Source: Candidatus Omnitrophota bacterium (GTDB taxonomy: Bacteria > Omnitrophota > Gorgyraeia > Zapsychrales > JANLHA01). From it: DNA of 64,000 nt. The notes beneath the pieces were generated by a model. It ran no database searches. It saw nothing but the letters and a program-made list of their open reading frames with translations, and was not told the DNA's origin. The DNA lies in assembly GCA_020632555.1 (NCBI GenBank), contig JACKFI010000001.1, positions 133,152 through 197,151 on the forward strand. Direction: 5' to 3'. Below, one piece after another: positions 1-64,000 of this stretch. Numbering within the stretch: the first letter of the stretch is position 1; each line of letters begins with the position of its first letter. The translations under genes were made by a program, and so were the position numbers.

Positions 1-302
1 CCAAGAATCCAAAGGTGACAGCCAAAGCACCAAAATTAAGGCCTACGCATTGGGCCGCCAAAATAATTCCAAAAAAGACAATAGAATAATGGACAATCCG
101 CTGAAATGTATACGTGATACCTGCAGAAAGTTTCAGCTTCTTAGCAATTTGCACAGCAATAATGCGCTGCAGAATCATGGAGGTCAACAAAGCCGTAATA
201 AAAATAAAGACGGCGCTACCGATCCCCCCAAAAGTCACCGGCGTTGTCCCAATGTGCACAATGGGCAAATTGATCCATTGAACAACTTGTTCAAATGTCA
301 TT
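1..302 (-). CDS. Mechanosensitive channel, MscS family (N-terminal ~100 aa only; C-terminus runs off the window start)
   Basis: Hand translation of the minus strand from the ATG at 302: MTFEQVVQWINLPIVHIGTTPVTFGGIGSAVFIFITALLTSMILQRIIAVQIAKKLKLSAGITYTFQRIVHYSIVFFGIILAAQCVGLNFGALAVTFGFL. The TM helix plus Gly/Ala-rich 'LAAQCVGLNFGALA' segment is typical of the MscS pore helix. AGGAGA lies 6 nt upstream. The plus-strand ORF 50..364 covering this region is low-complexity and rejected. Confidence 0.5.
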
Positions 303-313
303 TTATCTCCTGG

Positions 314-2290
314 TTACTGTTTCTTAAAAACAACGATGCCCAAAGGCGGCAAGGTCAACGATAAAGAATGATAAAACCCGTGAATCGCAACCGGGTCACT
401 GTCTTTGCCGCCGCAATTGCCCTGCCCGCTGCCCCCGTATTCTTGCGCGTCAGTGTTGAGAATTTCACGCCAATAACCCGATTGGGGCACACCCACCCGA
501 TACGCTAAACGAACCGCTGGCGTAAAATTACAAACAATCAAAATATCCTCGCTGGAATCCTGCGTTTTTCTTAAAAAACTAATAATACTTTGCTGAGCGT
601 CGCTGGCATCCACACAATGAAAACCCGCAGCAGAGAAATCTGTTTGATACAGCGCCGGTTCTCGTTTATACAAAGCATTCAAGTCTTTGACACACCGCTG
701 CAACCCCGAATGCGCCGGATAACTTAACAAATGCCAATCCAAACTCTTTTCATGATTCCATTCGGTCCATTGCCCTATTTCACTGCCCATAAACAATAAT
801 TTCTTGCCCGGATGGGTAAACATATAAGCAAACAATAAACGCAAATTCGCGAACTTCTGCCAAAGATCGCCGGGCATCTTATTGATCAATGACCCTTTGC
901 CGTGAACCACCTCATCATGCGACAAAGACAAAACAAAATTTTCTGTAAAAGCATACAAATAACTAAACGTCAGCTCACCGTGATGATATTTGCGATAAAT
1001 CGGATCTTGCGCAAAATAACTCAAAGTGTCATGCATCCATCCCATATTCCACTTCATCCCAAAACCCAAACCGCCCAAATACAAAGGCCGCGAAACCGAC
1101 GGCCAAGCAGTAGATTCTTCGGCAATCACTTGCGTATCCGGGAAATATTCATACACCGTTTTATTAAGTTGTTTTAAAAAATCAATCGATTCTAAATTTT
1201 CGCGTCCGCCGTATTTATTGGGAATCCATTCTCCGGCTTTACGTGAATAATCCCGATACAGCATGGAAGCGACCGCGTCAACGCGCAAGCCATCCACATG
1301 GTATTTTTCCAGCCAAAAAATAGCGCTGGAAATCAAAAACTCTTTGACCTCCACTCGCCCGCAATTGAAAATATAACTTTTCCAATCTGGATGAAAACCC
1401 TCTCGCTCATCAGCATGCTCATACAACTTGGTGCCGTCGAAATAAACCAACCCATGCTCATCCGACGGAAAATGCGATGGAACCCAATCCAAAATAACGC
1501 CAATATCATTCTGGTGCAGCATATCAATCAAAAACATAAAATCCTGCGGCGTGCCATAACGATTGGTCGGCGCGAAATACCCAATCGACTGATAACCCCA
1601 AGATCCATAAAACGGATGCTCCATCACCGGCAAAAATTCAACATGCGTGAAACCAATCTCTTTGATGTAATCCACCAACTGTTGCGCCAACTCCCGATAG
1701 GTCAAATACCGGTTGTTTTCTTCAATCACCCGACGCCAAGACCCCAAATGAATTTCATAAATTGACATCGGTTTATCCAAAGCGTTATGTTGATAACGCT
1801 TCTTCATCCACTGCTGGTCATTCCACGTATTATCCAAATCCCAAACGATCGATGCTGTCTTGGGAGGATTTTCATTAAAAAATGCGTATGGATCGCGTTT
1901 CTCTACGGAATAATTTTGATTATTCGAAACAATCGAATACTTATAAAGCGCACCCTTACCTATCCCTTCGATAAACCCTTCCCATATCCCTGAAGAATCC
2001 CAGCGGGCAAATAAAGGATGTTGTCCTTTGGTCCAATAATTAAAATCGCCGACAACCGAAACCGACTGAGCATTGGGCGCCCAAACCGCGAAATGCACAC
2101 CGCGTTTTCCATCTTTCTCAATGCAATGAGAACCCAACTTTTCATAAAGCTTTAAGTGATTACCTTCCCGAAATAAATAAATATCATGATCGGTAATAAA
2201 ACTCTGATTTTCTATCGGTACTTGCATAGTCCTTGTATTGACAATTGGCGCTACAACCGTATTCTTTATTTTGCTTTTCCCTGCCATCAT
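314..2290 (-). CDS. glgB: 1,4-alpha-glucan branching enzyme (GH13)
   Basis: 658 aa. N-terminal CBM48-like region, GH13 catalytic core (HVEFLPVMEHPF..., GFHPDW, LRVDAVASMLY). Globally GlgB-like. Confidence 0.9.
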   Translation of the reverse strand: MMAGKSKIKNTVVAPIVNTRTMQVPIENQSFITDHDIYLFREGNHLKLYEKLGSHCIEKDGKRGVHFAVWAPNAQSVSVVGDFNYWTKGQHPLFARWDSSGIWEGFIEGIGKGALYKYSIVSNNQNYSVEKRDPYAFFNENPPKTASIVWDLDNTWNDQQWMKKRYQHNALDKPMSIYEIHLGSWRRVIEENNRYLTYRELAQQLVDYIKEIGFTHVEFLPVMEHPFYGSWGYQSIGYFAPTNRYGTPQDFMFLIDMLHQNDIGVILDWVPSHFPSDEHGLVYFDGTKLYEHADEREGFHPDWKSYIFNCGRVEVKEFLISSAIFWLEKYHVDGLRVDAVASMLYRDYSRKAGEWIPNKYGGRENLESIDFLKQLNKTVYEYFPDTQVIAEESTAWPSVSRPLYLGGLGFGMKWNMGWMHDTLSYFAQDPIYRKYHHGELTFSYLYAFTENFVLSLSHDEVVHGKGSLINKMPGDLWQKFANLRLLFAYMFTHPGKKLLFMGSEIGQWTEWNHEKSLDWHLLSYPAHSGLQRCVKDLNALYKREPALYQTDFSAAGFHCVDASDAQQSIISFLRKTQDSSEDILIVCNFTPAVRLAYRVGVPQSGYWREILNTDAQEYGGSGQGNCGGKDSDPVAIHGFYHSLSLTLPPLGIVVFKKQ

Positions 2291-2297
2291 GGCCCCC

Positions 2298-5200
2298 TTA
2301 CGTGTCAGTGTTATTAATCGCCAAAATATACTTAATGCCTTTGATCGGAATAATCGTTTTGTCCGGCCGATTATTCAATTCATAACCCAGTTCATAAACA
2401 GCTTTATCCAAAAGGAAAATATCCAATAACAAAGCAATTTCGTCACGATCTTGCGGAATAAAACACAACGGCTGCTCAACATCCAAATAGGATTGAATAA
2501 AAAGCTGGCTGGCCCAAAAGTACCACGCGTGCGCCCACGGTTCGAGAAATTTTAAATCATCCTCCGGCAAGGTTGACTTGAGTAAAAGCGAACTCAACGC
2601 GGCATAATGAAACGACCGAATCATTCCGGCAATATCACGAAACGCTGAGCGTTTCAATTTTCGTTCAGAAACCGAACGGCTGGGCTCTCCTTCAAAATCA
2701 ATCACGGTAAAATCTTTACCGGTAAAAAGAACTTGACCCAAATGATAATCCCCATGAATACGAATTTTGGAAGCAGAAAATTTTTTATCTTTGATGCGCA
2801 TAAAACTTTTGAGAATCAATTTCTCACTGTCCATCACATCCAAAGCTTCTTTTCGCAAATGTTGCGGCAAACGGCTCTGCTGCAACTGTAACGTTTGAAA
2901 CACTCGTTTCAATTGCCCTTGCATCGACTGCAAAACAGAACGTTGATACAAAACGGTGGAATCTTCCGGAGCAAAATCAGGATCATCCTCTGAAGAAATC
3001 GCTTGATGCATCTGGCGCGTCCTTTGTCCTAATAGTTGAATCATCTGCGGGAATATCGGATCCAAAGCTTCTTGCAAAATCTTGGCACTTTCGATAGGCT
3101 CCACCTGCAATAAAGAAACAGGAACAACAGGAACCGCTTGATATTTGTCCTTATTCGACAAAATGTTTTCATAAAACCGACCCAACTGATCCATGAAATA
3201 CGCCCACGCATCTCCCTGATTAGGAACAAAATGACTTAAAAGCGCAACGGTCACCGGCTCAGATTTGGTGGACGCATATTGAATCGCGCCGGCGTACGCG
3301 GAAATATTTTTAAATCGCGTTTTTTCCGTTAAAAACTGCGTGATTTCTAAATCCGGGTTGATACCTTCTTTCACCTGCCGAAAGAACTTGAGAAACAACT
3401 CTTGCCCATAAATGATCGAAGAATTGCTTTGCTCGGCTTTCAGAACCTTTGACCCCAAAGGTTCTGGTTGACTCTTCAGCAAAGCCTTCACCGATTTACC
3501 CGGATAAAACAGCAAACGACCTTCCCGGCCGGTTAATCTTTTGCGATTAGCGATGTATTCTAAAAACAAAATTCGCAATGAAGCGCTATAAATTCCGTCG
3601 TAAAGATAGCCTTGTTCATTGTCAGAAACAACCTGCGCGATCAAACATTGCGGTTGTTCACTCACCAATCCTTCCATACGGCTTTTTTCTTCATACGCCA
3701 AAACCAAAGAATACGCTTGAGTCAACCCGTCAAATAGCACAACATTCACAAACACAAAATAAGCTTTTTGATCGGGAATATCGAAGATATCCATAATCTT
3801 GATGGTTCTAATCGAGCTGGCTTTTTGACCAAACCAGCGGCATTTTTTAAAATATTGCGGCAAAACTTGATTCTCAATTTGATCCTTCAACTCTCTTTCA
3901 AAAATCTCGCTCCAGCGATCATTGACATTCAACGTCGGCATTTCTTGTTCCTGATTAACACCGACAGACGATGTTTCTTGTTTCAACAAAAACCAAAAAT
4001 GCGTATACGAACCTAACGTCACCAGATAGGGAGATTGCGTGATCTTGGGAAACTTGTTCTGGCTAAAGATTTCTTCTGGAATATAACCGGCATAGTCGGG
4101 CAGGTTTAATTCCACTGCCTGCGAGAATCGAGACAAATTGATCACGCACAATATGGTTTCTTCTTCATATTTGCGAATAAATACCAAGACTTTTTTATTA
4201 TCTGTATAAAGAAAATCCACGCTCCCGCGGCTAAACGCTTTAAACTTTTTGCGCATATAAATCACACGACGCATCCACCATAACAAGGATGAAAGATTGG
4301 CATCTTGATTCTCGACATTCACACTGCTGTATTGATATTCTGGATCAATCACAACCGGCAAATACAAGCGCTGCGGATTAGCTTGCGAAAAACCGGCGTT
4401 TTTATCCGGGCTCCATTGCATCGGCGTACGAACCCCATTGCGATCCCCTAAATAAAAATTATCGCCCATCCCGATTTCATCGCCGTAATAAATAATGGGT
4501 GTCCCCGGCAAAGAAAACAACAGCACATTCATCAGCTCGACCTTTTTACGATTATTCCCCAAAAGCGGCACCAGCCGACGACGAATCCCCACATTAATCT
4601 TAGCTTTAGAATCCTTGGCAAAAGAGCTGTACATATAATCTCTTTCCTCATCGGTCACCATTTCCAAAGTCAACTCATCATGATTTCGCAAAAAAATCGC
4701 CCACTGGCAGGGTTCCGGAATAGCCGGTGTTTGTTCCAGAATATCTTTAATGGGAAAACTGTCTTCCATCTGCATGGCCATAAACATTCGCGGCATCAAA
4801 GGAAAATGAAACGCCATTTGGCAAGAATCCCCATCCCCAAAATACGCAGCAGCATCTTCCGGCCATTGATTGGCTTCCGCCAAAAGCATTCTGTTTTTAA
4901 ATTTACTGTCCACATACGCCCGCAACTTTTTTAGAAATGCGTACGTTTCGGGAAGATTTTCACAATTTGTTCCCTCGCGCTCATACAAATACGGCACCGC
5001 GTCCAAACGCATACCGTCGACACCCATGCCCAGCCAGAAATCAACCACTTTAAAAAGCTCTTTATGCACTTGCGGATTATCAAAATTCAAATCCGGCTGA
5101 TGCGAATAAAACCGATGCCAATAATACGATTTGGCCAGCGGATCCCACGTCCAATTGGATGTCTCGAAGTCTTTGAAAATAATGCGGGCTTCTTTGTATT

Positions 5201-5621
5201 TCTTGGGATTATCGCTCCAGACGTAATAATCGCGCAACACAGAACCCGGTTTAGCCAAACGCGCTCTCTGAAACCACGCGTGCTGGTCAGAGGTATGATT
5301 GACAACCAACTCCGTTATCACGCGAATCCCATGAGCGTGAGCGGCATTGAGAAATTCTTTAAAATCTTTAATGTTTCCATATTGCGGATGGACATCAAAG
5401 TAATCGGCAATATCATAGCCATCATCCCGCAAAGGTGACGGATAGAACGGCAATACCCAAATCGCGGTAACCCCTAACTTTTGCAAGTGATCCAATTTCT
5501 GTGTCAGTCCGCGAATATCTCCGATGCCGTCGGCATTGCTATCGTAAAAAGACTTGATATGAACCTGGTAAACAACCGCGTCTTTATACCACAAAGCATC
5601 TTCTTTAAGTTTTTTAATCAT
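2298..5621 (-). CDS. treS: Trehalose synthase / maltokinase fusion protein (TreS-Mak/Pep2)
   Basis: 1107 aa. N-terminal half is a GH13 TreS-type amylase (VYQVHIKSFYDSNADGIGD, GMRLDAVPYL, NHDELT). C-terminal half is an aminoglycoside-phosphotransferase-like maltokinase (RIHGDYHLGQVLF, FEGEP). Fusion sits between glgE and glgB. Confidence 0.88.
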   Translation of the reverse strand: MIKKLKEDALWYKDAVVYQVHIKSFYDSNADGIGDIRGLTQKLDHLQKLGVTAIWVLPFYPSPLRDDGYDIADYFDVHPQYGNIKDFKEFLNAAHAHGIRVITELVVNHTSDQHAWFQRARLAKPGSVLRDYYVWSDNPKKYKEARIIFKDFETSNWTWDPLAKSYYWHRFYSHQPDLNFDNPQVHKELFKVVDFWLGMGVDGMRLDAVPYLYEREGTNCENLPETYAFLKKLRAYVDSKFKNRMLLAEANQWPEDAAAYFGDGDSCQMAFHFPLMPRMFMAMQMEDSFPIKDILEQTPAIPEPCQWAIFLRNHDELTLEMVTDEERDYMYSSFAKDSKAKINVGIRRRLVPLLGNNRKKVELMNVLLFSLPGTPIIYYGDEIGMGDNFYLGDRNGVRTPMQWSPDKNAGFSQANPQRLYLPVVIDPEYQYSSVNVENQDANLSSLLWWMRRVIYMRKKFKAFSRGSVDFLYTDNKKVLVFIRKYEEETILCVINLSRFSQAVELNLPDYAGYIPEEIFSQNKFPKITQSPYLVTLGSYTHFWFLLKQETSSVGVNQEQEMPTLNVNDRWSEIFERELKDQIENQVLPQYFKKCRWFGQKASSIRTIKIMDIFDIPDQKAYFVFVNVVLFDGLTQAYSLVLAYEEKSRMEGLVSEQPQCLIAQVVSDNEQGYLYDGIYSASLRILFLEYIANRKRLTGREGRLLFYPGKSVKALLKSQPEPLGSKVLKAEQSNSSIIYGQELFLKFFRQVKEGINPDLEITQFLTEKTRFKNISAYAGAIQYASTKSEPVTVALLSHFVPNQGDAWAYFMDQLGRFYENILSNKDKYQAVPVVPVSLLQVEPIESAKILQEALDPIFPQMIQLLGQRTRQMHQAISSEDDPDFAPEDSTVLYQRSVLQSMQGQLKRVFQTLQLQQSRLPQHLRKEALDVMDSEKLILKSFMRIKDKKFSASKIRIHGDYHLGQVLFTGKDFTVIDFEGEPSRSVSERKLKRSAFRDIAGMIRSFHYAALSSLLLKSTLPEDDLKFLEPWAHAWYFWASQLFIQSYLDVEQPLCFIPQDRDEIALLLDIFLLDKAVYELGYELNNRPDKTIIPIKGIKYILAINNTDT

Positions 5622-5658
5622 ACCGTCCTCTGAATGTTAACCGGAAAGTTTCATCAAA

Positions 5659-7635
5659 CTAAGCTTGTTGAACACTAAAAATATGTGCTGGCATTTTATA
5701 AGGATTTAACTCAACAAAATTCCATTCTCCCTGCCAGCTGTACTCATCACTGGTCAACAAATCCACGACCTTATAAGATTGATCATAGGCAAAACCCCAC
5801 TGCCCTAAAGGCAACTTGACTGTACCAGCCTGCGTATTGGCGCTATCCAAATTGACAATGACCAAAATAATATTTTTCGAATCATCAGTCTTTTTATAAT
5901 ACGCAATCAGATTATCATTATTCACATCGCAAAATTTCACATTCCATGTTGTTTGCAAAGCTGGATTTCGTTTACGAATACGATTGATGCGCGTCATAAT
6001 ATCTTTAAGATTTTGCGGCTCATTCCAATTCCACTGTTTGATTTCATACTTTTCCGAATCAAAATACTCTTCTTTGCCGGCCACCGGAGTATTAACACAA
6101 AGCTCATAAGCCGGTCCATAAAGACCATAATTCGACGATAATGTCGCCGCTAAAATCAATCGGCTGATAAAAGCCGGACGGCCGCCAGTTTGCAAATGAT
6201 ACGGTAAAATATCTGGAGTATTTGGCCAAAAATTCGGCCGAAAATATTCCCGAGATTCCGTTTGCGTCAATTCGGTCATATATTCAATAAGTTCCGCCTT
6301 ACTGACCCGCCAGGTAAAATATGTATAGGATTGATGAAACCCTACTTTTCCTAATTGCTTCATAATATTCGGACGAGTAAAGGCTTCGGCGAGAAAAACA
6401 ACTTCCGGATGGTTCTTATGCGTTTCTCCAATCATCCATTGCCAAAAAGCAAATGGCTTGGTGTGCGGATTATCCACCCGAAAAATCGTAATCCCCTGGT
6501 CAATCCAAAAATCCACAATACTTTTTAACTCTTGCCATAATTCGAATGAATTCGAACAATAAAAATTGACCGGATACACATCTTCATATTTTTTAGGAGG
6601 ATTTTCGGCATATTGAATCGTGCCATCCGGCCTTTGGTAAAACCATTCGGGATGCTCTTTAACATAAGGATGATCCGGCGAACATTGATAAGCAATATCA
6701 ATCGAAACTTCTAAACCCAGCGAATTGGCTTTTTTGATAAAGCGATGAAAATCATCCATCGTTCCCAAACGAGCGTCAATAGCTTTATGGCCGCCCCCCT
6801 GACCTCCAATAGCCCAGGGACTGCCCGGATCATTGGGCCCGCCGACACGCGCATTATTCTTTCCCTTACGATGCGTTGTCCCGATCGGATGAATCGGCGG
6901 CAAATAAATCACATCAAATCCCATGCGCGCGATTTCCGGTAAAATGGCTTCACAATCTTTAAACGTTCCATGTTTCCCATTCTTGCCAAAGGAACGCGGA
7001 AAAAACTCATACCAACTGCTTAATAAAGCTTTGGGACTGTTGACCTGAACTTTTAAAACTTTGTCATAACAGACATATGAGGCCGTATCTGGTGTTGCTT
7101 GAGTTAAACTCAACAGCTGGGCACTCAATAGCAATGTCTGTTTCTGATTGGAATTGGAAGCCTTTTGTATTTCCTCCAGCAAAGATTTAATACGCTCAAC
7201 CTCTTTACCCTTTTCTTGTTCAACAATATGTTTTAAATAATTGATCCCGATCAGGATATCAACCGTGACATCTTGGCCGGCTTCAATCCGCTTTTTAAAA
7301 TCTTTTTGCCAGGTTTCAAAATGATTAACCCAGGCCTCAATGCAATATTCATGATCAGATTGTTCCGTAATCACAAAATCCGCCCGCCAACGATCATTGC
7401 CCAAACTCGTCATGGGCAATTTCTTCCAAGCTTTTTCTCCCAACTTCCTGTATAAAAGCACCGCGTTGACACTGTCATGCCCTTCGGTATAGATATCCGC
7501 CATTACCGCAACCTGCTCCTGCGGCACACGTTTAATAGGAAACACGCCCCCATCAATCTCAGGCGCAAGATGCTCAATAATCACGCGTTGAAAAGTATGT
7601 TTTGCGTTCGCCGTCTTTAACTGTGTCATAAACAC
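5659..7635 (-). CDS. glgE: Alpha-1,4-glucan:maltose-1-phosphate maltosyltransferase
   Basis: 658 aa. GH13_3 features (FRVDNPHTKP, VFLAEAFT) and an N-terminal GlgE-specific domain. Operon context with treS-mak and glgB defines the GlgE alpha-glucan pathway. Confidence 0.88.
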   Translation of the reverse strand: MFMTQLKTANAKHTFQRVIIEHLAPEIDGGVFPIKRVPQEQVAVMADIYTEGHDSVNAVLLYRKLGEKAWKKLPMTSLGNDRWRADFVITEQSDHEYCIEAWVNHFETWQKDFKKRIEAGQDVTVDILIGINYLKHIVEQEKGKEVERIKSLLEEIQKASNSNQKQTLLLSAQLLSLTQATPDTASYVCYDKVLKVQVNSPKALLSSWYEFFPRSFGKNGKHGTFKDCEAILPEIARMGFDVIYLPPIHPIGTTHRKGKNNARVGGPNDPGSPWAIGGQGGGHKAIDARLGTMDDFHRFIKKANSLGLEVSIDIAYQCSPDHPYVKEHPEWFYQRPDGTIQYAENPPKKYEDVYPVNFYCSNSFELWQELKSIVDFWIDQGITIFRVDNPHTKPFAFWQWMIGETHKNHPEVVFLAEAFTRPNIMKQLGKVGFHQSYTYFTWRVSKAELIEYMTELTQTESREYFRPNFWPNTPDILPYHLQTGGRPAFISRLILAATLSSNYGLYGPAYELCVNTPVAGKEEYFDSEKYEIKQWNWNEPQNLKDIMTRINRIRKRNPALQTTWNVKFCDVNNDNLIAYYKKTDDSKNIILVIVNLDSANTQAGTVKLPLGQWGFAYDQSYKVVDLLTSDEYSWQGEWNFVELNPYKMPAHIFSVQQA

Positions 7636-7671
7636 CTACTTTCTCTAAAGTTAAAACATCGGTGCATTATA

Positions 7672-8268
7672 CTATGCTTGAATCCCACGCAGGAAAATTT
7701 CCCACAAAACTTCGGCTTTATTTAATGGAAATACAGTGTAATTCGTCAAAGAGTACAAAATAATACATGTTTGAATCAGTCCAAAAAAAGCCAAACTCGC
7801 GACTTCCAAATCCGTCTCTGGACGCACTTCTTTCTGTTGCCGAGCTTGCTCAAGAATACTTCTGATCTTAAGCTGATAGCGCCGCACAACATCAAGAACT
7901 TTCTTGGTCAATACCTTATCTTTAAAATGAATCGACTCAGAAGTGATCGCAAAAAAAATGCCTTTTTTACGCTCCGAAAGAAATAAATGCGCCTTCATAA
8001 TTTCTTTGAGCTGCTCGATCGGATCAACAGTTGAAGCAATGGATTGGGCCACGCCATCACTTAAAGTTCCTTCAAAATCTTCAATCAAAGCACCTAAAAT
8101 CGCTCGTTTATTATCAAAATGCCGATACAAAGCCGGCTCAGAAATCTTCATTTTTGAAGAGAGATTCTTCATCGTCAAAGCTTTGATGCCTTGATGAATA
8201 ATCAAATCCCGAGCGGTGTCGATGATTTCTCTCTTGCGAATATCTGTGGGTTTTTTTGTCATAGTCAT
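7672..8268 (-). CDS. TetR/AcrR-family transcriptional regulator
   Basis: 198 aa. N-terminal HTH (REIIDTARDLIIHQGIKALTMKNLSSKMKISEPALYRHFDNKRAIL). Lies directly upstream of glgE in the same orientation. Confidence 0.85.
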   Translation of the reverse strand: MTMTKKPTDIRKREIIDTARDLIIHQGIKALTMKNLSSKMKISEPALYRHFDNKRAILGALIEDFEGTLSDGVAQSIASTVDPIEQLKEIMKAHLFLSERKKGIFFAITSESIHFKDKVLTKKVLDVVRRYQLKIRSILEQARQQKEVRPETDLEVASLAFFGLIQTCIILYSLTNYTVFPLNKAEVLWEIFLRGIQA

Positions 8269-8290
8269 GTTAGTTAATGATAACTAACAT
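8267..8290. promoter_or_regulatory. Perfect palindrome ATGTTAGTTA-ATGA-TAACTAACAT overlapping the TetR start codon (candidate TetR auto-operator)
   Basis: Read directly from the sequence: 10-bp arms with a 4-bp spacer. The arms begin 1 nt inside the TetR ATG (complement of 8266-8268). Confidence 0.55.
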
Positions 8291-8343
8291 AATGTAACAG
8301 AGTCTGATTCATCTGTCAACCACAACCTTAAAAAAGTCTTGCT

Positions 8344-9021
8344 TCACAGCACATTTTCTTTGCGACCTTTTAGGAATTTCTGCAAAACATAGACTCCTGC
8401 TAATAGGACAACAGCGACACCCACCTTCCAAATATGCTGCGGATTAGCAATAACGCTAATAAAAGAAGAGCCAAAATACACCAAAGCAAATGAGCCGGGC
8501 ATAATGCCAAAGAATGTGGCTAAAAAATAATCGCGAAACTTAACCTTGGTCAAACCTAAGCCAAGATTTTGAATATCCCAAGGCAAATTAGGAATCAACC
8601 GTATCAACAACACCGTTACAAACCCCCGTTTCTCAATAGCCACATCTATATTGCCCATTTTGCCTTTGAGCAATTTTTCAACCGCGTCCCGAGCCAGATA
8701 GCGCGCAATAAAAAATTCTCCCACCGCTGACAAATTCGCCGCAATCAATAAATACATAAAACCCTGCACGCCCCAAATCACACCAGCAGAAGCTGACAAT
8801 AGTGAAGCAGGAAAAAGAATCAACGGGCGAGCGATATAAAAAATGATATAAATCACCGGCCCCCAAATCCCGAAACCTTGGATGATTTCCCTGAATCTCT
8901 CCGGCGTCATCCCTGAAAAATCAATATGCAAAGCCCGCACCAAAATAAACATAGCCACCAGCAGATTCATCCCAATCAATAATTTCAACCACGGATTTTT
9001 CTTCATCAAGTCATCTCGCAA
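8344..9021 (-). CDS. DedA/TVP38/TMEM64-family membrane protein
   Basis: 225 aa, polytopic. Conserved DedA core (ARPLILFP..., IRLIPNLPWDIQN). Confidence 0.8.
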   Translation of the reverse strand: MRDDLMKKNPWLKLLIGMNLLVAMFILVRALHIDFSGMTPERFREIIQGFGIWGPVIYIIFYIARPLILFPASLLSASAGVIWGVQGFMYLLIAANLSAVGEFFIARYLARDAVEKLLKGKMGNIDVAIEKRGFVTVLLIRLIPNLPWDIQNLGLGLTKVKFRDYFLATFFGIMPGSFALVYFGSSFISVIANPQHIWKVGVAVVLLAGVYVLQKFLKGRKENVL

Positions 9022-9030
9022 TTTCTCTAT

Positions 9031-10452
9031 TTATTTAAGCAAATAGGTTGCAATCTTAATCAAAGGACTTTGAGCGGCCAAATACGTCCCGCTGACCTTT
9101 TTATTAATCTGTGCCAGCGTCGGATAAACATGCATCGCTTTTTCAATTTTGCCAATGTCAACCTTGGCATGGATTGCCGCAACCCATTCATGAATCAATT
9201 CGCCGGCGTGAAGGCCAACAATTTGTGCTCCAATGATTTTCCGTTTGATATCAGTCAACAATTTGATAAATCCCTGCGTTGCCCCCTCAGCCAAAGCGCG
9301 ATCCAAATGAGCAAAGTCATATTTATAAACCTTGTATTGAATTCCCGCCTGCTGGGCCATGGTTTCATTTAAGCCAACACAAGCGACCTCTGGATCAGTA
9401 AACGTACACCACGGCACAGCAGTATAATCGGTTTTCAACAGCGGCCATGGCAATTTGGCATTTAAAGCGGCAATTCTCGCATCATATTCTGCGACATGCG
9501 TGAATAAAAACCCGCCTTTGCAATCTCCACAGGCATAAATATTTTTCGCCGTGGTTTGCAGGTTCCGATTCACTGTGATGCCCTGCGGTGCGTATTGAAC
9601 ACCCGCTTTTTCTAAATCCAATCCCGCAACATTGGGCTGCCGTCCCGTCGCAACCAGTAATCTTTGGGCTAATACCTTTTTCATATTGCCCTGATATTCC
9701 ATCGTGACTTCGATCCCCTCACCTGCTTTGCACACCTTTTGCGCTTTTGCTTGCACAAAGAACTCAATGCCTTCTTTAGCCAATAGCTCATGGACATAAG
9801 ACGAAACATCCGGGTCTTCCTTGGGCAGAATACAATCGGCAAACTCGATGACGGTGACTTTTGATCCCAAGCGCGAAAACGATTGCGCCATTTCCATACC
9901 AATGGGTCCCCCGCCCAAGACAATCAGAGATGCCGGCAACTTATCCAGCAAGAAAATTTCAACATTGGTGATAAAAGGAACATCTTTTAGTCCTTCAATG
10001 GGCAAGATCCGAGCCGATGAGCCCGTGGCTAAAATAATTTTTTTAGCAGTAATCTTTGCTCCGTTGCATTCAAGCGTGCGACTATCTAAAAATCTTGGCG
10101 AACCAAAGCGTGTTTCAATATTGTATTGCTTTTTAAATGCCTCGGGGGAATCATGCTTTTGTATGCCGGCGATAATGCCCTGAATGCGATCCCGGACCTT
10201 GGGAAAATCCACCGGTTCAATAGGAACTTTCGGCAAACCATACTGCTGGACCTGTTTCATCAAGTGATAAACGTTTGCACTTTTAATCAATGATTTCGAC
10301 GGTATACAACCATAATGCAAACAATCGCCGCCCAATTTTTCTTCTTTTTCAATCAACAATGTTTTGGAACCCAGCTGCGCTGACCAAATAGATGACGTTA
10401 ACCCTGCCGCCCCACCGCCGATCACCACCATATCAAAAGAAAAGTCTGCCAT
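9031..10452 (-). CDS. FAD-dependent pyridine nucleotide-disulfide oxidoreductase (dihydrolipoamide dehydrogenase / mercuric reductase-like)
   Basis: 473 aa. FAD-binding GxGxxG (VVIGGGAAG), redox-active CxxxxC (GGDCLHYGCIPSK), NAD-binding GGGPIGMEMAQ, C-terminal dimerisation domain. This gene is commonly paired with DedA. Confidence 0.85.
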   Translation of the reverse strand: MADFSFDMVVIGGGAAGLTSSIWSAQLGSKTLLIEKEEKLGGDCLHYGCIPSKSLIKSANVYHLMKQVQQYGLPKVPIEPVDFPKVRDRIQGIIAGIQKHDSPEAFKKQYNIETRFGSPRFLDSRTLECNGAKITAKKIILATGSSARILPIEGLKDVPFITNVEIFLLDKLPASLIVLGGGPIGMEMAQSFSRLGSKVTVIEFADCILPKEDPDVSSYVHELLAKEGIEFFVQAKAQKVCKAGEGIEVTMEYQGNMKKVLAQRLLVATGRQPNVAGLDLEKAGVQYAPQGITVNRNLQTTAKNIYACGDCKGGFLFTHVAEYDARIAALNAKLPWPLLKTDYTAVPWCTFTDPEVACVGLNETMAQQAGIQYKVYKYDFAHLDRALAEGATQGFIKLLTDIKRKIIGAQIVGLHAGELIHEWVAAIHAKVDIGKIEKAMHVYPTLAQINKKVSGTYLAAQSPLIKIATYLLK

Positions 10453-10462
10453 AAATCTCTCC

Positions 10463-11209
10463 TCAACGAATATTTTTGTAAAATTTTGCTAATCGCTGTG
10501 TGGACACACCTAAAATAAAACCCCAACTGAGTAAAATATTCATTAAGGTTGTTTTAACAATGCCTCGCTTTTCCCAACGCCGCGGCAAAACAGTGGCTGA
10601 TGAATCGAGAACAATGGTTTTACCTAACTGACGCAACTGTCGAGAGAAAAGCACATCTTCAAACAAAGGCACATTATCAAACCCACCGATTTGCTCAAAA
10701 ATATCTCGGCGGACAAAGATGGCTTGATCTCCATAAAAGATCTTAAATAATTCCGCACGCAAATTCCCAGACGATTCTATCCAACGATAAATCCATTTTC
10801 CAGAGTCAATCTTATGGGTAAAGCAACCGCCAACATAATTTAATAAAACTTGTTTAGCGATAATTCTCAATCCCTCCGCAGCGATGACACAGTCGGCATG
10901 TAAAAAAAGCAAAACATCTCCCTTTGCTGCACAAGCTCCCGCGTTCATTTGCACAGCTCTGCCGCGCGGGGATGTGATAACCTTCACTGAATACTGACCA
11001 ACAATATCCCTAGTCCTATCATTGCTATGACCGTCGACAACAATAACCTCAAGATCCGAAGCATAAGGCAGAGCCTTTAATGTTCTTTCAATCGCGGCCT
11101 CTTCGTTATAAACCGGAATAATAATAGAAATCACTGCAAAGTTCCCTGACAACTGGATCCTGTTCCCGCGGTGCAACCAAAACAATGATTGGCGGTCAAC
11201 ACCTGCCAA
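10463..11209 (-). CDS. Family-2 glycosyltransferase-like 'transferase 2, rSAM/selenodomain-associated' (TIGR04283-like)
   Basis: SIIIPVYNEE and D..D motifs. The ORF as drawn overlaps the upstream radical-SAM gene by 79 nt; the true start is more likely GTG at ~11134 or TTG at ~11152. Confidence 0.7.
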   Translation of the reverse strand: MAGVDRQSLFWLHRGNRIQLSGNFAVISIIIPVYNEEAAIERTLKALPYASDLEVIVVDGHSNDRTRDIVGQYSVKVITSPRGRAVQMNAGACAAKGDVLLFLHADCVIAAEGLRIIAKQVLLNYVGGCFTHKIDSGKWIYRWIESSGNLRAELFKIFYGDQAIFVRRDIFEQIGGFDNVPLFEDVLFSRQLRQLGKTIVLDSSATVLPRRWEKRGIVKTTLMNILLSWGFILGVSTQRLAKFYKNIR

Positions 11210-12111
11210 CTCTCCAAATCTTTTTTGGTAACATCAAAAACAGTAAGCTCATGATCCTTGCGCATTCCCATACCCAACATTTGATTAAAATCACAATCAA
11301 ACAGTTTCCCGTCCCAACCAATACTTAAGGTATTGCGACACATCAGTCCGTCTAAAGTGCCGGGATTAAAACTATTAACCAATAATTCACAATAACTTTC
11401 CAACTGATTAAATGTTTTTAAGAATTTGGCATAACGCGTAATGGGCATATTGGTGATGGTGTAAAGTTTATTAAAAACAATCCCGAAATCATCAGAAAGC
11501 CGCTGCTTGTAATCCTGTTGCAATTTCTCTTGTGCCGGTGGCAAATGCGCTCCGACGGGATTATAAACCAAATTCAACACAAGCCCACTATTGCTCTGCC
11601 CATACCCCAAGCGATTCAACTCTTGCAAAGCTTCAATAGATTTACCAAACACTCCCCTGCCTCGCTGTTGATCAACATTGTCTTGGGTATAACACGGCAA
11701 AGACGCAATCACCTCAACCTGATGCTGTGCCAGAAAATCTCCCAAGTCCTGCATGCCTTGTTCAAAGAGAATCGTTAAATTGCAACGGTCAATAATATGT
11801 ATTGCGCGCTGATGGGCTTGGTGCACCAAATAACGAAAGTGAGGATTCATTTCCGGCGCTCCACCCGTCAAATCCAAAGTCTTAGGATGAAATTCATCCA
11901 TTAACCGGACAATAGCCTGTGCTGTTCTCAAATCCATATTTTCTTTGACTTTGCTCGGCCCAGCCTCGACGTGACAATGAGAACAGGTCAAATTGCACAA
12001 CTTGCCTACATTGACTTGCAAAATGTCAATGCCCGTCTTGCGCAAATCATATTGATGTTGTGTTAATTTTTCTTTAAAGGATTTCATGCATACTACCTGA
12101 TTTAATCTCAT
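11131..12111 (-). CDS. arsS: Radical SAM protein, ArsS-like (arsenosugar-biosynthesis rSAM / rSAM-Cys-rich family)
   Basis: 326 aa. CNLTCSHC radical-SAM cluster motif and a C-terminal Cys-rich tail (CFGCTAGTGSSCQG). Co-located with the two companion transferase genes. Confidence 0.75.
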   Translation of the reverse strand: MRLNQVVCMKSFKEKLTQHQYDLRKTGIDILQVNVGKLCNLTCSHCHVEAGPSKVKENMDLRTAQAIVRLMDEFHPKTLDLTGGAPEMNPHFRYLVHQAHQRAIHIIDRCNLTILFEQGMQDLGDFLAQHQVEVIASLPCYTQDNVDQQRGRGVFGKSIEALQELNRLGYGQSNSGLVLNLVYNPVGAHLPPAQEKLQQDYKQRLSDDFGIVFNKLYTITNMPITRYAKFLKTFNQLESYCELLVNSFNPGTLDGLMCRNTLSIGWDGKLFDCDFNQMLGMGMRKDHELTVFDVTKKDLESWQVLTANHCFGCTAGTGSSCQGTLQ

Positions 12112-12685
12112 CTAAATCTTCTAAAACAGACACTGATTGATATTTTAATTTTAATTTTGTAATTATGTGATATGTCTGAGCTAAAACGTCGCTGGTGCTC
12201 CAACTGATATTCACGAACACTTGCGGATGATTCGCCGATAAACCAATCAAATAATAGCCGCCATCTTTAGCCGGCCCGATCACCACATCAATTTCATTAA
12301 GCAAGGCAAAACCTTGTTGAGCTATTGCAGTGGTCAAATGCAAAGTATCGCTGCCATAAGCGGCTACCCTTTTATACCCCTGAGCAAACGCCCAAGCAAA
12401 AGCCGACGTTAAACGCTGCCCCAAATCATCACCCTGCTGCGGAAGATACTCATCCGCACTGGGCAGCCACTGTTGAATTTTGTCATGATCCTCTGGCGGA
12501 TCAAAGAAAACGATCAAGTCTGTCTGCCCACAGGCCCGCAGAATAGAATAATTCTGCCCAGCCAATTGCCGATAAACTCGCGCGGCCGCTTGATCACCCA
12601 ATGTTTTGGCTAAGCGAGTCTTGACGTGTCCGGCCGTCGGATATTTCACAAAAAACAAAATCGCCTGTTGATTACGGCACGTCAT
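12074..12685 (-). CDS. DUF2064 'transferase 1, rSAM/selenodomain-associated' (TIGR04282-like)
   Basis: 203 aa. FVKYPTAGHVKTRLA N-terminus typical of DUF2064 (nucleotide-diphospho-sugar transferase fold). Overlaps arsS by 38 nt (operon). Confidence 0.7.
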   Translation of the reverse strand: MTCRNQQAILFFVKYPTAGHVKTRLAKTLGDQAAARVYRQLAGQNYSILRACGQTDLIVFFDPPEDHDKIQQWLPSADEYLPQQGDDLGQRLTSAFAWAFAQGYKRVAAYGSDTLHLTTAIAQQGFALLNEIDVVIGPAKDGGYYLIGLSANHPQVFVNISWSTSDVLAQTYHIITKLKLKYQSVSVLEDLDEIKSGSMHEIL

Positions 12686-12887
12686 TTAGTCTCCAATTTT
12701 AGGTAACTAAAAAAGCTCCACCGTCGCAGCGCCTCGCCTCAACCCCAGAACCAAAGATAAAATCAAAAAGATTTAACGCAATAATAAGAAATCCAACAAT
12801 TCAAACGGGAGTTTTTTGAACATAATTCACAAGCATTTGAATTTTTTCCAATTTGATTGTTATATTTTCCACACAAGCTCAAACCGC

Positions 12888-13481
12888 CTACGCGACGGGG
12901 ACAGAATTCTTAACACTGGGGCGCTGAGAAATTTTCTGATACCACTCATTGAGTTTGGAATGTTTTTCTGCGCGATACAAATCCGGTAAACGAAATTGCA
13001 AATAACCCAACGCGCACACAACGGCCACTGATCCCAAATGCCAAGATTCAAGATCAGCAAGGTGGCTATCAAAATATTCCAACACCCGGTCAATGGAAAC
13101 AATGTTAAGATCAATAAACTTCGCATTATAATCCTGAGGATGACGCATTTTTTCCATAACGACGCCAACCGTGATATCCATCAAACCGTCAGCTATTGCG
13201 GCCATATTAAGAACCTTCCAACGCTCAATTGAATCTTGCGGAATAAAGCGCGGCGCCGGCGTCAAAGCGTCAAGATACTCACAAATCAATGGATTATCAC
13301 AAAGACTCATGGTTTCATCGATAACCAAAGCAGGAACCTTACCGACAGGATTGGCTTTTAATAAAACCGAAGATTTATTGGCCAAATCTTCCTCGAACAG
13401 CTCTAATTTGATATTTTTTTCTTCAGCAATAATACGGGCCTTGCGAGCATAAGGCGAACGCTGGGTGTAATAAAGTTTCAT
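12888..13481 (-). CDS. Glutathione S-transferase
   Basis: 197 aa. N-terminal thioredoxin-like GST domain (MKLYYTQRSPYARKARI) and C-terminal helical domain. Confidence 0.8.
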   Translation of the reverse strand: MKLYYTQRSPYARKARIIAEEKNIKLELFEEDLANKSSVLLKANPVGKVPALVIDETMSLCDNPLICEYLDALTPAPRFIPQDSIERWKVLNMAAIADGLMDITVGVVMEKMRHPQDYNAKFIDLNIVSIDRVLEYFDSHLADLESWHLGSVAVVCALGYLQFRLPDLYRAEKHSKLNEWYQKISQRPSVKNSVPVA

Positions 13482-13560
13482 GTTGATCTCCTATTAATAA
13501 GTTATCTAAAAGTATAAAAACTTTAACTGGACATTAACAGAAGCGGTCCTTCTCTTCTAT

Positions 13561-14868
13561 TTACTTTTCGTTACGCCACACAGAACGCAAATACGTTACA
13601 ACTTTTCGCTCTTGCCGCATTAAAGAATCAGTCCCATCACCCAAAGACATAATACCCCACCATTCATCGTGGGCCGTATGATCAGGCGTATTCCAAGACT
13701 TTGTTCCCGAATTATGTTCGGCGGGCGAACCATCCATATACCACCGATCTGTCCAATCAAAAACAACACCGCCAATTGAATTCCCAGCATGCCCGTCCAA
13801 CGAATCACGATGCTTCAAAATATCCTGCCAAGCCCCACGAGTATAATGATCCTGCCAATCTTGATCTTCACCTTTGTTTTTATTATAAGCTTGCGTACCA
13901 AACTCTAGAATAAACATTGGCCGATCAAAGATTTTCTTTGTTTCTGCCCATAAATCCCCAAAACCATACTGCCCCCGATAAGAATTATAAGCCACAATAT
14001 CAATCTCCGGCGCCAACTCGCTGTACAATTCCAAAGTCACTTCATTAAAACCAGCATCACCCTCACTGATAGCAACAGGATGATTTGGATCAAGCTCCTT
14101 AACAATTCTCGCCAATTCACCAACCAGCGTCGCATATTCCCGCGGCTTAGTCTTAGCATTGCACCGAGAAAAATCCGCCATATTATTTTCATTGCCCAAT
14201 AACCACATCAAAACATATGGCTCATCTTTATTATCCAAAACCATGGCCCGTACAGATTTCTTAATATTCTCACGATGAATAGGGTTTGCATAATCTGTCC
14301 CGGCATCCCAGCTAGCACCTGAGCCGATGGTCCAAGACCCCAAGAAATTACCCATAATCACCCTAATCCCATAATCCGAATAAAGCTGACGCAACAAGTC
14401 TTTATTAACAGGATGCGCAAATTGCAAAGCAACGCCAGGATTATTCTTATAAATGTCCCCAACAATTTTATTATTCGAAGCCACGTGATAAAGACGAATC
14501 GTATTGACCCCTAAATCTTTCATCAAAGAAAAATCGCCAATCGCCTTTTCATCGACATCCTGAACATTATTGTGATTCTTATCTAGCCAAGATTGATAAG
14601 CAAAATCATTCTGGCCATCATGATCATCATCATAATCCATCCAATTTCGCATCGTCAGCTGCTTAGGGTCTTCCCCAATCTTAACCGGAGTATACGTCAT
14701 ACCTTTGATAAAATACGGCTGGTCATCAACCAATAATTGCCAATTTCCGCTTTTATCTTTAACAACTTTGACAAAACCTTCTGTAGGTTTTATAACATCC
14801 TGACTCGATGCGTAAAAAACCTGAAAAAAAATCATCACCACCACAGACATTAGAATTCGGATCTTCAT
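13561..14868 (-). CDS. Secreted clan GH-A (GH5-like) glycoside hydrolase
   Basis: Signal peptide. TIM-barrel signatures: putative acid/base LLGNENN and putative nucleophile ILEFGTQ. Family assignment is uncertain. Confidence 0.55.
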   Translation of the reverse strand: MKIRILMSVVVMIFFQVFYASSQDVIKPTEGFVKVVKDKSGNWQLLVDDQPYFIKGMTYTPVKIGEDPKQLTMRNWMDYDDDHDGQNDFAYQSWLDKNHNNVQDVDEKAIGDFSLMKDLGVNTIRLYHVASNNKIVGDIYKNNPGVALQFAHPVNKDLLRQLYSDYGIRVIMGNFLGSWTIGSGASWDAGTDYANPIHRENIKKSVRAMVLDNKDEPYVLMWLLGNENNMADFSRCNAKTKPREYATLVGELARIVKELDPNHPVAISEGDAGFNEVTLELYSELAPEIDIVAYNSYRGQYGFGDLWAETKKIFDRPMFILEFGTQAYNKNKGEDQDWQDHYTRGAWQDILKHRDSLDGHAGNSIGGVVFDWTDRWYMDGSPAEHNSGTKSWNTPDHTAHDEWWGIMSLGDGTDSLMRQERKVVTYLRSVWRNEK

Positions 14869-14929
14869 ACTATCTTACCTCCCACAACATCGACGAGAAT
14901 ATTACGGGTTGAAAATGTCTTATAAATTT

Positions 14930-16165
14930 CTAGAACTTAATCCCAACATCCAAGATGACTTTTTGCGTATCTGTCAAAAAATCATCAGCATTATAGTACG
15001 CATACTTGACGGAAGTTGTAACATACTGATTGATCGGCTTTTCCAAAAAGAGACCCCACTCTTGGCCATAATCCATTGGGCCATATTCCGCCGAGAAATA
15101 ATGATACTGTGCATTAACAAGCAACCCGTTGATCATTTTAAGATTTCCTGCCAAATCCTTCACTTTATAATTTAAATCAACATAAATATCTTCCAGCCCC
15201 GCAGCGGGTGTCGTTAAAAATTTATCCGCCCATCCATTAAATTTATGTCCTGTAGCCAAAGGCGTTCTAAACGCAAACTTGCCATGATCACTGCCCAAAA
15301 CTTCATAGCCTACTGTCGTGGTTAAACCTTGCCAAACAATAGCAGGAGCAATGTGAAAATAATTAGCTCCATAATTCGTTGGATTGTCGGCAAAATCCAA
15401 TTGATGCGCATATTCTCCATAATATTTGAATTTGATATCCTCACTTAAGTCAACATCTCCGGCGAGACTTGCGCCAAATGTTTGACTGGAATTCGCAGCT
15501 GAATCACTGCCAAAATCAAAAAGATAACCATAGGTCGTAAGTTTGCCGATTGACAAACTTGTATTTGAAATATTATAGAAATGACTTTTGGAGCCCCAAT
15601 CTCCAACTAAGGATTGTTCACCAAAAATACGATTAACATTATAAATGTAACCATATTTTATTTCGGTAGCGACGATGGACTTATTCGCAATGGTCGCTGC
15701 ATCAAAGACCTGATTATTTTGCCGCCATCCCACCGCGCCAATAAACCGCTGATTATCCACGACAATCACTTGCCGCCCGCCACGAAGAGTTGTATCTGGA
15801 ATCCCGGTATACTGACCATAAGCTTGATTGACCTGTATGTTTTCGGGATCGGCCACAACTGGATAATTTGTCCGTCCGTTGACGGTATCATTATAATTAT
15901 CCTTCCCTAAATAATTGACGGATTCTCCCTCAATCACAGCAGAGACGCCATAAAATTCCCCGGTCTTCAAACCCAAAAGAGTACGCAGTGTTGAAGAATT
16001 GGCTCGTTTGACTATTGCATCTTGGTCAACATACTCATAACGCATTCTCATTTGGGCATAAAACTGGCTCTCTTTAATCGCTTCTTTTACGGTGTCACCG
16101 GCATTAGCTGGGATTGCCATGAACAACACCGCCCCAACAACCAAACCTCGTAATAATAATCTCAT
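14930..16165 (-). CDS. Outer-membrane beta-barrel protein (porin-like)
   Basis: Signal peptide MRLLLRGLVVGAVLFMAIPANA. Alternating amphipathic strands, Tyr/Gly-rich, C-terminal ...GIKF with terminal Phe. Confidence 0.6.
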   Translation of the reverse strand: MRLLLRGLVVGAVLFMAIPANAGDTVKEAIKESQFYAQMRMRYEYVDQDAIVKRANSSTLRTLLGLKTGEFYGVSAVIEGESVNYLGKDNYNDTVNGRTNYPVVADPENIQVNQAYGQYTGIPDTTLRGGRQVIVVDNQRFIGAVGWRQNNQVFDAATIANKSIVATEIKYGYIYNVNRIFGEQSLVGDWGSKSHFYNISNTSLSIGKLTTYGYLFDFGSDSAANSSQTFGASLAGDVDLSEDIKFKYYGEYAHQLDFADNPTNYGANYFHIAPAIVWQGLTTTVGYEVLGSDHGKFAFRTPLATGHKFNGWADKFLTTPAAGLEDIYVDLNYKVKDLAGNLKMINGLLVNAQYHYFSAEYGPMDYGQEWGLFLEKPINQYVTTSVKYAYYNADDFLTDTQKVILDVGIKF

Positions 16166-16224
16166 AAACTCCTCCGTATTATTTCTATTTAAAAATTAAC
16201 TCTGCTCAAAAGTGGGAGCTGTCG

Positions 16225-17034
16225 CTACTTTTGAACGAAATATTTCATTGCTTGCGGCATCAACTCTTTAATATTATTAATGCGGGTTTGGTCTGAAGGA
16301 TGCGAGCTTAAGAATTCTAAGTTGAAATTCCCTTGCTTTAATTTGGCCATTCTTTCCCAAAAGGCAATGGCAGCATGCGGATCATAGCCAGCCATAGACA
16401 TAAAAATCAAACCCAAGTGGTCGGCTTCGCTCTCTTGCAGACGGCTATAAGGCAATTGCACTCCATATTGGGCACCCACATTAAAAGTGGTCATCCAAAG
16501 TTTTTTTGTCTCTTCTGGTTTGTCTTTCAAGGCGATAGACAGAGCTTGACCACCCAAACTCGAAAGCACTCCCTGACTCATCCGCTCATTTCCATGCTGA
16601 GCAATTGCGTGCGCAATCTCATGAGAGAGAACAACGGCTAATCCCTTGTCATCCTCAGCGACGGGTAAAATACCGGTATAAACAACAACCTTGCCTCCCG
16701 GCATACACCAGGCATTGATCTCTTGGCTCTCCACCACATTAAATTCCCACTGATAATTTTTCAACCGATCTGACATATTATTTTCAGCCATGTATTTCTC
16801 AACAGCCGTTTGGATCTGTCGTCCAACAGTCTTAACAGATTGAACTTTAGCTGCATCCTTACTGATTGTATTCGATTTAAGAAAATCGCCATATTGTTGA
16901 AAACTTATGGAAAGCATAACGTCCGCCGGAACAATATCAAGCTGTCTTCGTCCAGTCAACGGCACCGTCGCACAAGAGGAACACGCAACACACAAGATGA
17001 ATAAAACAATAATAAATCTAAATTCATTTTTCAT
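16225..17034 (-). CDS. M48-family zinc metalloprotease lipoprotein
   Basis: Lipoprotein signal (…LCVACSSC) and HExxH motif (SHEIAHAIAQH). Confidence 0.8.
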   Translation of the reverse strand: MKNEFRFIIVLFILCVACSSCATVPLTGRRQLDIVPADVMLSISFQQYGDFLKSNTISKDAAKVQSVKTVGRQIQTAVEKYMAENNMSDRLKNYQWEFNVVESQEINAWCMPGGKVVVYTGILPVAEDDKGLAVVLSHEIAHAIAQHGNERMSQGVLSSLGGQALSIALKDKPEETKKLWMTTFNVGAQYGVQLPYSRLQESEADHLGLIFMSMAGYDPHAAIAFWERMAKLKQGNFNLEFLSSHPSDQTRINNIKELMPQAMKYFVQK

Positions 17035-17061
17035 ATAATCCTGACTGTTTTGAATTTTTTA

Positions 17062-17616
17062 TTAAACGGTTTCATCTTCCACCGAGGCCTCGATATCAAT
17101 CACCTCATCAGATCGATCATAATTTGGCGGCACTCTTTCTTGTAATTTTGCCGACATCTTTACCCCATAAAGACGCATGCCATAAGTAAATACTACGCCA
17201 ACACATAGCAAGAATGCTGATCCTATTTGCCCCTTAAGCAACAGCCCAATCATAGCTATGGGCGCAACCAAATGAAACATAAACATAAAAAATATCGCAA
17301 TCCATCCTAAATAATAGAATATTGTCAGAAATGAATACATAAAAACTGATGCCCCGACGATATAAGACAATATAAACGACAATCCCGCCAAACGTCCCCG
17401 CAGATTTTCAAACAAAGATAATGGCAAAATGATCAACAAAAACGCGACAATCGACGCACCCGCCAATACTGAGATAACCGGATAAAGAAATTCCGAAACT
17501 TTGAGAATTCCGAAAATCAAAATAAACGGAATCAGGAGAAACCCCAAAAACAATAAGAAACCCAAAACCCTCAAACCAAAACCTTGGGCATTATTCATTA
17601 TATTTATTCTAATCAT
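17062..17616 (-). CDS. Hypothetical integral membrane protein (4-5 TM)
   Basis: 184 aa, highly hydrophobic, no recognisable motif. Confidence 0.4.
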   Translation of the reverse strand: MIRINIMNNAQGFGLRVLGFLLFLGFLLIPFILIFGILKVSEFLYPVISVLAGASIVAFLLIILPLSLFENLRGRLAGLSFILSYIVGASVFMYSFLTIFYYLGWIAIFFMFMFHLVAPIAMIGLLLKGQIGSAFLLCVGVVFTYGMRLYGVKMSAKLQERVPPNYDRSDEVIDIEASVEDETV

Positions 17617-17860
17617 GAAACTTCCTTAAGTTAATTCTTAAACAGGCTGGAACACTATCGAATAATTTTAAACGGCATAATCTTTCTTTTACAATATCAA
17701 AAATCTTAACCTGGTCTTCTTAATTAATTTTGGAAACCCTTATGATATTTTTAATGGTCTCTAATTTTCCCTTACGAAAATACACACATCCTGAGGACAC
17801 TTCCGCCGCAACTTACGCAATATAAGAGGCCAATAAAAAACGGTTCAAGTTATGGCTGAT

Positions 17861-18415
17861 CTAGAACTTGCGGCTATCATAGGCCCAATGCAACAATGCC
17901 TGACGCTGTTTACGACGACATGCTAAATCTCGAGGTTTACAATTTCTCTTTATTTGGGTGACATGGCGTTGCATAGCCCGCCAACGCTTGATCTGACGAA
18001 CATCCTCATCTGGTATGCGCCGGCCCATATAATAGCGACAATACCACTGAAACCAACCTCTGGGATCAGCTGGATGAATCCACCCTTTCATGCGCCAGGT
18101 ATGTAACGATTGACTAGCCTTTACCCCAAAAAAATTCGACTTTGAATCGTGACGCAAAGGACATAATTTCGCCTTCTTAAACCAAGTCGATGGAAACTCC
18201 TTGACACAATCGGTCATATACTTTCCACCAAAAACACCCAAAGATAACATCTGTTGTGGACTCAATTCAGGTTTGAATGCTTGATCAAAGTTCTTTCCCA
18301 TCGGTTGGACGAGTTGATAGTGGTAATTCTTTTGCATATGATCGTTTACAATAACAATCCTATGTCTCATCGCTAATCCATTGACTGACGACAAACACAT
18401 ACCAAAGATTGGCAC
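17861..18415 (-). CDS. Hypothetical Trp/Arg-rich protein (start uncertain)
   Basis: ORF overlaps the upstream NUDIX gene by 55 nt. Internal Met codons at ~18337 and ~18301 are alternative starts. The conserved-looking GWFQWYCRYYMGRR segment was not recognised. Confidence 0.35.
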   Translation of the reverse strand: MPIFGMCLSSVNGLAMRHRIVIVNDHMQKNYHYQLVQPMGKNFDQAFKPELSPQQMLSLGVFGGKYMTDCVKEFPSTWFKKAKLCPLRHDSKSNFFGVKASQSLHTWRMKGWIHPADPRGWFQWYCRYYMGRRIPDEDVRQIKRWRAMQRHVTQIKRNCKPRDLACRRKQRQALLHWAYDSRKF

Positions 18416-18923
18416 TAATCACCACTGCTTGCTTTATGGAGTTTAATAAAAATTGTTTTATTTCATTGACCGGGATAATAATCACTTCGATATCTTCCAA
18501 TGCCCCCAAATGCTGTTTTGGATTTTGATTCACCTGAGCATTTTCATCAATATAAACAAACACAACCCGTCCAGAATCATTGATGATTCCTGCTTGTGAT
18601 TTGATTAAAGGCCCCTTGTGTTTTATAAATCCAGTATATCCCGTTTCTTCCTTAAGTTCTTTGATAATTTGGGAATCGGAATGATTGTCTATTCCGGCCG
18701 GAAATCCGAGAATATAACCATTTATCGCAGGTCGGAATTGTTTAATCAATACAAATCTCCGAGATGGAATTAATTTTGCAATTATGACCACGCTAGAAGT
18801 ATTATTTTTACGAGCAACACTTTCCCAGCGTACTAAATCACCGTTTTTATTTTCATAAACGGTCTCTTTCAGCGATAACCAGCGGCCAGAATACAAATTA
18901 TTCTCAGTTATTCTTCTCATCAT
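18360..18923 (-). CDS. NUDIX hydrolase (ADP-ribose pyrophosphatase-like)
   Basis: Nudix box GFPAGIDNHSDSQIIKELKEETGY (G-x5-E-x7-REuxEExGu-like). Confidence 0.75.
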   Translation of the reverse strand: MMRRITENNLYSGRWLSLKETVYENKNGDLVRWESVARKNNTSSVVIIAKLIPSRRFVLIKQFRPAINGYILGFPAGIDNHSDSQIIKELKEETGYTGFIKHKGPLIKSQAGIINDSGRVVFVYIDENAQVNQNPKQHLGALEDIEVIIIPVNEIKQFLLNSIKQAVVISANLWYVFVVSQWISDET

Positions 18924-19470
18924 TAACCAGTTCCCCAGATTGTTTTTGCCAGAGTTGAGGAACTTTACGTACTTTGCTCATATCATAACCCTGGTCTTTT
19001 AACATACTGATCAGACGCTGATAATCAGCCTCAGGAATTTCGGGAGTGCGCGCCATGATCCAAAAATAATCACGTTTATTGCGGCCAATAATGGTTTGAC
19101 TATAATCCGCGTTTAAATAGGTAATCAGATACTCCGCTTTAAAAGGCCAAATAAACTGCATCGCCCAGGTTGAGTTGTTGACCTTATCGACAACAAAACC
19201 ACGCGGATTGTATCGTTTAGCCGGTCCATCAAAACCGCCTTGATTAAAAGTAAAAATCGTGTCAATCGAACCATCGTCCAGCAGCCGGTATTCTTCAATG
19301 CCGTTATAAGCTTTGGTTTCTATAAAGGTGGGAATCGCCGCCAAAACATACCAAGGCCCCATAAATCTTTTCAAATCAACTTTCTCGGCAGTCTTCAACC
19401 GAGGCAGCGAACTGGCACAGCCGGTCACAAAAAAGGTGCACATTAAAATCAATATCGCTTGTATTCTCAT
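18904..19470 (-). CDS. blc: Bacterial lipocalin (Blc-like outer-membrane lipoprotein)
   Basis: Lipobox (FFVTGCAS). Lipocalin SCR1 motif FMGPWYVLA. Confidence 0.8.
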   Translation of the reverse strand: MRIQAILILMCTFFVTGCASSLPRLKTAEKVDLKRFMGPWYVLAAIPTFIETKAYNGIEEYRLLDDGSIDTIFTFNQGGFDGPAKRYNPRGFVVDKVNNSTWAMQFIWPFKAEYLITYLNADYSQTIIGRNKRDYFWIMARTPEIPEADYQRLISMLKDQGYDMSKVRKVPQLWQKQSGELVNDEKNN

Positions 19471-19525
19471 ATTTCTCCTTTTGGTTTTAAAATCATTCTT
19501 AATTTATTGATCGTTCTCTTTATCA

Positions 19526-20311
19526 TCATCGCCGCTTTGGCAAGGGGATAAAGAAACTTGTTGTCCGCATATATTCTTTAAAGGCCTCTCCTTTATTCTT
19601 CAAAGCTCGTGTTTCCATCAGCGGGATTCCTGTCACTTTCATTAAAAGAAAGAGCATCAATGCTGGTGCGATGAAACCCCACCATCCCTGAGGACTGCCT
19701 AAAGCGAAGATAAAATAGGCCACCCACATCAGCCATTCAAAAAAGAAATTAGGATGTCGTGAATAATTCCATAATCCTTGCTGACAAATCTTGCCTTTGT
19801 TGTTTGAATCCGCTTTAAATTTTCTTAATTGTTCATCCGCTACCGATTCGCCGATCAGACCAATCAACCATATCACCACCGCGATAAGTTCAATCACCTT
19901 AATGGTTGGATCAGTATTGAGAAACGCAATAAAAAACGGGACGGACAGCACAACATTAAAAATTGGCTGCAGTTGGAAGATCACAAAAAAATTCCGCCCA
20001 GCTTGGCGCCCCCAATCTTCTCTAAATTGAGCGTAACGACTGTCCTCGCGTCCATCATGAATGATTCGCCGCAGCAAATGCGAGGACAAACGCAAGGTCC
20101 AAATGAAAATAGGCAGCAAAATCAACCACTTCCTTAATAGAAACCCATCTAAGTTGATCGCATACCAACCAACTAAAACAGACATGCCAATACTCCAACC
20201 CACATCAGCTGTTGACGCATCTTTGGTGCGCATTTGTATGCCCCACAACACCGTCTGCATCAAGACAAGCATCAGGTACCCTTTAAAAATGATGTCAAAG
20301 TTTTCGCTCAT
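19526..20311 (-). CDS. DUF1295 / steroid 5-alpha-reductase-like membrane protein
   Basis: Polytopic. C-terminal NYSRHPNFFFEWLMW motif typical of DUF1295 / ICMT-like proteins. Confidence 0.7.
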   Translation of the reverse strand: MSENFDIIFKGYLMLVLMQTVLWGIQMRTKDASTADVGWSIGMSVLVGWYAINLDGFLLRKWLILLPIFIWTLRLSSHLLRRIIHDGREDSRYAQFREDWGRQAGRNFFVIFQLQPIFNVVLSVPFFIAFLNTDPTIKVIELIAVVIWLIGLIGESVADEQLRKFKADSNNKGKICQQGLWNYSRHPNFFFEWLMWVAYFIFALGSPQGWWGFIAPALMLFLLMKVTGIPLMETRALKNKGEAFKEYMRTTSFFIPLPKRR

Positions 20312-20754
20312 TGTGGTTTATGATGGTTCGCCATTTTGTTTTTAACAAAACGCACCATCCCTCCTAAAATTGGTATACCTTCGTAGACAAACTCACCCAG
20401 ATCAAAATAATCCCGGTGATAAATAGCTTTGCCTTCTTTTCCTCCGAATTTAATAACCGATACGCCATCAACGATAACCGGTTGACCTTTATTAAAGTTT
20501 TTGGCTATCAATGTCATCTTCCAGACCAAACTGCAACTGTTGCCATCTCTGATCTGATCAGGAATATCCCAATGGATTGATTGAACATTGTTATACATGT
20601 TCCGATAATAATCCTTCATTTGCTGGCGATTGTTGACGGCGACTAAAGGATCAAGAAATTTGATATTCTCGTCGTAAAATTGATCAACCAGATGCATGGT
20701 ATCCTTGTTGAGTGCTTCAAAAAATTCTTTGGGTGTTAAGATTTCAGCAGCCAT
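20308..20754 (-). CDS. NTF2/SnoaL-like fold protein (ketosteroid-isomerase-like)
   Basis: 148 aa. Pattern FYDENIKFLDPLVAV... Confidence 0.6.
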   Translation of the reverse strand: MAAEILTPKEFFEALNKDTMHLVDQFYDENIKFLDPLVAVNNRQQMKDYYRNMYNNVQSIHWDIPDQIRDGNSCSLVWKMTLIAKNFNKGQPVIVDGVSVIKFGGKEGKAIYHRDYFDLGEFVYEGIPILGGMVRFVKNKMANHHKPQ

Positions 20755-20777
20755 AGATAACTCTCCTTATCAGCTGA

Positions 20778-21773
20778 TTAAATAAGATTGTTGACCTTTA
20801 GTAAACCACACAACTGTTTTAATGTAAATCGCTTATTAACTGCCAAATACGTCTGCTGTTTATTCGCTTTGTAATGATCTTTATGCTGACCAATGGTCTG
20901 ATAATTGTAAAATAAACTTGTCCGATAAATCAGTTGAAATATCTTTTCTGCGAATTGTGAATATGGGAATGATTGATTGTTCCTTTGATATAAGGGCGCC
21001 AATCCTAATGATATCTGTTCGAATCCTTCTTGTTTAAATTGAAACAAAGCATTGAGTATTAAAAAATCCTGGGATCCTAAAGGCGCTTTATCAGATACCC
21101 GAAGATGTTGAAGGGTGTAACTTAACACCTGACCTGTGTTCATTTTAGAAAAAATTGGATCAAAAGTGCAAAATCCAATGATATCTTTGTTTTTGACCAT
21201 ATAGAAATATCTAACCCCTGGCTCTTTGGTCCCATTAAAGGGCCGAGCCATAAACCGCAATTCTTTAGAACCCGGTTTTACTTTGAGCCATTGATCATTG
21301 ATGTCCCAGACTTTTTGAGCGTCAGCGTTATACTCAAAAACAAAATACTTTTGATTATTCAATTTTGAAAGATAACTCTTTAAACATTTTCTTTTTTTCC
21401 AAGACACCTCAAAATCTTGAGTATTGATCACATGCTCAACACCAAACCCATTGATTGTATAATTTAAACATTTTAATACTGTTGCATAGTCATAAGAAAT
21501 CTGACAATAAACAGCATTTTTGTGCTTTTGCTCAAACAAAACGGTTGCTTTTAACATTTCACTTTTGGGTGTTATCGGATCAGAAAGCACAAAATCAACA
21601 CCCCAAACAGATGTATAAGGAATAAAGCCTTGAAACGACGGATGACGAAATTCTCGAATGTCTTTCTGAAGAGCTGAATAAGACATGCTATTGGTACCGT
21701 ATTTCAAGATATTTTCAATCTTTATATGATTGTCAAAATTTACCAATGATTTATTTAAGGTTTGTCCGCTCAT
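20778..21773 (-). CDS. DUF2156-like protein (phosphatidylglycerol lysyltransferase C-terminal-domain family)
   Basis: 331 aa. Resembles the MprF C-terminal (acyltransferase-fold) domain (…FEQISLGLAPL…). No TM flippase domain. Confidence 0.5.
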   Translation of the reverse strand: MSGQTLNKSLVNFDNHIKIENILKYGTNSMSYSALQKDIREFRHPSFQGFIPYTSVWGVDFVLSDPITPKSEMLKATVLFEQKHKNAVYCQISYDYATVLKCLNYTINGFGVEHVINTQDFEVSWKKRKCLKSYLSKLNNQKYFVFEYNADAQKVWDINDQWLKVKPGSKELRFMARPFNGTKEPGVRYFYMVKNKDIIGFCTFDPIFSKMNTGQVLSYTLQHLRVSDKAPLGSQDFLILNALFQFKQEGFEQISLGLAPLYQRNNQSFPYSQFAEKIFQLIYRTSLFYNYQTIGQHKDHYKANKQQTYLAVNKRFTLKQLCGLLKVNNLI

Positions 21774-21945
21774 GATAAATTCCTCTCTGGTCTAGGCATA
21801 ATTGGGCCAAGGTCCCCCTACCAAAAAATAATTGGGTCCCATCTTTTCCTTATTGATTGTTCTCTTTGAAGGCTCTTGCTCAACAAAACAATCTTTGCAA
21901 TTTATACCGTGCAACTTTGCATAAATTGTTTGCGCTAATCTTTTT

Positions 21946-23214
21946 TTATCCAATAGTGTTTGTGCACACATGATTCATCTCCCTTTTTAGTTTATGTGTT
22001 CTTCCGTATTTCTTATGGGCTTGAGTAAAGTGTCCGGCCGCAATGGCAGCCGCAATTGAGATTTCTCCTGCCAGAACAGTGGCGGCACAAATTTCAGCAA
22101 ACTTTTTTGATTTATCTTTTCCATAACAATCCATCAGTTCTAAACATTCTTTCTGAGTGGGAAGATGCGTTCCTCCACCCACAGTGCCCACAATCAAATT
22201 GGGCAATGAAATGGAGATATAAAGATCCCCTTGTTTGGTTAACTCCGCCCTGGAGGTCCCTGTTGAGGACTCAGCAACACAAGCAGCATCTTGACCACAA
22301 GCAATAAAAAGAGCTGTCAAAGCATTGGAGAAATGCGCATTGACCCCAATAGAACCACTGTGAATGCCGCCGACCATAGCCATATTGCTATACTCAACAA
22401 ATTCTTCAGGCGTTGTATGCAAAAACTTTTTGACTAGCAATTTATTGATAGTAACTTCGGCCAACATATTTTTTCCTCTACCTGCATATTGAGATAGCCT
22501 AGTGGCCTTTTTATCTCCAGAAAGATTGGCATCGATATACCATTTATTGGGTTTAATGGGACTGAACTTTTCAATATAGTGACAAATCGCGTCGGTGGCG
22601 ATAGTCACCATATTCTGCCCAGCCGCATCCCCGCTAACAAACTTAAAGTTAATCCAAACATATTTACCGTCTATCTTAGAATCAAAATCTTCAAGGTGAC
22701 CATAACGGGTTGTTGTTGTAACGATATCTCTTAAAATAGTAAAATGCTCTGATACCCAAGCCACAAATTGCGCGGACTCAAAAATACTATTAAAAATAAA
22801 TCCAGGCGAGCGCGTTATCGTTTCGGAAATACACAAAACATTCGCTCCACCACTGAGTGTTATAATCTTTGCTCCTCTGTTATAGGAGGCCACCAAAGCC
22901 CCTTCAGTGGTCGCTAATGGGACGTGCCATGAGCCACCCGCATAAGCCCCATTGACTCTCAAGGGACCAATCAATCCAATTGGAATCTGAGCCATACCAT
23001 AAAAGTTCTCTATATTCCCATCAAAAATACTGGGATCTTGAATCTTCTTGATTCCAGCCAAATAAGGCCCAGCTGGCGGTTGCTGATTTTTCATAGGTTT
23101 TACCCCAATCCCGTGATTCTTAATGTTATTTTTTATTTGACCTAAAACTTCCGAATCAATGATTGTATTTAACCTCGTTTTCATTTGACTTTTTGATATA
23201 TACATTTCGCTCAC
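21946..23214 (-). CDS. hmgR: Hydroxymethylglutaryl-CoA reductase, class I
   Basis: 422 aa. ENFYGMAQIPIGLIGPL (ENxxGxxxxPxG), DAAGQNM (DAMGxN), GTVGGGT. Soluble catalytic domain only. Confidence 0.88.
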   Translation of the reverse strand: MSEMYISKSQMKTRLNTIIDSEVLGQIKNNIKNHGIGVKPMKNQQPPAGPYLAGIKKIQDPSIFDGNIENFYGMAQIPIGLIGPLRVNGAYAGGSWHVPLATTEGALVASYNRGAKIITLSGGANVLCISETITRSPGFIFNSIFESAQFVAWVSEHFTILRDIVTTTTRYGHLEDFDSKIDGKYVWINFKFVSGDAAGQNMVTIATDAICHYIEKFSPIKPNKWYIDANLSGDKKATRLSQYAGRGKNMLAEVTINKLLVKKFLHTTPEEFVEYSNMAMVGGIHSGSIGVNAHFSNALTALFIACGQDAACVAESSTGTSRAELTKQGDLYISISLPNLIVGTVGGGTHLPTQKECLELMDCYGKDKSKKFAEICAATVLAGEISIAAAIAAGHFTQAHKKYGRTHKLKREMNHVCTNTIG

Positions 23215-23847
23215 CTACCTTTCCACTCGCATGGCGAGTTGCTCTTGACGAAAGTTCTGGTCATTTTTTAACCCTAGGATTTGATTTTTTAAATTCTGAT
23301 CAAATGGTTTTTCCCCAATCCATACCGAAAATAAAGCCTTGGCAAAATCATTGCCTTGAATAACTCCGGTGAGTTGATCATTATGAGCAAACTTTGTACC
23401 AACTCCGGGAATATACGTTAATGAAAATCTATCGCCGGGTTTTAAATCAACAAAATATTGGCCCATTAAATCAACTTCTGCGGCAATGCTGTTGAATTGC
23501 TCATTGGTTATATTTTCTTTCATCGTATCAATTGTAAAATTGTTGAGTTTTTTGCCAGGGATTTTAACGAAATACTCAACTTCAATTCTTTTTGCTGTCT
23601 GGCCGAGAACAATTTCTTGATCAATCGCATCTGTATAAAAACCAGCAACAAAGGCCTTAAAAAAGACCACGGTCTTTAAACCTGTTCCTTGAAGAGTCAT
23701 GCTAATGCCTTCGTCTTGATAAGTCTCTTCAAAATTAACGCCAACAATCTGTGCCGCATTGGCATTGAATGAAATAAAAATGCTGCACAAAAAAGTTGTG
23801 ACAAAAATATTAATTTTCTTCATTTGACCTCCCCTGACTATTGGCAC
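23215..23847 (-). CDS. Chalcone-isomerase-like (fatty-acid-binding-type) secreted protein
   Basis: Signal peptide, then GVNFEE...LQGTGLKTVVFFKAFVAGFYTD, matching the bacterial CHI-like family. Confidence 0.6.
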   Translation of the reverse strand: MPIVRGGQMKKINIFVTTFLCSIFISFNANAAQIVGVNFEETYQDEGISMTLQGTGLKTVVFFKAFVAGFYTDAIDQEIVLGQTAKRIEVEYFVKIPGKKLNNFTIDTMKENITNEQFNSIAAEVDLMGQYFVDLKPGDRFSLTYIPGVGTKFAHNDQLTGVIQGNDFAKALFSVWIGEKPFDQNLKNQILGLKNDQNFRQEQLAMRVER

Positions 23848-24361
23848 TGTTTAAGATGGATGAAGTCGTATAATTAAAAGCAACTCCTAAATAACCCATG
23901 CTCTTGGACTGCATAGAACCTTTGAAATAATTTTGGCTTTGTTGATACTCTAGCTGGTCGGGGAAAAACATAGCCGCGATATATTGACAGCTTATGGTAA
24001 ATTTTCTTTTTGGAGAGACCAGAACACTAAAATATCTATCCGTCAAATCCGGCACTATCCGACTTTCCTCAATATCCCAAAAAAGGAAATTATTAACCAT
24101 CACGGGAAAGTCATTGGGATTAAATATCGTTATTAATATGTCGTGGCGTGTTCTCAGTTCACCATGCTGATCTGTAGTTCCACAAATAAAATCAGCCCGA
24201 TTCTCATACTCAATAGGATCTTGAATATATGCTTGGACGCTGACAACAGTGCTGGCCGCAATGATTGCAGCAAAAAGTAGAATTTTGATAAGTTGATTGA
24301 TTTTGACTGTCATTGCTCTGCTCTCCTTTATGTTGCTAGAATAGCAGGCTCCAAAAAACAA
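23810..24361 (-). CDS. Hypothetical secreted protein
   Basis: 183 aa. N-terminal signal/TM, no recognised domain. Confidence 0.35.
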   Translation of the reverse strand: MFFGACYSSNIKESRAMTVKINQLIKILLFAAIIAASTVVSVQAYIQDPIEYENRADFICGTTDQHGELRTRHDILITIFNPNDFPVMVNNFLFWDIEESRIVPDLTDRYFSVLVSPKRKFTISCQYIAAMFFPDQLEYQQSQNYFKGSMQSKSMGYLGVAFNYTTSSILNSANSQGRSNEEN

Positions 24362-24431
24362 TCAACGCCGCATGATACACTACATAACATGTATATAAAA
24401 GTAAGTGTTTAGTATATTTCTTGAAATCTTC

Positions 24432-25325
24432 TTAAAGCGTTTGAAGATAAGTGGTTAGGTTAACATCCTTGTTTGTTATACCTAATTTATTGCGGATTCT
24501 GTTCCGATGAGTCTCTACAGTCTTGGAAGAAATGTTTAACATTTCTACAATTTCTTTGCTGCTAACTCCGTTTTTAATGAGATTGGCGATCTCGACTTCA
24601 CGTGGGGATAATTTCAACTGCTGCTCAGAAACCTTAATGCCAAAAGTTGAAGTTAAGTCTTTCAAGTTCTTCTCTAAAATGTCAATATACTTTTTGTCTA
24701 AGCGGGTTCCTTTTCGCTTGATTTTCTTTAAAGCGGGAATCAAAACTTCCTCGACATTCATCACAACCCCTTCTTTGATTCTTTTTTTCTCTAATTCTAT
24801 TTGCTCCAAAATCTCCTTCAATGCCCCATTTTTTTGCTCGATAGCTTGCTCTGATTTCTTGCGATCGGTTATGTCATGCTGAATAGCGATATAATGAGTC
24901 AAATTCCCCGATTCATCCTTGATGGGCTCAATATGCCACTCATTCCAAAACTCGGAACCATCTTTGCGATAGTTAATGGCTTGCCCATAAAACACTTCTC
25001 CGGCTTCTAATGCTGCTCTAAGCCTGCGGGTAACAGATTGATCTGTCTTTGGCCCTTGTAGGATGCGAGGCGTCTTTCCCAGCACGTCCTCGGGCAAATA
25101 GCCGGTCATCCTTGTAAAACCCGGATTCACATAAAGAATTTTAGGGCCGGGCGGATCCAAATCTTTTGTTGTGACAATAATCGAATCTTGAGTAAAGTGA
25201 ACCACAGAGGCCAGAAGCTTTTCATCTGCTTGATATTTTGAATTGTATTGACTCATGCTTGTGAAATTTCCTAAAGTTTTAATCACTTTTCCCCTAATTC
25301 TACGTTGACTTGTGCAACATGACAA
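24432..25325 (-). CDS. PAS-domain / LuxR-type HTH transcriptional regulator
   Basis: N-terminal PAS (…YVNPGFTRMTGYLPEDVLG…). C-terminal LuxR/FixJ HTH (LSPREVEIANLIKNGVSSKEIVEMLNISSKTVETHRNRIRNKLG). Confidence 0.8.
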   Translation of the reverse strand: MSCCTSQRRIRGKVIKTLGNFTSMSQYNSKYQADEKLLASVVHFTQDSIIVTTKDLDPPGPKILYVNPGFTRMTGYLPEDVLGKTPRILQGPKTDQSVTRRLRAALEAGEVFYGQAINYRKDGSEFWNEWHIEPIKDESGNLTHYIAIQHDITDRKKSEQAIEQKNGALKEILEQIELEKKRIKEGVVMNVEEVLIPALKKIKRKGTRLDKKYIDILEKNLKDLTSTFGIKVSEQQLKLSPREVEIANLIKNGVSSKEIVEMLNISSKTVETHRNRIRNKLGITNKDVNLTTYLQTL

Positions 25326-25497
25326 GTGAATTTACGAGCCTGAAAACATCCCTTGATCATTCTTTTCTCATGACTATTAATAGTGGTTTTATTGTCAAAA
25401 GGCGGGATAGAACTATCTTCGATAGGTTCAGGTTATGAAAGGTCTAGCCTGATTCCCAACCTGTTTAATAACAATATGTTGCGTGATGGTCAAAAAA

Positions 25498-25515
25498 ATG
25501 TGCCAGATTTGTGCC
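25498..25515 (-). promoter_or_regulatory. Repeated 18-bp motif copy 1 (minus strand reads GGCACAAATCTGGCACAT; sigma54-like -24/-12 spacing), ~173 bp upstream of the PAS-LuxR gene
   Basis: Identical core at 29995-30012 and 35935-35952. The motif extends to ~37 bp of similarity with copy 2. The GG and GC dinucleotides are 12 nt apart as in TGGCAC-N5-TTGC. Confidence 0.4.
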
Positions 25516-25556
25516 TATCCTAAAGAGCTACTTTTTTTGATGATAAGCCGACCTGA

Positions 25557-26690
25557 TTAAGTGTCCTTCAATGCGTAACTTGTGCTGCGCCCACCCGCGG
25601 TTTCTTTTACTAAAATACCCTTTTCAACAAGATCGAGAATATCGCGCAACGCCGTGTCCTGTGAACACTGGGTGATCTTCGCCCATTTAGAAGAAGTGAG
25701 CTTGCCTTCAAAACCATCAAACAACTTATTGATGATCATCTTCTGCCTCTCGTTAAGGGATTGGGCAGGATGAGATTCCCAAAAACGCGCTTTCTTAAAT
25801 ACACCCGACAAAGTATTTTCAGTTGCATCCAACGCCCGACCCAAACAGCTCAGGAACCACACAAGCCATGGCGTAATATCAATGCCGTCTTTTGTGGCAC
25901 GGTTACTTTTCTGTGTTTTTTCAAGAATATCATAATAGGCATTCCGTTCCTGCCGGATCTGATTCGACATGCTGTAAAAACGCTCCCGGCTGCCGTCGGC
26001 ACGTGCCAGTTGCATATCGGCAATAGCCCGGGCAATTCTTCCGTTACCATCATCAAAAGGATGAAGTGTCACAAACCACAAATGCCCAATACCAGCTTTG
26101 AGCACAGGATCTAAATCCTTTGTGAGCGAAATCGAAGTGTTAAACCATTTCAGAAATTCCTTCATTTCACTTTTAAGACGGTTGGCCTGCGGTGCTTTAT
26201 AATGAACCTTCTCCCGGCCGATAGGACCAGACACAACTCTCATGGGACCATGCTTATCGTCGCGCCAATCAGCCACTGTAATTTTATGCATTCCGCTTCT
26301 ACCGGTTGGGAATAAACTGGCATGCCAGCCAAACATTCGATCCTGCGTAAGGGGCTTGTCAAATTTCTGTGTGGCATCGAGCATCATTTCCACCACTCCA
26401 TCCACATGACGATCAGAAGGCACAAGTCCACCGATGTCCATGCCCAGCCTGCGTGCAATGGATGACCGCACTTTGGCAGGGTCAAGAATCTCACCTTCAA
26501 TTTCACTACTTTTTAAAACATCAAGGGTGAGAGTCTGCAGGATTGCCTCGGAACGCAAAGAAAAACCCAATGCTTCCATTCTTCCAATCAGTCGCCCTTG
26601 GCGATTGCGGACAGTCCCCAAGATAGACGCGACCTTTTCGTGATCCCATGTCAATTTAGGCCAAATGGTTAATTCATGAATGTATTTCAT
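25557..26690 (-). CDS. fic: Fic-family protein (AMPylase/phosphocholine-transferase-type, Fic/DOC)
   Basis: Canonical Fic motif HPFDDGNGRIARA. C-terminal winged-helix-like segment. Confidence 0.88.
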   Translation of the reverse strand: MKYIHELTIWPKLTWDHEKVASILGTVRNRQGRLIGRMEALGFSLRSEAILQTLTLDVLKSSEIEGEILDPAKVRSSIARRLGMDIGGLVPSDRHVDGVVEMMLDATQKFDKPLTQDRMFGWHASLFPTGRSGMHKITVADWRDDKHGPMRVVSGPIGREKVHYKAPQANRLKSEMKEFLKWFNTSISLTKDLDPVLKAGIGHLWFVTLHPFDDGNGRIARAIADMQLARADGSRERFYSMSNQIRQERNAYYDILEKTQKSNRATKDGIDITPWLVWFLSCLGRALDATENTLSGVFKKARFWESHPAQSLNERQKMIINKLFDGFEGKLTSSKWAKITQCSQDTALRDILDLVEKGILVKETAGGRSTSYALKDT

Positions 26691-26720
26691 GGCAAATTCC
26701 TGCGGTGAATAGTCTCATTA

Positions 26721-26765
26721 TTCTACGCATACTATGCGGAGAATATACCATGTTTTCTCCGCATA
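26721..26765. promoter_or_regulatory. Three-half-site operator-like element upstream of fic: TTCTACGCATA-c-TATGCGGAGAA-(11 nt)-TTCTCCGCATA
   Basis: 26733-26743 and 26755-26765 are a perfect 11-bp inverted repeat. 26721-26731 is a 10/11 direct copy of the right arm. Located 31-75 bp upstream of the fic ATG. Confidence 0.5.
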
Positions 26766-26877
26766 CACAAGAGAGATTTAAATCTATATTGCTCCCTACT
26801 AAAAGAAAGCGTCATTGGATATAACGGCTATGTCCAATCATATCCAATTATTGAATCTTTCCATGAGATTTGAAACG

Positions 26878-26895
26878 ATGTGCCGGATTCCTGCC
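26878..26895 (-). promoter_or_regulatory. Degenerate 4th copy of the repeated 18-bp motif (ATGTGCCGGATTCCTGCC, 15/18), ~190 bp upstream of fic, fused to hairpin CCTGCC-TACC-GGCAGG
   Basis: Read directly from the sequence. Same orientation as the other copies. The hairpin core CCTGCCTACCGGCAGGCA recurs at 38564-38581. Confidence 0.3.
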
Positions 26896-26918
26896 TACCG
26901 GCAGGCAGGTGTGCCAAG

Positions 26919-27866
26919 TTATAATCGATCTGAATATTGTGAGATTGTACTTAAAATTTCATCAAACGATATTTGCCCCTGATAATACAATGTTGCAGTT
27001 TTTAGGCACTCCTTCTTAAATTGATCTCTTATCTTCGTATCTTTCAGCAAAAAAGCCTCCTGCTTTGCAATAGGAAACTTTTGATCTGCGACGGGAAATC
27101 TCTTCTTCTTATGCTCGTTGTATTCTGAAGTCCCGATAAACTTCTGAACCGTATCGTTTTGCAAAAGGCAAGCAACATCGTAATAATGCCGGATAAAATT
27201 AGCAGGCATCTTTCCGGACTCTTGCAGTTTCCGAAACTTTGTTGCGATTGTTTGCAATTTCTCAACAAACGTATAACCCAGATGATAGCACAAAACACCA
27301 CCAGCTCTATTATCCTTAACCTTGAGTCCATTCTGCAATGCAAAATCAAGCGCCCAAGAGCTAATATCCATCGGGCTGTTGGGCGTCACCTCATCAAACC
27401 CAACTTCGAGCAATACACCCTCTTTTATGCCGCCGGCAACAGAGAAAGCACTTTTGTAAAAAAGCCGTATTCCACCGCTAAAGAATTTTTCATTATCAAA
27501 TTCCGTGTCACGAATAATTCTTTGTATCCCATCAATATTAATTTTCTTCGCCAACCAGTCATAGTATTTCTTACGGCTTGCACAATGATCTGGTTTTATA
27601 TGGTTTGGACCTGTCTTGACTTCCATGCCGGCAGGCGGTTCGATACGAATATCAATGTCCTCAGAAAATCGATGAATAATGCCATACCCTTTTGAGAGCG
27701 ACGTACCTCCTTTGAGCTCGAAGGTAAATCCCCCTTGTTGCAAACCATATAAAACATGCATGATCCAATAATCTTTTTCAACCAGACTACGCTCTATCTT
27801 TTTTTCATGCTCTACAGCTCGCAAGAGTTCTTTAAATTCAGCGTGGTTATGTAAATAATCAGACAT
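26919..27866 (-). CDS. AbiEii/AbiGii-family nucleotidyltransferase toxin (type IV TA / abortive infection)
   Basis: 315 aa, DUF1814-type nucleotidyltransferase (…GGTSLSKGYGIIHRFSEDIDI…). Overlaps the upstream partner by 8 nt. Confidence 0.8.
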   Translation of the reverse strand: MSDYLHNHAEFKELLRAVEHEKKIERSLVEKDYWIMHVLYGLQQGGFTFELKGGTSLSKGYGIIHRFSEDIDIRIEPPAGMEVKTGPNHIKPDHCASRKKYYDWLAKKINIDGIQRIIRDTEFDNEKFFSGGIRLFYKSAFSVAGGIKEGVLLEVGFDEVTPNSPMDISSWALDFALQNGLKVKDNRAGGVLCYHLGYTFVEKLQTIATKFRKLQESGKMPANFIRHYYDVACLLQNDTVQKFIGTSEYNEHKKKRFPVADQKFPIAKQEAFLLKDTKIRDQFKKECLKTATLYYQGQISFDEILSTISQYSDRL

Positions 27867-28452
27867 GTGCTAAGTTTCCCTCTAACATCCATTGATTAAA
27901 TAAAGTTTTTGTTCTTTCTCCTGCATAAACATTGACCGCGCGCTTCATCTGAGATTCTGGTTCTTTCAGCACTTTTTCCTTAACACTTCGCAAAACACTT
28001 TCCCGATCTTCCGCTAACTCATTTAAATTGTTCAGTAAATCAACCAGTAGAAATTCTTCGGACAATTCTCTGGGGAATTTATGCTTTAATCGAAAATCAA
28101 ACTCCTTTCCACCAAGAACGAATTGACCATGCCGTTTATGATTATAAACAAAGCGCGTATTGTACAACTGCGTAGTTCCCACTCCTAAAGAATTGTAAAG
28201 GTTAGGCGAGGTTAAAAGAAAATCATCGCTTTTTAAGAAGGCCCGTACCAATTTTTCGTCTTCCGGTGGCACAGAGCCAAACGAGGCTTTTGCAGGATAA
28301 TAGTACAATCCCTGTGACATTTTTTGCAAGGTCCCCTCATCAACCAGTTGCTTTAAATGCCGATCAACCGCGGTTGACCATTGCTCCAGATCAACCCTGC
28401 GATAAACCTGTCCCGGTTTTAAATGCCTTTTAAGTTCGCTAAGCGCGTCCAC
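27859..28452 (-). CDS. AbiEi-family antitoxin / transcriptional regulator
   Basis: 197 aa. N-terminal wHTH-like region. Position and size are typical of AbiEi partners of AbiEii. Confidence 0.65.
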   Translation of the reverse strand: MDALSELKRHLKPGQVYRRVDLEQWSTAVDRHLKQLVDEGTLQKMSQGLYYYPAKASFGSVPPEDEKLVRAFLKSDDFLLTSPNLYNSLGVGTTQLYNTRFVYNHKRHGQFVLGGKEFDFRLKHKFPRELSEEFLLVDLLNNLNELAEDRESVLRSVKEKVLKEPESQMKRAVNVYAGERTKTLFNQWMLEGNLAHV

Positions 28453-28568
28453 GTCTTCTGCCTCCTACTTACCTCAAGTATAAAGAGTTTTCTCTAAGAA
28501 TGCAACAATATTAATTTAAAATTCATGCAAATAAAGTGGAAGGACGCACCCAAGATGCTGATATAAAT

Positions 28569-29918
28569 CTAATTGTGATGATTAGCCATCATCCAATCAA
28601 GCACCCCTTTAACACGACGCCAGACAGTAGCCATCTCATGGGCATAATACCGAGCCTCATCCTCTCCGCCCATAGATAAATAATCAGGAATCGCCTTCAA
28701 ACGGAAACCTTTGACAAGATAATTAGGAATAAATTTATTTGTTTTAAAAGCGCGCGCCATCATTTCCCTTGATTGCAACGAATCACCTTCTTTAATAAAC
28801 CACACCAACGCCCTCGTGTAGCACCATGGCGCGGAGCAATCATTCGCATACGGCCCATCCTCCATGAATTGTTCAAGTTCCGCAAATTTCGATCTCTTTG
28901 CCAGATAGCCTGCAAGAACATAGCGCATTCCCTGATTGTCATTCTCATTCAAACACAGCATATCGCGACACACCTCAATCGCTTCGGCATGCTTACCAAG
29001 CTCCCATAAAATTTCCTGAAGTCCAGCCAAAGCGCGCATATACGGCCTTGATTCCAGCAAAGCCCAAAATTGTCCGGCATTCTCTATAAAAAATTTTTGC
29101 CCTAATGCTTCTTTGCCAACCCTAACCCCTTGTAAAAAGTAGGTTGCGGCTTCGTCAAGATACTCTGCTGAATCACCTAAAACAACGTAGGCATCCGTGC
29201 AATTCGGATCAAGATTTAAAGCTTTTTGAGCCAAACCAACACGCTCATCAGAATCAGCCCGCTCCCATGCTTCATAAATCAACTCTTGAGCGATACGTGC
29301 AGGCGACGCATCTGCGAGCTCAGAGGCGGCTTCACCCAATTCTCTTCTTAAGTAAGTCTTCAAATCTTCCTCTTTTGGAATACCCCAAAGAATATTTCTA
29401 AGATCTGGTGGGACCTTGTAACCGTAAAGTGCCGAAAACGTCTCGATCGGAAACCCGTATTTCAGCGCTCCCATGGGCATGCCATTCAATTGAGCGGCTA
29501 CGACGGCCGCAGGATCCTCGTCCTTCTTAGCTTTACTCAGCCACCAGCGGGAATTTAAGACCATCTGGTTCATGGAGGCAAGCACACTGCGATCATTGGC
29601 TTTATCGACGACAATCTCGTCACAGCCTTGCAAAACTTTCTGCATCATTTCACTTGGACAATGCGTATGAAACATAGCACGCGAAAGCCCTTTGTAAAAA
29701 AGTTCACGAAGGTTTTTGAGATCCTTTTTCTTCACTCCCGCGACAAGGAAAGAAAACAGCGTCGATCGATGAGTAAAAAGCAGCTGCTTCTTGTGCTCAT
29801 GATAAAATAAATTCACGAACCATTCTGAAACAGATGGACTATCAGTGTTCAAAGATAAAGACTGAGGCTTGATACCGCTAAACAATAAAAACTTTTGTGT
29901 CCCACGTAAAAGAATCAT
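28569..29918 (-). CDS. Hypothetical protein with C-terminal TPR-like helical repeats
   Basis: 449 aa. No catalytic motif recognised. Preceded at -77 by motif copy 2. Confidence 0.4.
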   Translation of the reverse strand: MILLRGTQKFLLFSGIKPQSLSLNTDSPSVSEWFVNLFYHEHKKQLLFTHRSTLFSFLVAGVKKKDLKNLRELFYKGLSRAMFHTHCPSEMMQKVLQGCDEIVVDKANDRSVLASMNQMVLNSRWWLSKAKKDEDPAAVVAAQLNGMPMGALKYGFPIETFSALYGYKVPPDLRNILWGIPKEEDLKTYLRRELGEAASELADASPARIAQELIYEAWERADSDERVGLAQKALNLDPNCTDAYVVLGDSAEYLDEAATYFLQGVRVGKEALGQKFFIENAGQFWALLESRPYMRALAGLQEILWELGKHAEAIEVCRDMLCLNENDNQGMRYVLAGYLAKRSKFAELEQFMEDGPYANDCSAPWCYTRALVWFIKEGDSLQSREMMARAFKTNKFIPNYLVKGFRLKAIPDYLSMGGEDEARYYAHEMATVWRRVKGVLDWMMANHHN

Positions 29919-29994
29919 TTTTTAATAACCTAACGTTGTTAAATCACCTACAAGCGCCCTCGTTTTGTCATACACTGCGTAATGGTCAATAAAA

Positions 29995-30012
29995 ATGTGC
30001 CAGATTTGTGCC
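29995..30012 (-). promoter_or_regulatory. Repeated 18-bp motif copy 2 (GGCACAAATCTGGCACAT on the minus strand), 77 bp upstream of the 449-aa TPR protein gene
   Basis: 37-bp stretch 29975-30012 matches 25479-25515 with 2 mismatches. Confidence 0.4.
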
Positions 30013-30017
30013 ACATG

Positions 30018-30443
30018 CTATATGAGTTTTTCCATTTTTTCTATAGCAGCATAGTAAATACTCAAAAACTTATCTTTTATTGTAAAAAGCTCGTCCATCA
30101 TTTTTTCAGAATGGGACTTATTCTCATATTCAAAAGGATAAAACCGAATACCCTTTTTATAAAATCCGCCTTCATAATTAATTTGAAAAAAATAATCTCG
30201 GTCAACAAGAGATCGATGCTTACTCAAGTTACAAAAACTCCTCACGTAGCCAAACTCATCTGAGTCAATCCATTCTCCTATAGCATTCTCTAAATCCGGA
30301 GCGATACCTTTCAATTGTTTACTCACTTTATAAATTGTAACTTTGCTTCGGGGCAGCGTAGAAGATAGGATTACCATATTGATTACCTGTGCGCAAATAT
30401 CAGGAGCCAAAGAGAATATTTCCAAACGTGCCATATTCAGCAC
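30018..30443 (-). CDS. Hypothetical protein
   Basis: 141 aa, no recognisable domain. Alternative Met start 3 codons in (MARLEIF). Confidence 0.35.
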   Translation of the reverse strand: MLNMARLEIFSLAPDICAQVINMVILSSTLPRSKVTIYKVSKQLKGIAPDLENAIGEWIDSDEFGYVRSFCNLSKHRSLVDRDYFFQINYEGGFYKKGIRFYPFEYENKSHSEKMMDELFTIKDKFLSIYYAAIEKMEKLI

Positions 30444-30546
30444 AAACCTGCCGAAGGACGAGCAAGTCCGCCAGAAGCAAATGAACCCGACACTCCTGGA
30501 AATGTTCTCTTTTACTCTCTTTTGAGTTTCTTTAGAATTTTATTTT

Positions 30547-31560
30547 TCATATTGAAACGTGGCATTGCCCATTGCCAAGATCAACAAAATTAATTTTAAC
30601 ATCCATGAACTTCTCAATAATCTCGGCATTGGTAAGGCTGTGCAGCGTCAGGGCCGTAGTTTTAAATTCTCCACCTTTGGCCAAAGCAAACGGGATCAAA
30701 AGCTGATCAGCCAAATACGTCCCCACCGGAGCATCGATTTGTAAATATTTCTTTACTTGTTCAATGGCTTCATGCGCTACTGCTTCCGCGCTTTTACGCA
30801 ATTCTCCGAAACCCACAAACATTTCCCTGATATTTTCACTATCAACCTCAACCGTAAAAATATTTCCCGGACCTTGAGAATCCATGGCTTGAAAAATCTC
30901 ACTTTGATCATCTTCCAGAGAAAAATGTTTTTTAGCGACCGCGATTTCTCTGACAGCAACATTGCCAGGGATTTGGGCAAAGAGTGATCTTGCCTTTATG
31001 CCTTTAAGTTTGCCGCGCTCTAACAAAAATATGGGTTTTAATTTCTTTATAGGCACAATTTTAGCTTCGATCTTTCCGCCGCCGGCCGGGTAAAAACCGT
31101 GGCGATGCAAAGTCACTTCTAAATCCACACCCATTTGTTTGAGAATCGGCGCAAAAACTATTTTTAAAAAATCCACCGGGGGTGCGAAAGGATTATGCGT
31201 TCCTCCTTCGATCACAATTATGGATGGTGAGTCCGCGATCATCAAAGCCGGTAAAATGGTTTGCAAAACAAGAGTCGCGCTACCCGCCGTCCCAACTGAA
31301 AAATGGTATTCCCCTGCGGTGACTTCTCCCGGATAGAAAGTCAGCTTTTGCGAGCCGATAACATTCCCATCGACCTTTGCATCTCCAATCTTCGTAGCTG
31401 CTTCGACAGCCGTTAAATGCTGGCGTAAAAGCCCCGGCTTACTACGCTTAGCGCGGATATTCTCAATCGTAAACGGCTCGCCCGTTACTAAGGACAACCC
31501 GAGAGCTGTCCTTAGTATTTGGCCCCCGCCTTCACCGATTGAACCGTCGATTTTAATCAT
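30547..31560 (-). CDS. rtcA: RNA 3'-terminal phosphate cyclase
   Basis: 337 aa. N-terminus IDGSIGEGGGQILRTALGLSLVTGEPFTIENIRAKRSKPGL is diagnostic of RtcA. Confidence 0.88.
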   Translation of the reverse strand: MIKIDGSIGEGGGQILRTALGLSLVTGEPFTIENIRAKRSKPGLLRQHLTAVEAATKIGDAKVDGNVIGSQKLTFYPGEVTAGEYHFSVGTAGSATLVLQTILPALMIADSPSIIVIEGGTHNPFAPPVDFLKIVFAPILKQMGVDLEVTLHRHGFYPAGGGKIEAKIVPIKKLKPIFLLERGKLKGIKARSLFAQIPGNVAVREIAVAKKHFSLEDDQSEIFQAMDSQGPGNIFTVEVDSENIREMFVGFGELRKSAEAVAHEAIEQVKKYLQIDAPVGTYLADQLLIPFALAKGGEFKTTALTLHSLTNAEIIEKFMDVKINFVDLGNGQCHVSI

Positions 31561-32306
31561 TTGACCTCTTTGGTTCTCACCGGAACGACTTGACCCGATA
31601 CTCCTAAGACAATCGTACTTCCCGGTGATTGTAAAGCTCGCAATTGCAATAACGCAGGATTGTCTTCCAACACTTTAGAAACATTGGCCAAATTGCGCAA
31701 AGACGCGGTTTCTCCGCGGGCACGTTCCAATGCCGCCAACCCTTCTTTTTGCGCCTCAACAACCTTAGCAAAGATTTTCTTTAATTCACCCGGAAACATA
31801 ACGTCCTTAACGCCGATGAGCGTAATTTTTAAACCGATTTCCTTCGCTTTGGCAACCGTCGCTTCCATCAACTTTTGATTAATCGTTGCTCGCTGTGCCA
31901 AAACCTCATCGATCGCTAAAGAGCCAATGATGTCACGAACTGCCAATTGTACCACCGCGTATAAAGCCTCGGTGTAACTAGCGATCTTATTAACGGCGAT
32001 GTTGGCATCTTCGATCTCATATTGCGCCGTAATGCTGACCTTTAAGGACACATTGTCCGAACTTAAGACTTCCTGCCCCGGGATCGTGATGACTCGAGGA
32101 CGAACATCGATCTTAACGATGATCGTATTCTGAGAAAACTTAAAATAACGACCCGGTTCCAAAATTCCGACAAATTTTCCCTTGCGATATTTTAAACCCT
32201 TCTCATATTCAAGAATAGTGACAAAATATTTTGCACTAAAAACCGCAATGACGACCCAACCGATAAAGCCGAGCACCGCCATGCTTACTAATGTTGATAA
32301 TGTCAT
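31557..32306 (-). CDS. SPFH/band-7 (stomatin/slipin-like) membrane protein inserted between rtcB and rtcA
   Basis: N-terminal TM followed by an SPFH domain and a coiled-coil-like tail (…QKEGLAALERARGETAS…). Overlaps rtcA by 4 nt. Confidence 0.8.
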   Translation of the reverse strand: MTLSTLVSMAVLGFIGWVVIAVFSAKYFVTILEYEKGLKYRKGKFVGILEPGRYFKFSQNTIIVKIDVRPRVITIPGQEVLSSDNVSLKVSITAQYEIEDANIAVNKIASYTEALYAVVQLAVRDIIGSLAIDEVLAQRATINQKLMEATVAKAKEIGLKITLIGVKDVMFPGELKKIFAKVVEAQKEGLAALERARGETASLRNLANVSKVLEDNPALLQLRALQSPGSTIVLGVSGQVVPVRTKEVK

Positions 32307-32602
32307 TTCTTTCTCCTTTTGTTTTTAAAAGTTCTGTCTTAAAAAAATTGTAGAATCGCAGTGGAGGTTGTTGACCTGCAAGACGGCTTTTCTACGAGCA
32401 ACTTTCTTAAGACAGAACGTGGGGATTTGAACCCCTCGGATTACTCCTTGACCAGGGCGAGCGTTTATCTGCAAAATGATATGGCCGATGCCATGTCATC
32501 GCACTGGATTCGCTCGCATATTTTTTTATCCCAATTTTTGCTAAAGGATTTTGCTTTTGGTAAATTGGGATTACGCAAATTTTTTCTATCGAAAATCTGC
32601 CT

Positions 32603-34120
32603 TTAAGCTGCTCCTTTTAAACTTTTATCTTCATCTTTAATAACAAACCGCGCTTTTAACTTTGCCACAGGACTCGCCAGCCCGGCGCTCTCGATTGATC
32701 TCAAAACTTCTTTGAAATCTTTATAAGCCGCAGGGGCTTCATCCAAAGGATATTGCCGGCAATTAGACAGAATGTCATTGTCTTTGAAACTCTGGTCGAC
32801 TTCCTGTTGGACCAAAGTTCTCATCGCCGCCTTCCGTCCCAACGCACGACCAGCGCCGTGATTAACGCTGTAACAACTTTTTTCTGCGCCCGGATCAGCA
32901 ACCATAACAACCGAGCCATCTTTAGGATTACCCGGAAGCAAAATCGGATGTCCGGTATCAGCAAACAAAGTGTCCTTTAATGCAAAGTGTCCCGCCGGGA
33001 AAGCCCGCGTCGCCCCTTTGCGGTGGACCCAGACTTTTTGATTGTCCACCACTTCCTGCCGGGCAATGTTATGGCTGATAAAATAAACCAACTGCCCTTT
33101 TGTTCCAGGAACCACCTCTTGAAACGCTTCTAAAACCAAAGCATTGATTAACAGATGATTGATCGTCGCAAAATTAGCGCCCAAGGCCATGTCATTCAAG
33201 TAGGCATCTGCTTCGGGCGTTCCCAAGGGCGCATACACCAACTCCTTATCCTCGCCCGGCAATGGAATATCCCAAACCGAGAATTTATTTTGCAAGGTCT
33301 TGAATTGATGCTGCGCTAAATGATAACCAAAACCGCGCGAACCGCAATGCGAGAGAAAGGCTACCTTGTTATCTTGAAGCCCAAAGACTTCGGCCACCTT
33401 CTTGGCGCGCTCATCATTCTCGATTTCAACAACTTCGCATTCTCCAAAGTGATTTCCACCACCATAAGAACCCAATTGCGAAATCTTTTTCTCAAAATTA
33501 TCGAACAATCCCGTATCGATCAAAAATTGCAATCTTTGACCTAAGGCATCGGCTGTTCCATCATGCCCGACGTGAAAAGCATCTTCGCAACGCAAAGCCC
33601 AATCCACAGGAATGCCTAATTGCTCGCAGACCGAAGCCGAAGCACCCTGGATAGCGACTTGTTTACCCAGGATTTCATTGACCCGTCTCGCCTTCTTAAC
33701 TGAACGCTGCCCCTGCCCCGCACCCGTCGGGGTTCTTTCAAGGATCGCGTTAATTAAAGCCCGACGGGTGCTTTGATCAATGACGGCATTTGCCGGCAAA
33801 TCCATTTGCAATAAACTCATCGAACACTTAATGTCCACACCAACCGGACCAGGATATATATGAGTAGGTGACACCAGAACACAACCAACCGGTGCGCCGT
33901 ACCCGCAGTGAGCATCTGGGTTCAATACTAAATCGGTAACCCCGGGAGCGCCGCGAGAATTTAAAGCTTGTTGAATACAAAGGTCATCAAAAGTTTTTCT
34001 GATCGCCTCGGTTCCAATCACCGTGATTGGTTTTCCTTCACTATTATGCATAGGAAGAAAACCCGTTGCTTCCCCGGTGGCATGAATTCTTGAAGTTGAT
34101 TCGTTCGTTTGTTCTGACAT
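32603..34120 (-). CDS. rtcB: RNA-splicing ligase RtcB (3'-phosphate/5'-OH RNA ligase)
   Basis: 505 aa. Conserved RtcB metal-binding/GTP motifs (…YGGGNHFGECEV…, …HGAGR…). Confidence 0.88.
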   Translation of the reverse strand: MSEQTNESTSRIHATGEATGFLPMHNSEGKPITVIGTEAIRKTFDDLCIQQALNSRGAPGVTDLVLNPDAHCGYGAPVGCVLVSPTHIYPGPVGVDIKCSMSLLQMDLPANAVIDQSTRRALINAILERTPTGAGQGQRSVKKARRVNEILGKQVAIQGASASVCEQLGIPVDWALRCEDAFHVGHDGTADALGQRLQFLIDTGLFDNFEKKISQLGSYGGGNHFGECEVVEIENDERAKKVAEVFGLQDNKVAFLSHCGSRGFGYHLAQHQFKTLQNKFSVWDIPLPGEDKELVYAPLGTPEADAYLNDMALGANFATINHLLINALVLEAFQEVVPGTKGQLVYFISHNIARQEVVDNQKVWVHRKGATRAFPAGHFALKDTLFADTGHPILLPGNPKDGSVVMVADPGAEKSCYSVNHGAGRALGRKAAMRTLVQQEVDQSFKDNDILSNCRQYPLDEAPAAYKDFKEVLRSIESAGLASPVAKLKARFVIKDEDKSLKGAA

Positions 34121-34243
34121 TTGTTTTTCCCTTATATTGCCCCTTTCCTTTATCGTTGCTTAAAGCATACCCTATCCAAAGCCAAATGTCAAATTTATTT
34201 TTATTTTCTTGTATAAATGTTTATCCTGTGATATATTTATACC

Positions 34244-35842
34244 ATGAATACAAAAATTGCTATTGGGCTACTTGGGACAACCCTCGATCAAGGGAAAGAT
34301 GAAAATCGCTGGAACAAGTGGCGTCCGACCATCTCCCTTTTTCAGCACGAAGACCTCTTGATCCATCGTTTTGACTTGCTATACGAAAAAAAATTTCAAG
34401 ATCTTGCCGAGCAAGTTATTTCTGACATCAAATCCATCTCCCCTGAAACCAGAGTTGTGCCCCACATTATTGAAGTGAAAGACGCGTGGGATTTTGAGAA
34501 TATGTACAGCGTCCTTTTTGACTTTGCCCGCAATTATCCTTTTAATATAGAGAAAGAAGAATATCTCATCCACATCACCACCGGATCGCACGTAGCGCAA
34601 ATTTGTGAATTTCTTTTAACTGAAAGCCGATACTTCCCAGCTAAACTCATCCAGACCTCCCCTTCCAAAACCGAAGGCTTTAAAGGCGAATACCGCATCA
34701 TTGATCTTGACCTTTCTAAGTACGACAACATCGTCAAGCGATTCCGTAAAGAACAAAGAGAAAATTTATCATTTCTTAAATCCGGGATAGCGACTCGCAA
34801 TAGTAAATATAATCGGCTCATTGAACAAATCGAACGCGCGACGATCAACTCTAATGCCCCGCTTCTTCTCACCGGCCCGACCGGTGCCGGAAAATCACAT
34901 CTTGCCCGACAAATTTTTGAACTCAAAAAGATTCACAACCAAATCAAAGGCCAATTTATCGAAGTCAACTGCGCGACTCTGCGCGGAGAAATGTCGGCCT
35001 CCACCCTTTTTGGGCATGTCAAAGGAGCATTTAACTGCGCCATCAAAGACCGAATGGGATTATTACGCGAAGCCAATGAAGGGGTTTTATTTCTCGACGA
35101 GATTGGAGAATTAGGGATCGATGAGCAAGCCATGCTTCTTAAAGCATTGGAAGAACAAAAATTCTTGCCCATCGGCAGCGACGAGGAAGTTGAAAGTAAA
35201 TTTCAGTTAATTGCCGGGACGAATTTAGACCTTGGCATTGAAGTTGATAAAGGCAATTTTCGCACCGACCTCTACTCCCGAATCAATCTTTGGACATTCT
35301 CATTGCCTTCTCTTAAGGACCGTCCTGAAGATATCGATGCCAACATTGAATTTGAATTAGAAAAGTTTTCACAAACACACAATATCAACGCCACCATCAA
35401 TAAAGAAGCCAAAGATGCCTATTTGAAATTTGCGACATCAGAGAAAGCATTATGGAAAGCGAACTTCCGTGACTTGAATGCCTCCATCATTCGCATGACC
35501 ACATTAGCCGACGGCGGGAGAATCAATATTGAACTTGTGCAGGAAGAAATTGACCGGTTAAATAAACTTTGGAAGAGAAGCGAAGATACTCAAGAAGCGG
35601 AGATACTCGAACGTTTACTAACTCAAGAACAACTGCAAAAGCTAGACCGGATTGAAAAAATCCAATTGATTGAAGTTATAAAGATTTGCCGCGAATCACG
35701 CAACCTGTCTGAAGCCGGCCGCATTTTATACAATGCTTCCCGCACACTCAAATCAAGCACCAATGACGCCGATCGACTTAAAAAACTTCTCGCCCGCCAC
35801 GATCTATCCTGGGACCAAATTAAAAACGCTTCCGTACTATGA
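34244..35842 (+). CDS. rtcR: RtcR: CARF-domain sigma54-type enhancer-binding transcriptional regulator
   Basis: 532 aa. N-terminal CARF-like domain (~180 aa), AAA+ sigma54-interaction domain (Walker A GPTGAGKS, Walker B VLFLDEIGEL), C-terminal Fis-type HTH. The GAFTGA loop reads GAFNCA. Confidence 0.85.
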   Translation: MNTKIAIGLLGTTLDQGKDENRWNKWRPTISLFQHEDLLIHRFDLLYEKKFQDLAEQVISDIKSISPETRVVPHIIEVKDAWDFENMYSVLFDFARNYPFNIEKEEYLIHITTGSHVAQICEFLLTESRYFPAKLIQTSPSKTEGFKGEYRIIDLDLSKYDNIVKRFRKEQRENLSFLKSGIATRNSKYNRLIEQIERATINSNAPLLLTGPTGAGKSHLARQIFELKKIHNQIKGQFIEVNCATLRGEMSASTLFGHVKGAFNCAIKDRMGLLREANEGVLFLDEIGELGIDEQAMLLKALEEQKFLPIGSDEEVESKFQLIAGTNLDLGIEVDKGNFRTDLYSRINLWTFSLPSLKDRPEDIDANIEFELEKFSQTHNINATINKEAKDAYLKFATSEKALWKANFRDLNASIIRMTTLADGGRINIELVQEEIDRLNKLWKRSEDTQEAEILERLLTQEQLQKLDRIEKIQLIEVIKICRESRNLSEAGRILYNASRTLKSSTNDADRLKKLLARHDLSWDQIKNASVL

Positions 35843-35934
35843 TCAATCCCTAATTTAATCATCCGTGATAGTTTATTTGAGAATTTATTGTAACCCCAAG
35901 AAGTGGCGTCAGGGGGGATTTTTGGTGCCAAAAC

Positions 35935-35952
35935 ATGTGCCAGATTTGTGCC
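35935..35952 (-). promoter_or_regulatory. Repeated 18-bp motif copy 3 (GGCACAAATCTGGCACAT on the minus strand), between rtcR 3' end and the HEPN gene
   Basis: Core identical to copies 1 and 2. The flank also carries a TGGTGCC variant. No obvious downstream minus-strand gene (would be antisense to rtcR). Confidence 0.3.
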
Positions 35953-35976
35953 ATAGCAAAATGCCATCTTTTTGTA

Positions 35977-36384
35977 TCACTTTCCCATCATCTCTCTGAC
36001 CCATTGATAAACCCGGGTAGTCACCTTGACCATTTCATCAGCATCGGCTCGATTAACACTACGGCATTCATACTGGATCACATTCTTTCGGGCAATGATT
36101 TTGCGTAATTGCTTGGCTTTTTCAGCAGCGCCATCAATCGGCAATTTTGAAACCAGCTCACAGACATCCAAGTGATCTTGGGAAATTGACCGAACACCTT
36201 TTTCATTCACACAAATCGCATCCGCCGAAGAAATCGCACATTGCAATGCCAACGTTGCCGCGGCGTTCCAATTCTCAGCATGAAAAGCAATGAGCATTTG
36301 ATCGTAATTGTCCGATGCCTTTTTCAGATATTCACTAGCGGCAGATTTGCTCTCTTCTCTCACCTTCATTTCACGCGCTGTCAC
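35977..36384 (-). CDS. HEPN-domain protein (toxin of a HEPN/MNT pair)
   Basis: 135 aa, all-helical. R-x5-H-like motif (VRSISQDH). Directly downstream (1-nt gap) of the MNT gene. Confidence 0.6.
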   Translation of the reverse strand: MTAREMKVREESKSAASEYLKKASDNYDQMLIAFHAENWNAAATLALQCAISSADAICVNEKGVRSISQDHLDVCELVSKLPIDGAAEKAKQLRKIIARKNVIQYECRSVNRADADEMVKVTTRVYQWVREMMGK

Positions 36385-36385
36385 A

Positions 36386-37015
36386 TCACACCTCCAAAGG
36401 TTCTTTTCCGTATAAAACTGAATAGGATTTCATTAATGTTGATATCGGCGGAAGATTCTTTTTAAGACGTTCACGAAATTCAGCCGCTGACTTTACATAA
36501 AAATCCAAATGAATACCAAAATATGACTTAAACCGATCCGCAATGCTTGAATTAAAAACCTCCGCAACCTGCTTCGTATGGCTTGCCTTATCGACAACAA
36601 CGGCCACATCAACATCGCTTTTTTTATTTGCTGTACCTTGCTGAACACTTCCATAAAGGATCAAAGAAACAATATCCGTCTTGATCCCGCCTTTCTTTAT
36701 CTCCTCCAAGAGCAGATCGCGGATCTCTCCCTTATAATTACTCTCCGCCTCGAACATCGGGCGAATAATTTTTTGAACGATGCGGTCCTCTTCATTCAAA
36801 GAATAGATATGCTGTTTTCCGATGACTTCGACATTAAGAATATTGTGTGCCTGAAGATTCTTTAATGATTCGTGGGTAGCAGGCACAGAAAAACCAGACA
36901 ATTTAGCAATCTCGCGGCCCGTGGCTCTTAATCCTTTACGGATAGTCAGAACACGCAGGATGGCCACCGCTGACTGCGTCCCAACAATTTCACTGATTTG
37001 GAAAGGAGAATCCAT
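36386..37015 (-). CDS. Nucleotidyltransferase (MNT-type antitoxin) with N-terminal winged-helix DNA-binding domain
   Basis: N-terminal wHTH (…GREIAKLSGFSVPATHESLKNLQAHNIL…). C-terminal Pol-beta NTase motif (LYGSVQQGTANKKSDVDVAVVVD). Confidence 0.7.
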   Translation of the reverse strand: MDSPFQISEIVGTQSAVAILRVLTIRKGLRATGREIAKLSGFSVPATHESLKNLQAHNILNVEVIGKQHIYSLNEEDRIVQKIIRPMFEAESNYKGEIRDLLLEEIKKGGIKTDIVSLILYGSVQQGTANKKSDVDVAVVVDKASHTKQVAEVFNSSIADRFKSYFGIHLDFYVKSAAEFRERLKKNLPPISTLMKSYSVLYGKEPLEV

Positions 37016-37022
37016 AAACTTT

Positions 37023-37057
37023 ACCTAACATATGTAAGGTTAACCTAACACGTAAAG
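37023..37057. promoter_or_regulatory. Near-palindrome ACCTAACATATGTAAGGT plus direct repeat TAACCTAACACGTAAAG just upstream of the MNT/HEPN operon
   Basis: 16/18 palindrome centred on CATATG, 8 nt from the MNT start codon. Plausibly the auto-operator of the wHTH-MNT protein. Confidence 0.3.
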
Positions 37058-37149
37058 TATAACATTGTTTCCAGAACTGTCAAATTTATACTGCTCCACG
37101 GTGATATACCGTATTGTGTGTAAATTAACTGTCATCCCCGAAATTTTTT

Positions 37150-38545
37150 ATCGGGGAACCATTTAAAAGTAGTAAAAAAAGGCGTATCTTTCTGTTTGGA
37201 AATGTTTAACCGGGTTGACCCATGTCAGCCCAGAACAGAAAGGATACGCCCATGTACCAAACATTTGATACTTTAAAACATCGCGGAGCCGGGTCAAGGA
37301 TTTCATTAATTATACCCAACCGAAAGATTTTTGGATCGATATTAATATGCATCTTAGAAAACTAACCAAAAGTTTTATTGAAGAAACTCTCGACGAAGAA
37401 ATGACCCAATATCAACAACGAGAAAAACATCAGCGGTTAAAGAAAATGATCGATTACCGAAACGGACATTATCAACGCAACCTCGATACGACCATCGGCC
37501 CTCTTGATAATATTGCCGTTCCGCGTTCACGAAGCGGACTATTTAAACCTACGGTTTTTAAGCGTTACCAAAGACGCCAAGAAGCTGTTAACACCGTCAT
37601 CTGCAATGCCTTCCTGCGCGGCATATCCACCCGTGAAGTCGCTGGCGCTTTAAAACCAATCCTTGACACCAACATCTCCGCTTCCGCCGTCTCACGAATA
37701 ACAAAATCTTTAAATGCCCAAGTTAAAGCATTCCATCAACGTCAACTGCTCGACGAATATCAGTTTTTATTCCTAGACGGTATTGCTATCTCAGTCAAAG
37801 GAGCGCTTAAAGCCAAGAAAATTCTTGTCCTAACTGCTTATGGCATTACGATCTTCGGTAAAAAAGAGCTCATCGCCTTTAGAATCTCTAACAGCGAGTC
37901 AAATCAAGCCTGCGAAGGATTTTTAAATGATCTATTTAAACGCGGCCTGCAAGGCAAAAACCTTAAATTGATTATCACCGACGGGTCCAAAGGCTTTATT
38001 AACGCCGTCGACCTCGTTTACCCTCACGTCAAACATCAGCGCTGCTGGGTTCATAAACTTCGTAATTGCACTAAACATCTTAAGAAATGCGATATTGATG
38101 CATTTAAAAATGATGCCCGCAAGATTTACAATGCCTCGACTCATCGAGATGCTGTCGCGGCTTTTAAGAGTTTACGCCAACATTGGGTCAAAGATTATCC
38201 GCAAGTTGTCAAACTCATCGAACAGGATTTAGATAGTCTTTTGGCTTTTTTAGAAATTCCAATCAAGGAACAATACCGCGAATTTATCCGTCGTCGAATT
38301 CGTACAACCAACATCATCGAGCGTTCATTCCGGGAAATCAGACGCCGCACCAGACCCATGGGATGTTTTGCAAATATTGATAGCGTCAGCAGGATTATTT
38401 ATGCGATATTTAATCGCTTAAACACCAAATGGCAGGAGAAACCTTTAACCCAATTTACACAATTTATTTGACATTACCGCAAATTGAAAGGTGCGGTTAA
38501 AACAAGAAAACCCCGTCTCTCCTCGACGGAAAACAGGGTTTTATA
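37150..38545 (+). mobile_element. IS256-family insertion sequence (boundaries approximate; terminal inverted repeats not resolved)
   Basis: The transposase CDS has ~190 bp of upstream and ~70 bp of downstream non-coding flank. A 16-bp-stem long hairpin (GGCGTATCTTTCTGTT…AACAGAAAGGATACGCC) lies at 37196-37257. Confidence 0.4.
37347..38471 (+). CDS. tnp: IS256-family (Mutator-type) transposase
   Basis: 374 aa. Typical IS256 transposase N-terminus (…IEETLDEEMTQYQQREKHQRLKKMIDYRNGHYQRNLDT…) and DDE core. Confidence 0.85.
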   Translation: MHLRKLTKSFIEETLDEEMTQYQQREKHQRLKKMIDYRNGHYQRNLDTTIGPLDNIAVPRSRSGLFKPTVFKRYQRRQEAVNTVICNAFLRGISTREVAGALKPILDTNISASAVSRITKSLNAQVKAFHQRQLLDEYQFLFLDGIAISVKGALKAKKILVLTAYGITIFGKKELIAFRISNSESNQACEGFLNDLFKRGLQGKNLKLIITDGSKGFINAVDLVYPHVKHQRCWVHKLRNCTKHLKKCDIDAFKNDARKIYNASTHRDAVAAFKSLRQHWVKDYPQVVKLIEQDLDSLLAFLEIPIKEQYREFIRRRIRTTNIIERSFREIRRRTRPMGCFANIDSVSRIIYAIFNRLNTKWQEKPLTQFTQFI

Positions 38546-38548
38546 TTG

Positions 38549-38562
38549 GTTGCGGGGACAGG
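38549..38562 (-). repeat. 14-nt direct copy (TTGCGGGGACAGGA) of the tRNA-Met 3' end, att-like
   Basis: Exact match to 38731-38744 (tRNA acceptor/T-stem 3' strand), ~170 bp downstream of the tRNA 3' end. Confidence 0.45.
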
Positions 38563-38695
38563 ACCTGCCTACCGGCAGGCAAGTTTGAATGGTTTCGCGG
38601 CTTCGCTTACGCTCAACCATTTCCTCGCCTAACGGCTCGGTCACCTGCGCTCGCTTTCGCTCGCTGCACGTCCATTCACCCATCCCACTAATAAA

Positions 38696-38725
38696 TTAAG
38701 AAGGCCCCAATTGGGGCCTTCTTAA
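38696..38725. terminator. Perfect 13-bp-arm palindromic hairpin TTAAGAAGGCCCC-AATT-GGGGCCTTCTTAA immediately 3' of tRNA-Met
   Basis: Read directly from the sequence. GC-rich stem flanked by A/T runs on both sides (bidirectional terminator-like). Confidence 0.55.
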
Positions 38726-38730
38726 TTTAA

Positions 38731-38804
<74 letters not shown>

Positions 38805-38834
38805 GCTATTCTTAGTAATAATATCTTGAGGTAG

Positions 38835-39050
38835 CCGCGGCACTTCCTCGGGTATTAAGCGTCTGTCGGCCTCGCCACGGTGGGCTCGGCACTCCTTCGC
38901 ACTTTACGTGCTCAGTCGCCCGCTTTGGTACTAAATACATCTTAATATAACGGCGGCACTTCCTCGGGCATTAAGCGTCTGTCGGCCTCGCCACGGTGGG
39001 CTCGGCACTCCTTCGCACTTTACGTGCTCAGTCGCCCGCTTTGGTACTAA
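38835..39050. repeat. 2 x 100-bp near-identical GC-rich tandem repeat (16-bp spacer) between tRNA-Met and the ftsB-eno operon
   Basis: 38835-38934 and 38951-39050 differ at 2 positions. Unit: CGGCACTTCCTCGGG(T/C)ATTAAGCGTCTGTCGGCCTCGCCACGGTGGGCTCGGCACTCCTTCGCACTTTACGTGCTCAGTCGCCCGCTTTGGTACTAA. Confidence 0.6.
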
Positions 39051-39230
39051 TGCTATCTTTTGATACTATAAATATCTTTAAATCTTTATGCAGATCCCCA
39101 ATAAAATCCTTCGGGGATGACAACTAATTAGGATTGCCGCGCCCCTTCGGGGCCCGCAATGACAAATCTTTTCGATTTGGTTCTCGTCGAAAAGGGACTC
39201 ACTGCGTTCGCAATGACAACACTTCTAATT

Positions 39231-39512
39231 CTATCTTTTCTCGCTATTAGCGGGTTGGTTGATTCGATAAACCACTTCACCATTGCGAATCAGGCCCATC
39301 TTTTCGCGGCCTACTTTTTCTAAATAAATCGGGTCTTCTTCCAAGCGCCGCTTTTCTTCTAACATCTTAATTTTACGCAACTTAAGCGCCTCAATCTTGT
39401 CGCTATACTCCACATTCTTCTGTCGCAAATCTTGAAGTTTTGTATAAGACGGCAAAAAAATATAAAGAGCGAGAATCGCAAAACCAAAAAGCCAAAGGGC
39501 GTTTTTTATCAT
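39231..39512 (-). CDS. ftsB: Septum-formation initiator FtsB/DivIC-like
   Basis: 93 aa. N-terminal TM plus coiled coil. Lies downstream of eno, a common arrangement. Confidence 0.7.
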   Translation of the reverse strand: MIKNALWLFGFAILALYIFLPSYTKLQDLRQKNVEYSDKIEALKLRKIKMLEEKRRLEEDPIYLEKVGREKMGLIRNGEVVYRINQPANSEKR

Positions 39513-39579
39513 CGTAATCAGAAGTTAGAATTTAGTGGAAAATATTTTTTCCCAACTAGCCGCTAACCACCCGTTGCTA

Positions 39580-40854
39580 TTAATATATCTTGCCCCACAA
39601 AGCGCCGGCATAAACTGCTTTTTTGCCAAGCTGTTCTTCAATACGCAAAAGTTCATTATACTTGCAAAGCCGATCGGTGCGCGATAAAGATCCGGTCTTA
39701 ATCTGCCCAACGCCGGTGGCAACAGCCAAATGCGCAATGGTGGTGTCTTCTGTCTCGCCTGAGCGATGAGAAATAATCGATGTATATTTGTTCTTTTTAG
39801 CCAAATTCACGGTATCCAATGTTTCGGACAAACTGCCGATCTGATTGACTTTAACCAAAATCGAATTGGCAACGCCCCTATTAATACCGTCTTTTAAACG
39901 TTTGACATTGGTCACAAACAAATCATCTCCAACCAGCTGAACTTTCGCAGCTAATTTATCAGTCATAACCTTCCAACCGTCCCAATCATTTTCATCCAAA
40001 CCATCTTCGATAGAAACAATCGGATAATTCTTGAGCATGCTGGCATATACCGCGATCATTTCGTCAGCGGTATTAATTTTGCCATTGTAATTGTAACCAC
40101 CTTTTTTATCAAAAAAGGAAGCCGCCGCGCAATCTAACGCGATAGAAATATCTTTGCCTGGTTTATAACCGGCTTTGCTGATCGCGTCGATAATCAAAGA
40201 CAAGGCTTCTTCATTCTTGCCCAAGTTCGGCGCGAAACCACCTTCGTCACCGACGGAGGTAGAAAGTTTTTTGTCATGCAAAATTTTCTTTAAGTTATGA
40301 AAAACTTCGGTCGCCATGCGAATCGCTTCGCTAAACGTTGGTGCGCCGATGGGAGCGATCATAAATTCTTGAATGTCCAGATTATTGTCCGCGTGCAAAC
40401 CGCCGTTTAAAATATTCATCAAAGGCACCGGCAAGATGCTGGCCCGATTGCCACCCAAATAACGATACAGCGGTTCTTCCTTATCTTCTGCGGTCGCCTT
40501 GGCAACAGCCATCGAAACGCCCAAAATCGCATTGGCGCCCAATTTGGATTTGTTTTCAGTGCCGTCTAAATCTAATAAAATTTGATCGATATCTTGGAAG
40601 TCAGCCTTTTGGCCTTTGATTTTTTTAGCAATCAAGGTGTTCACATTGTCAACAGCTTTGGTAACGCCTTTGCCCATCCAACGGCTTTTGTCCCCGTCGC
40701 GCAATTCGATAGCTTCGTATTCTCCCGTCGATGCGCCTGATGGAACCGCTGCGCGTCCGAAAGCGCCGCTGCCCAAAAGAACGTCAACCTCAACGGTTGG
40801 ATTACCACGAGAATCAATGATCTGTCTTGCTTTCACTGCTTTAATTTTTGCCAT
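39580..40854 (-). CDS. eno: Enolase (phosphopyruvate hydratase)
   Basis: 424 aa. N-terminus [25 protein letters not shown] and full enolase signature. Confidence 0.95.
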
Positions 40855-41031
40855 GTCGCTATCCTTTTGAAAAATAATTTATAATGAACTCTAAAAGTGG
40901 AGAAAACTGCGATTTACCTGCTTTAAGAATATGGACAAGTTATCATAGTTCCTTTTTAAAGTCAAGGTTTGTGAACTTTATGCTATACTTTAACCTGCAA
41001 TCTTAAGAGAACTTTTACCCAAGGACACGCT

Positions 41032-42720
41032 ATGAAGCGCCTCGTTATCTATCTTAAACTTTATTGGTTAAGAATCATTTTTGCCACAATCATCCTCATT
41101 GGAATATATTTCACAATACAATTTTTAATTTATTGCGTTCACAACTTTAATATGCTGGAAGATTTCAGTAAACGGCAGATTTCTGGTCAAATGGCGCTGC
41201 TTTTGCCGATGTTTGTTCTGGTCAACCTGATCGCACTACCTATTATGCTCGGGATGCAATATTATTTTATGCAAGGCGGATTGGCTGGCTCAATGGGCCG
41301 GGAAAAATTAGATCGCGAAAAAGTCAATGTTCATTGGTCAGAAGTTATTGGCATGGAAAGTGCCAAACGCGAGGCCTGGGAATTGGTCAAACTTCTCAAA
41401 GACCGTCATCTAGTCAAAGTCATTGGCGGAAAAATCATCAAAGGAACCATGATGATCGGCCCGCCGGGCTGCGGAAAAACTTATCTGGCCAAAGCCATTG
41501 CCACCGAATGCGGTTTCCCTTTTTTATCTGCCGTCGGTAGTGAATTCGTCGGAATTTTTATCGGCGTTGGTGCCGCACGCATGAAATCAATGTTTAAGCA
41601 AGCTCGCGCCTTGGCGAAGATGGAAGGCGGATGTCTCATTTTTATCGATGAAATTGATTCTTTTGCTCGACCACGCCAAGCTGAACGCGGATTCGGCGGA
41701 GCAACAGATCACAATGCCACCATCAATCAGTTTTTAACTGAACTCGATGGTTTACGAAAAACAGAAAACAATGTCGTTGTCATCGCGGCAACCAATGTGC
41801 CTGAAAATGAATTAGACCCAGCTATTATGCGGTCTGGACGCTTTGACCGCAAAATCCATATCACGCTCCCAAATCTCGAAGAACGCGTCGAGCTTTTTAA
41901 ATTTTATTTAAACCGTATCAAATGCGATGCCTCCGTCGATGCCCAACTCTTGGCAAGAAAAGCTTTATGGTTTACTCCATCGGATATTGATTCCATGGTG
42001 CGTGAAGCCGTTTTAATCGCCTTGCGAGATATCCGTGATGTTATTTCAACAAAAGACATTTCCGAAGCTTATGATCGAGTCACCTTTGGATTGAAAGCCA
42101 ATATCACTTTATCTGAAAAAGAAAAAATCTGGACCGCCTATCACGAAGCTGGTCACGCTGTCATTTCTTATCTGACGCATCCTTCTAACGACGTTATTAA
42201 AGCTTCTATAATTCCTCACAAAGGAAACCTAGGTTTTGTTTTTCAACGCCCAACGGAAGAACTGCATTCTTCTAACCGCGAACACTTACTAGCAAATATT
42301 AAAGTCAGCGTTGCCAGTTTTGTCGCCGAACAAATGAAATTCAACTCCACCTCCAGTGGTGTCGGCGGCGGCCGCGGCAGTGACTTTGATACGGCCATGC
42401 GCATTGCCCACGCGATGGTTTGGCAATACGGCATGGGCAAATCTGGCTTGCTGGGCGATTTTCATGCCATCAGCACTCAGCAAGAACTTCCCTTGGTATC
42501 CGAAAAAACAAAAGAAATTCTCGACCACGACGTACAAGACATTTTACAATCCTGCATCAAAGAGGTTCGCGAAATCCTGACAGCCAAAAATGAAATTCTT
42601 GAACACTTTGCCCAAGAACTTTTACGCAAAGGCGAATTAGAATACGATGAGATTGAAGCTATTTTCAATAAGTTCGGCGCCCGAGCGGCATCACGACCAA
42701 TACAAAGCAATGAAATATAA
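41032..42720 (+). CDS. FtsH-like AAA+ ATP-dependent zinc metalloprotease (short paralog)
   Basis: 2 N-terminal TMs, AAA+ Walker A GPPGCGKT / Walker B IFIDEID, M41 zinc motif HEAGHAV. At 562 aa it is shorter than canonical FtsH. Confidence 0.8.
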   Translation: MKRLVIYLKLYWLRIIFATIILIGIYFTIQFLIYCVHNFNMLEDFSKRQISGQMALLLPMFVLVNLIALPIMLGMQYYFMQGGLAGSMGREKLDREKVNVHWSEVIGMESAKREAWELVKLLKDRHLVKVIGGKIIKGTMMIGPPGCGKTYLAKAIATECGFPFLSAVGSEFVGIFIGVGAARMKSMFKQARALAKMEGGCLIFIDEIDSFARPRQAERGFGGATDHNATINQFLTELDGLRKTENNVVVIAATNVPENELDPAIMRSGRFDRKIHITLPNLEERVELFKFYLNRIKCDASVDAQLLARKALWFTPSDIDSMVREAVLIALRDIRDVISTKDISEAYDRVTFGLKANITLSEKEKIWTAYHEAGHAVISYLTHPSNDVIKASIIPHKGNLGFVFQRPTEELHSSNREHLLANIKVSVASFVAEQMKFNSTSSGVGGGRGSDFDTAMRIAHAMVWQYGMGKSGLLGDFHAISTQQELPLVSEKTKEILDHDVQDILQSCIKEVREILTAKNEILEHFAQELLRKGELEYDEIEAIFNKFGARAASRPIQSNEI

Positions 42721-43693
42721 CTTTCTTTTTCTTTGTTTGCTCAGCGGACTCATTTGCACGCCTTTGGCTTGTGCACCCCAAAACGTACCCCAAAAAGTTT
42801 CACTGACCTCTGCGCAGGAAAAATTTCTTAAACTCTGCCATGAAGAGCTCAAGTACGAGGTCTCCGTGTTTCCCAAGGGCAAAACGCTGTGGGTTTATGT
42901 TCCGCTGTCTGATAATATCAGCATTCTCAAAGCGGCACCCAAAAACCAAACACCGCCGGCGGATACCATAGAAAGCTGGTCCATCAATTTTCTAAAAAGC
43001 ACGTTTGAAAACAAAACATTTGTGATCAGCTATGACATTACGCCGACTAAGAAATATGATCAACCCCTAACATATAAAAATAGCTATTCCGATGAATATT
43101 CGAAGAAACAAAGAGAAGTCTTAACCGCTTTGACGCGCGCGTATTTTGATGTCGGGCAAAAGAACATCGACAGTTCTTTGACCGTTGGCAATCAAGCCGA
43201 TACGACCAGCGATAAACCCCTAGTCAAAAACATTGCCGAGGGCATTTTGCCGCCAGAGAAAGAAGCCGCGCCTCCCGAATTCTTTGTCACAATCTTTGCC
43301 GACATCAAAAACGGGGTCGCGGTAAAAACCACCAACTATTTTGAAGATATGCGCATGGCTCTCTCAAACCCGCCGGCTATTTCTAACGACGAATATGCCA
43401 AACGTTTTGTTTATGAAATATTGGGAGATGAGAAGATGATTGGCAATACAACCGGTACCAATCTAGAAATGAATGAAATCATTTTGAGCGATTTTTTGGC
43501 CAAACAAATCGAAACCCGCATCAAATACCAGTTCACGCAAAGTAATTTTCCTCCCACGGGACAAGTGCTAGATGAGATTTGGACTATCGTCGGAGAAACC
43601 TGCCGTTTGTATCAATTCAAGGATTTCGAGAAAATCAAACTCATTGACCTGCAGACTCAAAAAGAATCAACTTTCGATAAAAGCCAACTTTAG
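42710..43693 (+). CDS. Hypothetical secreted protein / lipoprotein
   Basis: Signal peptide MKYNFLFLCLLSGLICTPLACAPQ. The start was moved to the internal Met at 42710 to avoid a 74-nt overlap with the FtsH-like gene. Confidence 0.45.
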   Translation: MKYNFLFLCLLSGLICTPLACAPQNVPQKVSLTSAQEKFLKLCHEELKYEVSVFPKGKTLWVYVPLSDNISILKAAPKNQTPPADTIESWSINFLKSTFENKTFVISYDITPTKKYDQPLTYKNSYSDEYSKKQREVLTALTRAYFDVGQKNIDSSLTVGNQADTTSDKPLVKNIAEGILPPEKEAAPPEFFVTIFADIKNGVAVKTTNYFEDMRMALSNPPAISNDEYAKRFVYEILGDEKMIGNTTGTNLEMNEIILSDFLAKQIETRIKYQFTQSNFPPTGQVLDEIWTIVGETCRLYQFKDFEKIKLIDLQTQKESTFDKSQL

Positions 43694-44535
43694 AACTCCA
43701 CGCCCACTTTCATGCCGACGATAATTGAAGTATTCTCGAATTCTTGCTGTGATTTAGCCGCTTGCACGCCGGTGTGGAAAACGGGCTTCACCTCCGAGCT
43801 GTCGATGCTCCAATAATCCACGTAAGGCTCAAAAATATAATTTTTGTCACTCATTTCTTTACGAATTTGGATAGAAATTTTAAAACCATACCCGGAATCT
43901 TGGTCATTATCAACATCACCAAATAAAGGGTCCAAATCACTCAAATAGGTCGTTTGTTTGCCAGACCAAAAGAAATCATATTCTGCCTTGACTCCAGCCG
44001 ACCAACCTTTGGCTAATGGGGTATTGGTTTCAAAACCCAACGGCGTGTACAAATATTCAGAAACTCGTCGATATCCCGCATTAACTTTTTGCAATTGATC
44101 TTTCAAATAACGATAACCAATCCCGGCAAATGGCGTGATCGTCGTGTCTGAAAATATCGAAAAATCATAGCCAGCCAAACCGCGAAATTCACTGATAAAG
44201 TTTTTAACATCCTGAATCTCATAATAACGATCATCATAAAGATAACCGTTAAAATCAACTCTGCCGAAGATAATGCGGCCATCAACTTTGAGCATAACCT
44301 TGGAAAATTGTTCCACCCACGATTCTCCCCGATACGTGTACGAACCCGACAAACCATACAAAAATCCATTTTCTTCCATAGCTGTTTCTTTAAAATCGTA
44401 ATAGCCCGCCTCGGGACTTAAAGTGATGGTATGTGTTTTAGGTTCCAAAGCGTCGACCGCACCAGGAGCCAAAGCACAAACTAAAAATAATACAACAATC
44501 AATATCGCAAACCTTGGCATAATCAACCTCCTCAA
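43690..44535 (-). CDS. Outer-membrane beta-barrel protein (MipA/OmpV-like)
   Basis: Signal peptide (MPRFAILIVVLFLVCALAPGAVDA), Tyr/Gly-rich strands, C-terminal ...VGVEF. Confidence 0.55.
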   Translation of the reverse strand: MRRLIMPRFAILIVVLFLVCALAPGAVDALEPKTHTITLSPEAGYYDFKETAMEENGFLYGLSGSYTYRGESWVEQFSKVMLKVDGRIIFGRVDFNGYLYDDRYYEIQDVKNFISEFRGLAGYDFSIFSDTTITPFAGIGYRYLKDQLQKVNAGYRRVSEYLYTPLGFETNTPLAKGWSAGVKAEYDFFWSGKQTTYLSDLDPLFGDVDNDQDSGYGFKISIQIRKEMSDKNYIFEPYVDYWSIDSSEVKPVFHTGVQAAKSQQEFENTSIIVGMKVGVEF

Positions 44536-44568
44536 AAATTAAAATAAAACATACGTTGCCGTCCCATT

Positions 44569-44982
44569 TTATTGCCTGGGCAGAACAAAAAGCGGTAAAG
44601 ACGCACAATTGATTCCGTCAACGGCCAAATCAATAGAATACTCGCCGATCCTTTCAACTTTTAATCCATGAATATTAAGAATCAAATTGGCTGAACCTGT
44701 CCGTTGTTGATCAGGAAAATTCACATGAATCACTCCTGTTGTAGACGGAATAATGTGCTTGCCGTCGATATCCACAAAATTGACCGTAATGCGATGCTCT
44801 CCGCGCTCCTGATTATTAAATCGAATGCGCAAAACAACCGCGCATTGAGGATGAACTCCAGGAACTTGCTTAATCCACAACGTGTCAAACGCGCCTAAAA
44901 TATTTAATTTGCCGGTATCATTGGTCGCGGCATCACAAAGAGAAAACACTTCAATATTCATAAGCCCAAACCCTTTCTTCAA
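44569..44982 (-). CDS. Hypothetical protein
   Basis: 137 aa, no recognised motif. Confidence 0.35.
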   Translation of the reverse strand: MKKGFGLMNIEVFSLCDAATNDTGKLNILGAFDTLWIKQVPGVHPQCAVVLRIRFNNQERGEHRITVNFVDIDGKHIIPSTTGVIHVNFPDQQRTGSANLILNIHGLKVERIGEYSIDLAVDGINCASLPLFVLPRQ

Positions 44983-45234
44983 AAGTCACGGCTTGGATTA
45001 TAGCATTGAAACGAATATGAGAAAATTATTTGATCCCAAATTTTGCATTACAACACAGTGCGCGACGATACGTTGCGCACAAAAAAGTGAAATGCAAAAT
45101 TTGCCTTCGGTTCTGGTTTTTCTCGAGACATGCGGCCCTTTGGGCGAAGTTTGCTTGGCCTCGCAGAGGCGAGGCTAATGCAAAATTCGGGTTAATTACG
45201 ACAAGCATCAGGAAGAATCAACGTGCATGAGAAT

Positions 45235-45870
45235 TTATTGCGAGTTTTCTGCTTTAACTTCGGGCTTTTCTAAAATTGTGACGCGTCGGCCTTTGACTTT
45301 CAACCGCTGATCAGCCATCAAAACCACAGCTTGTGGATAAATTCGATGCTCGACACGATGGATTTTGGCTTCCAAAGTTTCTAAGGTGTCCTCTTCATTG
45401 ATCTTAACAGTATCCTGTAAAATAATCGGGCCATTGTCCATTTTTTCATTGACAAAATGCACAGTCACGCCGGTCTGCTTGACACCGTAAGTAAACGCGT
45501 CTTTAATGCCGTGAGCGCCTTTAAATGATGGCAGCAATGACGGGTGGACGTTAATAATTTTATTGGGGTACTCTTTGATAAAATACGGGGTCAATAAGCG
45601 CATATAACCGGCTAAAACAAGAAAATCAATTTTATGCTCTTTGAGCGCGATCACAATATCACGGTCAACACTTTGTCGATTGGTGTAATTGTCAGGAGAG
45701 AAGACCAGAGTTTTGATGCCAGCTTTTTCAGCACGCTTGAGACCAAAGGCTTTATCAGTGCTGGAAATGACCAAAGACAATTCAGCTTTGATCTCACCGT
45801 TTGCGACGCTATCAATAATCGCTTGCAAATTGCTGCCATTGCCTGAAATAAAAACCGCAAACTTTTGCAT
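45235..45870 (-). CDS. purN: Phosphoribosylglycinamide formyltransferase
   Basis: 211 aa. Motifs FISGNGSNLQAI and HPSLLP. Confidence 0.88.
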   Translation of the reverse strand: MQKFAVFISGNGSNLQAIIDSVANGEIKAELSLVISSTDKAFGLKRAEKAGIKTLVFSPDNYTNRQSVDRDIVIALKEHKIDFLVLAGYMRLLTPYFIKEYPNKIINVHPSLLPSFKGAHGIKDAFTYGVKQTGVTVHFVNEKMDNGPIILQDTVKINEEDTLETLEAKIHRVEHRIYPQAVVLMADQRLKVKGRRVTILEKPEVKAENSQ

Positions 45871-45974
45871 ATCAATCTCTTGTCCTTTTTGCTGACTTAC
45901 TTAAAGTACGTCAATTATGCCCTGTTTTGGTCGAAAAATCAAGGTAAGCGGATAAAAGAACTTAAAAAGAACAA

Positions 45975-47996
45975 TTAAGGACGATGTTGAAGTTTTTTCT
46001 CGAGGGTTTGCAATTGCAGTTCAATTTTTTCAAAGGTCTGATCTTGTAAGCGCATTTGATTGTTCTGCTCTTTGAGCGCGCCGGTTAGAACCGCGGTAAT
46101 GCCCATCGGATCAACACTTCTGCGACCTTCTTCAGCGACGAACTCCGGAACATCTTCGGCAATAAACCCGACGTGATGTTCCTCATGATTGACTTTATAA
46201 TTATAAGTCACAGGCTGCAATTCTTTGACCACTTCTAAAGCTTGGCGGGTATCTAATGGATAGATATGCTCTTTATACTCGCGGCTGGATAAAGTCATCC
46301 ACGTTCCAACATCGTCCAAATGCGCATTATTACCAAAATGCAAAGGGTAGGCCGGATCAGGTCGTCCAACACCAATTCGACCATTATTTTTAACCATAAA
46401 AATATCTCCAGCGGTTGCGGAGTTCTGTGAAGTCACAGCAAAAAAATCGTCCCCATTATTAATTTTTATATCTAAAATCGCACTGGGCGCAGTGTTACGA
46501 ATACCGAATTTGGGATTATTGGTACTGGGCGCAATAATAAACGCATCCGAGGCTGAAATCGAAACAGCTGATATGGAATACCCCCACACAAAAGATCGAT
46601 TTGCGCTATTAATCAAATTCATATAACGTCCTCCTGCCCATGAATAATCGCCCAAAACCGTATTATTTCGACCATTGCTAATGACTGAATAATTTCCTGA
46701 AACATCATTATTCACACCACCAACAACTATTGAAGAACGTCCAGCCCTATTATTAGCCCCTCCCCAAATAACCGCATAATCCCCAGATGTCACATTTCCT
46801 GTTCCACCCATAATCGCCGACCAAGAGCCATTAACTGTATTGCTCCTGCCTCCATCAATCACTGAATACAAACCATTCGCGGTATTGGTCAATCCTCCCG
46901 CAATAAATGAATAACTCGCCAACGCATTATTTGATTGCCCCCCGCCGACCACAGCATAAGGACCAGCTGAATTTTGACAACCGCCACTGACCACAGAATA
47001 AATACCGGGATCGTGATGCAATGTGCCGCCGGAAATAGTAAAATAATCGGCCGCAACAGTTTTGGTCGGATCCGTTAAACAATTTGGAAAAACCCATTGC
47101 GCATTATTACTACTGCCGCCGGTGATCGTCGCACCGACTCCTGCCGCAACATTACAAGAACCACTAAAAACAACATTATAATCATTTCGTGTTTGGCTTG
47201 ATTCTCCACCGACAACAGAAGCTCTCCCCTGCACATCACTTCGCTCACCCCAATTGACAGCATACTGACTGAAAACATCTGTTTTTAAACCGCCCAAATT
47301 AGCTGAATAATCTCCGGAAGCTTTTGAATACCGTCCAAATGCAACTGCAGCTAACCCACTGGCCTTAATATTGTCTTTACCTAAAGCAATTGAATAATCG
47401 CCAATATTGCCATCATTCCAAGCATCGGAAAAATCTTCTTCCCCCCAAAAATGCGTTAAATGTCCAACACGAAAAGCCGCTTTACGAGGATACCAAATCA
47501 TTTGCACCGCCCCTTCAAAACTAGACTCAGCAATAGCAGGCAAGTCAGGCAAAAGTTGGCCACTGCCCAATTGCCCCATCGCTAAAATACCGCCATCATT
47601 TTCTAAAGTCAGCTTGAATTCCGGAACAGTCGTGCCAATACCCACAAAAATATTGGGATTGGTGACTATCGCAGTTGGAAAAACATCATTGCCCGACTGG
47701 GTCCAAGAGCTTTCCAACAATGTCCATTGTCCATTTCCACTGCCATCATCAAAACAATAATGCAATTGATCTGTCCCCTGCTTAACAGACAATGTCCCAA
47801 GCGCACAAGGGGTGGATAATACTTGCGGCAATAAAGTCACTCGATCATAAGCGCCTTGCGGTGCCGGATAATATGTCGTTAATGTAAGACTCTCAGCCAA
47901 CGCAGACAAAGAACTCAATACAATCAAAGCGACGCTGATCGCCCCAATTTGAATTGAGCGTAAAAAACCATCGTCTCTGTGCTGAGCCTTTTGCAT
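45975..47996 (-). CDS. Secreted phage-tail-fibre-like protein, paralog 1 (N-terminal YYPAP module, ASGxYS/GG beta-repeats, C-terminal S74-type intramolecular chaperone domain)
   Basis: Signal peptide. N-terminal TYYPAPQGAYDRVTLLPQ…YC…VGIGT…KLTL…WYPRKAAFR. Over 15 tandem (A)SGxYSxxxGGxxN repeats. C-terminal SSREYKEHIYPLD…VTYNYK…HVGFIAEDVPEFV…MGITAVL plus a coiled-coil tail. Confidence 0.7.
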   Translation of the reverse strand: MQKAQHRDDGFLRSIQIGAISVALIVLSSLSALAESLTLTTYYPAPQGAYDRVTLLPQVLSTPCALGTLSVKQGTDQLHYCFDDGSGNGQWTLLESSWTQSGNDVFPTAIVTNPNIFVGIGTTVPEFKLTLENDGGILAMGQLGSGQLLPDLPAIAESSFEGAVQMIWYPRKAAFRVGHLTHFWGEEDFSDAWNDGNIGDYSIALGKDNIKASGLAAVAFGRYSKASGDYSANLGGLKTDVFSQYAVNWGERSDVQGRASVVGGESSQTRNDYNVVFSGSCNVAAGVGATITGGSSNNAQWVFPNCLTDPTKTVAADYFTISGGTLHHDPGIYSVVSGGCQNSAGPYAVVGGGQSNNALASYSFIAGGLTNTANGLYSVIDGGRSNTVNGSWSAIMGGTGNVTSGDYAVIWGGANNRAGRSSIVVGGVNNDVSGNYSVISNGRNNTVLGDYSWAGGRYMNLINSANRSFVWGYSISAVSISASDAFIIAPSTNNPKFGIRNTAPSAILDIKINNGDDFFAVTSQNSATAGDIFMVKNNGRIGVGRPDPAYPLHFGNNAHLDDVGTWMTLSSREYKEHIYPLDTRQALEVVKELQPVTYNYKVNHEEHHVGFIAEDVPEFVAEEGRRSVDPMGITAVLTGALKEQNNQMRLQDQTFEKIELQLQTLEKKLQHRP

Positions 47997-48011
47997 ATTT
48001 TTATCCCTGTC

Positions 48012-50006
48012 TTATTTCTCTAACCTTGTCCGCAATACTTTAATTCTTTCTTCAATCAGCTGAATCTTGTGTTCCCGTTGTTCAATTTCAGATTGTTGAT
48101 TTTGAACAACCTTGGTTAAAACGGCAACAATATCCATTGTGCTCAAAGTTTTGCGGTCTTTAACCGCAACTAAACTCGGAACATCTTCGGCAATAAATCC
48201 AATATTCGTATGATCAGGATCATTTTTATATTCAAATGTAACCGGATTTAATTGCTCAAAAGCTTGCTGGGCATCTGCTCCTGTCAGCGGAATAATATTT
48301 TCTTTAAGCTTGCGGCTAGATCCATTTTCCCAGGATCCTCCAGAACTCACATAAGCCCCATTGCCAAACTCCATTGCATAAGTAGGATTTGTTGGCATTA
48401 TTTTTTGGCTGCCAATATAACCATTTCTTTTCACAATAAAAACATCCCCAGAAGTTATTTTTCCCAAAGCCAAGAAATTATCAGCAGTTCCGTTGGCATT
48501 AACTTCTAAAACACCAACCGGATTAGTATCCCTGATCCCAACTCTGGGATTCCAAACAACTCCGCCAATCGTTCCCGGCGCAATAATAAATGCATCCGGC
48601 ACAACAATAGAAACCGCTGTATCAGAATATCCCCACGCAAAAGTTCGCTGCGCGGTACTTGTCAAATTCATAAAACGTCCCCCAGCCCAAGAATAATCGC
48701 CATCTACTATATTGTCCGTCCCACCCATGATCGTAGAATACCCGCCGTAAGCTCTGTTTCGCTCACCCCCCGCGATCACAGAATAATTATAGCTAGCATC
48801 ATTTTGCCACCCACCACCTATAATCTGGCCGAAACCTCCGCGAATCACATTCGTGCGTCCACTAGAAATAAACGAATACCTATTACCAGTTAAAATGGAA
48901 TTGCTGTCCCCACCGGAAATTCGCACATATTCACCAGCTGGACTAAACACAGAAACGTATTCACCGGTTTTATTCGCCAAGCCACCGCCAATGCTTGAAT
49001 AAGGTCCCTCAACAATATTGCCCTCACCCCCCAAAACAATAGAATAATCAGATCTGACTTTATTGTCCTTACCCCCACCAATCAGCGAATACCCCGTCGG
49101 AACACCAAAATCAGTAAAATCAATTAAATTATTAAAACCACCATTGATGTTTGAATATGGAATTGTGACACGATTTTGTGCCCCGCCGGCAACAACACTA
49201 TAAATCGCAGTGGCCTGATTATCTAAACCCCCAAGAATCGCAGAAAAATCTCCGGAAACCACATTGTTTTCTCCACCCCAAAGTGCCGCATATCGACCAC
49301 TGGCCATATTGTCCTTGCCACCGCCAACCGCTGAAAAATCCGCACTGGCCGTGTTCCTAAATCCACTGCCAACCACAGAATATAATGCACTGGCAATATT
49401 TCCATCGCCGCCGCCGATAGCTGAATAATGTCCACTGGCCCTTGTATTCTTTCCAAAAGCCGTGGAATAATTGCCGATATTCCCATTGTCCCATTGAGCC
49501 CCATCAACATAACCGGCGCGAATCGCGGCTTTACGCGGATACCAAATAAACCGGCTGCCCGCTCCTAAATTCGGCAAGGTCGCGCCACTGCCAAATGTCC
49601 CCTTAGCCATAATCCCGCCATCTTTTATTAAAGTCAGTTTTGAATCCGGCGTGTTGGTCCCAATCCCAACACGCAATAAAGGATTGCTCAAAGTATCTTT
49701 CAAATAAATATCATCATTCGTTTGCATCCAAACATCACTAAGCGCTTCCCACGCACCATTACCGCTGCCATCATTGTGACAATACTGAAGACTCCCCAAA
49801 GAATTCACATACAAAGATCCAATCGGACAAGCCGCAGTCAAGTCTGCGCGTGGCAGTAAACGAAAAGTGTCATATTCCCCTACCAATGAAGGATAATAAA
49901 TATCCATTTTCATTTCTGGGCTCGCCTGCGCAACGGGGACAAACACAAATCCCGTACAAATGAGGAGAAGAATTAGGAAAAGTTTTTTTGAATTATTTAT
50001 CATCAT
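48012..50006 (-). CDS. Secreted phage-tail-fibre-like protein, paralog 2
   Basis: Same architecture: DIYYPSLVGEYDTFRLLPR N-terminal module, beta-repeats, C-terminal SSRKLKENIIPL…NIGFIAEDVPSLV…MDIVAVL. 15-bp gap to paralog 1. Confidence 0.7.
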   Translation of the reverse strand: MMINNSKKLFLILLLICTGFVFVPVAQASPEMKMDIYYPSLVGEYDTFRLLPRADLTAACPIGSLYVNSLGSLQYCHNDGSGNGAWEALSDVWMQTNDDIYLKDTLSNPLLRVGIGTNTPDSKLTLIKDGGIMAKGTFGSGATLPNLGAGSRFIWYPRKAAIRAGYVDGAQWDNGNIGNYSTAFGKNTRASGHYSAIGGGDGNIASALYSVVGSGFRNTASADFSAVGGGKDNMASGRYAALWGGENNVVSGDFSAILGGLDNQATAIYSVVAGGAQNRVTIPYSNINGGFNNLIDFTDFGVPTGYSLIGGGKDNKVRSDYSIVLGGEGNIVEGPYSSIGGGLANKTGEYVSVFSPAGEYVRISGGDSNSILTGNRYSFISSGRTNVIRGGFGQIIGGGWQNDASYNYSVIAGGERNRAYGGYSTIMGGTDNIVDGDYSWAGGRFMNLTSTAQRTFAWGYSDTAVSIVVPDAFIIAPGTIGGVVWNPRVGIRDTNPVGVLEVNANGTADNFLALGKITSGDVFIVKRNGYIGSQKIMPTNPTYAMEFGNGAYVSSGGSWENGSSRKLKENIIPLTGADAQQAFEQLNPVTFEYKNDPDHTNIGFIAEDVPSLVAVKDRKTLSTMDIVAVLTKVVQNQQSEIEQREHKIQLIEERIKVLRTRLEK

Positions 50007-50008
50007 AT

Positions 50009-51943
50009 TTACTCAAAGTGCCTGTTTAATTGCTCTAGCTCATTTAATAAATCTTCACTTTTTTGCTTCTGTTGCTCAATTTTCTCTTGTTGATAAGCAA
50101 CAACCTTGGTTAAAACCGCAGCAATATCCATTGGGGCTAATCCTTGGCGTTGTTTTTGAACAACCAAAGCAGGAACATCTTCGGCAATAAAACCAACATA
50201 TTCTTCATCTTTTTGTAATTTATAATTAAACCGTACCGGATTTAAACCACGCAATGTTTCTAAAGCTTGATCCAGGTCCAAAGCCGTAATATTTTCTTTA
50301 TATTCACGACTTGATGAAGGCATGAATTTACCACTGGCATCAACATAGGCACCGTTACCAAAATCCATAATGTATTGCGGATTACTCTTATTAACCCCAA
50401 TGCAACCATTGCAACTGCCGCCTTTCTTGATGGTAAAAATATCACCCACAACAGAACTAGAGTTGCTGGTAAAGTTTAAATAATCATCCGCAGAATTATT
50501 GCCATTAATTTCCAACCCAGCGGCAGGAGTTATATCGCGAATACCCATTCTGCCAGAATAAATGATAAAAGCATTGGCTGTCGAAATATCTGCAGGCGCT
50601 GCAGAATATCCCCACAAAAAAGTATTATTAGCCCCAGTGGTCAATCTCATATTTCGACCAGCAACAAATGAATATGGGCCAACAATAGAATTATCAGCCC
50701 CACCGGCAATCATCGAACAATCAGAAGCCGCCTCAACCCTATTGAGCTTACCCCCCATAACCGTTGCATAAGGACTCAAAACGCCATTGTCTTCTCCTGC
50801 GCCAATCACAGAATAATCCTGACTCACAGTATTTCTATGCCCACCACCGACGACCGAATAAAGACCCTGAACAAGATTATCACTGCCGCCGGCAATAACC
50901 GAATACTGTCCAGAAATAACATTTGACTTCCCACCGGAATTAACAGAATATGAAGCGCTGGACGAATTTAAATGCCCCCCCGCAATAACAGTCCGATCCG
51001 TTACATTGACAAAGGTGTTGGCCCGACCGCCGCTAATGACCCCATAACTGCTAACCTGACTTGGCGAAAAAGAATTATCCCCACCACCTGAAATTATTTG
51101 ATAATCATAATAAGTCTTATTATTGTTCCCACCCGCAATAATTCTAAAACGAGAATAATTATCCGACCCGCGCGGGTGAGAATTATCTCTCCCTCCGCCG
51201 ATATCAGACCACACGTCCCCCGCACTATTATTAAAACCGGCTAGTCCTCCCTCCCAACAATCATCACGGCAAACATTGTTTTCTCCACCAAGAATAATTC
51301 CGCCCTTAGCTGCATTCGATTTACCTCCTAAAATCATTCCCCATCTGGCATCGTTATTCTCGCCACCTAAAACAAACATCCCTCTGCTGCCATATCCCAT
51401 AACTACACTGCCTGGATCAATATTCCCAACATCCCATTCATTCCCGGCAGCATACCCGGAACGAAAAGCTTTTTTCGATGGAATCCACATCAAGCGCGTA
51501 CCGGCTCCCGCAGTAACTAAGGCTGTCCCACTGGCCCAACTGGGCGTAAACCATCGCGATAAAATTCCACCATCACCGGCGAGCGTTAACTTAAACTGCG
51601 GCATCATTGTTCCAATCCCAACTTTTTTAGCTGCTGGATTCGTCGTATCGGCAAGATGGAGATTGTCTCCTGTCAATACCCACGTACCAGAGACAAGCAC
51701 GTATTTAGAAAACGGAGTGTCCTTAACACAATAATAAAGTCTGCCTAGGTCTGTCGCATTGGCATACAATGTACCAACAGGACAATTTGTATTTGGAGTA
51801 ATAGCTGGCTGAGGATTTAATCTGAGTTTGCTGTAATTTCCCGTTGGAGCAGGATAGTAGGACGTCATTTCCAAACCGCTGCAAGCTGCACAGGCGATAA
51901 ACGCGAACGAAAAAAACAAATATGCTGAAAATATTCTTCGCAT
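50009..51943 (-). CDS. Secreted phage-tail-fibre-like protein, paralog 3
   Basis: Same architecture: TSYYPAPTGNYSKLRLNPQ module, repeats, C-terminal SSREYKENITALD…YVGFIAEDVPALV…MDIAAVL. 2-bp gap to paralog 2 (operon). Confidence 0.7.
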   Translation of the reverse strand: MRRIFSAYLFFSFAFIACAACSGLEMTSYYPAPTGNYSKLRLNPQPAITPNTNCPVGTLYANATDLGRLYYCVKDTPFSKYVLVSGTWVLTGDNLHLADTTNPAAKKVGIGTMMPQFKLTLAGDGGILSRWFTPSWASGTALVTAGAGTRLMWIPSKKAFRSGYAAGNEWDVGNIDPGSVVMGYGSRGMFVLGGENNDARWGMILGGKSNAAKGGIILGGENNVCRDDCWEGGLAGFNNSAGDVWSDIGGGRDNSHPRGSDNYSRFRIIAGGNNNKTYYDYQIISGGGDNSFSPSQVSSYGVISGGRANTFVNVTDRTVIAGGHLNSSSASYSVNSGGKSNVISGQYSVIAGGSDNLVQGLYSVVGGGHRNTVSQDYSVIGAGEDNGVLSPYATVMGGKLNRVEAASDCSMIAGGADNSIVGPYSFVAGRNMRLTTGANNTFLWGYSAAPADISTANAFIIYSGRMGIRDITPAAGLEINGNNSADDYLNFTSNSSSVVGDIFTIKKGGSCNGCIGVNKSNPQYIMDFGNGAYVDASGKFMPSSSREYKENITALDLDQALETLRGLNPVRFNYKLQKDEEYVGFIAEDVPALVVQKQRQGLAPMDIAAVLTKVVAYQQEKIEQQKQKSEDLLNELEQLNRHFE

Positions 51944-52033
51944 AAGCGGTTTTGAAAAAGACCAACTGATATAAAAAAAACACTTTTTTATACTATAGGA
52001 GAAGTATACCTGAAAAAATGACTAGTCACAATG

Positions 52034-53317
52034 TCAAGAATGCATCTTTTCAGTCAAAAAGGCAAGATCGCCGCCGTGGCGATAACGAATCATACCGGCA
52101 ATGCCTACAATGGTAAAAATCGCGCCCACCGAAACCAAAATCCAAAACGCGTCAATACGTTCAGCTAGCCATGAACTGATCAACATGGAGGTCAAAAACG
52201 CAAAATGAATAACGATTTCCAACGCGCTAAAAACTTTTCCTCGCATCGCCTCATCACTGGCCACATGAACAATCGTATTAGACGCGATAAAAATCGGACC
52301 AATCACAATACCCAATAAAAACGCCAGAATCCCAGCCAAAAAAACACTTGGGTATTGCTGGACGGTCGTCGCGAAAACAATAACCATCGCTCCGCCAGCC
52401 ATCAAGCTCAAAAAAATCGTACGCGACCACAAAACTTTTTTGCCCCAACGCCCATAAAGCAAAGCGCCAATAAAGAGCCCCACACCTAAGCAAACAGCCA
52501 AAACACCCAAGTCCCGCGTGACCGTGTTAAAAGCTTTTTGAATAAAAACGATAATGACTACATAAATAGCACCAGCTGCGGACAAAAGAATAAAAAACAT
52601 ATTCATCACGAAACGAATCTGACGCTGGCTAAACAAATACTGCAAGCCTTCTTTGATTTCTGAAAAAAAAGATTTCTCAATCGCAAGAAATTCCTTGCCC
52701 TTATCAATGATTTGTTTTTTACTCAATTCGACATGAAACTTAGCACCCATTGATCCAATTAATAACGCTGAAAAAAAGTATGTTGCTCCATCACCAAAAA
52801 AACCTGCTTTCACGCCAACTTTATCAACCAAAAAACCACCTAATGCACAACCCAAGACAAAAGCCAACATACCTGTGGTCGTCAAAAGCGAATTGGCCAT
52901 CAAAATATTTTCGGCGGGAACAAGTTCAGGAACAATAGACATTTTAGCGGGCACATAAAAACGGCTAAAACAAAAAATCAGAAAAACAATAATATAAATT
53001 TCGATCATGGATTGTTTATACAAAAAGAAAAAAGGAATGATCAAAACCAGAAGTCCACGAACCAAATCACATACAAATAATGTCTTGCGTTTGTCCCAAC
53101 GATCCACATAAACGCCGGCAATAGGCCCGACGATAAAAACGGGAATAATCGTAAACGACAACAGTTTGGCCAAGCTGTAAGCTGAACCAGGTTCACGCTG
53201 GGCAATCAAACCAATCAAGGCCATTTGATTTAAGCGATCTCCAAACTGCGAAATCAGCTGTGCCCACCACAGACGCATAAACTGCTTATTTTTTTTATCA
53301 AAAATAAAACGCAACAT
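52034..53317 (-). CDS. MFS-family transporter
   Basis: 427 aa, ~12 TM, MFS motif-A-like GVYVDRWDKRKT. Confidence 0.75.
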   Translation of the reverse strand: MLRFIFDKKNKQFMRLWWAQLISQFGDRLNQMALIGLIAQREPGSAYSLAKLLSFTIIPVFIVGPIAGVYVDRWDKRKTLFVCDLVRGLLVLIIPFFFLYKQSMIEIYIIVFLIFCFSRFYVPAKMSIVPELVPAENILMANSLLTTTGMLAFVLGCALGGFLVDKVGVKAGFFGDGATYFFSALLIGSMGAKFHVELSKKQIIDKGKEFLAIEKSFFSEIKEGLQYLFSQRQIRFVMNMFFILLSAAGAIYVVIIVFIQKAFNTVTRDLGVLAVCLGVGLFIGALLYGRWGKKVLWSRTIFLSLMAGGAMVIVFATTVQQYPSVFLAGILAFLLGIVIGPIFIASNTIVHVASDEAMRGKVFSALEIVIHFAFLTSMLISSWLAERIDAFWILVSVGAIFTIVGIAGMIRYRHGGDLAFLTEKMHS

Positions 53318-53320
53318 AAT

Positions 53321-55126
53321 TTAAAGCTTCTCAATACGCCGGGCCATATCGGCCAAATGCATAGTCGCCAGACGATCCAATTCATCAGGACCGGACTTGA
53401 GCAACAAAACACGCTCATAAAACGCGATCGCTTTTTCCCGTTGCCCCAGCATTTGATACGTTGAAGCGAGGTTAAATAAAGCTTCTTTCAAATTTCCATC
53501 TAATGAAATTGCTTTTTCGTAATACTCAATGGCCCGCCGGGGATCAGATAATTTCGAATACAAAATCCCCAAACTATGGTAACCGCGCGCATTATCGGGT
53601 TTTTCTCTCATCAAACGTTCATAATGTGAAACCAAAAACAATTCCGTAGACTTGATATTATCGTCAAGCAAGTTCTTCAAATCGCCCGGATCGGTAATCT
53701 TATCATATTCGCGCAAACCTTCCCAAAACTTACCTTGATCACATAAGGATTTACCCAAACCAATGCGCGCCCGGATATTAAAAGGTTCAACATCCAAAAC
53801 TTTTCGAAAATTATGTTCAGCCAGATCAAACCGATTGCGCTTAGCATAAGATAAAGCCAAAGAATTGCGAATACGCGTATTGGTCGGATTAATGGACAAA
53901 GTGCGCTCGAACATTGCGATTTCATTGCTGGAATAAATGTTGTATTGAATCGTTAAAAGAATCAAAAATAAAGAAAACCCTATCACACCAGAGCGAATCA
54001 TGAAAGGAGAAATCAATTTACGGCGCGCACAGGCTTTTTTGTAATGCTCAAAGAGCACCATGGCTAAAACAAAAATACCAATGCTGGGCACATATAAAAA
54101 ATGCTCCGCTGTTGAAATATAGCCCGGCTGGACTCCCACTGTTGTAATAATCTGAGAAACAGGTAAAAGTTCAATAAAAAACCAGCTCACACAAAAAGCT
54201 TGCAACCCTGTGATTTTCTCGCGCTTAATCCAAGCCATCGCCATTAAGGCCAAGAAAAATAGCACAGTCAGAATCACCTGAGTGTCCATGAAACTAATAA
54301 AAATCGGCTGAGAACGATCAAAATAAAGATCAACCGGAAAAATGAAAAGGCGCAAATCGATGATCACACTTTTTAAAAATGTCAAAAAACCCAAAACCAT
54401 TTCACTCGCCGATCGCCACGGAAAAGTTCTCGTAATGCCTAAAATATGGCGTATCCCCAAATAAACTCCGGCGACAGCAGCGTAAGGAACAAGGCCAACG
54501 AAAAGTTTTTTAAAATGAAAGCTTTGTTTTTCCTTAATAAAATAAGAATAACTTAAAAACACCAATGGAAGAATACCCGCGGATTCTTTGCACAGCAGCG
54601 CCAAAGCAAACGCGATCAGTGAAAAATACGAATAATATTTCCGGCGGTCGGAATAAATAAAAAAATAAAATGACGCCAGCCCATAAAAAGCGCACAAAAG
54701 AATAGAACGCCCGGGAATATTAGACACCGCCTCCCATTGAATCGGATGCAAAGCAAACAAAAATGCCGCTCCCAAGGCCATGGCTCGTCGATCTGTCAAA
54801 GCAAAAACAATCGCAAAAACCCAGAAAGCGTTGAGAATATGAATAAGAATATTGTCTACATAATACGGAACGGGATCGAGTTTAAAAAAATGGTATTCCT
54901 TCATAAAACTCAGCGTAACCAATGGCCGATAATAAGCCTCCCCACTAAAAAAAGCGCTGGTCATCACTTTGGGAATATTACGAAAACTGCGAACATCTTC
55001 ATTGCGGACAATTGAATAATCATCATCCAGCGTCTTAAAAGCGCCATTAATGCTAAACGAATAGACAAAACATGTCATAAACGCCAACAAAATCAACCCA
55101 ACAAGTGTTTTACGTTTTTCAATCAT
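53321..55126 (-). CDS. TMTC-like membrane glycosyltransferase (GT-C/PMT_2-like polytopic N-domain + C-terminal TPR repeats), paralog A
   Basis: 601 aa. ~10 N-terminal TMs with a DUF1736-like region. C-terminal 5-6 TPR units (…ALSYAKRNRFDLAEHNFRKVLDVEP…). Confidence 0.65.
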   Translation of the reverse strand: MIEKRKTLVGLILLAFMTCFVYSFSINGAFKTLDDDYSIVRNEDVRSFRNIPKVMTSAFFSGEAYYRPLVTLSFMKEYHFFKLDPVPYYVDNILIHILNAFWVFAIVFALTDRRAMALGAAFLFALHPIQWEAVSNIPGRSILLCAFYGLASFYFFIYSDRRKYYSYFSLIAFALALLCKESAGILPLVFLSYSYFIKEKQSFHFKKLFVGLVPYAAVAGVYLGIRHILGITRTFPWRSASEMVLGFLTFLKSVIIDLRLFIFPVDLYFDRSQPIFISFMDTQVILTVLFFLALMAMAWIKREKITGLQAFCVSWFFIELLPVSQIITTVGVQPGYISTAEHFLYVPSIGIFVLAMVLFEHYKKACARRKLISPFMIRSGVIGFSLFLILLTIQYNIYSSNEIAMFERTLSINPTNTRIRNSLALSYAKRNRFDLAEHNFRKVLDVEPFNIRARIGLGKSLCDQGKFWEGLREYDKITDPGDLKNLLDDNIKSTELFLVSHYERLMREKPDNARGYHSLGILYSKLSDPRRAIEYYEKAISLDGNLKEALFNLASTYQMLGQREKAIAFYERVLLLKSGPDELDRLATMHLADMARRIEKL

Positions 55127-56927
55127 TTTTTTTCTCTGCCTGGTTAAGGTAATTTTCTACCGCTTTTAAATTCATATCCCCATCAAACTTTTCTTGAGCT
55201 TTTGCCAATACCGTCCGCGCTTGCGGCAAATCACCGGCCTCAATGTTAATATGTATCACAAAAACATAAGCCAGTACCGATTGAGAATCAACTGCCATGG
55301 CCTGCAAAGCACAATCTTTTGCCGACACATAATCTTTTTTAATCAAATAATTCCTCGAAAGCTCCAAATACAATCCCGAAAAACCGGGAGCCAACTCAAT
55401 GGCTTTCTTCAAATAACCAATCGCGGCGTCGGGAGTAGCAGCCGCTTTACTTAGAAGATGATAAGTCATAAATTTTTCTTTGTCACTGGAAATAAACGGA
55501 TTATTCATCGCGACTTTAAGATGTTGTGTAAGATATTTAACCGCCTGCGGCGAATGACCTGCCAAATAACTATCCAAGCCTAAAATCCAATACGGGCGAG
55601 AACTATCCGGATACCGGCGAATCATTTCGCGGCAAGCCACAAAATTATTTCTAAAGAAATCATTATTGGCAATGGTTAAAATAATCAAAAACCCTGTCCA
55701 AACTCCTGGCAATATCAATCTCATGTTCAACGTAATATGTCGTCGAGTAAACCACTGCGCAAGATGGTCTATACCAATCGCAAATAACAAAAAAAATCCA
55801 ATCGACGGCAAATACAAGAAACGAAATGCTAAAGGATTAAGCAAAGGAAAGATCCCAGAAGCCGGGAAATAATTGACAAAAAACCACACAAACCCAAAAG
55901 TAATAATTTTATCGCGTCGAAAAAAATTAACGGCTAAAATTATGGACAATAAGCTAACAACCAACGGCACCATCAATTCCCAAATCGGCATTGGAAAAAT
56001 TGGCGGGGCATACAAGGGAGGAAGAACAGAAACTTTAAACGGCAAAACCAGCGCCACGCAGTACTGTAAGAAAAGTTTAAGCATCAAGACAATTTGCGCT
56101 AAACCTTTTAAAGCATAAGGCGAAGGCTGTAAATAAAATACATTAGGAATTAAAATGAAGTACACACATAAATAAAAGATCGTGATTCCAGCCAAAACCG
56201 CGTAAAGCCCCTTCTTTTGACCAAGAATCTGTCGACCCTTTTGCGCTGAAAGAAAGAACCAGTCGACAATAAAAATAATAAATGGAAAAGTTACTGCTGT
56301 TTCTTTTGAAAACAAAGCCAAAAAATATGACACTCCGACAAGACCAAACCAGAGGCCTTTTCTTTTAGCCTCACTAAAGCGCGCATAAGCTAAAACCGCG
56401 CACAAATAAAACATCGTCATCAAAATATCCGAACGATACCCGCTGGCATTGACAACTTCCGACTGAATTGGATGGACTGCGAAAAAACTTGCCGCCCAAA
56501 AAGCTATTTTTTTATTGCCGGAAATCCGCAGGATAAAATAAAAAACCAAAATGCAGGTCAAAAAATGAAGAAATATATTACTAAAATGATGCCCCGTCGG
56601 ATTGTTCTTCCATAAAGCGTAATCTATAAAAAAGGTCGCAGCGCTAACCGGACGATAAGAAACGCACCCGGAAAAAGATTGAGTCTTTTGTGAAGCATCA
56701 TAAGTCGACGGATTCATGACCAAATCTTGTGAGAAAATCTTTGGGAAATTGGTCAGACTTTTATAAAATTCATTGCCGCTAAAAAGAGCCTTGTCGTCGC
56801 CAACAAAGTCATTTTGCAAACAATTGTGAAAAGCGGCTGCAACAAAAAGCGCTAAAAGAAAAATAATTAATCGATTGGTGAAGGGAATTTTTGTGAAGGA
56901 AAAATTTTTCAAGGCACGAAGAATCAA
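55119..56927 (-). CDS. TMTC-like membrane glycosyltransferase (GT-C + TPR), paralog B
   Basis: 602 aa. Same architecture as paralog A. Overlaps it by 8 nt (operon). Confidence 0.65.
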   Translation of the reverse strand: MILRALKNFSFTKIPFTNRLIIFLLALFVAAAFHNCLQNDFVGDDKALFSGNEFYKSLTNFPKIFSQDLVMNPSTYDASQKTQSFSGCVSYRPVSAATFFIDYALWKNNPTGHHFSNIFLHFLTCILVFYFILRISGNKKIAFWAASFFAVHPIQSEVVNASGYRSDILMTMFYLCAVLAYARFSEAKRKGLWFGLVGVSYFLALFSKETAVTFPFIIFIVDWFFLSAQKGRQILGQKKGLYAVLAGITIFYLCVYFILIPNVFYLQPSPYALKGLAQIVLMLKLFLQYCVALVLPFKVSVLPPLYAPPIFPMPIWELMVPLVVSLLSIILAVNFFRRDKIITFGFVWFFVNYFPASGIFPLLNPLAFRFLYLPSIGFFLLFAIGIDHLAQWFTRRHITLNMRLILPGVWTGFLIILTIANNDFFRNNFVACREMIRRYPDSSRPYWILGLDSYLAGHSPQAVKYLTQHLKVAMNNPFISSDKEKFMTYHLLSKAAATPDAAIGYLKKAIELAPGFSGLYLELSRNYLIKKDYVSAKDCALQAMAVDSQSVLAYVFVIHINIEAGDLPQARTVLAKAQEKFDGDMNLKAVENYLNQAEKKND

Positions 56928-56951
56928 ATTTTAATGAAACATCAAAAAACA

Positions 56952-57024
56952 AGCTGGCGGTCAGGGTTGAACTGACGGCCTGCGCATTACGAATGCGCTG
57001 CTCTACCGACTGAGCTACGCCAGC
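56952..57024 (-). tRNA. tRNA-Thr (anticodon CGU)
   Basis: Minus strand reads GCTGGCGTAGCTCAGTCGGTAGAGCAGCGCATTCGTAATGCGCAGGCCGTCAGTTCAACCCTGACCGCCAGCT. Anticodon loop TTCGTAA. No encoded CCA. Confidence 0.85.
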
Positions 57025-57490
57025 GAATTACCTTAAAATAATCAAAACAAACCTTAAGAAAAATTCGCCAGTACTGTTTTCCTTATATCTTTTTACAGAA
57101 AAAACAGTGCGCCAGCAAACTTCCACTAAACTTACAAAATTTACCCTTAGAACAGTTTGCCAGTACTGCCTTCTACTTTTACTATCTTGAGAAGGCATGT
57201 ACGCCAGCGAATTACCTTAAAATCATCAAAACAACCTTAAGAAAAATTTGCCAGTACTGTTTTCCTTATATCTTTTTACAGAAAAAACAGTGCGCCAGCA
57301 AACTTCCACTAAACTTACAAAATTTACCCTTAGAACAGTTTGCCAGTACTGCCTTCTACTTTTACTATCTTGAGAAGGCATGTACGCCAGCGAATTACCT
57401 TAAAATCATCAAAACAAACCTTAAGAAAAATTTACCAGTACTGTTTTCCTTATATCTTTTTACAGAAAAAACAGTGCGCCAGCATTTACA
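57017..57490. repeat. ~183-bp tandem repeat x 2.6; each unit begins with the first 8-10 nt of tRNA-Thr (ACGCCAGCG)
   Basis: Unit starts at 57017, 57201 and 57384, >95% identical. Each unit contains the internal inverted repeat ACTGTTTT…AAAACAGT and two GCCAGTACTG boxes. Confidence 0.7.
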
Positions 57491-57503
57491 TCAAATTTTT
57501 CGC

Positions 57504-57650
57504 GGGAAACCGGGACATCACCCACCGAACAACATTGCACCAAACTAAAAAAAAAGAATGGTGCCGAGACTAAGGGATTGTTGTGGGAAACCGGGATTTC
57601 ACCCACCGAACAACAAAGCACCAAACTAAAAAAAAGAATGGTGCCGAGAC
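57504..57650. repeat. ~81-bp tandem duplication; each copy ends with the last 12 nt of tRNA-Phe (TGGTGCCGAGAC, i.e. ...GTCTCGGCACCA)
   Basis: 57504-57570 vs 57585-57650. The second copy's end is the genuine tRNA 3' end. Confidence 0.65.
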
Positions 57651-57714
57651 CCGGAATTGAACCGGGGACGCACGGCTTTTCAGGCCGTCGCTCTACCGAC
57701 TGAGCTATCTCGGC
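57639..57714 (-). tRNA. tRNA-Phe (anticodon GAA), CCA encoded
   Basis: Minus strand reads GCCGAGATAGCTCAGTCGGTAGAGCGACGGCCTGAAAAGCCGTGCGTCCCCGGTTCAATTCCGGGTCTCGGCACCA. Close to E. coli tRNA-Phe. Confidence 0.88.
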
Positions 57715-57973
57715 ACAACTGCTGCTACAAATAAAAGGTTGCTACCTTAGAAGTTTTGCTTTGAATAGCTTTTGTCCCGCTTGCGGGACTGAGCTACTCA
57801 AGCGTTTGCATCTAAATCTTTTCTGAGAAAACGCCAGTGCCGCACAATTAGCGGCGCTCGGCACAACTATCTTTTAAGATATTAAATCCAAATCAAAGAC
57901 CAGTGATTCTATCCAACCTCATCCCAAATGTCAACCGCGAAAGCCCACAACGACCACCGCGACACAATCACAA

Positions 57974-58375
57974 CTACGGATGCGACCGTTGAACAATCTT
58001 GGTATAAATATCCTGAGCTAATTTAATTCTTGGCATCATGCCCCGACGAGCTTTGACTCGTAGTTTTACAGTATCTGCGACCGGTTCAGCCACTGTCACC
58101 GTAATATGAGCCCCAGAAACCTTAGCAACAACCACTCCGGCAATTTCATTCTTCTCTTCAATCAGCCCCATAATGGATACTGTATCAACCGCGGCCTGCC
58201 AAATATCCTGCATGGTATATCCACTGACCATGCCCTCAACCGTGTCTGGACTAATCGCATAACCGCCCAAAGCCCCGACGCCGCCAATTACCAAATAAAA
58301 ACAGCCACTGCCGGTCAATAAAAATAAAACCAACGCTATCGAAAAAAAACTTTTCTTAACAGAAAACCTTTCCAC
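57974..58375 (-). CDS. Small lipoprotein (DUF3568-like)
   Basis: Lipobox LLTGSGC. 133 aa. Confidence 0.45.
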   Translation of the reverse strand: MERFSVKKSFFSIALVLFLLTGSGCFYLVIGGVGALGGYAISPDTVEGMVSGYTMQDIWQAAVDTVSIMGLIEEKNEIAGVVVAKVSGAHITVTVAEPVADTVKLRVKARRGMMPRIKLAQDIYTKIVQRSHP

Positions 58376-58562
58376 CCTTTATCTCCCAACCAAATGAGCA
58401 ATCCATTACAGCGTCAAGATTTTTGCTTATCCCTTGCAAGGCTTACGGCCATGATTGGCTTTTTTTGATCGCCAATTCAATTTGCCAACTTTACTTTTAC
58501 GTCCCATTCTGATCCCCTCCTTAATAATTTAAGGTACCATCGTACTACGCGACACGAAAAAA

Positions 58563-59216
58563 TCAAAGCAAAAATTTTCTCACCTGATAAACATTCTCAA
58601 CTACGGCCAAAGGCTTTAAAGCTGTTAATTCTGCAATTGTACTGGAACCTGTTGCTACCGCTACGGTTTTAACTCTCGCCCGCCGGCCGGTCAAAACATC
58701 AATCCCCATATCTCCCACATAGAGAGCTTGAGACGGCTTGAGCTTAAACTTCTTTAAAATCGCCTTAAGAATATCCGCCGCCGGCTTAGGACGCGCCACC
58801 TTATCCCCACATAAAACATAATCGAAGAAAATATTGATTTTTAAATACCTTATCGCAATCAGCGAAAACTTAGTCGGGCGATTGCTGGCCACTGCGATTC
58901 TTAATCCTTGCGCCTGCAAATATTGTAGAATTTTCAACGCGCCCGGCAATAGCTTGGTATCTTTGCGCAAAGCTAAAGCATGATGCTGTCGATAAACACT
59001 CAGCGCTCGGTCAATATCTTTGTCTCCGATTTTGTCCCCCAGAAAAGACTGCAACAAATGCCGGTCACCCCAACCCACTGTGCGTTTAATCGTCGAGTGC
59101 GCAATTGGGGCAAAACCAAATTTATCGACGGTATAATTGACACTGCGATAAACCGCCGGATAAGCGTTCATCAAAGTCCCATCAAGATCAAAAACAACAA
59201 GTTTGATTTTTTTCAT
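58563..59216 (-). CDS. HAD-superfamily hydrolase (subfamily IA, phosphoglycolate-phosphatase-like)
   Basis: Motif I VVFDLDGTL, motif III/IV …VGDMGIDV…. Confidence 0.8.
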   Translation of the reverse strand: MKKIKLVVFDLDGTLMNAYPAVYRSVNYTVDKFGFAPIAHSTIKRTVGWGDRHLLQSFLGDKIGDKDIDRALSVYRQHHALALRKDTKLLPGALKILQYLQAQGLRIAVASNRPTKFSLIAIRYLKINIFFDYVLCGDKVARPKPAADILKAILKKFKLKPSQALYVGDMGIDVLTGRRARVKTVAVATGSSTIAELTALKPLAVVENVYQVRKFLL

Positions 59217-59376
59217 AGTCGAATATTATAATTTAGAAATATTTTAGAAACTCATCTTATCATCGATTAACTAAATTGCTTGCCTTAGTGCTACAATTTT
59301 ATTTCGATGCTAAGACAAAAAAATCCCGCATGCCGATTTTCCAACATGCGGGATTGTGACGCAATGACTAATGAAC

Positions 59377-62300
59377 TTACAACTTGGGCGAAAGAACAAT
59401 AACGCCAGATTTTACAGTACTGGTATCCTGATCTTGCGGATAAGCCGCAACAACCGTATCTCCACTTAAAGCAATACTCTGCCCAAAATTGAGAATACCG
59501 GCTCCTGCTAAATTATACGCCCAGGCAAAAGAATTATTGGCCTGACGTTTAAAAACAATCACTGAATCCGTTGTATGTATCGAACCTAACGAGAAGGTTT
59601 TAGGATGCATCGCAACGGCGACAGTATTGTCTTTGGCCGTAAGGCTGATAATCGCACTGCTCGAATGCCACGGCAAGCTTAAGCGAGAATACGATGTATT
59701 CCACGTGCTAACCGGCGCTCCATACGGAGCATTGCGCATTTCATTAAAAATAAAAACATTACTCAAAAGAGTAATATCAGGAACAGCACTCAACGCAACA
59801 ATAAGCTGATGACCAACAACCTTGGTTGCCGTCAAAACAGCCTCAGCATTCTGCGGCGTTAATAACCCTATCTCTTGACCAAAATTAGCTATATCGTTTT
59901 CATACGTTTTTTCTAATGTCCAGAGACCTTGTCCTTTGTAACGATAGATAAAGATTTTACTCTTTTCGGTTTCCGAAGCTTTGGGCGCGCCAACTGCAAT
60001 AATCCCATCACCGACAGCTACCGATTGAGCAAATTGAACTTTACCAGCTTCCACTCCAGACAACTTCAATGTGGCCGCATAAGCCCATGCACCATTGTTA
60101 CGACTGATCACATACACAACTTTAGCCGACGGTAAAGAAACCGCCAAGCTGTCTGACGAAAGAGCCAGTTTCATATTACTAACTAAAGCTGGATCTAAAT
60201 TATCAATTTTACTAAGATCCAATTTATTGCCAGCTTGAACCCAAGCATTATTAACTTTGGAGAAAAAATAAAGACTGCTCTGCGCTTGCACAACCAACGC
60301 ATCTTTATTAGCCGCCAAAGTCTTGCCAAACTGATCACCATCTGCCAAACCTACAGGCGCGATAATCGCGGGCACAGGCACAGACTGTGTTGCATCAACA
60401 GGCATGCTCTTATATTGATAAACAACACCTTTGCCATTAACACTAGGGGCTCCGACGAATAATTCATTGCTCTCTTGCAAAACAGCAACGCTTTGCGCAA
60501 AACCAATGTTAAACTGCGGCGTTGCCAAACGGCCTGCTGACAGATTATCCAAATTGCTATAATACTCACCAACCGTGATTTTATCAGCTGGCTTTTTTAT
60601 AGCAGCAATAAATGAATCCATCACAAATTTTGCTTTCGCAGGATCTTTTAATGCCCAAATATTTTGAAAATACTTATTCATTGCATACTTTGTGTTCCAA
60701 AGCATTTTACTATCATAATAGTTACCAACGTTTGTTTTATCTGCCGGATTAAGAACTACGGCTATAATGGATTCCATCACAAACTTCTCTTTGGCAGGAT
60801 CCTTCGCCTGCGCCAAAATCGAAACATAACTATTGATTGCCGCTTGAGCTTTAAGCACAGCCGTTTGATCATAATACTGCCCAATTGTGGTTTTATCCGC
60901 AGGATTTAAAACTGTGGCCAACAATGATGTCATCACAAACTTCGCCTTAGCTGGATCTTCGTTCCCAGCCGATAAAACTGTGAAATAATTGTCAATCGCG
61001 ACTTTCGCTTTTGTCACCGCCACTTGATCCAAATACTGACCAATTGCGGTTTTGTCGGCAGGATTTAAAACTGTGGCCAACAATGATGTCATCACAAACT
61101 TCGCCTTAGCTGGATCTTCGTTCCCAGCCGATAAAACTGTGAAATAATTGTCAATCGCGGCTTTCGCTTTTGTCACCGCCACTTGATCCAAATACTGACC
61201 AATTGCGGTTTTGTCGGCAGGATTTAAAACTGTGGCCAACAATGATGTCATCACAAACTTCGCCTTAGCTGGATCTTCGTTCCCAGCCGATAAAACTGTG
61301 AAATAATTGTCAATCGCGGCTTTCGCTTTTGTCACCGCCACTTGATCCAAATACTGACCAATTGCGGTTTTGTCGGCAGGATTTAAAACTGTGGCCAACA
61401 ATGATGTCATCACAAACTTCGCCTTAGCTGGATCTTCGTTCCCAGCCGATAAAACTGTGAAATAATTGTCAATCGCGGCTTTCGCCTTTGTCACCGCCAC
61501 TTGATCCAAATACTGACCAATCGCGGTTTTGTCGGCGGGATTTAAAACCGTCGCAATCACTCTATCCATAACCAATTTTGCATTAACTGGATTTTGTACC
61601 GCAGCCAATAAAACCTGAAAATAATTATCAATTGTAATTTTAGAATTTGTTACCGCAGATTGATTGTAATAATCTCCAACAATCGCTTTTTCTGCAGGAT
61701 TCAAAACTGCAGCAATAGCCGAATCCATCGCCAGTTTTGCTTGCGCTGGATTTTTGGTAACAATCAACAATGTCGCAAAATAATCATCAATCGCAGCTTT
61801 AGCTTTATTAACAGCCATCTGAGACATTCCAATGCTGTAATAATTTGCAACAATGGTTTTGTCAGCAGCATTAAGAACCGTCGCCATTACAGCCTCCATA
61901 ACAGCTTTTGCCGTTGCTGGATTTTGCCCAGCGGCCAAAGCAGAAAAATAATTATCAATCGCAACTTTGGCCTTCACAATAGCTGTTTGGCCGTAATAAT
62001 TATTAACAATAAGTCTATCCGATGGATTAAGAACCGCCGCCATAGCGGCTTCCATGACAGTTTTCGCTATTGCTGGATTTTGCGCAGCCATCAAAGCAGA
62101 AAAATAATTATCAACCGCAGCTTTGGCCTTCACAATAGCCGTTTGGCCGTAATAATTATTAACAATAAGTTTATCTGATGGATTAAGAACCGCCGCCATA
62201 GCGGCTTCCATGACAGTTTTCGCTATTGCTGGATTTTGCGCAGCCATTAAAGCAGCAAAATACTTATCAATCGCCGCTTTGGCCTTCACAATAGCCGTTT

Positions 62301-63051
62301 GGCCGTAATAATTATTAACAATAAGTCTATCTGATGGATTAAGAACCGCCGCCATAGCGGCTTCCATGACAGTTTTCGCTATTGCTGGATTTTGCGCAGC
62401 CATCAAAGCAGCAAAATAATTATCAACCGCCGCTTTGGCCTTCACAATAGCTGTTTGGCCGTAATAATTACTAACAATAAGTTTATCTGATGAATTAAGA
62501 ACCGCCGCTATAGCGGCTTCCATGACAGTTTTCGCTATTGCTGGATTTTGCGCAGCCATCAAAGCAGCAAAATACTTATCAATCGCAGCTTTGGCCTTCA
62601 CAATAGCTGTTTGGCCGTAATAATTACTAACAATAAGTTTATCTGATGGATTAAGAACCGCCGCCATAGCGGCTTCCATGACAGTTTTCGCTATTGCTGG
62701 ATTTTGCGCAGCCATCAAAGCAGCAAAATAATTATCAACCGCCGCTTTGGCCTGAATAATAGCTGTTTGACCATAATAATTATTCACGATAGATCTATCT
62801 GCCGTGTTAACTACGGCAGCCATGGCCTGATCCATTGCAACCTTAGCTGCTGATGGATTCTGTCCACTCAACAAGACGCTAAAGTAATTGTCAATAGCCA
62901 CTTTAGCAGCTTCGACAGAAGTCAACTGCACTGCTGTCCCCACACTTGAACTTTGAGCATACACCATACTGGGCAATGCCAGCATGCCAAAACCAGCGCA
63001 CGCTCCCAACAATACAACAACAACCTTCTTAACCAAACTCTTTCGATTCAT
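59377..63051 (-). CDS. Large secreted repeat protein: ~20 tandem 48-aa alpha-helical repeats + C-terminal FG-GAP (integrin-alpha-like beta-propeller) repeats
   Basis: Signal peptide. Repeat unit NYYGQTAIVKAKAAVDNYFAALMAAQNPAIAKTVMEAAMAAVLNPSDKLIV. C-terminal QFGKTLAA, FAQSVAVGDG, FGQEIGL, FGQSIALSGD (FG-GAP-like). Confidence 0.7.
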   Translation of the reverse strand: MNRKSLVKKVVVVLLGACAGFGMLALPSMVYAQSSSVGTAVQLTSVEAAKVAIDNYFSVLLSGQNPSAAKVAMDQAMAAVVNTADRSIVNNYYGQTAIIQAKAAVDNYFAALMAAQNPAIAKTVMEAAMAAVLNPSDKLIVSNYYGQTAIVKAKAAIDKYFAALMAAQNPAIAKTVMEAAIAAVLNSSDKLIVSNYYGQTAIVKAKAAVDNYFAALMAAQNPAIAKTVMEAAMAAVLNPSDRLIVNNYYGQTAIVKAKAAIDKYFAALMAAQNPAIAKTVMEAAMAAVLNPSDKLIVNNYYGQTAIVKAKAAVDNYFSALMAAQNPAIAKTVMEAAMAAVLNPSDRLIVNNYYGQTAIVKAKVAIDNYFSALAAGQNPATAKAVMEAVMATVLNAADKTIVANYYSIGMSQMAVNKAKAAIDDYFATLLIVTKNPAQAKLAMDSAIAAVLNPAEKAIVGDYYNQSAVTNSKITIDNYFQVLLAAVQNPVNAKLVMDRVIATVLNPADKTAIGQYLDQVAVTKAKAAIDNYFTVLSAGNEDPAKAKFVMTSLLATVLNPADKTAIGQYLDQVAVTKAKAAIDNYFTVLSAGNEDPAKAKFVMTSLLATVLNPADKTAIGQYLDQVAVTKAKAAIDNYFTVLSAGNEDPAKAKFVMTSLLATVLNPADKTAIGQYLDQVAVTKAKVAIDNYFTVLSAGNEDPAKAKFVMTSLLATVLNPADKTTIGQYYDQTAVLKAQAAINSYVSILAQAKDPAKEKFVMESIIAVVLNPADKTNVGNYYDSKMLWNTKYAMNKYFQNIWALKDPAKAKFVMDSFIAAIKKPADKITVGEYYSNLDNLSAGRLATPQFNIGFAQSVAVLQESNELFVGAPSVNGKGVVYQYKSMPVDATQSVPVPAIIAPVGLADGDQFGKTLAANKDALVVQAQSSLYFFSKVNNAWVQAGNKLDLSKIDNLDPALVSNMKLALSSDSLAVSLPSAKVVYVISRNNGAWAYAATLKLSGVEAGKVQFAQSVAVGDGIIAVGAPKASETEKSKIFIYRYKGQGLWTLEKTYENDIANFGQEIGLLTPQNAEAVLTATKVVGHQLIVALSAVPDITLLSNVFIFNEMRNAPYGAPVSTWNTSYSRLSLPWHSSSAIISLTAKDNTVAVAMHPKTFSLGSIHTTDSVIVFKRQANNSFAWAYNLAGAGILNFGQSIALSGDTVVAAYPQDQDTSTVKSGVIVLSPKL
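60600..62940. repeat. Intragenic 144-bp tandem DNA repeats (two subfamilies; several copies 100% identical)
   Basis: e.g. identical 144-bp units through 60990-61500 and a second subfamily through ~61930-62760. Confidence 0.7.
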
Positions 63052-63402
63052 ATAAACTCTCCTGTAAAATTAGTTTTCATTGAATATTTAAAAAAACTTA
63101 AGCATCAAAGGTTAATGCTTGGTCGCCAAACCACGCCAGATCCATCGATTGTTATATAGGGAAGGGTGCAACAGGTGATTTAGCTTGAAGGCTCCATTTA
63201 AGGAAGCTTGAATCTTAACCAATGATCCTAAAGTCTTACTAGAAGCACAGGACTCTGAAAAAGAGCATTGAAATCATTACGTCAAATGTAACATGCCAAT
63301 TGAAAATTGGCAAATTAATTTGACTAACCCAAAAATCTGATATTAAGTGATTAATTAACACAAAAAACAACCCTAGAAAAGGGCTGAGAAATGGGTGCTT
63401 TG

Positions 63403-63588
63403 CTACTTTTGCAGCAAATACAAAATCAACAAACCGCCCAGAGCCAACAAAACGCCAATAAATCCGCGAAAAACGACCATTACATCATTCCACCACAACA
63501 AAACCAAGGTTATACCCGCAATCATCACTGATAACCCAAGAATAAAACGCAGAATCTTGCCAAATGTGGATGATGACTTAGGCTGCAT
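63403..63588 (-). CDS. Small membrane protein (2 TM), start placed at internal Met
   Basis: MQPKSSSTFGKILRFILGLSVMIAGITLVLLWWNDVMVVFRGFIGVLLALGGLLILYLLQK. The longer ORF would overlap the acyltransferase gene. Confidence 0.35.
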   Translation of the reverse strand: MQPKSSSTFGKILRFILGLSVMIAGITLVLLWWNDVMVVFRGFIGVLLALGGLLILYLLQK

Positions 63589-64000
63589 AATCAGACTCCT
63601 TATCCGTCTGTCGATTTTCAGGCACCTGCGTCTTCCACCGCCTGTGCATCCAGCCCCATTCATGCGGATATTTGCGAATATATCCTTCAATGATTTTTGT
63701 AATCTTGGCGACATTGGCAACAATCATCTCTTGGCTATCTTCACGCTGTTCCAATTGCATTTCCGGTTCAATGGCAATTTTATTAACATCATCTTCTTGA
63801 CGGCGAATAAAAATCGGCACAATCGGAGCCCCGGCTCTTTGCGCTAAAACAATCGGACCCGGCGCGGTTGCCGCTTTTTGTCCAAAAAAATCAACAAAAA
63901 CTCCGCCGCTGCTGCCAAAATTTTGATCCATTAAAATAAACACAATCTCATTATTACGCAAAGCTTTGAGCGTATCCATCACGGCTTTTTTGCGCGGCAA
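63578..64000 (-). CDS. Lysophospholipid/lipid-A-type acyltransferase (LPLAT family), C-terminal part; N-terminus beyond window
   Basis: Partial CDS running off the window end. C-terminal …IRKYPHEWGWMHRRWKT… resembles LpxL/HtrB-type acyltransferases. Confidence 0.5.
   Translation of the reverse strand: MPRKKAVMDTLKALRNNEIVFILMDQNFGSSGGVFVDFFGQKAATAPGPIVLAQRAGAPIVPIFIRRQEDDVNKIAIEPEMQLEQREDSQEMIVANVAKITKIIEGYIRKYPHEWGWMHRRWKTQVPENRQTDKESDYAA

Follow-up and report, generated by a model that had tools for sequence, protein, structure and literature searches.

The genes at positions 17861-25256 of the window (the whole 64-kb stretch of DNA that was analyzed, from a MAG of an uncultured Candidatus Omnitrophota bacterium) most likely form one regulatory unit, a PAS-LuxR transcription factor and an operon under its control. 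We consider it reasonably probable that in this unit we see the local form of a photo-oxidative-stress regulon of Omnitrophota, governed by a LOV-like PAS-LuxR protein and equipped with a clade-restricted module of an HMG-CoA-reductase-like (HMGR) protein and a DUF2156 protein. The unifying theme of the cluster is apparently light/redox stress, and not simply lipid.

Organization of the Probable Regulatory Unit

An earlier note on this DNA had described an HMGR gene among lipid-related neighbors, and that neighborhood is real: Pfam searches recover all six of its domains at the coordinates it gave, all on the minus strand, as are all features described here. Genes of the operon are separated by no more than 172 nt and several overlap. 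The regulator gene (24432-25256) is just beyond the region covered by the earlier note and encodes 274 aa with a LOV-like (flavin-type) PAS domain (PAS_9, 1.9e-23) and a C-terminal LuxR/GerE helix-turn-helix (HTH; GerE, 2.6e-14); a longer version starting at TTG 25325 is possible. A candidate operator and promoter (24338-24393), recognized by conservation across related loci, are followed by a gene for a 167-aa protein with a signal-like N-terminal leader (23810-24313; hydropathy), for which the start of the 183-aa open reading frame (ORF) at 23810-24361 was corrected to ATG 24313. This protein has no match in Pfam or NCBIfam, and only L081, the closest relative, has a homologue (73% identical). 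Next is a chalcone-isomerase-like (CHI) protein (Chalcone_3, 1.4e-35; 23215-23823, corrected from ORF 23215-23847 to ATG 23823), encoded 9 nt upstream of the HMGR gene. CHI genes are in the operons of six related loci, in five of them immediately before HMGR. The protein had been proposed to be secreted, in agreement with its hydrophobic N-terminal leader peptide; the lipocalin and the 167-aa protein also have such leaders.

The HMGR gene (21946-23205; MCB9756938.1, 419 aa; HMG-CoA_red PF00368, 2.5e-112) starts at ATG 23205 rather than at the beginning of ORF 21946-23214, in agreement with database gene calls. It is followed by genes for a stand-alone DUF2156 (LPG_synthase_C) protein (20778-21773; 8e-34) and a SnoaL_2/NTF2-like protein (20308-20754; 1.2e-12), the latter found in five related operons. 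The start of the gene for a DUF1295/Steroid_dh, steroid-5-alpha-reductase-like membrane protein (19526-20311; 2e-67), which has at least four hydrophobic segments in hydropathy plots and is in four related operons, shares 4 nt with the end of the SnoaL gene. A Blc-type bacterial lipocalin (18904-19470; Lipocalin_2, 7e-38), probably a lipoprotein given its VTGC lipobox, is also encoded in the operons of L082 and L169. Overlapping its stop by 20 nt is a gene for a weakly Nudix-like protein (18360-18923; NCBIfam NudE 1e-5, below cut-off; Pfam NUDIX 0.02), which spacing suggests is an operon member and which is not seen in the related loci compared. The last gene of this tightly packed run (17861-18370) encodes a conserved 169-aa protein with a 69% identical homologue within the L082 operon and neither a Pfam nor a PDB match; its AF2 single-sequence model (pLDDT 46) is unusable.

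The HMGR-DUF2156 Pair and Its Conservation

The order of a PAS-GerE regulator, CHI in some loci, HMGR, DUF2156, and variable stress genes recurs in L081, L082, L083, L168, L169, L170, L172, and L173. These are independent contigs spanning HMGR identities of 95% to 57%, and this recurrence makes the cluster more than a chance arrangement. Conservation extends to the neighbors of HMGR, but only DUF2156 is strictly coupled to HMGR, whereas CHI, SnoaL, DUF1295, and lipocalin vary across loci. HMGR and DUF2156 occur together in all ten contexts with at least 44% identity, adjoining in each except L170, where they are one gene apart; eight further pairs sit on contigs of identical size. The pair is the invariant core of the operon, and this two-enzyme module is restricted to one clade. 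Operons of relatives also carry genes for photolyase (L085, L170, L172, and L173), DUF523/DUF1722, a CFA-synthase-like methyltransferase, GTP cyclohydrolase I, and glutathione peroxidase, together with several hydrophobic-ligand carriers (CHI-like, lipocalin, YceI, SRPBCC, and SnoaL proteins). The minimal versions, in L172 and L173, consist of HMGR-DUF2156-SRPBCC-photolyase only. Photolyase, CFA synthase, and glutathione peroxidase are all missing from the window's own operon.

The DUF2156 protein corresponds to the entire aminoacyl-phosphatidylglycerol-synthase domain of MprF (PDB 4V36 aligned over residues 18-318, E=1e-11) and belongs to a subfamily of only 27 clusters. Like MprF, it has the whole catalytic C-terminal domain and keeps the motifs R-S-x-x-AP-x-G-x-x-D, G-L/M-APL, and K-x-x-YK. 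Unlike MprF, it has no transmembrane or flippase domains, consistent with the absence of hydrophobic segments in its hydropathy profile, and it scores 100 bits against NF033480, far under the cut-off of 600.

The description of the HMGR as a soluble class I protein stands: TIGR00533 (class I) scores 350 bits and TIGR00532 (class II) 39 bits in NCBIfam, and there is no hydrophobic N-terminal segment in the hydropathy profile. It matches the archaeal structure 6HR7 from Methanothermococcus (E=2.7e-93; about 44-50% identity). It shares with this archaeal class I HMGR (EC 1.1.1.34) the fold, the TTEG, DKK, GQDAA, and GTVGGG motifs, and the C-terminal His, and it keeps every catalytic residue of true HMGRs and most of the residues that contact substrate. 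It differs from the archaeal enzyme in having DAAGQN in place of DAMGMN, in its non-mevalonate gene context, in a TIGR00533 score short of the equivalog cut-off of 441.8, and in replacements of S684 by D and K735 by M, two positions that in human HMGR contact the HMG moiety. In the human enzyme, K735 forms a salt bridge to the terminal HMG carboxylate (PMC9500038). Both replacements are common to the whole bacterial family sampled, which has no conserved basic residue at the K735 position. The protein is perhaps not a true HMG-CoA reductase, but the catalytic and contact residues present and the level of identity to the archaeal enzyme leave genuine reductase activity plausible.

Phylogenetically, the HMGR and its light-operon relatives form a monophyletic "light-cluster" clade (bootstrap 200/200), a small one (about 23 clusters) that is scattered patchily through the phylum. 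Closest to it are the HMGRs of "operon A", a different, widespread non-mevalonate operon. The earlier note had reported no other mevalonate-pathway gene nearby, and we likewise find no mevalonate- or MEP-pathway family in any ORF of at least 150 aa in the 64-kb window and no mevalonate gene next to any of about 170 HMGR relatives. As far as can be judged from the window and these neighborhoods, the HMGR is an orphan. Orphan HMGRs are carried by other bacteria that lack the mevalonate pathway, such as Vibrio (class I) and Burkholderia cenocepacia (class II). The case here is similar in that an HMGR homologue is in a presumably MEP-reliant genome, and different in its fixed DUF2156 partner, defined operator and regulator, and stress-regulon context. 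We take KEGG module M00096 to be the non-mevalonate pathway. This module is reported to be complete or near-complete in Omnitrophota genomes (PMC10066038).

Operator and Regulator

Between the regulator gene and the operon are a TACATG inverted repeat and a GCGTTGA -35 element. The inverted repeat TACATGTTATGTA is at 24393-24381 on the minus strand and precedes the -35 region GGCGTTGATT, which includes TTGATT at 24365-24360. A 16-nt spacer leads to an extended -10, TGcTATTCT (TATTCT at 24343-24338), followed by a ribosome-binding site and ATG 24313. Conservation suggests that the GCGTTGA -35 and extended -10 are the promoter. The TACATG inverted repeats are a candidate operator defined by comparing loci only. 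A 31-nt composite, TACATG..GCGTTG, occurs exactly once per locus in nine of nine related loci, including the window with its single site, and always upstream of the operon; the remaining 160 loci (2.02 Mb) contain no match. A 20-bp palindrome, CATGTA-N7/8-TACATG, is likewise restricted to these related loci. It occurs three times in L169, ahead of separate transcription units, and is present in L173 although the adjacent regulator is missing; the window's operator retains the proximal half only.

The regulator gene adjoins the HMGR operon in eight of ten contexts. Since its family far exceeds the HMGR clade in size, the regulator is not HMGR-specific. The best PDB and NCBIfam matches are LOV photoreceptors/YtvA and the FAD-PAS domain of MmoS. 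The protein resembles EL222-type LOV-HTH proteins in having a single flavin-type PAS/LOV domain, a helical linker, a LuxR/GerE HTH, and LOV signature residues (equivalents of N482, N492, Q513, R451, and Q454), but the adduct-forming Cys is replaced by Pro (GKTPRILQGP). Pro is at this position in all eight syntenic orthologues and in 119 of 120 homologues, and the Cys is absent from all 120, making canonical LOV photochemistry impossible. Flavin binding is uncertain for the family as a whole because some homologues differ at flavin-phosphate-binding positions (R to K/G/A/Q; Q to H/S). Halobacterial BAT has a natural Pro version of the domain, LOV*, which binds flavin and responds when reduced chemically or by light (PMC4682037). 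The regulator shares the Pro with this domain, but Bat is a larger multi-domain protein of other architecture. The signal may be photoreduction or redox; it could also be redox/ROS instead of light, or something else.

A Probable Stress Regulon and Its Alternatives

Gene content, synteny, the operator, residue patterns, and phylogeny are observations; we infer the light or redox signal, activation as opposed to repression, and all of the chemistry in the following model. Blue light or a redox change would (photo)reduce the regulator's flavin, upon which the regulator would dimerize, bind TACATG inverted repeats centered ∼20-35 nt upstream of the GCGTTGA -35 element, and activate a sigma-70-type promoter. 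The HMGR-like protein, as an NADPH reductase, would turn a CoA thioester into a primary alcohol, its substrate being HMG-CoA or, since the carboxylate pocket is altered, an acyl-CoA related to it. DUF2156 might then esterify this product or a membrane lipid from an aminoacyl-tRNA or acyl donor, and whatever protective envelope lipid or small molecule results would be handled by secreted lipid-binding proteins.

DUF1295, SnoaL, lipocalin, and DUF523/DUF1722 proteins are associated with blue-light and singlet-oxygen regulons. The V. cholerae HMGR presumably has the locus tag VCA0723. This tag is not among the genes seen in the searched part of the supplementary files of PMC5241685. In that species, blue-light regulons are known to include photolyases and CFA synthase, and bacterial blue-light/singlet-oxygen regulons of the sigmaE-ChrR and MerR/LitR type, such as V. 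cholerae VC1118-VC1123 and phr operons, resemble those described here in encoding photolyase, a CFA-synthase-like methyltransferase, SDR/epimerase, and thiol peroxidases (PMC5241685). Unlike the sigmaE-ChrR and MerR/LitR regulons, those here have a LOV*-LuxR regulator and added HMGR-like and DUF2156 enzymes.

If the HMGR were instead a housekeeping mevalonate enzyme, the other pathway genes would be scattered elsewhere in the genome and its neighbors would be unrelated to it. The inspected 64 kb of the genome, the strong HMG-CoA_red match, the intact catalytic residues, and use of the mevalonate pathway by the PVC-group Kiritimatiella and Waddlia (PMC5148204) leave some room for this role. It is very unlikely, given the reported state of M00096 in Omnitrophota (PMC10066038), a score under the equivalog cut-off, replacement of HMG-contacting residues including the salt-bridge Lys735, and a patchy clade unlike that of an essential gene; moreover, in every lineage examined, the HMGR is behind a dedicated conserved operator with photolyase/stress genes. 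An unlikely variant is that light boosts isoprenoids (carotenoids, quinones, or polyprenols), with HMGR-derived mevalonate converted to IPP by kinases and a decarboxylase that are remote or have escaped recognition, and the products handled by lipid binders and DUF1295. YceI, present in related operons, is annotated as polyisoprenoid-binding. Profile matches relate DUF1295 to steroid/polyprenol reductases and isoprenylcysteine methyltransferase, and light-inducible carotenogenesis is known, under MerR-family control in Streptomyces and Myxococcus (cited in PMC5241685). Yet none of ten operon versions has a crt, prenyltransferase, or lower mevalonate-pathway gene, the strict partner of HMGR is DUF2156 and not a kinase, the HMG carboxylate pocket is altered, and an MEP organism has no need of mevalonate.

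The arrangement could also be synteny without shared function, in which the HMGR/DUF2156 pair came to lie next to a stress regulon in some ancestor and has since been passed on vertically, with an unrelated role of its own. All loci with the arrangement are in one clade, apparently all Omnitrophota, neighbors differ from locus to locus, and L085, L170, L172, and L173 share a chromosomal backbone (Mla operon, PPK2, and hisI). We find this improbable because other genes are repeatedly reshuffled while HMGR keeps its place immediately behind the operator and promoter, most loci have gaps of only -26 to +14 nt between HMGR and its neighbors, and the minimal operons retain photolyase. Oxidative HMGRs are found in Pseudomonas mevalonii and B. 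cenocepacia. A similar catabolic or scavenging role, with mevalonate from archaeal or bacterial hosts oxidized to HMG-CoA and the CoA ester used by DUF2156, would suit Omnitrophota as the parasites or predators that they are proposed to be (PMC10066038), and acyl-CoA donors are common among GNAT-fold enzymes. But known oxidative HMGRs are NAD-dependent and class II, the class disfavored by the profile scores, the operon has neither HMG-CoA lyase nor a transporter, and co-regulation with photolyase would have no reason, leaving this role very unlikely.

We therefore favor the stress regulon with its clade-restricted HMGR/DUF2156 module. The earlier proposal of a lipid or isoprenoid-derived pathway distinct from housekeeping synthesis agrees with the orphan HMGR and its conserved neighbors, but it has to be recast for an operon behind a conserved operator, beside a LOV-type regulator, and with photolyase and stress genes in relatives. 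An HMGR-like gene, very probably outside isoprenoid synthesis, is seen here in a conserved operon apparently under light or redox control, where in relatives it is joined by photolyase.

Operon organization and conservation

Every gene between 13.5 and 30 kb of the window is on the minus strand. The earlier note had named six domains in a cluster within this interval, and Pfam recovered each of them where it had been placed: a lipocalin (Lipocalin_2; 18904-19470) with a lipobox (VTGC) and a hydrophobic leader, a multi-pass membrane protein (DUF1295/Steroid_dh; 19526-20311), a SnoaL_2 protein (20308-20754), a DUF2156 protein (LPG_synthase_C; 20778-21773), a soluble HMGR-like protein (HMG-CoA_red; 21946-23214), and a chalcone isomerase-like protein (CHI-like, Chalcone_3; 23215-23847) with a hydrophobic leader. 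An ORF without a family (23810-24361, minus), which encodes 167 aa after start correction, also has a hydrophobic leader. Directly upstream and beyond the limits of the cluster as originally drawn, Pfam identified a LuxR-type regulator with PAS_9 and GerE domains (24432-25256, minus, in an ORF reaching 25325). At the other end is a conserved protein of 169 aa (17861-18370, minus; motif PxDPRGWFQWYCRYYMGRR) that has a homolog in a related locus (L082:9764-10270) and is inside the stress operon in two lineages. It has no match in Pfam, NCBIfam, or PDB, and its AF2 single-sequence model is unusable (pLDDT 46).

With gene starts adjusted to agree with database gene calls and orthologs, nine genes run from the ATG at 24313 to 17861, separated by intergenic gaps of −20 to +172 nt. 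No convincing terminator was found on the minus strand of this run, and an Rfam scan of 16-27 kb, including the 172-nt spacer between the HMGR and DUF2156 genes, found no RNA family. Exact look-ups identified the window proteins as MCB9756923 to MCB9756960 and the HMGR-like protein as MCB9756938.1. A 422-aa version of the latter with a GTG start has no exact database protein and was rejected; the database gene call corresponds to the 419-aa version, which begins at an ATG.

Other parts of the window encode several recognizable modules. These are a GlgE-pathway alpha-glucan cluster (314-7635; GlgB branching enzyme, a TreS-maltokinase fusion of 1107 aa, and GlgE maltosyltransferase), a triad of radical-SAM DUF3641, DUF2064, and family-2 glycosyltransferase proteins (10463-12685) beside a pyridine-nucleotide disulfide oxidoreductase, a VTT/DedA protein, and a TetR regulator, an RNA repair module (30547-35842; RtcA cyclase, an SPFH/Band 7 protein, and RtcB ligase, with a divergent RtcR sigma-54 activator), and an IS256-type (Mutator family) transposase (37347-38471). 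Three tandem paralogs (45975-51943; 673, 664, and 644 aa), each ending in a Peptidase_S74 (endosialidase chaperone) domain and one with an ice-binding-like beta roll, look like tail-fiber-like or surface proteins.

The neighborhood is conserved, though within one clade only. Gene order in L081 (HMGR 95% identical) is the same as in the window. In L082 (73%), PAS-GerE, CHI, HMGR, DUF2156, SnoaL, and DUF1295 genes are accompanied by those for SRPBCC-like, GSH peroxidase, YceI, DUF547, and lipocalin proteins and the homolog of the 169-aa protein. L168 (72%) has PAS-GerE, CHI, HMGR, DUF2156, SnoaL, SRPBCC-like, and GSH peroxidase genes, and L169 (70%) additionally has those for a CFA-synthase-type methyltransferase, GTP cyclohydrolase I, DUF547, YceI, and lipocalin. 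L083 (69%) combines PAS-GerE, HMGR, and DUF2156 with GTP cyclohydrolase I, SRPBCC-like, YceI, and a DUF2867 epimerase. In L085 (62%), a photolyase gene directly follows that of the HMGR. L170, on a 2.0-Mb Omnitrophica contig (57%), has PAS-GerE, CHI, HMGR, CMAS, DUF2156, SnoaL, and DUF1295, then the DUF2867 epimerase, DUF523/DUF1722, and photolyase. The two remaining loci consist of PPK2, PAS-GerE, HMGR, DUF2156, SRPBCC-like, DUF523/DUF1722, and photolyase (L172) and of YaaA, HMGR, DUF2156, SRPBCC-like, and photolyase (L173). Scans of GTDB genomes and JGI metagenomes yielded 160 loci with HMGR relatives of 47-62% identity; among the matches listed, none of the 160 has the window neighbors. The JGI scan added a sole clade member (L089) among the matches listed.

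To determine gene frequencies, all proteins of related loci were clustered across ten informative contexts. DUF2156 is present in nine, the regulator in eight, the SRPBCC-like protein in seven, CHI in six, and SnoaL in five; DUF1295, photolyase, the DUF2867 epimerase, and PPK2 are each in four, and lipocalin, YceI, and GSH peroxidase each in three. These frequencies, together with a tiny DUF2156 subfamily tied to HMGR, identify regulator/operator-HMGR-DUF2156 as the stable core. Around this core, the "lipid-themed" genes come and go as passengers of a larger stress regulon. In the window, the genes immediately upstream of the regulator encode a Fic/DUF4172 protein and an AbiEii (toxin)/DUF6088 (AbiEi-like) pair (25557-28452); relatives have fasciclin or other genes there, so this segment is probably a defense or mobile insertion.

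The HMGR-like enzyme and its DUF2156 partner

The HMGR-like gene appears to be an orphan with respect to the mevalonate (MVA) pathway. As the earlier note had claimed, no other mevalonate gene is nearby: neither MVA nor non-mevalonate (MEP) families were found among ORFs of at least 150 aa in the 64-kb window. No HMGS or GHMP-kinase genes were seen beside any HMGR relative examined, and no MVA genes flank the context-less relatives in Verrucomicrobiota and Bacteroidota. KEGG module M00096 is the non-mevalonate module. According to Seymour et al. (2023; PMC10066038), M00096 is complete or near-complete across Omnitrophota. Within the PVC group, the MVA pathway has been described as exceptional and limited to Kiritimatiella and Waddlia (PMC5148204). 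On the window and the flanks of relatives, orphan status is well supported but not proven.

The protein belongs to the HMGR fold family, scoring 376 bits with HMG-CoA_red (PF00368; cut-off of 27) and aligning with the Methanothermococcus HMGR (6HR7; E=2.7e-93), and a class I model fits far better than class II. In human numbering, Glu559, Lys691, Asp767, His866, Asp690, Lys692, Asn755, and Arg590 are kept in the window protein and in 9/9 members of the clade from such operons (hereafter the light clade); His752 and the GTVGGG motif are also present in the window protein. However, its score with the TIGR00533 equivalog (350 bits) is under the curated cut-off of 441.8. Ser684 is replaced by Asp and Lys735 by Met, whereas archaeal and human enzymes retain Ser and Lys, and no conserved basic residue is found one position from the Lys735 site in the light clade. 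Both positions touch the HMG moiety: Ser684 makes a polar contact from the cis-loop, and Lys735 forms a salt bridge to the terminal carboxylate (PMC9500038). Because both changes are common to the whole bacterial family sampled, they are suggestive and not decisive. Certain Flavobacteriales HMGR-like proteins (L073:3179-4459 and L080:9872-11152) have E559Q, D690E, K692M, and N686G; with catalytic and substrate residues replaced, they are probably not active HMG-CoA reductases.

Phylogeny places the operon-linked HMGRs in a single clade with bootstrap support of 200/200 (neighbor-joining tree, 154 relatives). Their nearest relatives, including those from Omnitrophota, are all encoded in a separate and widespread operon, here called operon A. 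The sub-cut-off equivalog score, the altered pocket, context, and phylogeny speak against the window protein being a plain equivalog of HMG-CoA reductase.

Among the matches listed, operon A is present in about 98 of the 170 loci sampled (L001-L167), from Omnitrophota, Planctomycetota, Verrucomicrobiota, Lentisphaerota, Bacteroidota, Nitrospirota, Armatimonadota, Gemmatimonadota, and cyanobacteria (examples are L041:9770-18500, L027:10001-17000, and L001:9825-15000). It encodes the HMGR-like protein, DUF3419 (BtaA-like), a membrane protein of ∼455 aa, often a GNAT protein (∼347 aa), and further an AMP-binding (acyl-CoA) ligase, a UbiA prenyltransferase, and a PEP-synthase-like enzyme (PPDK_N/PEP-utilizers). 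No MVA genes are beside operon A, and no literature on it was found. The membrane protein has no Pfam or PDB profile match; by eye, it resembles phytol/dolichol kinases.

The DUF2156 partner scores 117 bits with LPG_synthase_C and aligns with the whole aminoacyl-PG-synthase domain of MprF (4V36, residues about 18-318; E=1e-11), with conserved motifs kept. Unlike MprF, it is missing the N-terminal multi-pass flippase domain and has no hydrophobic segment; the full-length MprF equivalog (NF033480) gives 100 bits versus a cut-off of 600, with the C-terminal part only covered. Homology to the ∼347-aa GNAT protein of operon A was considered and rejected (hhalign probability 1.2%). The subfamily comprises 27 clusters (E≤1e-10), and eight further members are on contigs equal in size to those of light-clade HMGRs. 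A single member was found with no accompanying HMGR, an outlier of 38% identity (L171:253-2230); it adjoins a fatty-acid desaturase, which supports a lipid-related role of the subfamily. A limited literature search found no paper joining DUF2156 or DUF3419 with HMGR.

Regulator and operator

The PAS domain of the regulator has its best matches in LOV photoreceptors (LOV histidine kinases, YtvA, phototropin, and aureochrome). Its best NCBIfam match is YtvA_fam, and the FAD-binding PAS of MmoS is also matched. A flavin-binding signature (R, Q, N, N, Q; GKTPRILQGP ... NYRKDG ... FWN ... IQHD) and a C-terminal LuxR helix-turn-helix are both present, so that the protein has its PAS fold, flavin signature, and DNA-binding domain in common with EL222-like LOV-HTH photoreceptors but does not have their adduct Cys. 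Where the LOV motif is GXNCRFLQG, the regulator reads GKTPRILQG, and the rest of the signature is retained. The adduct position is Pro in the window and in 8/8 syntenic orthologs, and among 120 homologs it is Pro in 119, Ala in one, and Cys in none. Some homologs vary at the flavin-phosphate Arg and the motif Gln. About 70 natural LOV-like proteins with Ala, His, or Pro for Cys have been described, and the Pro-type domain of halobacterial Bat has been shown to bind flavin and to respond when reduced, either chemically or by light (Yee et al. 2015; PMC4682037). Given the Pro substitution and the Bat precedent, the regulator is best described, from its sequence, as a candidate integrated light/redox sensor and not a canonical LOV photoreceptor. 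Its family, mostly labeled Omnitrophota, has at least 120 clusters at ≥55% identity (P0175-P0294) and is thus far larger than the HMGR clade, implying that HMGR/DUF2156 are accessory cargo of a broader regulon.

Alignment of the regions between regulator and first gene in related loci revealed a conserved operator and putative promoter. A palindrome of 20 bp (CATGTA-N7/8-TACATG) and a proximal inverted repeat (TACATG-N2-4-(A)TGTA) are followed by GCGTTGAyy, containing the −35 element, and, after 16 nt, by an extended −10 (TGyTAyxCT). In regular-expression searches, the 31-nt composite occurs exactly once in 9/9 loci, always before the operon and including the window (24363-24393, minus), whereas the remaining 160 loci, searched on both strands over 2.02 Mb, have none. 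The long palindrome is likewise confined to loci of the clade. The window and L081 keep the proximal repeat only, and it is the sole such site in 64 kb; L173 has the palindrome without an adjacent regulator gene, and L169 has three copies, each before a separate unit. One of the L169 units is a second regulator copy (L169:3022-3759), N-terminally truncated and with an assembly gap (XXXX), between the regulator and HMGR; having its own palindrome upstream, it apparently arose when the regulator was duplicated in tandem along with the operator. A consensus promoter scan proposed TTTATA-16-TATCAT, which overlaps the operator, and the conserved TTGATT-16-TATTCT is preferred.

Operator sites are centered ∼20-35 nt upstream of the −35 element. 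Comparative evidence strongly suggests that the TACATG repeat region is a dedicated transcription-factor site. We assign this putative operator to the adjacent LuxR-type protein, for which it would act as an activator site.

Regulon assignment and proposed chemistry

The related operons encode a repertoire of photolyase, DUF523/DUF1722, CFA-synthase-type methyltransferase, GTP cyclohydrolase I, thiol peroxidase, YaaA, and many carriers of hydrophobic ligands. Photolyase is in the operon of L085, L170, L172, and L173 and CMAS in that of L169 and L170; neither is in the window operon. Blue light acts in Vibrio cholerae through ChrR/sigmaE and a MerR regulator to switch on photolyase operons and VC1118-VC1123, an operon that includes CFA synthase (PMC5241685). 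The likeness in repertoire to such blue-light/singlet-oxygen regulons leads us to read the window locus as a local Omnitrophota light/redox-stress regulon, an assignment that is moderately well supported. The regulators differ: those regulons use sigmaE-ChrR or MerR-LitR, whereas the window operon is adjoined by a PAS-LuxR protein with a LOV-like domain in which the adduct Cys is replaced, and its region has no ChrR, ECF sigma factor, or MerR gene. VCA0723, which we take to be the V. cholerae HMGR locus tag, did not appear in the parts searched of the V. cholerae blue-light supplementary tables. No literature combining blue light, photolyase, cyclopropane, and hydroxymethylglutaryl was found.

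The earlier note had proposed an uncharacterized lipid or isoprenoid-derived modification pathway, as opposed to housekeeping isoprenoid synthesis. This is partly supported, in that the HMGR is very probably not housekeeping and its neighbors are conserved, but the locus is better described as a photo-oxidative-stress operon probably controlled by the Cys-less LOV/LuxR protein and containing an HMGR-like/DUF2156 module. We suggest that this clade-specific module works in two steps. The HMGR-like enzyme would use NADPH to convert a CoA thioester into an alcohol, and DUF2156 would perform an (amino)acyl transfer, with a protective envelope lipid or small molecule as the product. New enzymology is a real possibility.

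A wider proposal is speculative, and we regard it as possible though doubtful. The class I "HMGR" of many bacteria without the MVA pathway, in both the light clade and operon A, could be a neofunctionalized family that reduces a CoA thioester other than HMG-CoA, or uses mevalonate for nonisoprenoid ends, and builds undescribed envelope lipids or metabolites. In Omnitrophota, this chemistry and a soluble MprF-like transferase could have come under the control of a light-redox switch of the Cys-less LOV/LuxR type, and would serve next to photolyase as an inducible membrane modification for photoprotection.

Its context, phylogeny, and pocket residues suggest that the protein has a role other than the annotated one. 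As genomes annotate such proteins as "hydroxymethylglutaryl-CoA reductase," MVA metabolism may be wrongly credited to Omnitrophota and to many bacteria of the PVC, FCB, and other groups. Operon A, with its HMGR-like, UbiA, and BtaA-like proteins, points to an uncharacterized lipid pathway. With one regulator, one operator, and two enzymes, the locus is a compact system for natural Cys-less LOV-type sensors. The HMGR and MprF synthase folds may prove to have a new use here, and the locus can help show how an uncultured nanobacterial phylum responds to light and oxidative damage.

Follow-up and report, generated by a model that had tools for sequence, protein, structure and literature searches.

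An 18-bp motif that recurs in a 64-kb window of a metagenome contig (the window being the whole stretch of DNA analysed here) is probably a pair of arm-type integrase sites in the arms of att sites, and its copies would mark the joints of integrase-less element remnants lying beside a tRNA-fMet gene. Given the association of the motif with tRNA genes and integrases in other genomes, its fixed spacing to a tRNA core, its alignment with a repeat of phage ES18 and its occurrence as GTNLAH codons in integrase tails, the copies look like arm-type sites of tRNA-fMet-targeting elements. The 13-kb stretch from 25.4 to 38.8 kb would then be an array of integrative-element remnants at tRNA-fMet, and the annotation of a putative sigma-54 regulon, proposed in a sequence-only reading of this DNA, would be false and give way to a structural one.

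A motif search of the window recovered ATGTGCCAGATTTGTGCC exactly three times, always on the plus strand and at the positions and in the shared orientation claimed for it earlier (copies 1 to 3, Table 1); in shuffled windows the mean number of 18-mer matches was 0.06, and four were never reached. The 18-mer is a direct repeat, GGCACA-N5-GGCACA, in which GGCACA recurs in tandem with an 11-bp period. What had been described as a 15/18 variant at 26878 does match with three mismatches (26878-26895, plus strand), but the parse was wrong, the site being in reality an 18-mer split by a 20-bp palindrome (26890-26909) and reading GGCACA[CCTGCCTGCCGGTAGGCAGG]AATCcGGCACAT on the minus strand. An identical split site, likewise placed after the orthologous abiEii, was found in L013 (L numbers denote loci or contigs from other genomes that were compared with the window), and a second copy of the palindrome (38564-38583) precedes the tRNA-fMet 3′-end remnant. 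Copies 1 and 2 are alike over a longer stretch, at about 35 of 37 bases. On the minus strand a gene (fic, abiEii, ORF141 or HEPN) ends shortly before each copy, its stop codon lying 3-41 nt away. Three other identities for the motif were tried and ruled out: transposon ends (Tn7- or Mu-like, starting TGT), the copies being always direct and never inverted repeats; a tRNA fragment or any Rfam family; and a conserved small ORF, the three frames through the copies yielding unrelated peptides. A literature search for the motif string returned no occurrence of the 18-mer.

Table 1. Features between 25.4 and 38.8 kb of the window, with positions counted from its first base.
Feature	Position	Strand	Remarks
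18-mer copy 1 (GGCACAAATCTGGCACAT)	25498..25515	-	putative paired arm-type site of a P-arm (type A) att remnant
Arm Z, 58 nt, from copy 1 to the tRNA core	25440..25497	-	87-92% identical to arms in L048, L035, L046 and L019
Core remnant TTCATAACCTGAA, tRNA-fMet anticodon loop and stem	25427..25439	-	13 nt of the core left
Fic module: DUF4172-Fic gene (25557-26690) with its own upstream region	25557..26877	-	between the split 18-mer and copy 1
Copy 4, split 18-mer	26878..26915	-	3 nt past the abiEii stop codon
Module DUF6933/TPR, AbiEi-like, AbiEii	26919..29918	-	
Copy 2 (29995-30012) with about 22 nt of arm Z	29973..30012	-	truncated type A site, 5 nt past the ORF141 stop codon
rtc module	30018..35842		ORF141, rtcA, SPFH protein and rtcB on the minus strand; rtcR on the plus strand
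Copy 3 (35935-35952) with third GGCAC repeat and flank Y	35905..35952	-	P′-arm (type B) att half; abuts the HEPN 3′ end directly
HEPN-MNT toxin-antitoxin module	35977..37015	-	
IS256-family (Transposase_mut) transposase gene	37347..38471	+	between the P′-arm remnant and the HEPN-MNT module
Element-borne tRNA-fMet 3′-end remnant (15 nt + CCA) and terminator	38504..38563 (entry to 38583)	-	
Intact tRNA-Met(CAT) gene	38731..38804	-	C1:A72 mismatch, initiator type

Comparison with the related contigs placed the copies within two recurring att arrangements. In type A, as read on the minus strand at copy 1, the 18-mer is followed by an arm of 58 nt and then by the core sequence of which a remnant is left in the window; in L048, L035, L046, L019, L044 and L014 the sequence runs on into up to 45 nt of the tRNA-fMet 3′ half, from the anticodon loop exactly. 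The tRNA-fMet fragments begin at CTCATAA in that loop, with the exact start seen in at least nine sites. The gap between 18-mer and core is 58-61 nt at nine type A sites, and it is kept in L043, L049 and L014 even though their arms are unlike Z and unlike each other. In type B (L014, L036, L041 and L044), the tRNA-fMet 3′ half is followed by a terminator, about 50 nt, and then the 18-mer with a third GGCAC repeat and flank Y, the same flank that copy 3 bears. The two halves are contiguous in L014, with their 18-mers 228 nt apart, and also in L028, with 18-mers at 1984 and 2201. In contigs that share 79-87% identity in their genes, the identity of the non-coding att segment is 87-92%, and the 18-mer is exact. 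The motif is found in both arms, at a fixed spacing from a core that copies the 3′ part of the target tRNA and begins at a canonical crossover position, as arm-type sites should be. A metagenome scan with a 19-mer from arm Z gave 13 matches, none of them beside an 18-mer and all of them due to chance, and hence no further elements of the family.

At its proximal end the array is bounded by the intact tRNA-fMet gene, the integration target; similarity to related att sites stops at the 13-nt core remnant, which is therefore the distal boundary, and four 18-mer joints lie between the two. A second att remnant was looked for at 17.6 kb, where homology to the flank of L046 stops, and none was found there. 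The element-borne tRNA remnant is 88% identical to L044 over 38504-38555. The abiE part of the window shows 79-87% DNA identity to L013 and L035, where an 18-mer terminates it too, and the rtc module shows 82-85% DNA identity to the L019+L044 and L048 contigs, both of which have an 18-mer att site at the rtcA end, with another at the rtcR end in L044. A search of the 64-kb window for an integrase or integrase fragment (tblastn with eight integrases, and hmmsearch with an integrase HMM) gave noise only. Att-derived repeats flank modules beside an intact tRNA gene without a recombinase of their own, which is the arrangement of a tandem tRNA-linked island or cis-mobilizable element. The Rtc RNA-repair operon and the AbiE, HEPN-MNT and Fic modules would be att-flanked travelling cargo without integrase; they recur at 79-87% DNA identity in MAGs that carry the labels of different phyla.

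In 596 Gb of sequence, with each species represented by one genome, the exact 18-mer occurred in 50 loci, against about 17 expected by chance. About 33 of the 50 adjoin tRNA genes, tRNA fragments or tyrosine integrases, and the other 17, which lie within coding sequence or have no tRNA, equal the chance expectation in number. A strict T-arm hairpin occurs within 350 bp at 23 of 53 sites (about 3 expected), with a distance of 141-143 nt from 18-mer to T-arm recurring in six proteobacterial loci. Full tRNA genes (Met, Lys, Glu, Ser, Arg) stand 45-85 nt from the 18-mer in L003, L010, L016, L024, L026, L029 and L050, and a tyrosine integrase adjoins it in about 10 loci; elsewhere it lies in either orientation between tRNA and integrase genes, or within integrase 3′ ends. 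In L003, L023 and L026 it codes for GTNLAH in the C-terminal tail of the integrase (GTNLAP in a variant in L041). The integrases of L003, L024 and L041 have N-terminal extensions of about 55-70 residues; the L003 integrase, whose tail contains the 18-mer, and the ES18 integrase share 39% identity over the full length, including a homologous N-terminal domain. A scan of viral contigs with the 18-mer gave no matches. When the sites were aligned, the 18-mer and the ES18 P-arm repeat GTCCCATTTTTGTCTCAC occupied identical columns. The ES18 integrase tail repeat GTCCCAAATATGTCCCAC lined up with repeats that L034 and L038 have in their other arm and that resemble GGCACA. The motif is equivalent in position to the repeats of a P22-type attP. 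From the ES18 sequence, we take the GTCCCA repeats of P22 and ES18 to be Int arm-type sites.

In the favoured model, the 18-mer is a tandem of arm-type sites to which a heterobivalent tyrosine integrase, akin to that of phage P22, would bind with its N-terminal domain, and it is placed at the outer edge of both arms of elements that would target the anticodon-loop region of tRNA-fMet. Successive elements may have entered the tRNA-fMet gene at 38.7 kb, each newcomer displacing the earlier ones outward, and their integrase genes would since have been lost. The attR/attL junctions, of about 230 bp and made up of a tRNA fragment with an arm and an 18-mer on either side, would mostly have collapsed, presumably by deletion and often between directly repeated 18-mers, and the residue would be four cargo modules with one 18-mer ending each, namely HEPN-MNT, the rtc operon, DUF6933-AbiE and Fic. 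The sites may still be usable in trans. Several observations count against the arm-site model: the window has no integrase, three junctions are collapsed exactly at the 18-mer (copy 3, the split copy and L019 at 4662), and where the Fic module starts, the sequence after the 18-mer differs from flank Y. Should the model hold, GGCACA-N5-GGCACA with a tRNA-fMet anticodon-loop fragment about 59 nt downstream could serve as a marker for such islands in poorly known lineages.

The sequence-only reading had taken the copies for sigma-54 promoters of an RtcR-dependent regulon that drives PAS-LuxR, fic and the DUF6933/TPR gene, which we now consider extremely improbable. Its measurements hold: GG and GC are 12 nt apart, with 10 nt separating the two pairs, as in the -24/-12 geometry, and the quoted distances from the motif to the starts of PAS-LuxR, fic and the "TPR" gene (DUF6933) are right. 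Moreover, copies 2 and 3 have one mismatch to TGGCAC-N5-TTGCW (copy 1 has two), the sigma-54 activator RtcR is encoded within the window, and most cargo genes are co-oriented 3′ of the motif, both in the window and in the L028 array. However, scoring of the window against the sigma-54 consensus at no more than one mismatch gave 3 matches where shuffles gave 2.7, a chance level without enrichment. What is conserved alongside the motif is tRNA-fMet fragments and att arms, not any downstream gene, its downstream neighbours being unrelated genes, a tRNA fragment or a convergent gene. Its spacing is fixed relative to the tRNA core and not to start codons; copy 3 has no downstream gene on its own strand and is directed into the end of the convergent rtcR, 92 nt off; and in other genomes the 18-mer forms part of integrase 3′ ends or is directed from the integrase toward a tRNA. 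Secondary sites, recognised in other loci by their conserved flanks, read GTCACA, GACACA or GCCACA, so that the would-be -12 G is lost while NCACA is kept. The conserved region upstream of rtcB holds TTGACA-17-TATGCT, and its sole conserved GG..GC pair is one base too close, so that even the Rtc operon here would be without a canonical sigma-54 promoter. An RpoN-box search for rpoN in the 64-kb window of this metagenome contig found none. GGCAC-type tandem arm repeats can evidently mimic the sigma-54 -24/-12 geometry, and caution is due in annotating them.

The copies had alternatively been read as cassette-boundary recombination sites, and it is true that they stand at module boundaries and are components of att sites, but the most likely place of the crossover is the tRNA core, at a distance of 58-61 nt, rather than the 18-mer. 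That the 18-mer is itself the crossover site, at which a recombinase moves single modules as in an integron-like cassette array, is distinctly unlikely. A Fic-type module follows abiEii in the window and not in L013 or L035, and follows the RlaP-like gene in L019 and not in L048, its presence or absence being exact at an 18-mer in both contexts; in addition, the HEPN 3′ end is joined straight to Y at copy 3, and L028 arrays single-gene modules in uniform orientation. Yet the 18-mer has neither the dyad symmetry of tyrosine- or serine-recombinase core sites nor attC-like inverted repeats, every L028 unit keeps a tRNA-Arg 3′ half between two 18-mers as expected from crossover in the tRNA, and the tRNA fragments of at least nine sites start where such a crossover would place them. 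The collapse points also vary, with 22 nt of Z retained at copy 2 and Z plus 20 nt of core in L044 at 2960, and the associated integrases fall far short of the integron-integrase cut-offs, with 28-73 bits for TIGR02249 (cut-off 265) and still less for NF011946 (cut-off 435). At the split copy, the exchange must have taken place inside the final 12 nt or less, a span that is short for ordinary homologous recombination and leaves room for a site-specific event at the 18-mer. A related possibility, which we regard as unlikely, is that recombination between 18-mers at the module joints, integrase-assisted or by slippage, trims the tRNA core, so that single modules such as the Fic-type are gained, lost or reshuffled there; the tRNA-linked island would then act like an integron-style cassette array without integron integrase or attC. 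An excisionase (recombination directionality factor) or a regulator encoded by the element is very unlikely to be the ligand of the repeats. Such proteins too bind tandem direct repeats in att arms, with KplE1 as an example (PMC2951348), and the present data fit excisionase and integrase alike; nevertheless, the motif lies in both arms at their outer edges and covaries across them (GTCCCA in both in ES18, GGCACA-like in both in L034 and L038), and no excisionase gene accompanies the window modules. We take the putative ligand to be the integrase, rather than an excisionase or other factor. The GTNLAH and GTNLAP tails could also mean that the copies are inert relics of integrase 3′ ends left after integrase deletion. 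This is highly improbable given that no integrase-like coding sequence adjoins any copy in the window, that genuine sites are mostly non-coding, and that in many independent contexts upstream similarity breaks off precisely where the 18-mer begins on its 5′ side; the 18-mer is invariant between distant lineages at every base, even at synonymous positions, against a divergence of about 15-20% in neighbouring genes, and the motif occurs also upstream of integrase start codons and in the other arm, with in-frame stops just upstream.

The arm-site architecture favoured here resembles the attP of P22 and ES18 at thrW in that both arms hold short tandem repeats (10-11 bp period) whose distance to a core formed by the tRNA 3′ part is fixed, and in the overlap of one arm with the integrase gene 3′ end. 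It differs in the repeat (GTCCCA there, GGCACA here) and in the target, here tRNA-fMet crossed at the anticodon loop, and the window elements are without integrase, excisionase or phage genes. Cis-mobilizable elements (CIMEs) are att-flanked islands without an integrase, and the rtc module of L019+L044 is comparable, with 18-mer att sites at both ends and no recombinase gene between them; in the window, the same module is bracketed by copy 3 (P′-arm type) and copy 2 (truncated P-arm), again with no recombinase gene between. For these modules, mobilisation in cis by an incoming element is at most putative. With integron arrays the window shares co-oriented modules of one or few genes, each terminated by a conserved site, and the common toxin-antitoxin cargo, but it has no attC inverted repeats, R″/R′ boxes or IntI, and tRNA fragments belong to its sites. 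At attL of KplE1 (CPS-53), IntS arm-type sites overlap the intS promoter, over which the TorI sites lie too (PMC2951348). The order of tRNA, arm-type sites and integrase start in one direction is repeated in L016 and L024 as tRNA-Ser, 18-mer and integrase, although motif sequence and integrase subfamily differ and the window lacks this KplE1-type order. Tandem decaying integrative elements are also described at tRNA genes in the tycheposon islands of Prochlorococcus (bioRxiv 10.1101/2020.12.28.424599) and in the ssrA islands of Dehalococcoides (PMC3146451). They resemble the present array in that new elements keep entering a single tRNA or tmRNA gene and displace older ones outward, in their scattered partial tRNA copies and degenerate elements, and in their adaptive or defensive cargo; lineage and integrase family differ, and here most internal tRNA fragments are gone, the joints being marked by the arm repeats only.

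The repeat is real and non-random. Exact plus-strand matches to ATGTGCCAGATTTGTGCC were found at three sites in the window (copies 1 to 3) and a match with three mismatches at a fourth, as compared with 0.06 matches to the 18-mer in shuffled sequence, and the distances from the motif to the PAS-LuxR, fic and DUF6933/TPR genes given in the sequence-only reading were correct on checking. The fourth site, described there as a variant, does carry the three mismatches; its actual structure is GGCACA[CCTGCCTGCCGGTAGGCAGG]AATCcGGCACAT, i.e., the same 18-mer split by a 20-bp palindrome. The genes between 24.4 and 37.0 kb are all on the minus strand except rtcR, and the stop codon of the preceding gene lies 3-41 nt before each 18-mer copy, with copy 3 facing the 3' end of the convergent rtcR.

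Scanning a single genome of each species recovered 50 loci with the exact 18-mer, which together with the window gave 53 exact sites; chance expectation for an 18-mer is about 17 matches in 596 Gb, both strands. A strict T-arm hairpin was present within 350 bp at 23 of the 53 exact sites (about three expected), with recurring distances of 141-143 nt from the 18-mer. Intact tRNA genes (Met, Lys, Glu, Ser, Arg) were located 45-85 nt from the 18-mer at seven loci, and a tyrosine integrase (Pfam Phage_integrase) adjoined it at about ten. Once degenerate tRNA halves and the two kinds of flank (types A and B) were counted, about 33 of the 50 loci were att-associated, and the other 17, nine within unrelated ORFs and eight without nearby tRNA-like sequence, correspond to the number expected by chance.

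Types A and B are the two recurring contexts that emerged when the flanks of the 18-mer loci were aligned. Type A, on the gene strand, consists of the 18-mer, a 58-59-nt arm (Z) and the 3' half of tRNA-fMet, beginning exactly at the anticodon loop (CTCATAACCTGAAGG...CCA), an arrangement that corresponds to an attR site (P arm and core). Type B has the order tRNA-fMet 3' half, element-borne terminator, about 50 nt (X), 18-mer with a third GGCAC repeat and flank Y, which corresponds to an attL site (core and P' arm). In one locus (L014) types A and B are contiguous, with two 18-mers 228 nt apart.

Features of the window related to the 18-mer and the tRNA-fMet gene
Feature	Position	Strand or type	Remarks
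18-mer copy 1	25498	type A	core remaining 13 nt, 25427-25439
18-mer copy 2	29995	type A arm	22 nt of Z retained
18-mer copy 3	35935		order HEPN gene 3' end, 18-mer, Y
Split 18-mer	26878-26915		
Palindrome CCTGCCTRCCGGYAGGCARG, first copy	26890-26909		interrupts 18-mer between GGCACA and AATC
Palindrome, second copy	38564-38583		interrupts tRNA-fMet T-loop remnant between TTCAAA and TCCTG
tRNA end and terminator remnant	38504-38563	type B	adjoins IS256-family transposase gene
tRNA-Met(CAT), initiator type (C1:A72)	38731-38804	minus	
Two tandem 116-bp repeats	38813-39044		91% identical; directly upstream of tRNA-fMet
35-nt element TGTCATCCCCGAA...TTCGGGGATGACA	37123-37157 and 39095-39129		hairpin-forming
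rtc module	30649-35833		
Rtc locus, full extent	30018-35842		
sigma-70-type promoter upstream of rtcB	34164-34192	minus	TTGACA-17-TATGCT
Gene similar to one in L046	17062-17616		

In nine type A sites, three of them (L043, L049 and L014) with arms unlike Z, the 18-mer and the core were 58-61 nt apart, and such a fixed gap would be expected if a protein bound at a set position with respect to the crossover region. The motif is itself a tandem repeat (period 11 bp), has a third repeat unit in the P' arm, and marks the outer edge of both arms. Tandem repeats at the outer edges of both att arms are likewise found in the lambda paradigm, a comparison based on what is already established for heterobivalent integrases (see the summary in PMC2951348). 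In an Erwinia oleae isolate (L006), phage tail genes adjoin a stretch in which a P22-type integrase fragment is accompanied by a thrW tRNA half, an arm and the 18-mer. When this locus and four others were aligned with the annotated attP of phage ES18, the 18-mer occupied the columns of the ES18 P-arm repeat GTCCCATTTTTGTCTCAC, and the ES18 integrase-tail repeat GTCCCAAATATGTCCCAC was matched in two loci (L034, L038) by GGCACA-like repeats on the opposite arm; thus, the repeat type changes in both arms together. The GTCCCA repeats of ES18/P22 are what we take to be the mapped P22 Int arm sites. The L003 and ES18 integrases share 39% identity over their whole length, the N-terminal 55 residues included, and identity between contigs is 87-92% for the non-coding type A segment as compared with 79-87% for the genes of those contigs. 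Together, these data are best explained if the 18-mer is a putative arm-type site, in paired form, for integrases of a P22-related family, and if its copies mark where element remnants lacking an integrase are joined at tRNA-fMet; the earlier suggestion of recombination sites at module boundaries had come close to this.

The 18-mer lies within the 3' end of the integrase gene at L003, L023 and L026, encoding GTNLAH, and L041 has the integrase-tail variant GTNLAP; at L016 and L024 it is non-coding, points the other way and separates tRNA-Ser from the start codon of the integrase. In several P22-related integrases (these four tail cases and ES18, L065 1583-1600) the C-terminal tail is encoded by tandem arm repeats, so that the tail peptide varies with the type of DNA site, GGCACA repeats giving GTNLAH and the GTCCCA repeats of ES18 giving VPNMSH. 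The reading frame is identical in all four GGCACA cases.

A sigma-54 regulon under RtcR, which had been proposed from the minus-strand reading of the motif (GGCACAAATCTGGCACAT), was not supported. Its GG-N10-GC geometry simply follows from the direct repetition of GGCAC, sigma-54 consensus matches in the window were at chance level, the -12 G was lost at secondary sites located via conserved flanks, and the orientation and neighbours of the 18-mer were inconsistent with a promoter. Between rtcR and rtcB, the intergenic sequence shows 93% conservation across three loci, and the only GG..GC pair conserved there is spaced one base too tightly for sigma-54. No RpoN-box protein was found in a search confined to the 64-kb window. 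The near-consensus sigma-70-type promoter upstream of rtcB is conserved in L048 and L044, which is odd for an operon adjoining the sigma-54 activator RtcR.

The array at tRNA-fMet was probably formed by successive integrations at this gene and subsequent loss of the integrase genes, with the attR/attL junctions (about 230 bp) collapsing, often between two direct 18-mers; successive integrations at a tRNA gene have been described for tycheposon islands. No integrase or integrase fragment was detectable in the 64-kb window. Some of the collapses are exact at the 18-mer, one being limited to 12 nt or less, as would also be expected if a site-specific event at the 18-mer itself had produced them, an origin that we consider rather improbable.

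Comparison with other contigs fits successive integration at tRNA-fMet, given the shared patterns of modules and 18-mers. The rtc module was 82-85% identical in DNA sequence to L019 plus L044 (a MAG labelled Omnitrophota) and L048 (a MAG labelled Planctomycetales), the abiE genes were 79-87% identical to those of L013 and L035, and both modules end at 18-mers in these contigs too. L048 has the order rtcA, RlaP-like gene, 18-mer, Z and tRNA half, past which the sequence is homologous to the region downstream of the window's intact tRNA-fMet. L019 has the same order, except that it has gained a Fic-type module with an 18-mer on either side; the L019 Fic protein shares only 32% identity over 93 residues with that of the window, where the Fic module lies between the split 18-mer and copy 1. 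In L013, abiEii is followed by an identical split 18-mer and Z. At the rtcR end, L044 has the 18-mer, Z, 20 nt of core and a Y-like flank, and the window has the 18-mer directly followed by Y.

The whole Rtc RNA-repair locus (rtcR, rtcB, SPFH gene, rtcA; L019 5465-8000 with L044 1-2763, and L048 2123-7211) is carried as cargo of an att-flanked island without integrase, linked to AbiE, HEPN-MNT and Fic modules. After rtcA comes an RlaP-like nucleotidyltransferase gene in L019 and L048 and an unrelated ORF141 in the window. A further window gene is 77% identical to an L046 gene (3122-3668) directly beside a distal att site. It is separated from the window att remnant by 7.8 kb (17.6-25.4 kb) including an HMG-CoA-reductase-like gene and the PAS-LuxR gene, a stretch that may represent another, earlier insertion or reflect a difference between the lineages; an att remnant was looked for at 17.6 kb and not found.

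The same layout, uncollapsed or partly collapsed, was seen in a gammaproteobacterial MAG (L028, L025, L037), where each single-gene module precedes a site composed, in order, of a tRNA-Arg 3' half, an arm of 105 nt and the 18-mer; one L028 unit (1984 to 2201) has kept a second, variant 18-mer across the tRNA half. L028 800-5975 (JAACFO010000004) has at least four such modules (hydrolase, VKOR-like, membrane hydrolase, histidine phosphatase). Behind every one of them comes a composite site, about 220 nt long, in which a tRNA-Arg(TCG) 3' half is combined with GGCACA repeats, and the array ends at an IS3-family element.

The 20-bp palindrome has only two copies in the window, whose targets have CAAATC in common, and an identical insertion is present in the abiEii-linked 18-mer of L013 (about 1865-1884); this hairpin may be a very small mobile element that prefers certain targets. 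Sequence related to the 116-bp repeats (gagcacgtaatgtgcgaaggagtgccg) comes after the tRNA fragment in L035. The two 35-nt elements, which enclose the IS256-type transposase gene together with the att remnant, tRNA-fMet and the 116-bp repeats, may be IS ends or a REP-like repeat.

Follow-up and report, generated by a model that had tools for sequence, protein, structure and literature searches.

Genes at the locus

The window, a 64 000-nucleotide stretch of DNA from a Candidatus Omnitrophica bacterium, contains an RtcR-RtcB-RtcA RNA-repair operon with a stomatin-like gene inside it. The regulatory gene rtcR (34244–35842, plus strand) is transcribed divergently from rtcB (32603–34120, minus strand), which is followed on its own strand by a 296 nt gap (32307–32602), an SPFH gene (31557–32306) and rtcA (30547–31560), rtcB and rtcA belonging to one operon. 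The original prediction had placed an SPFH gene between rtcB and rtcA, overlapping the latter by 4 nt, and this arrangement stands: the ORF coordinates of all four genes were re-checked, Pfam matches agree with them, and the SPFH stop and rtcA start share AAATGATT, an ATGA overlap.

The three rtc genes are readily assigned. The rtcR product has a CARF-like RtcR domain, a sigma54-type AAA+ domain and a C-terminal region (Pfam RtcR, PF06956, E = 2.3e-80; Sigma54_activat, PF00158, E = 3.7e-47), passes the NCBIfam cut-off for RNA_repair_RtcR (NF038308; 755 bits against 650) and is labelled RtcR--CARF_AAA_HTH by PADLOC. It had been called a ‘divergent CARF-RtcR’, which is right for its orientation relative to rtcB, but the protein is a canonical family member altered only in its GAFTGA loop (see below). 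RtcB, an RNA 3′-phosphate/2′,3′-cyclic phosphate-5′-OH ligase (Pfam RtcB, 342.9 bits, E = 4.4e-102), did not reach the NCBIfam equivalog cut-offs; it is of a long, 505-aa type that by tblastn is only ∼27% identical to the RtcB type of Anaeromyxobacter and of two Verrucomicrobiota loci (L029, L030). RtcA, the RNA 3′-terminal phosphate cyclase (Pfam RTC plus RTC_insert, E = 2.7e-81; RTC 272.4 bits), scores above its equivalog cut-off (439.5 against 352).

The suggestion that the whole locus lies within a defence island was partly borne out. AbiEi/AbiEii, SoFic and a candidate PDC-S63 lie on one flank, and a HEPN plus MNT-type nucleotidyltransferase pair on the other, the latter alongside an IS256-family transposase and a tRNA-Met gene. 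Among the 24 ORFs tested between 19.5 and 48.0 kb there was no TROVE/Ro60 gene.

A stomatin-like membrane protein

SPFH proteins are ubiquitous, and their roles in bacteria are poorly defined. They are not, to our knowledge, RNA binders, and we know of none that works with an RNA. The protein encoded here is a 249-aa stomatin-type SPFH/Band-7 protein (‘slipin’) with an N-terminal transmembrane helix, 100% identical to a Candidatus Omnitrophica MAG protein at NCBI. It matches Pfam Band_7 (PF01145, E = 2.4e-30) and solved stomatin chains (phmmer E = 1.7e-26), and its AF2 model (pLDDT 77) comprises a transmembrane helix (residues 4–26), an SPFH domain and a long C-terminal helix, for which Foldseek returned the human stomatin cage (E = 5.6e-20). 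The phmmer match, the model and the Foldseek hit confirm the earlier assignment of an SPFH fold, and the modelled architecture is of the stomatin cage type with a transmembrane anchor. A Lys-rich stretch after the transmembrane helix predicts a cytoplasmic location for the SPFH domain. Among solved structures the protein is nearest to stomatin, QmcA and HflK, and the same succession of transmembrane helix, SPFH domain and long C-terminal helix is found in the slipins of NfeD operons, HflK/C and QmcA-YbbJ.

A structured RNA between rtcB and the SPFH gene

The interval between rtcB and the SPFH gene had been described as a 297 bp non-coding gap across which transcription might read through. It is 296 nt long, folds over its entire length with z = −6.6, and encodes a conserved structured RNA. 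Immediately 3′ of the rtcB stop is a lineage-specific spacer (32520–32602, minus strand), present in L001 and missing from L002, that contains two hairpins, the second being ATCCCAATTT...AAATTGGGAT followed by an A-run; a terminator scan found no intrinsic terminator on its minus strand. The RNA itself (32328–32519, minus strand) is ∼190 nt long and, as defined by its fold and by covariance model R1, has four domains, all on the minus strand: a long 5′ hairpin (32517–32457) with stem P1 GCGAGCG/CGCTCGC and an apical hairpin at 32494–32481, a variable hairpin (32447–32438), a tRNA-type T-arm (32435–32421), GGGGTTCAAATCCCC (GGGUUCAAAUCCCC), and a long 3′ hairpin (32418–32331) whose conserved apex is CTTGCAGGT-loop-ACCTCCAC (32382–32361).

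The RNA is genuine, and its structure is under selection. Model R1 scores the window RNA at 118 bits (E = 2.6e-30), and a MAFFT/RNAalifold consensus showed compensatory changes in 33 of 40 pairs. Over 53 pairs in 34 sequences, in an alignment that was fitted to the model and therefore leans towards the structure, 90.2% of positions were paired as against 41.5–51.9% with slid partners, 47 pairs had changed on both sides as against 25–31 in the slid controls, and the covariation score was 0.597 as against at most 0.181; none of 500 shuffles reached the observed values. The RNA has loops that are invariant in sequence across phyla. The T-arm motif GGUUCRAnUCC, closed by G-C pairs, is present in 24 of the 34 sequences by strict pattern, with variants in most others.

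Despite its T-arm, this is not a tRNA by any search applied. ARAGORN called no tRNA in the gap or, at 33 loci, in the DNA preceding the SPFH gene, and the Rfam tRNA model gave no match for the window (E ≤ 1) or for six loci (E ≤ 10). The YrlA model (RF02553) did not match the RNA either, and no family in Rfam 15 detects it.

Linkage of the RNA and the SPFH gene

The RNA and the SPFH gene are inseparable whichever of them is taken as the starting point, in at least 10 phyla. Starting from the protein, an R1 match immediately precedes the SPFH gene in all 32 genome loci with upstream DNA and in all four further contigs (36/36). Starting from the RNA, a pattern scan of metagenome contigs, whose pattern excluded the long-apex RNA type of the RtcR-linked Verrucomicrobiota loci, returned 80 matches of which 54 are R1 hits, and every one of the 50 R1 hits that have 250 nt or more of DNA beyond them is followed 2–183 nt later by an SPFH gene on the same strand. 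The RNA invariably lies on the 5′ side of the gene, within a few nucleotides or some tens of nucleotides of the start codon, and at one locus (L008) two tandem RNA copies precede a single SPFH gene. Tests of downstream neighbours in related loci turned up no NfeD gene, and here the neighbours are rtcB and rtcA; unlike the slipins of NfeD operons, of which plasmid examples are ∼30% identical, this subfamily has an RNA gene as its conserved neighbour.

Promoter positions define where the RNA begins. TAnnnT hexamers occur 43 times at 1–6 nt before the model start over 51 loci, compared with 0–2 at any other offset, and this pile-up, together with sigma54-type sites just before the RNA, places the RNA at the 5′ end of the transcript. 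Most RNA-SPFH units are transcription units of their own, with a sigma70-like promoter and unrelated neighbours, from which we infer that the constant partner of the SPFH protein is the RNA and not Rtc. In the window and in Anaeromyxobacter, by contrast, the RNA is internal to an operon. Since the window RNA has no promoter of its own, it is probably co-transcribed with rtcB, with or without later processing.

A constant position upstream of the gene, on the same strand and near the start codon, with a promoter located such that transcription begins at the RNA, is also what one would expect if the SPFH mRNA carried the RNA as a cis-acting 5′ leader, which could be an autoregulatory binding site, a sensor of some signal related to tRNA, or a stabiliser of the 5′ end. 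In that case the SPFH protein would be an ordinary membrane scaffold with no RNA partner in trans. A few loci even have a U-run after the long 3′ hairpin (L004, L013 and the window), but many do not (L005, L009, L025), and there is no conserved terminator or platform that would sequester the Shine–Dalgarno sequence, which is unpaired and outside the conserved fold. The conserved CCUCC of the RNA is itself paired within a hairpin, and in 14 of 34 sequences it is replaced by CCCCC with a compensating G, a change that would weaken pairing to GGAGG; the element is not kept as an anti-Shine–Dalgarno sequence. The tandem copies in L008, the operon-internal RNAs, and the sheer size of a four-domain RNA with sequence-invariant loops across phyla also fit poorly with a plain leader, so that we regard this explanation as rather unlikely, though it deserves to be weighed, and a protein bound to the RNA may still regulate the gene.

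Promoters and possible RtcR control

The rtcR–rtcB intergenic region (34121–34243, minus strand) holds a sigma70-like promoter, TTGACA-17-TATGCT (34192–34164), which is conserved on comparison with L001 and L002, while the promoter scan and locus comparison found no well-matching GG-N10-GC sigma54 site in that region. The sigma54-contact loop of RtcR is likewise changed, reading GAFNCA here and GAFNGA in L001 and L002, as against GAFTGA. The eight other RtcR proteins checked all combine a GAFTGA or GSFTGA loop with a promoter of the TGGCACG type. Elsewhere in the RtcR-linked loci, sigma54-type TGGCACG-N4-yTGC sites lie 15–30 nt before the RNA, and in several they drive the unit directly. Given the GAFNCA loop and the missing sigma54 promoter, control of the present operon by RtcR is deduced from synteny, and in this lineage RtcR may now activate transcription independently of sigma54. 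A sigma54-like GG-N10-GC repeat, TGGCACAAATCTGGCA, does occur downstream of the operon (29998–30013, minus strand) and again just past the 3′ end of rtcR (35938–35953, minus strand), with a variant at about 25500; repeats of this type flank the locus at matching positions in L001 and L002 as well.

Recurrent association with RNA repair

Genes for RNA repair (rtcR/rtcB/rtcA or RtcR-Hen1-Pnkp) adjoin the related SPFH gene, within 5 kb, in 11 of 33 loci. These 11 represent at least four phyla (Omnitrophota, Myxococcota, Verrucomicrobiota and Bacteroidota) and four gene orders beside rtcR: rtcB-RNA-SPFH-rtcA, as in the window, rtcB-rtcA-RNA-SPFH, RNA-SPFH-rtcB(-rtcA) and RNA-SPFH-Hen1-Ank-Pnkp. 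The pair has thus been placed under RtcR control, or beside RtcB/RtcA or Hen1-Pnkp, in several independent ways. No rtc gene was found within the DNA examined around the other 22 genome loci, nor at any of the 54 metagenome loci, few of which have long flanks. Because most RNA-SPFH units are without repair neighbours, the primary role of the module may lie outside RNA repair.

That the unit is autonomous in most genomes, and that the region around it here is variable and contains an IS element, a tRNA gene and repeats, might suggest a self-contained RNA-SPFH cassette that inserted fortuitously between rtcB and rtcA and has no functional tie to RNA repair. Chance insertion would, however, lead us to estimate far fewer than one repair-linked locus where we count 11 of 33, and would have to account for four independent gene orders in four phyla, for translational coupling of the SPFH gene to rtcA in the window, and for a second SPFH lineage, with cloverleaf RNAs, in the same place in Proteobacteria. 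We therefore consider it very improbable. The original prediction, which drew a functional link between SPFH and Rtc and would have given it up had the SPFH gene proved an independent unit in relatives, fares unevenly in light of these loci: the link is real and recurrent, yet most units are autonomous and free of rtc genes, the RNA partner had been overlooked, and the idea was not new.

Relation to known systems

The idea that tRNA-like RNAs help RtcB-type repair was put forward between 2012 and 2016 and, as far as searchable papers reveal, has never been tested. An rtcR<>‘mutant tRNA’-stomatin-rtcA-rtcB arrangement was described in Pelobacter in 2012 (PMC3543383), Burroughs and Aravind (2016; as cited in bioRxiv 10.1101/312249) proposed that an SPFH/Band-7 protein with a tRNA-like RNA serves as a cofactor of RNA repair, and the gene order was noted for P. 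aeruginosa PaFlo8 in 2026 (PMC13086221). The window RNA resembles this Band-7-associated tRNA-like RNA (b7a-tRNA) in that an RNA with a GGGUUCRAnUCCC T-arm lies just ahead of an SPFH gene and shares its strand, either within an RtcR-controlled RtcB operon or adjoining one, with a sigma54 promoter immediately before the RNA in related loci. However, the proteobacterial RNAs and, as far as they have been described, the published ones are true cloverleaves, whereas the window RNA, at ∼190 nt, has neither D-arm nor anticodon arm. ARAGORN calls the Burkholderia and Photobacterium RNAs as tRNAs and the Rfam tRNA model scores them at 44–54 bits. In the proteobacterial RNAs, R1 picks up nothing but the T-arm; the SPFH proteins of the two types are only 32–36% identical.

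A second parallel is Ro60 (Rsr) with its Y RNAs YrlA and YrlB, encoded in the rsr-yrlBA-rtcBA operons of Salmonella (PMC4201824, PMC7790460). There too, a T-arm ncRNA lies beside its presumed protein partner in an RtcR-regulated RtcB/RtcA operon, RNA copies occur in tandem (yrlB-yrlA, as in L008), and the succession of variable hairpin, T-arm and closed ‘acceptor-like’ hairpin in the window RNA resembles the V-T-AS order of YrlA. Unlike YrlA, the window RNA lacks the GNCGAA(N)G Ro-binding motif, the D stem-loop and the 5′-3′ closing stem, and the partner is a membrane SPFH protein rather than a soluble HEAT-repeat ring.

A looser resemblance is to the eukaryotic vault, in which an SPFH-like cage (MVP) is joined by a small structured RNA and the TROVE protein TEP1; the combination of cage and RNA is here proposed. 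The human vault cage was among the distant Foldseek hits (rank 49), but size and topology differ, and evidence of homology goes no further than the SPFH-like shoulder fold.

A possible membrane-tethered ribonucleoprotein

We tentatively favour the reading that the SPFH protein and RNA form a membrane-tethered particle recruited as a cofactor of repair, in the manner of Ro60-Y RNA, a view we hold with somewhat less than even confidence. Like the solved stomatin and HflK/C cages, the SPFH protein would oligomerise at the cytoplasmic side of the membrane; it would bind its cognate RNA to give the tethered ribonucleoprotein. In RtcR-linked loci the particle would be induced with ligase and cyclase after ribotoxin damage, and would serve as scaffold or cofactor, holding tRNA-like substrates or presenting them, which is the role proposed for Ro60-Y RNA in Salmonella.

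The toxins next door invite a different use of the same RNA, as a sentinel or decoy substrate whose exposed tRNA-like T-arm and conserved apex would draw in ribotoxins that target tRNA or rRNA (such as HEPN and AbiEii). Cleavage products ending in 2′,3′-cyclic phosphate would feed the CARF domain of RtcR, or the RNA would simply soak up toxin, with the SPFH protein holding the decoy at the membrane. Transfer RNA fragments with such ends are reported to activate RtcR (PMC7790460); the RNA carries a T-arm, genes for HEPN, AbiEii and Fic toxins lie on either side of the locus, and RtcR-type sigma54 promoters precede the RNA in several phyla. Yet RtcR is absent beside most RNA-SPFH units, the RNA has no anticodon-loop mimic, and the T-arm is lost in L014, L023 and the second copy of L008, in each of which the 3′ hairpin is retained. 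Entirely inferential as it is, the decoy proposal strikes us as improbable.

Taken more broadly than the favoured repair-cofactor particle, the data may describe a new and widespread RNA family, in at least 10 bacterial phyla, as the dedicated partner of one membrane-anchored stomatin-like subfamily. It is conceivable, if on balance doubtful, that the pair constitutes a bacterial SPFH-cage ribonucleoprotein, a membrane counterpart of Ro60-Y RNA loosely recalling vaults, whose basal role is independent of Rtc and which RNA-damage operons have recruited repeatedly, in the present lineage with a sigma54-independent RtcR. With a covariation-supported RNA model, defined 5′ ends and strict two-way linkage, the particle hypothesis is now directly testable, and cultured carriers exist both for the window-type RNA (Anaeromyxobacter) and for the cloverleaf form (Burkholderia, Photobacterium and Pseudomonas). 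As the module mainly stands alone, the question shifts from what the SPFH protein does for Rtc to what the pair does on its own, and why repair operons borrow it.

A structured RNA between rtcB and the SPFH gene

The ORF map places rtcA (30547–31560, minus strand), the 249-aa SPFH gene (31557–32306, minus), rtcB (32603–34120, minus) and the divergent rtcR (34244–35842, plus) exactly as the original prediction had them. All four carry the expected Pfam domains (RTC and RTC_insert; Band_7; RtcB; RtcR and Sigma54_activat, respectively; E-values 1e-30 to 1e-102), RtcA and RtcR also pass NCBIfam equivalog cut-offs, and the SPFH stop and rtcA start share an ATGA overlap. The predicted SPFH fold was upheld as well: the protein, which shares 100% identity with a ‘slipin family protein’ that NCBI lists for a Candidatus Omnitrophica MAG, matched solved stomatin chains by sequence (E = 1.7e-26), and its AlphaFold2 model (pLDDT 77; N-terminal TM helix, SPFH domain, long helix) matched the human stomatin cage in Foldseek (E = 5.6e-20). 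The modelled architecture is thus of the stomatin cage type, with a predicted TM anchor.

The 296-nt rtcB–SPFH gap (32307–32602), originally described as non-coding, encodes a real structured RNA. On the operon strand it folds far more stably than shuffles (z = −6.6) and contains a tRNA-type T-arm, GGGGTTCAAATCCCC. We compared 33 loci with related SPFH genes (41–89% identity) from Omnitrophota, Planctomycetota, Chloroflexota, Nitrospirota, Thermodesulfobacteriota, Myxococcota, Melainabacteria, Gemmatimonadota, Patescibacteria, Verrucomicrobiota and Bacteroidota, in most of which the motif GGTTCRAnTCC lies 127–280 nt upstream of the SPFH match. Of the 40 pairs in an RNAalifold consensus from their alignment, 33 are supported by compensatory changes. 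The resulting covariance model, R1 (197 positions, 53 pairs), found a match upstream of SPFH in all 32 loci with upstream DNA (48–180 bits), including those without the strict T-loop pattern; L021, whose sequence ends 62 nt upstream of the SPFH gene, falls outside this count. The window RNA scored 118 bits (32328–32519, minus), and four further contigs found via exact-protein look-ups also carry the element. Across 34 aligned sequences, standard pairs filled 90.2% of cells (41.5–51.9% for partners slid by 1–3 columns), 47 of 53 pairs had changed on both sides (25–31 when slid) and the covariation score was 0.597 (at most 0.181 when slid), values reached by none of 500 shuffles; this alignment is model-fitted and hence biased towards structure, the independent check being the RNAalifold consensus.

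In the window, the RNA (minus strand throughout) comprises a long 5′ hairpin (32517–32457), a short variable hairpin (32447–32438), the T-arm (32435–32421) and a long 3′ hairpin (32418–32331) that bears a small side hairpin in most sequences. The apex of the latter (32382–32361; yUGYRGGU-loop-ACCYCCRC) is the best-conserved stretch of the RNA. One locus, L008, has two copies in tandem (3954–4140 and 4395–4595) before a single SPFH gene, the upstream copy lacking the T-arm and keeping the apex.

Relation to known RNAs

Neither ARAGORN nor any Rfam 15 family, tRNA and YrlA included, recognized the window RNA or its 80-odd relatives, which rules out an ordinary tRNA or YrlA. The ACCUCC apex was considered as an anti-Shine-Dalgarno or as a mimic of the 16S rRNA 3′ end (CUGCGGUUGGAUCACCUCC), and this was ruled out by CCCCC in 14 of 34 sequences. 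These variants carry a compensating A-to-G on the opposite strand (A-U to G-C), so pairing within the hairpin is the conserved property of the apex. An apex–SD pseudoknot was ruled out by the excessive distance between the two, and a conserved intrinsic terminator or attenuator in the 3′ hairpin by a U-run inconsistent among loci. A 25-bit R1 match in L002 (7568–7718), considered as a second copy, consists of a tRNA 3′ fragment and, after it, a terminator hairpin.

Related modules have been described. As summarised in a 2018 preprint (bioRxiv 10.1101/312249), Burroughs and Aravind (2016) proposed that SPFH/Band-7 acts with a tRNA-like RNA as repair cofactor; the Pelobacter carbinolicus genome paper (2012, PMC3543383) gives the order rtcR<>‘mutant tRNA’-stomatin-rtcA-rtcB; and PaFlo8 of P. 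aeruginosa is embedded in an rtc locus (2026 paper, PMC13086221). A plasmid collection yielded only distant slipins (≤ 36% identity), a search that led on to proteobacterial loci, recovered from Burkholderia multivorans and Photobacterium chromids, with the order rtcR<>sigma54 promoter, one or two cloverleaf tRNA-like genes, ∼250 nt, SPFH (32–36% identical) and rtcB. Their RNA regions (L243, 4243–4342; L244, 4185–4326) lie behind a TGGCAC sigma54-type site; the Burkholderia region holds a T-arm hairpin plus a cloverleaf, and that of Photobacterium two abutting cloverleaves with a weak Rfam YrlA match (27 bits against a gathering score of 69). R1 matched the T-arms of these RNAs and nothing else. 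Since the cloverleaf RNAs are detected by ARAGORN and the Rfam tRNA model (44–54 bits) and the window RNA by neither, the latter represents a known type of module in a structurally distinct form.

Linkage of the RNA to the SPFH gene

We also scanned metagenome contigs from the RNA side, using a nucleotide pattern of T-loop plus apex motif that left out the long-apex RNA type of the RtcR-linked Verrucomicrobiota loci. R1 matched 54 of the 80 pattern matches listed, and among these every match with 250 nt or more of DNA after it (50 of 50) was followed on the same strand by an SPFH gene, starting 2–183 nt after the RNA. With R1 upstream in 32 of 32 SPFH loci, RNA and SPFH gene are inseparable in both directions and the linkage is obligate. 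Phage carriage of the RNA was rejected, as the 80 pattern matches from viral contigs included no R1 match.

Recruitment to RNA-repair operons

Because our own ORF caller was unreliable in high-GC loci, neighbours of the 33 loci were called by tblastn and Pfam. RtcR-linked RNA-SPFH occurs in 11 loci from at least four phyla, where we estimate a chance expectation of well under one; a fortuitous insertion of RNA and SPFH gene into the rtc operon is a less likely explanation. Four arrangements were found: rtcR<>rtcB-RNA-SPFH-rtcA (the window, L001, L002), rtcR<>rtcB-rtcA-RNA-SPFH (Anaeromyxobacter L009, L024), rtcR<>RNA-SPFH-rtcB(-rtcA) (L026, L029, L030, L032; partial in L027, L028) and rtcR<>RNA-SPFH-Hen1-ankyrin-Pnkp (L025). 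The last (5825–10698) is an RtcR-controlled Pnkp/Hen1 repair operon, the ankyrin gene encoding a repeat protein, with no RtcB within the available DNA. In L027 (Pedosphaera MAG, 1–2011), eight tRNA genes (Thr, Leu ×3, Ile, Lys, Gln ×2) lie within 2 kb upstream of RNA-SPFH-rtcB.

No rtc genes were present in the available flanks of the other 22 genome loci or of all 54 metagenome loci, and the neighbours of rtc-less loci are unrelated (PKS, HypF, Ser/Thr kinase, pst/PhoU, CtaA/B, PIN-Phd); many of these contigs are short, and the metagenome set lacks the long-apex RNA type of the RtcR-linked Verrucomicrobiota. Judged from gene order, the RNA-SPFH pair is therefore an autonomous module repeatedly recruited to RtcR regulons. 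The predicted SPFH–rtc association is recurrent and the original interpretation partly supported; its core idea was already in the literature.

Promoter positions identify the RNA as the predicted 5′ end of a transcript running on into the SPFH gene. The 51 metagenome loci that extend upstream of the RNA contained 43 TAnnnT hexamers 1–6 nt before the R1 model start, against 0–2 at any other offset; stand-alone genome loci have similar TATAAT-like boxes before the RNA, and RtcR-linked Verrucomicrobiota and Bacteroidota loci a sigma54-type site, TGGCACG-N4-yTGc, 15–30 nt before it. In the window, L001 and L002, where the RNA follows rtcB, it has neither promoter type, and no terminator was found after rtcB; there the RNA is thus likely co-transcribed with rtcB. 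The GG-N10-GC promoter is absent before rtcB in all three (34121–34243 in the window, whose nearest sigma54 candidate, spaced GG-N9-GC, was rejected), and all share TTGACA-17-TATGCT. The sigma54-contact loop of RtcR (residues ∼256–267), GAFTGA in eight of eight others examined, reads GAFNCA in the window and GAFNGA in L001 and L002. Together with the shared promoter, this altered loop may mark a sigma54-independent RtcR lineage.

Genomic surroundings

The rtc locus lies within a variable stretch of ∼13 kb, past which are housekeeping genes (enolase, FtsH-like). One flank (25557–29918) holds SoFic/Fic-DOC, a complete AbiEi–AbiEii pair and a candidate DUF6933/PDC-S63, and the other (35977–37015) a HEPN and MNT-type nucleotidyltransferase pair. 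Several of these neighbours are toxins from families reported to be active on RNA or tRNA, which suits an RNA-repair locus. An IS256/Mutator-family transposase (37347–38471) adjoins a tRNA-Met with partial duplications (region features at 38541–38563, 38722–38804 and 38813–39044). At a distance of 181 nt, 23 nt of the tRNA-Met 3′ end are duplicated, a 116-nt tandem repeat (two copies, 91% identical) follows, and in L002 a tRNA 3′ fragment (7630–7680) lies just past the rtc locus. Together these features suggest an island integrated at tRNA-Met.

The repeat AAAAATGTGCCAGATTTGTGCCA occurs three times in the window (25493–25536, 29990–30033, 35930–35973). On the minus strand it reads TGGCACAAATCTGGCA, a sigma54-like GG-N10-GC that is also a tandem TGGCACA repeat of 11-nt period; transcription from the copy at 35938–35953 would run antisense across rtcR in the direction of rtcB. 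The entire rtc locus lies between copies two and three, as does a 141-aa ORF (30018–30443) that immediately follows rtcA and has no match in Pfam, NCBIfam or PADLOC; the L001 and L002 loci are flanked by copies at equivalent positions and have a different, 258-aa ORF in its place.

Possible role of the module

We propose that the SPFH oligomer binds the RNA as a membrane-tethered RNP, which would act as cofactor or scaffold for RtcB/RtcA, or for Pnkp/Hen1, after ribotoxin damage; Ro60–Y RNA in rsr-yrlBA-rtcBA offers a possible model for such a cofactor. The serious rival is a cis-acting leader of the SPFH mRNA, as the invariant position of the RNA would suggest. However, there is neither a conserved terminator nor an SD-sequestering platform, changes in the CCUCC apex are compensated inside the same hairpin (14 of 34), L008 has tandem RNA copies, and the RNA is mid-operon in two arrangements; these points speak for an RNP rather than a plain leader. 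A decoy or sentinel RNA is less likely. The main finding is an unannotated RNA that is strictly coupled to the SPFH gene.
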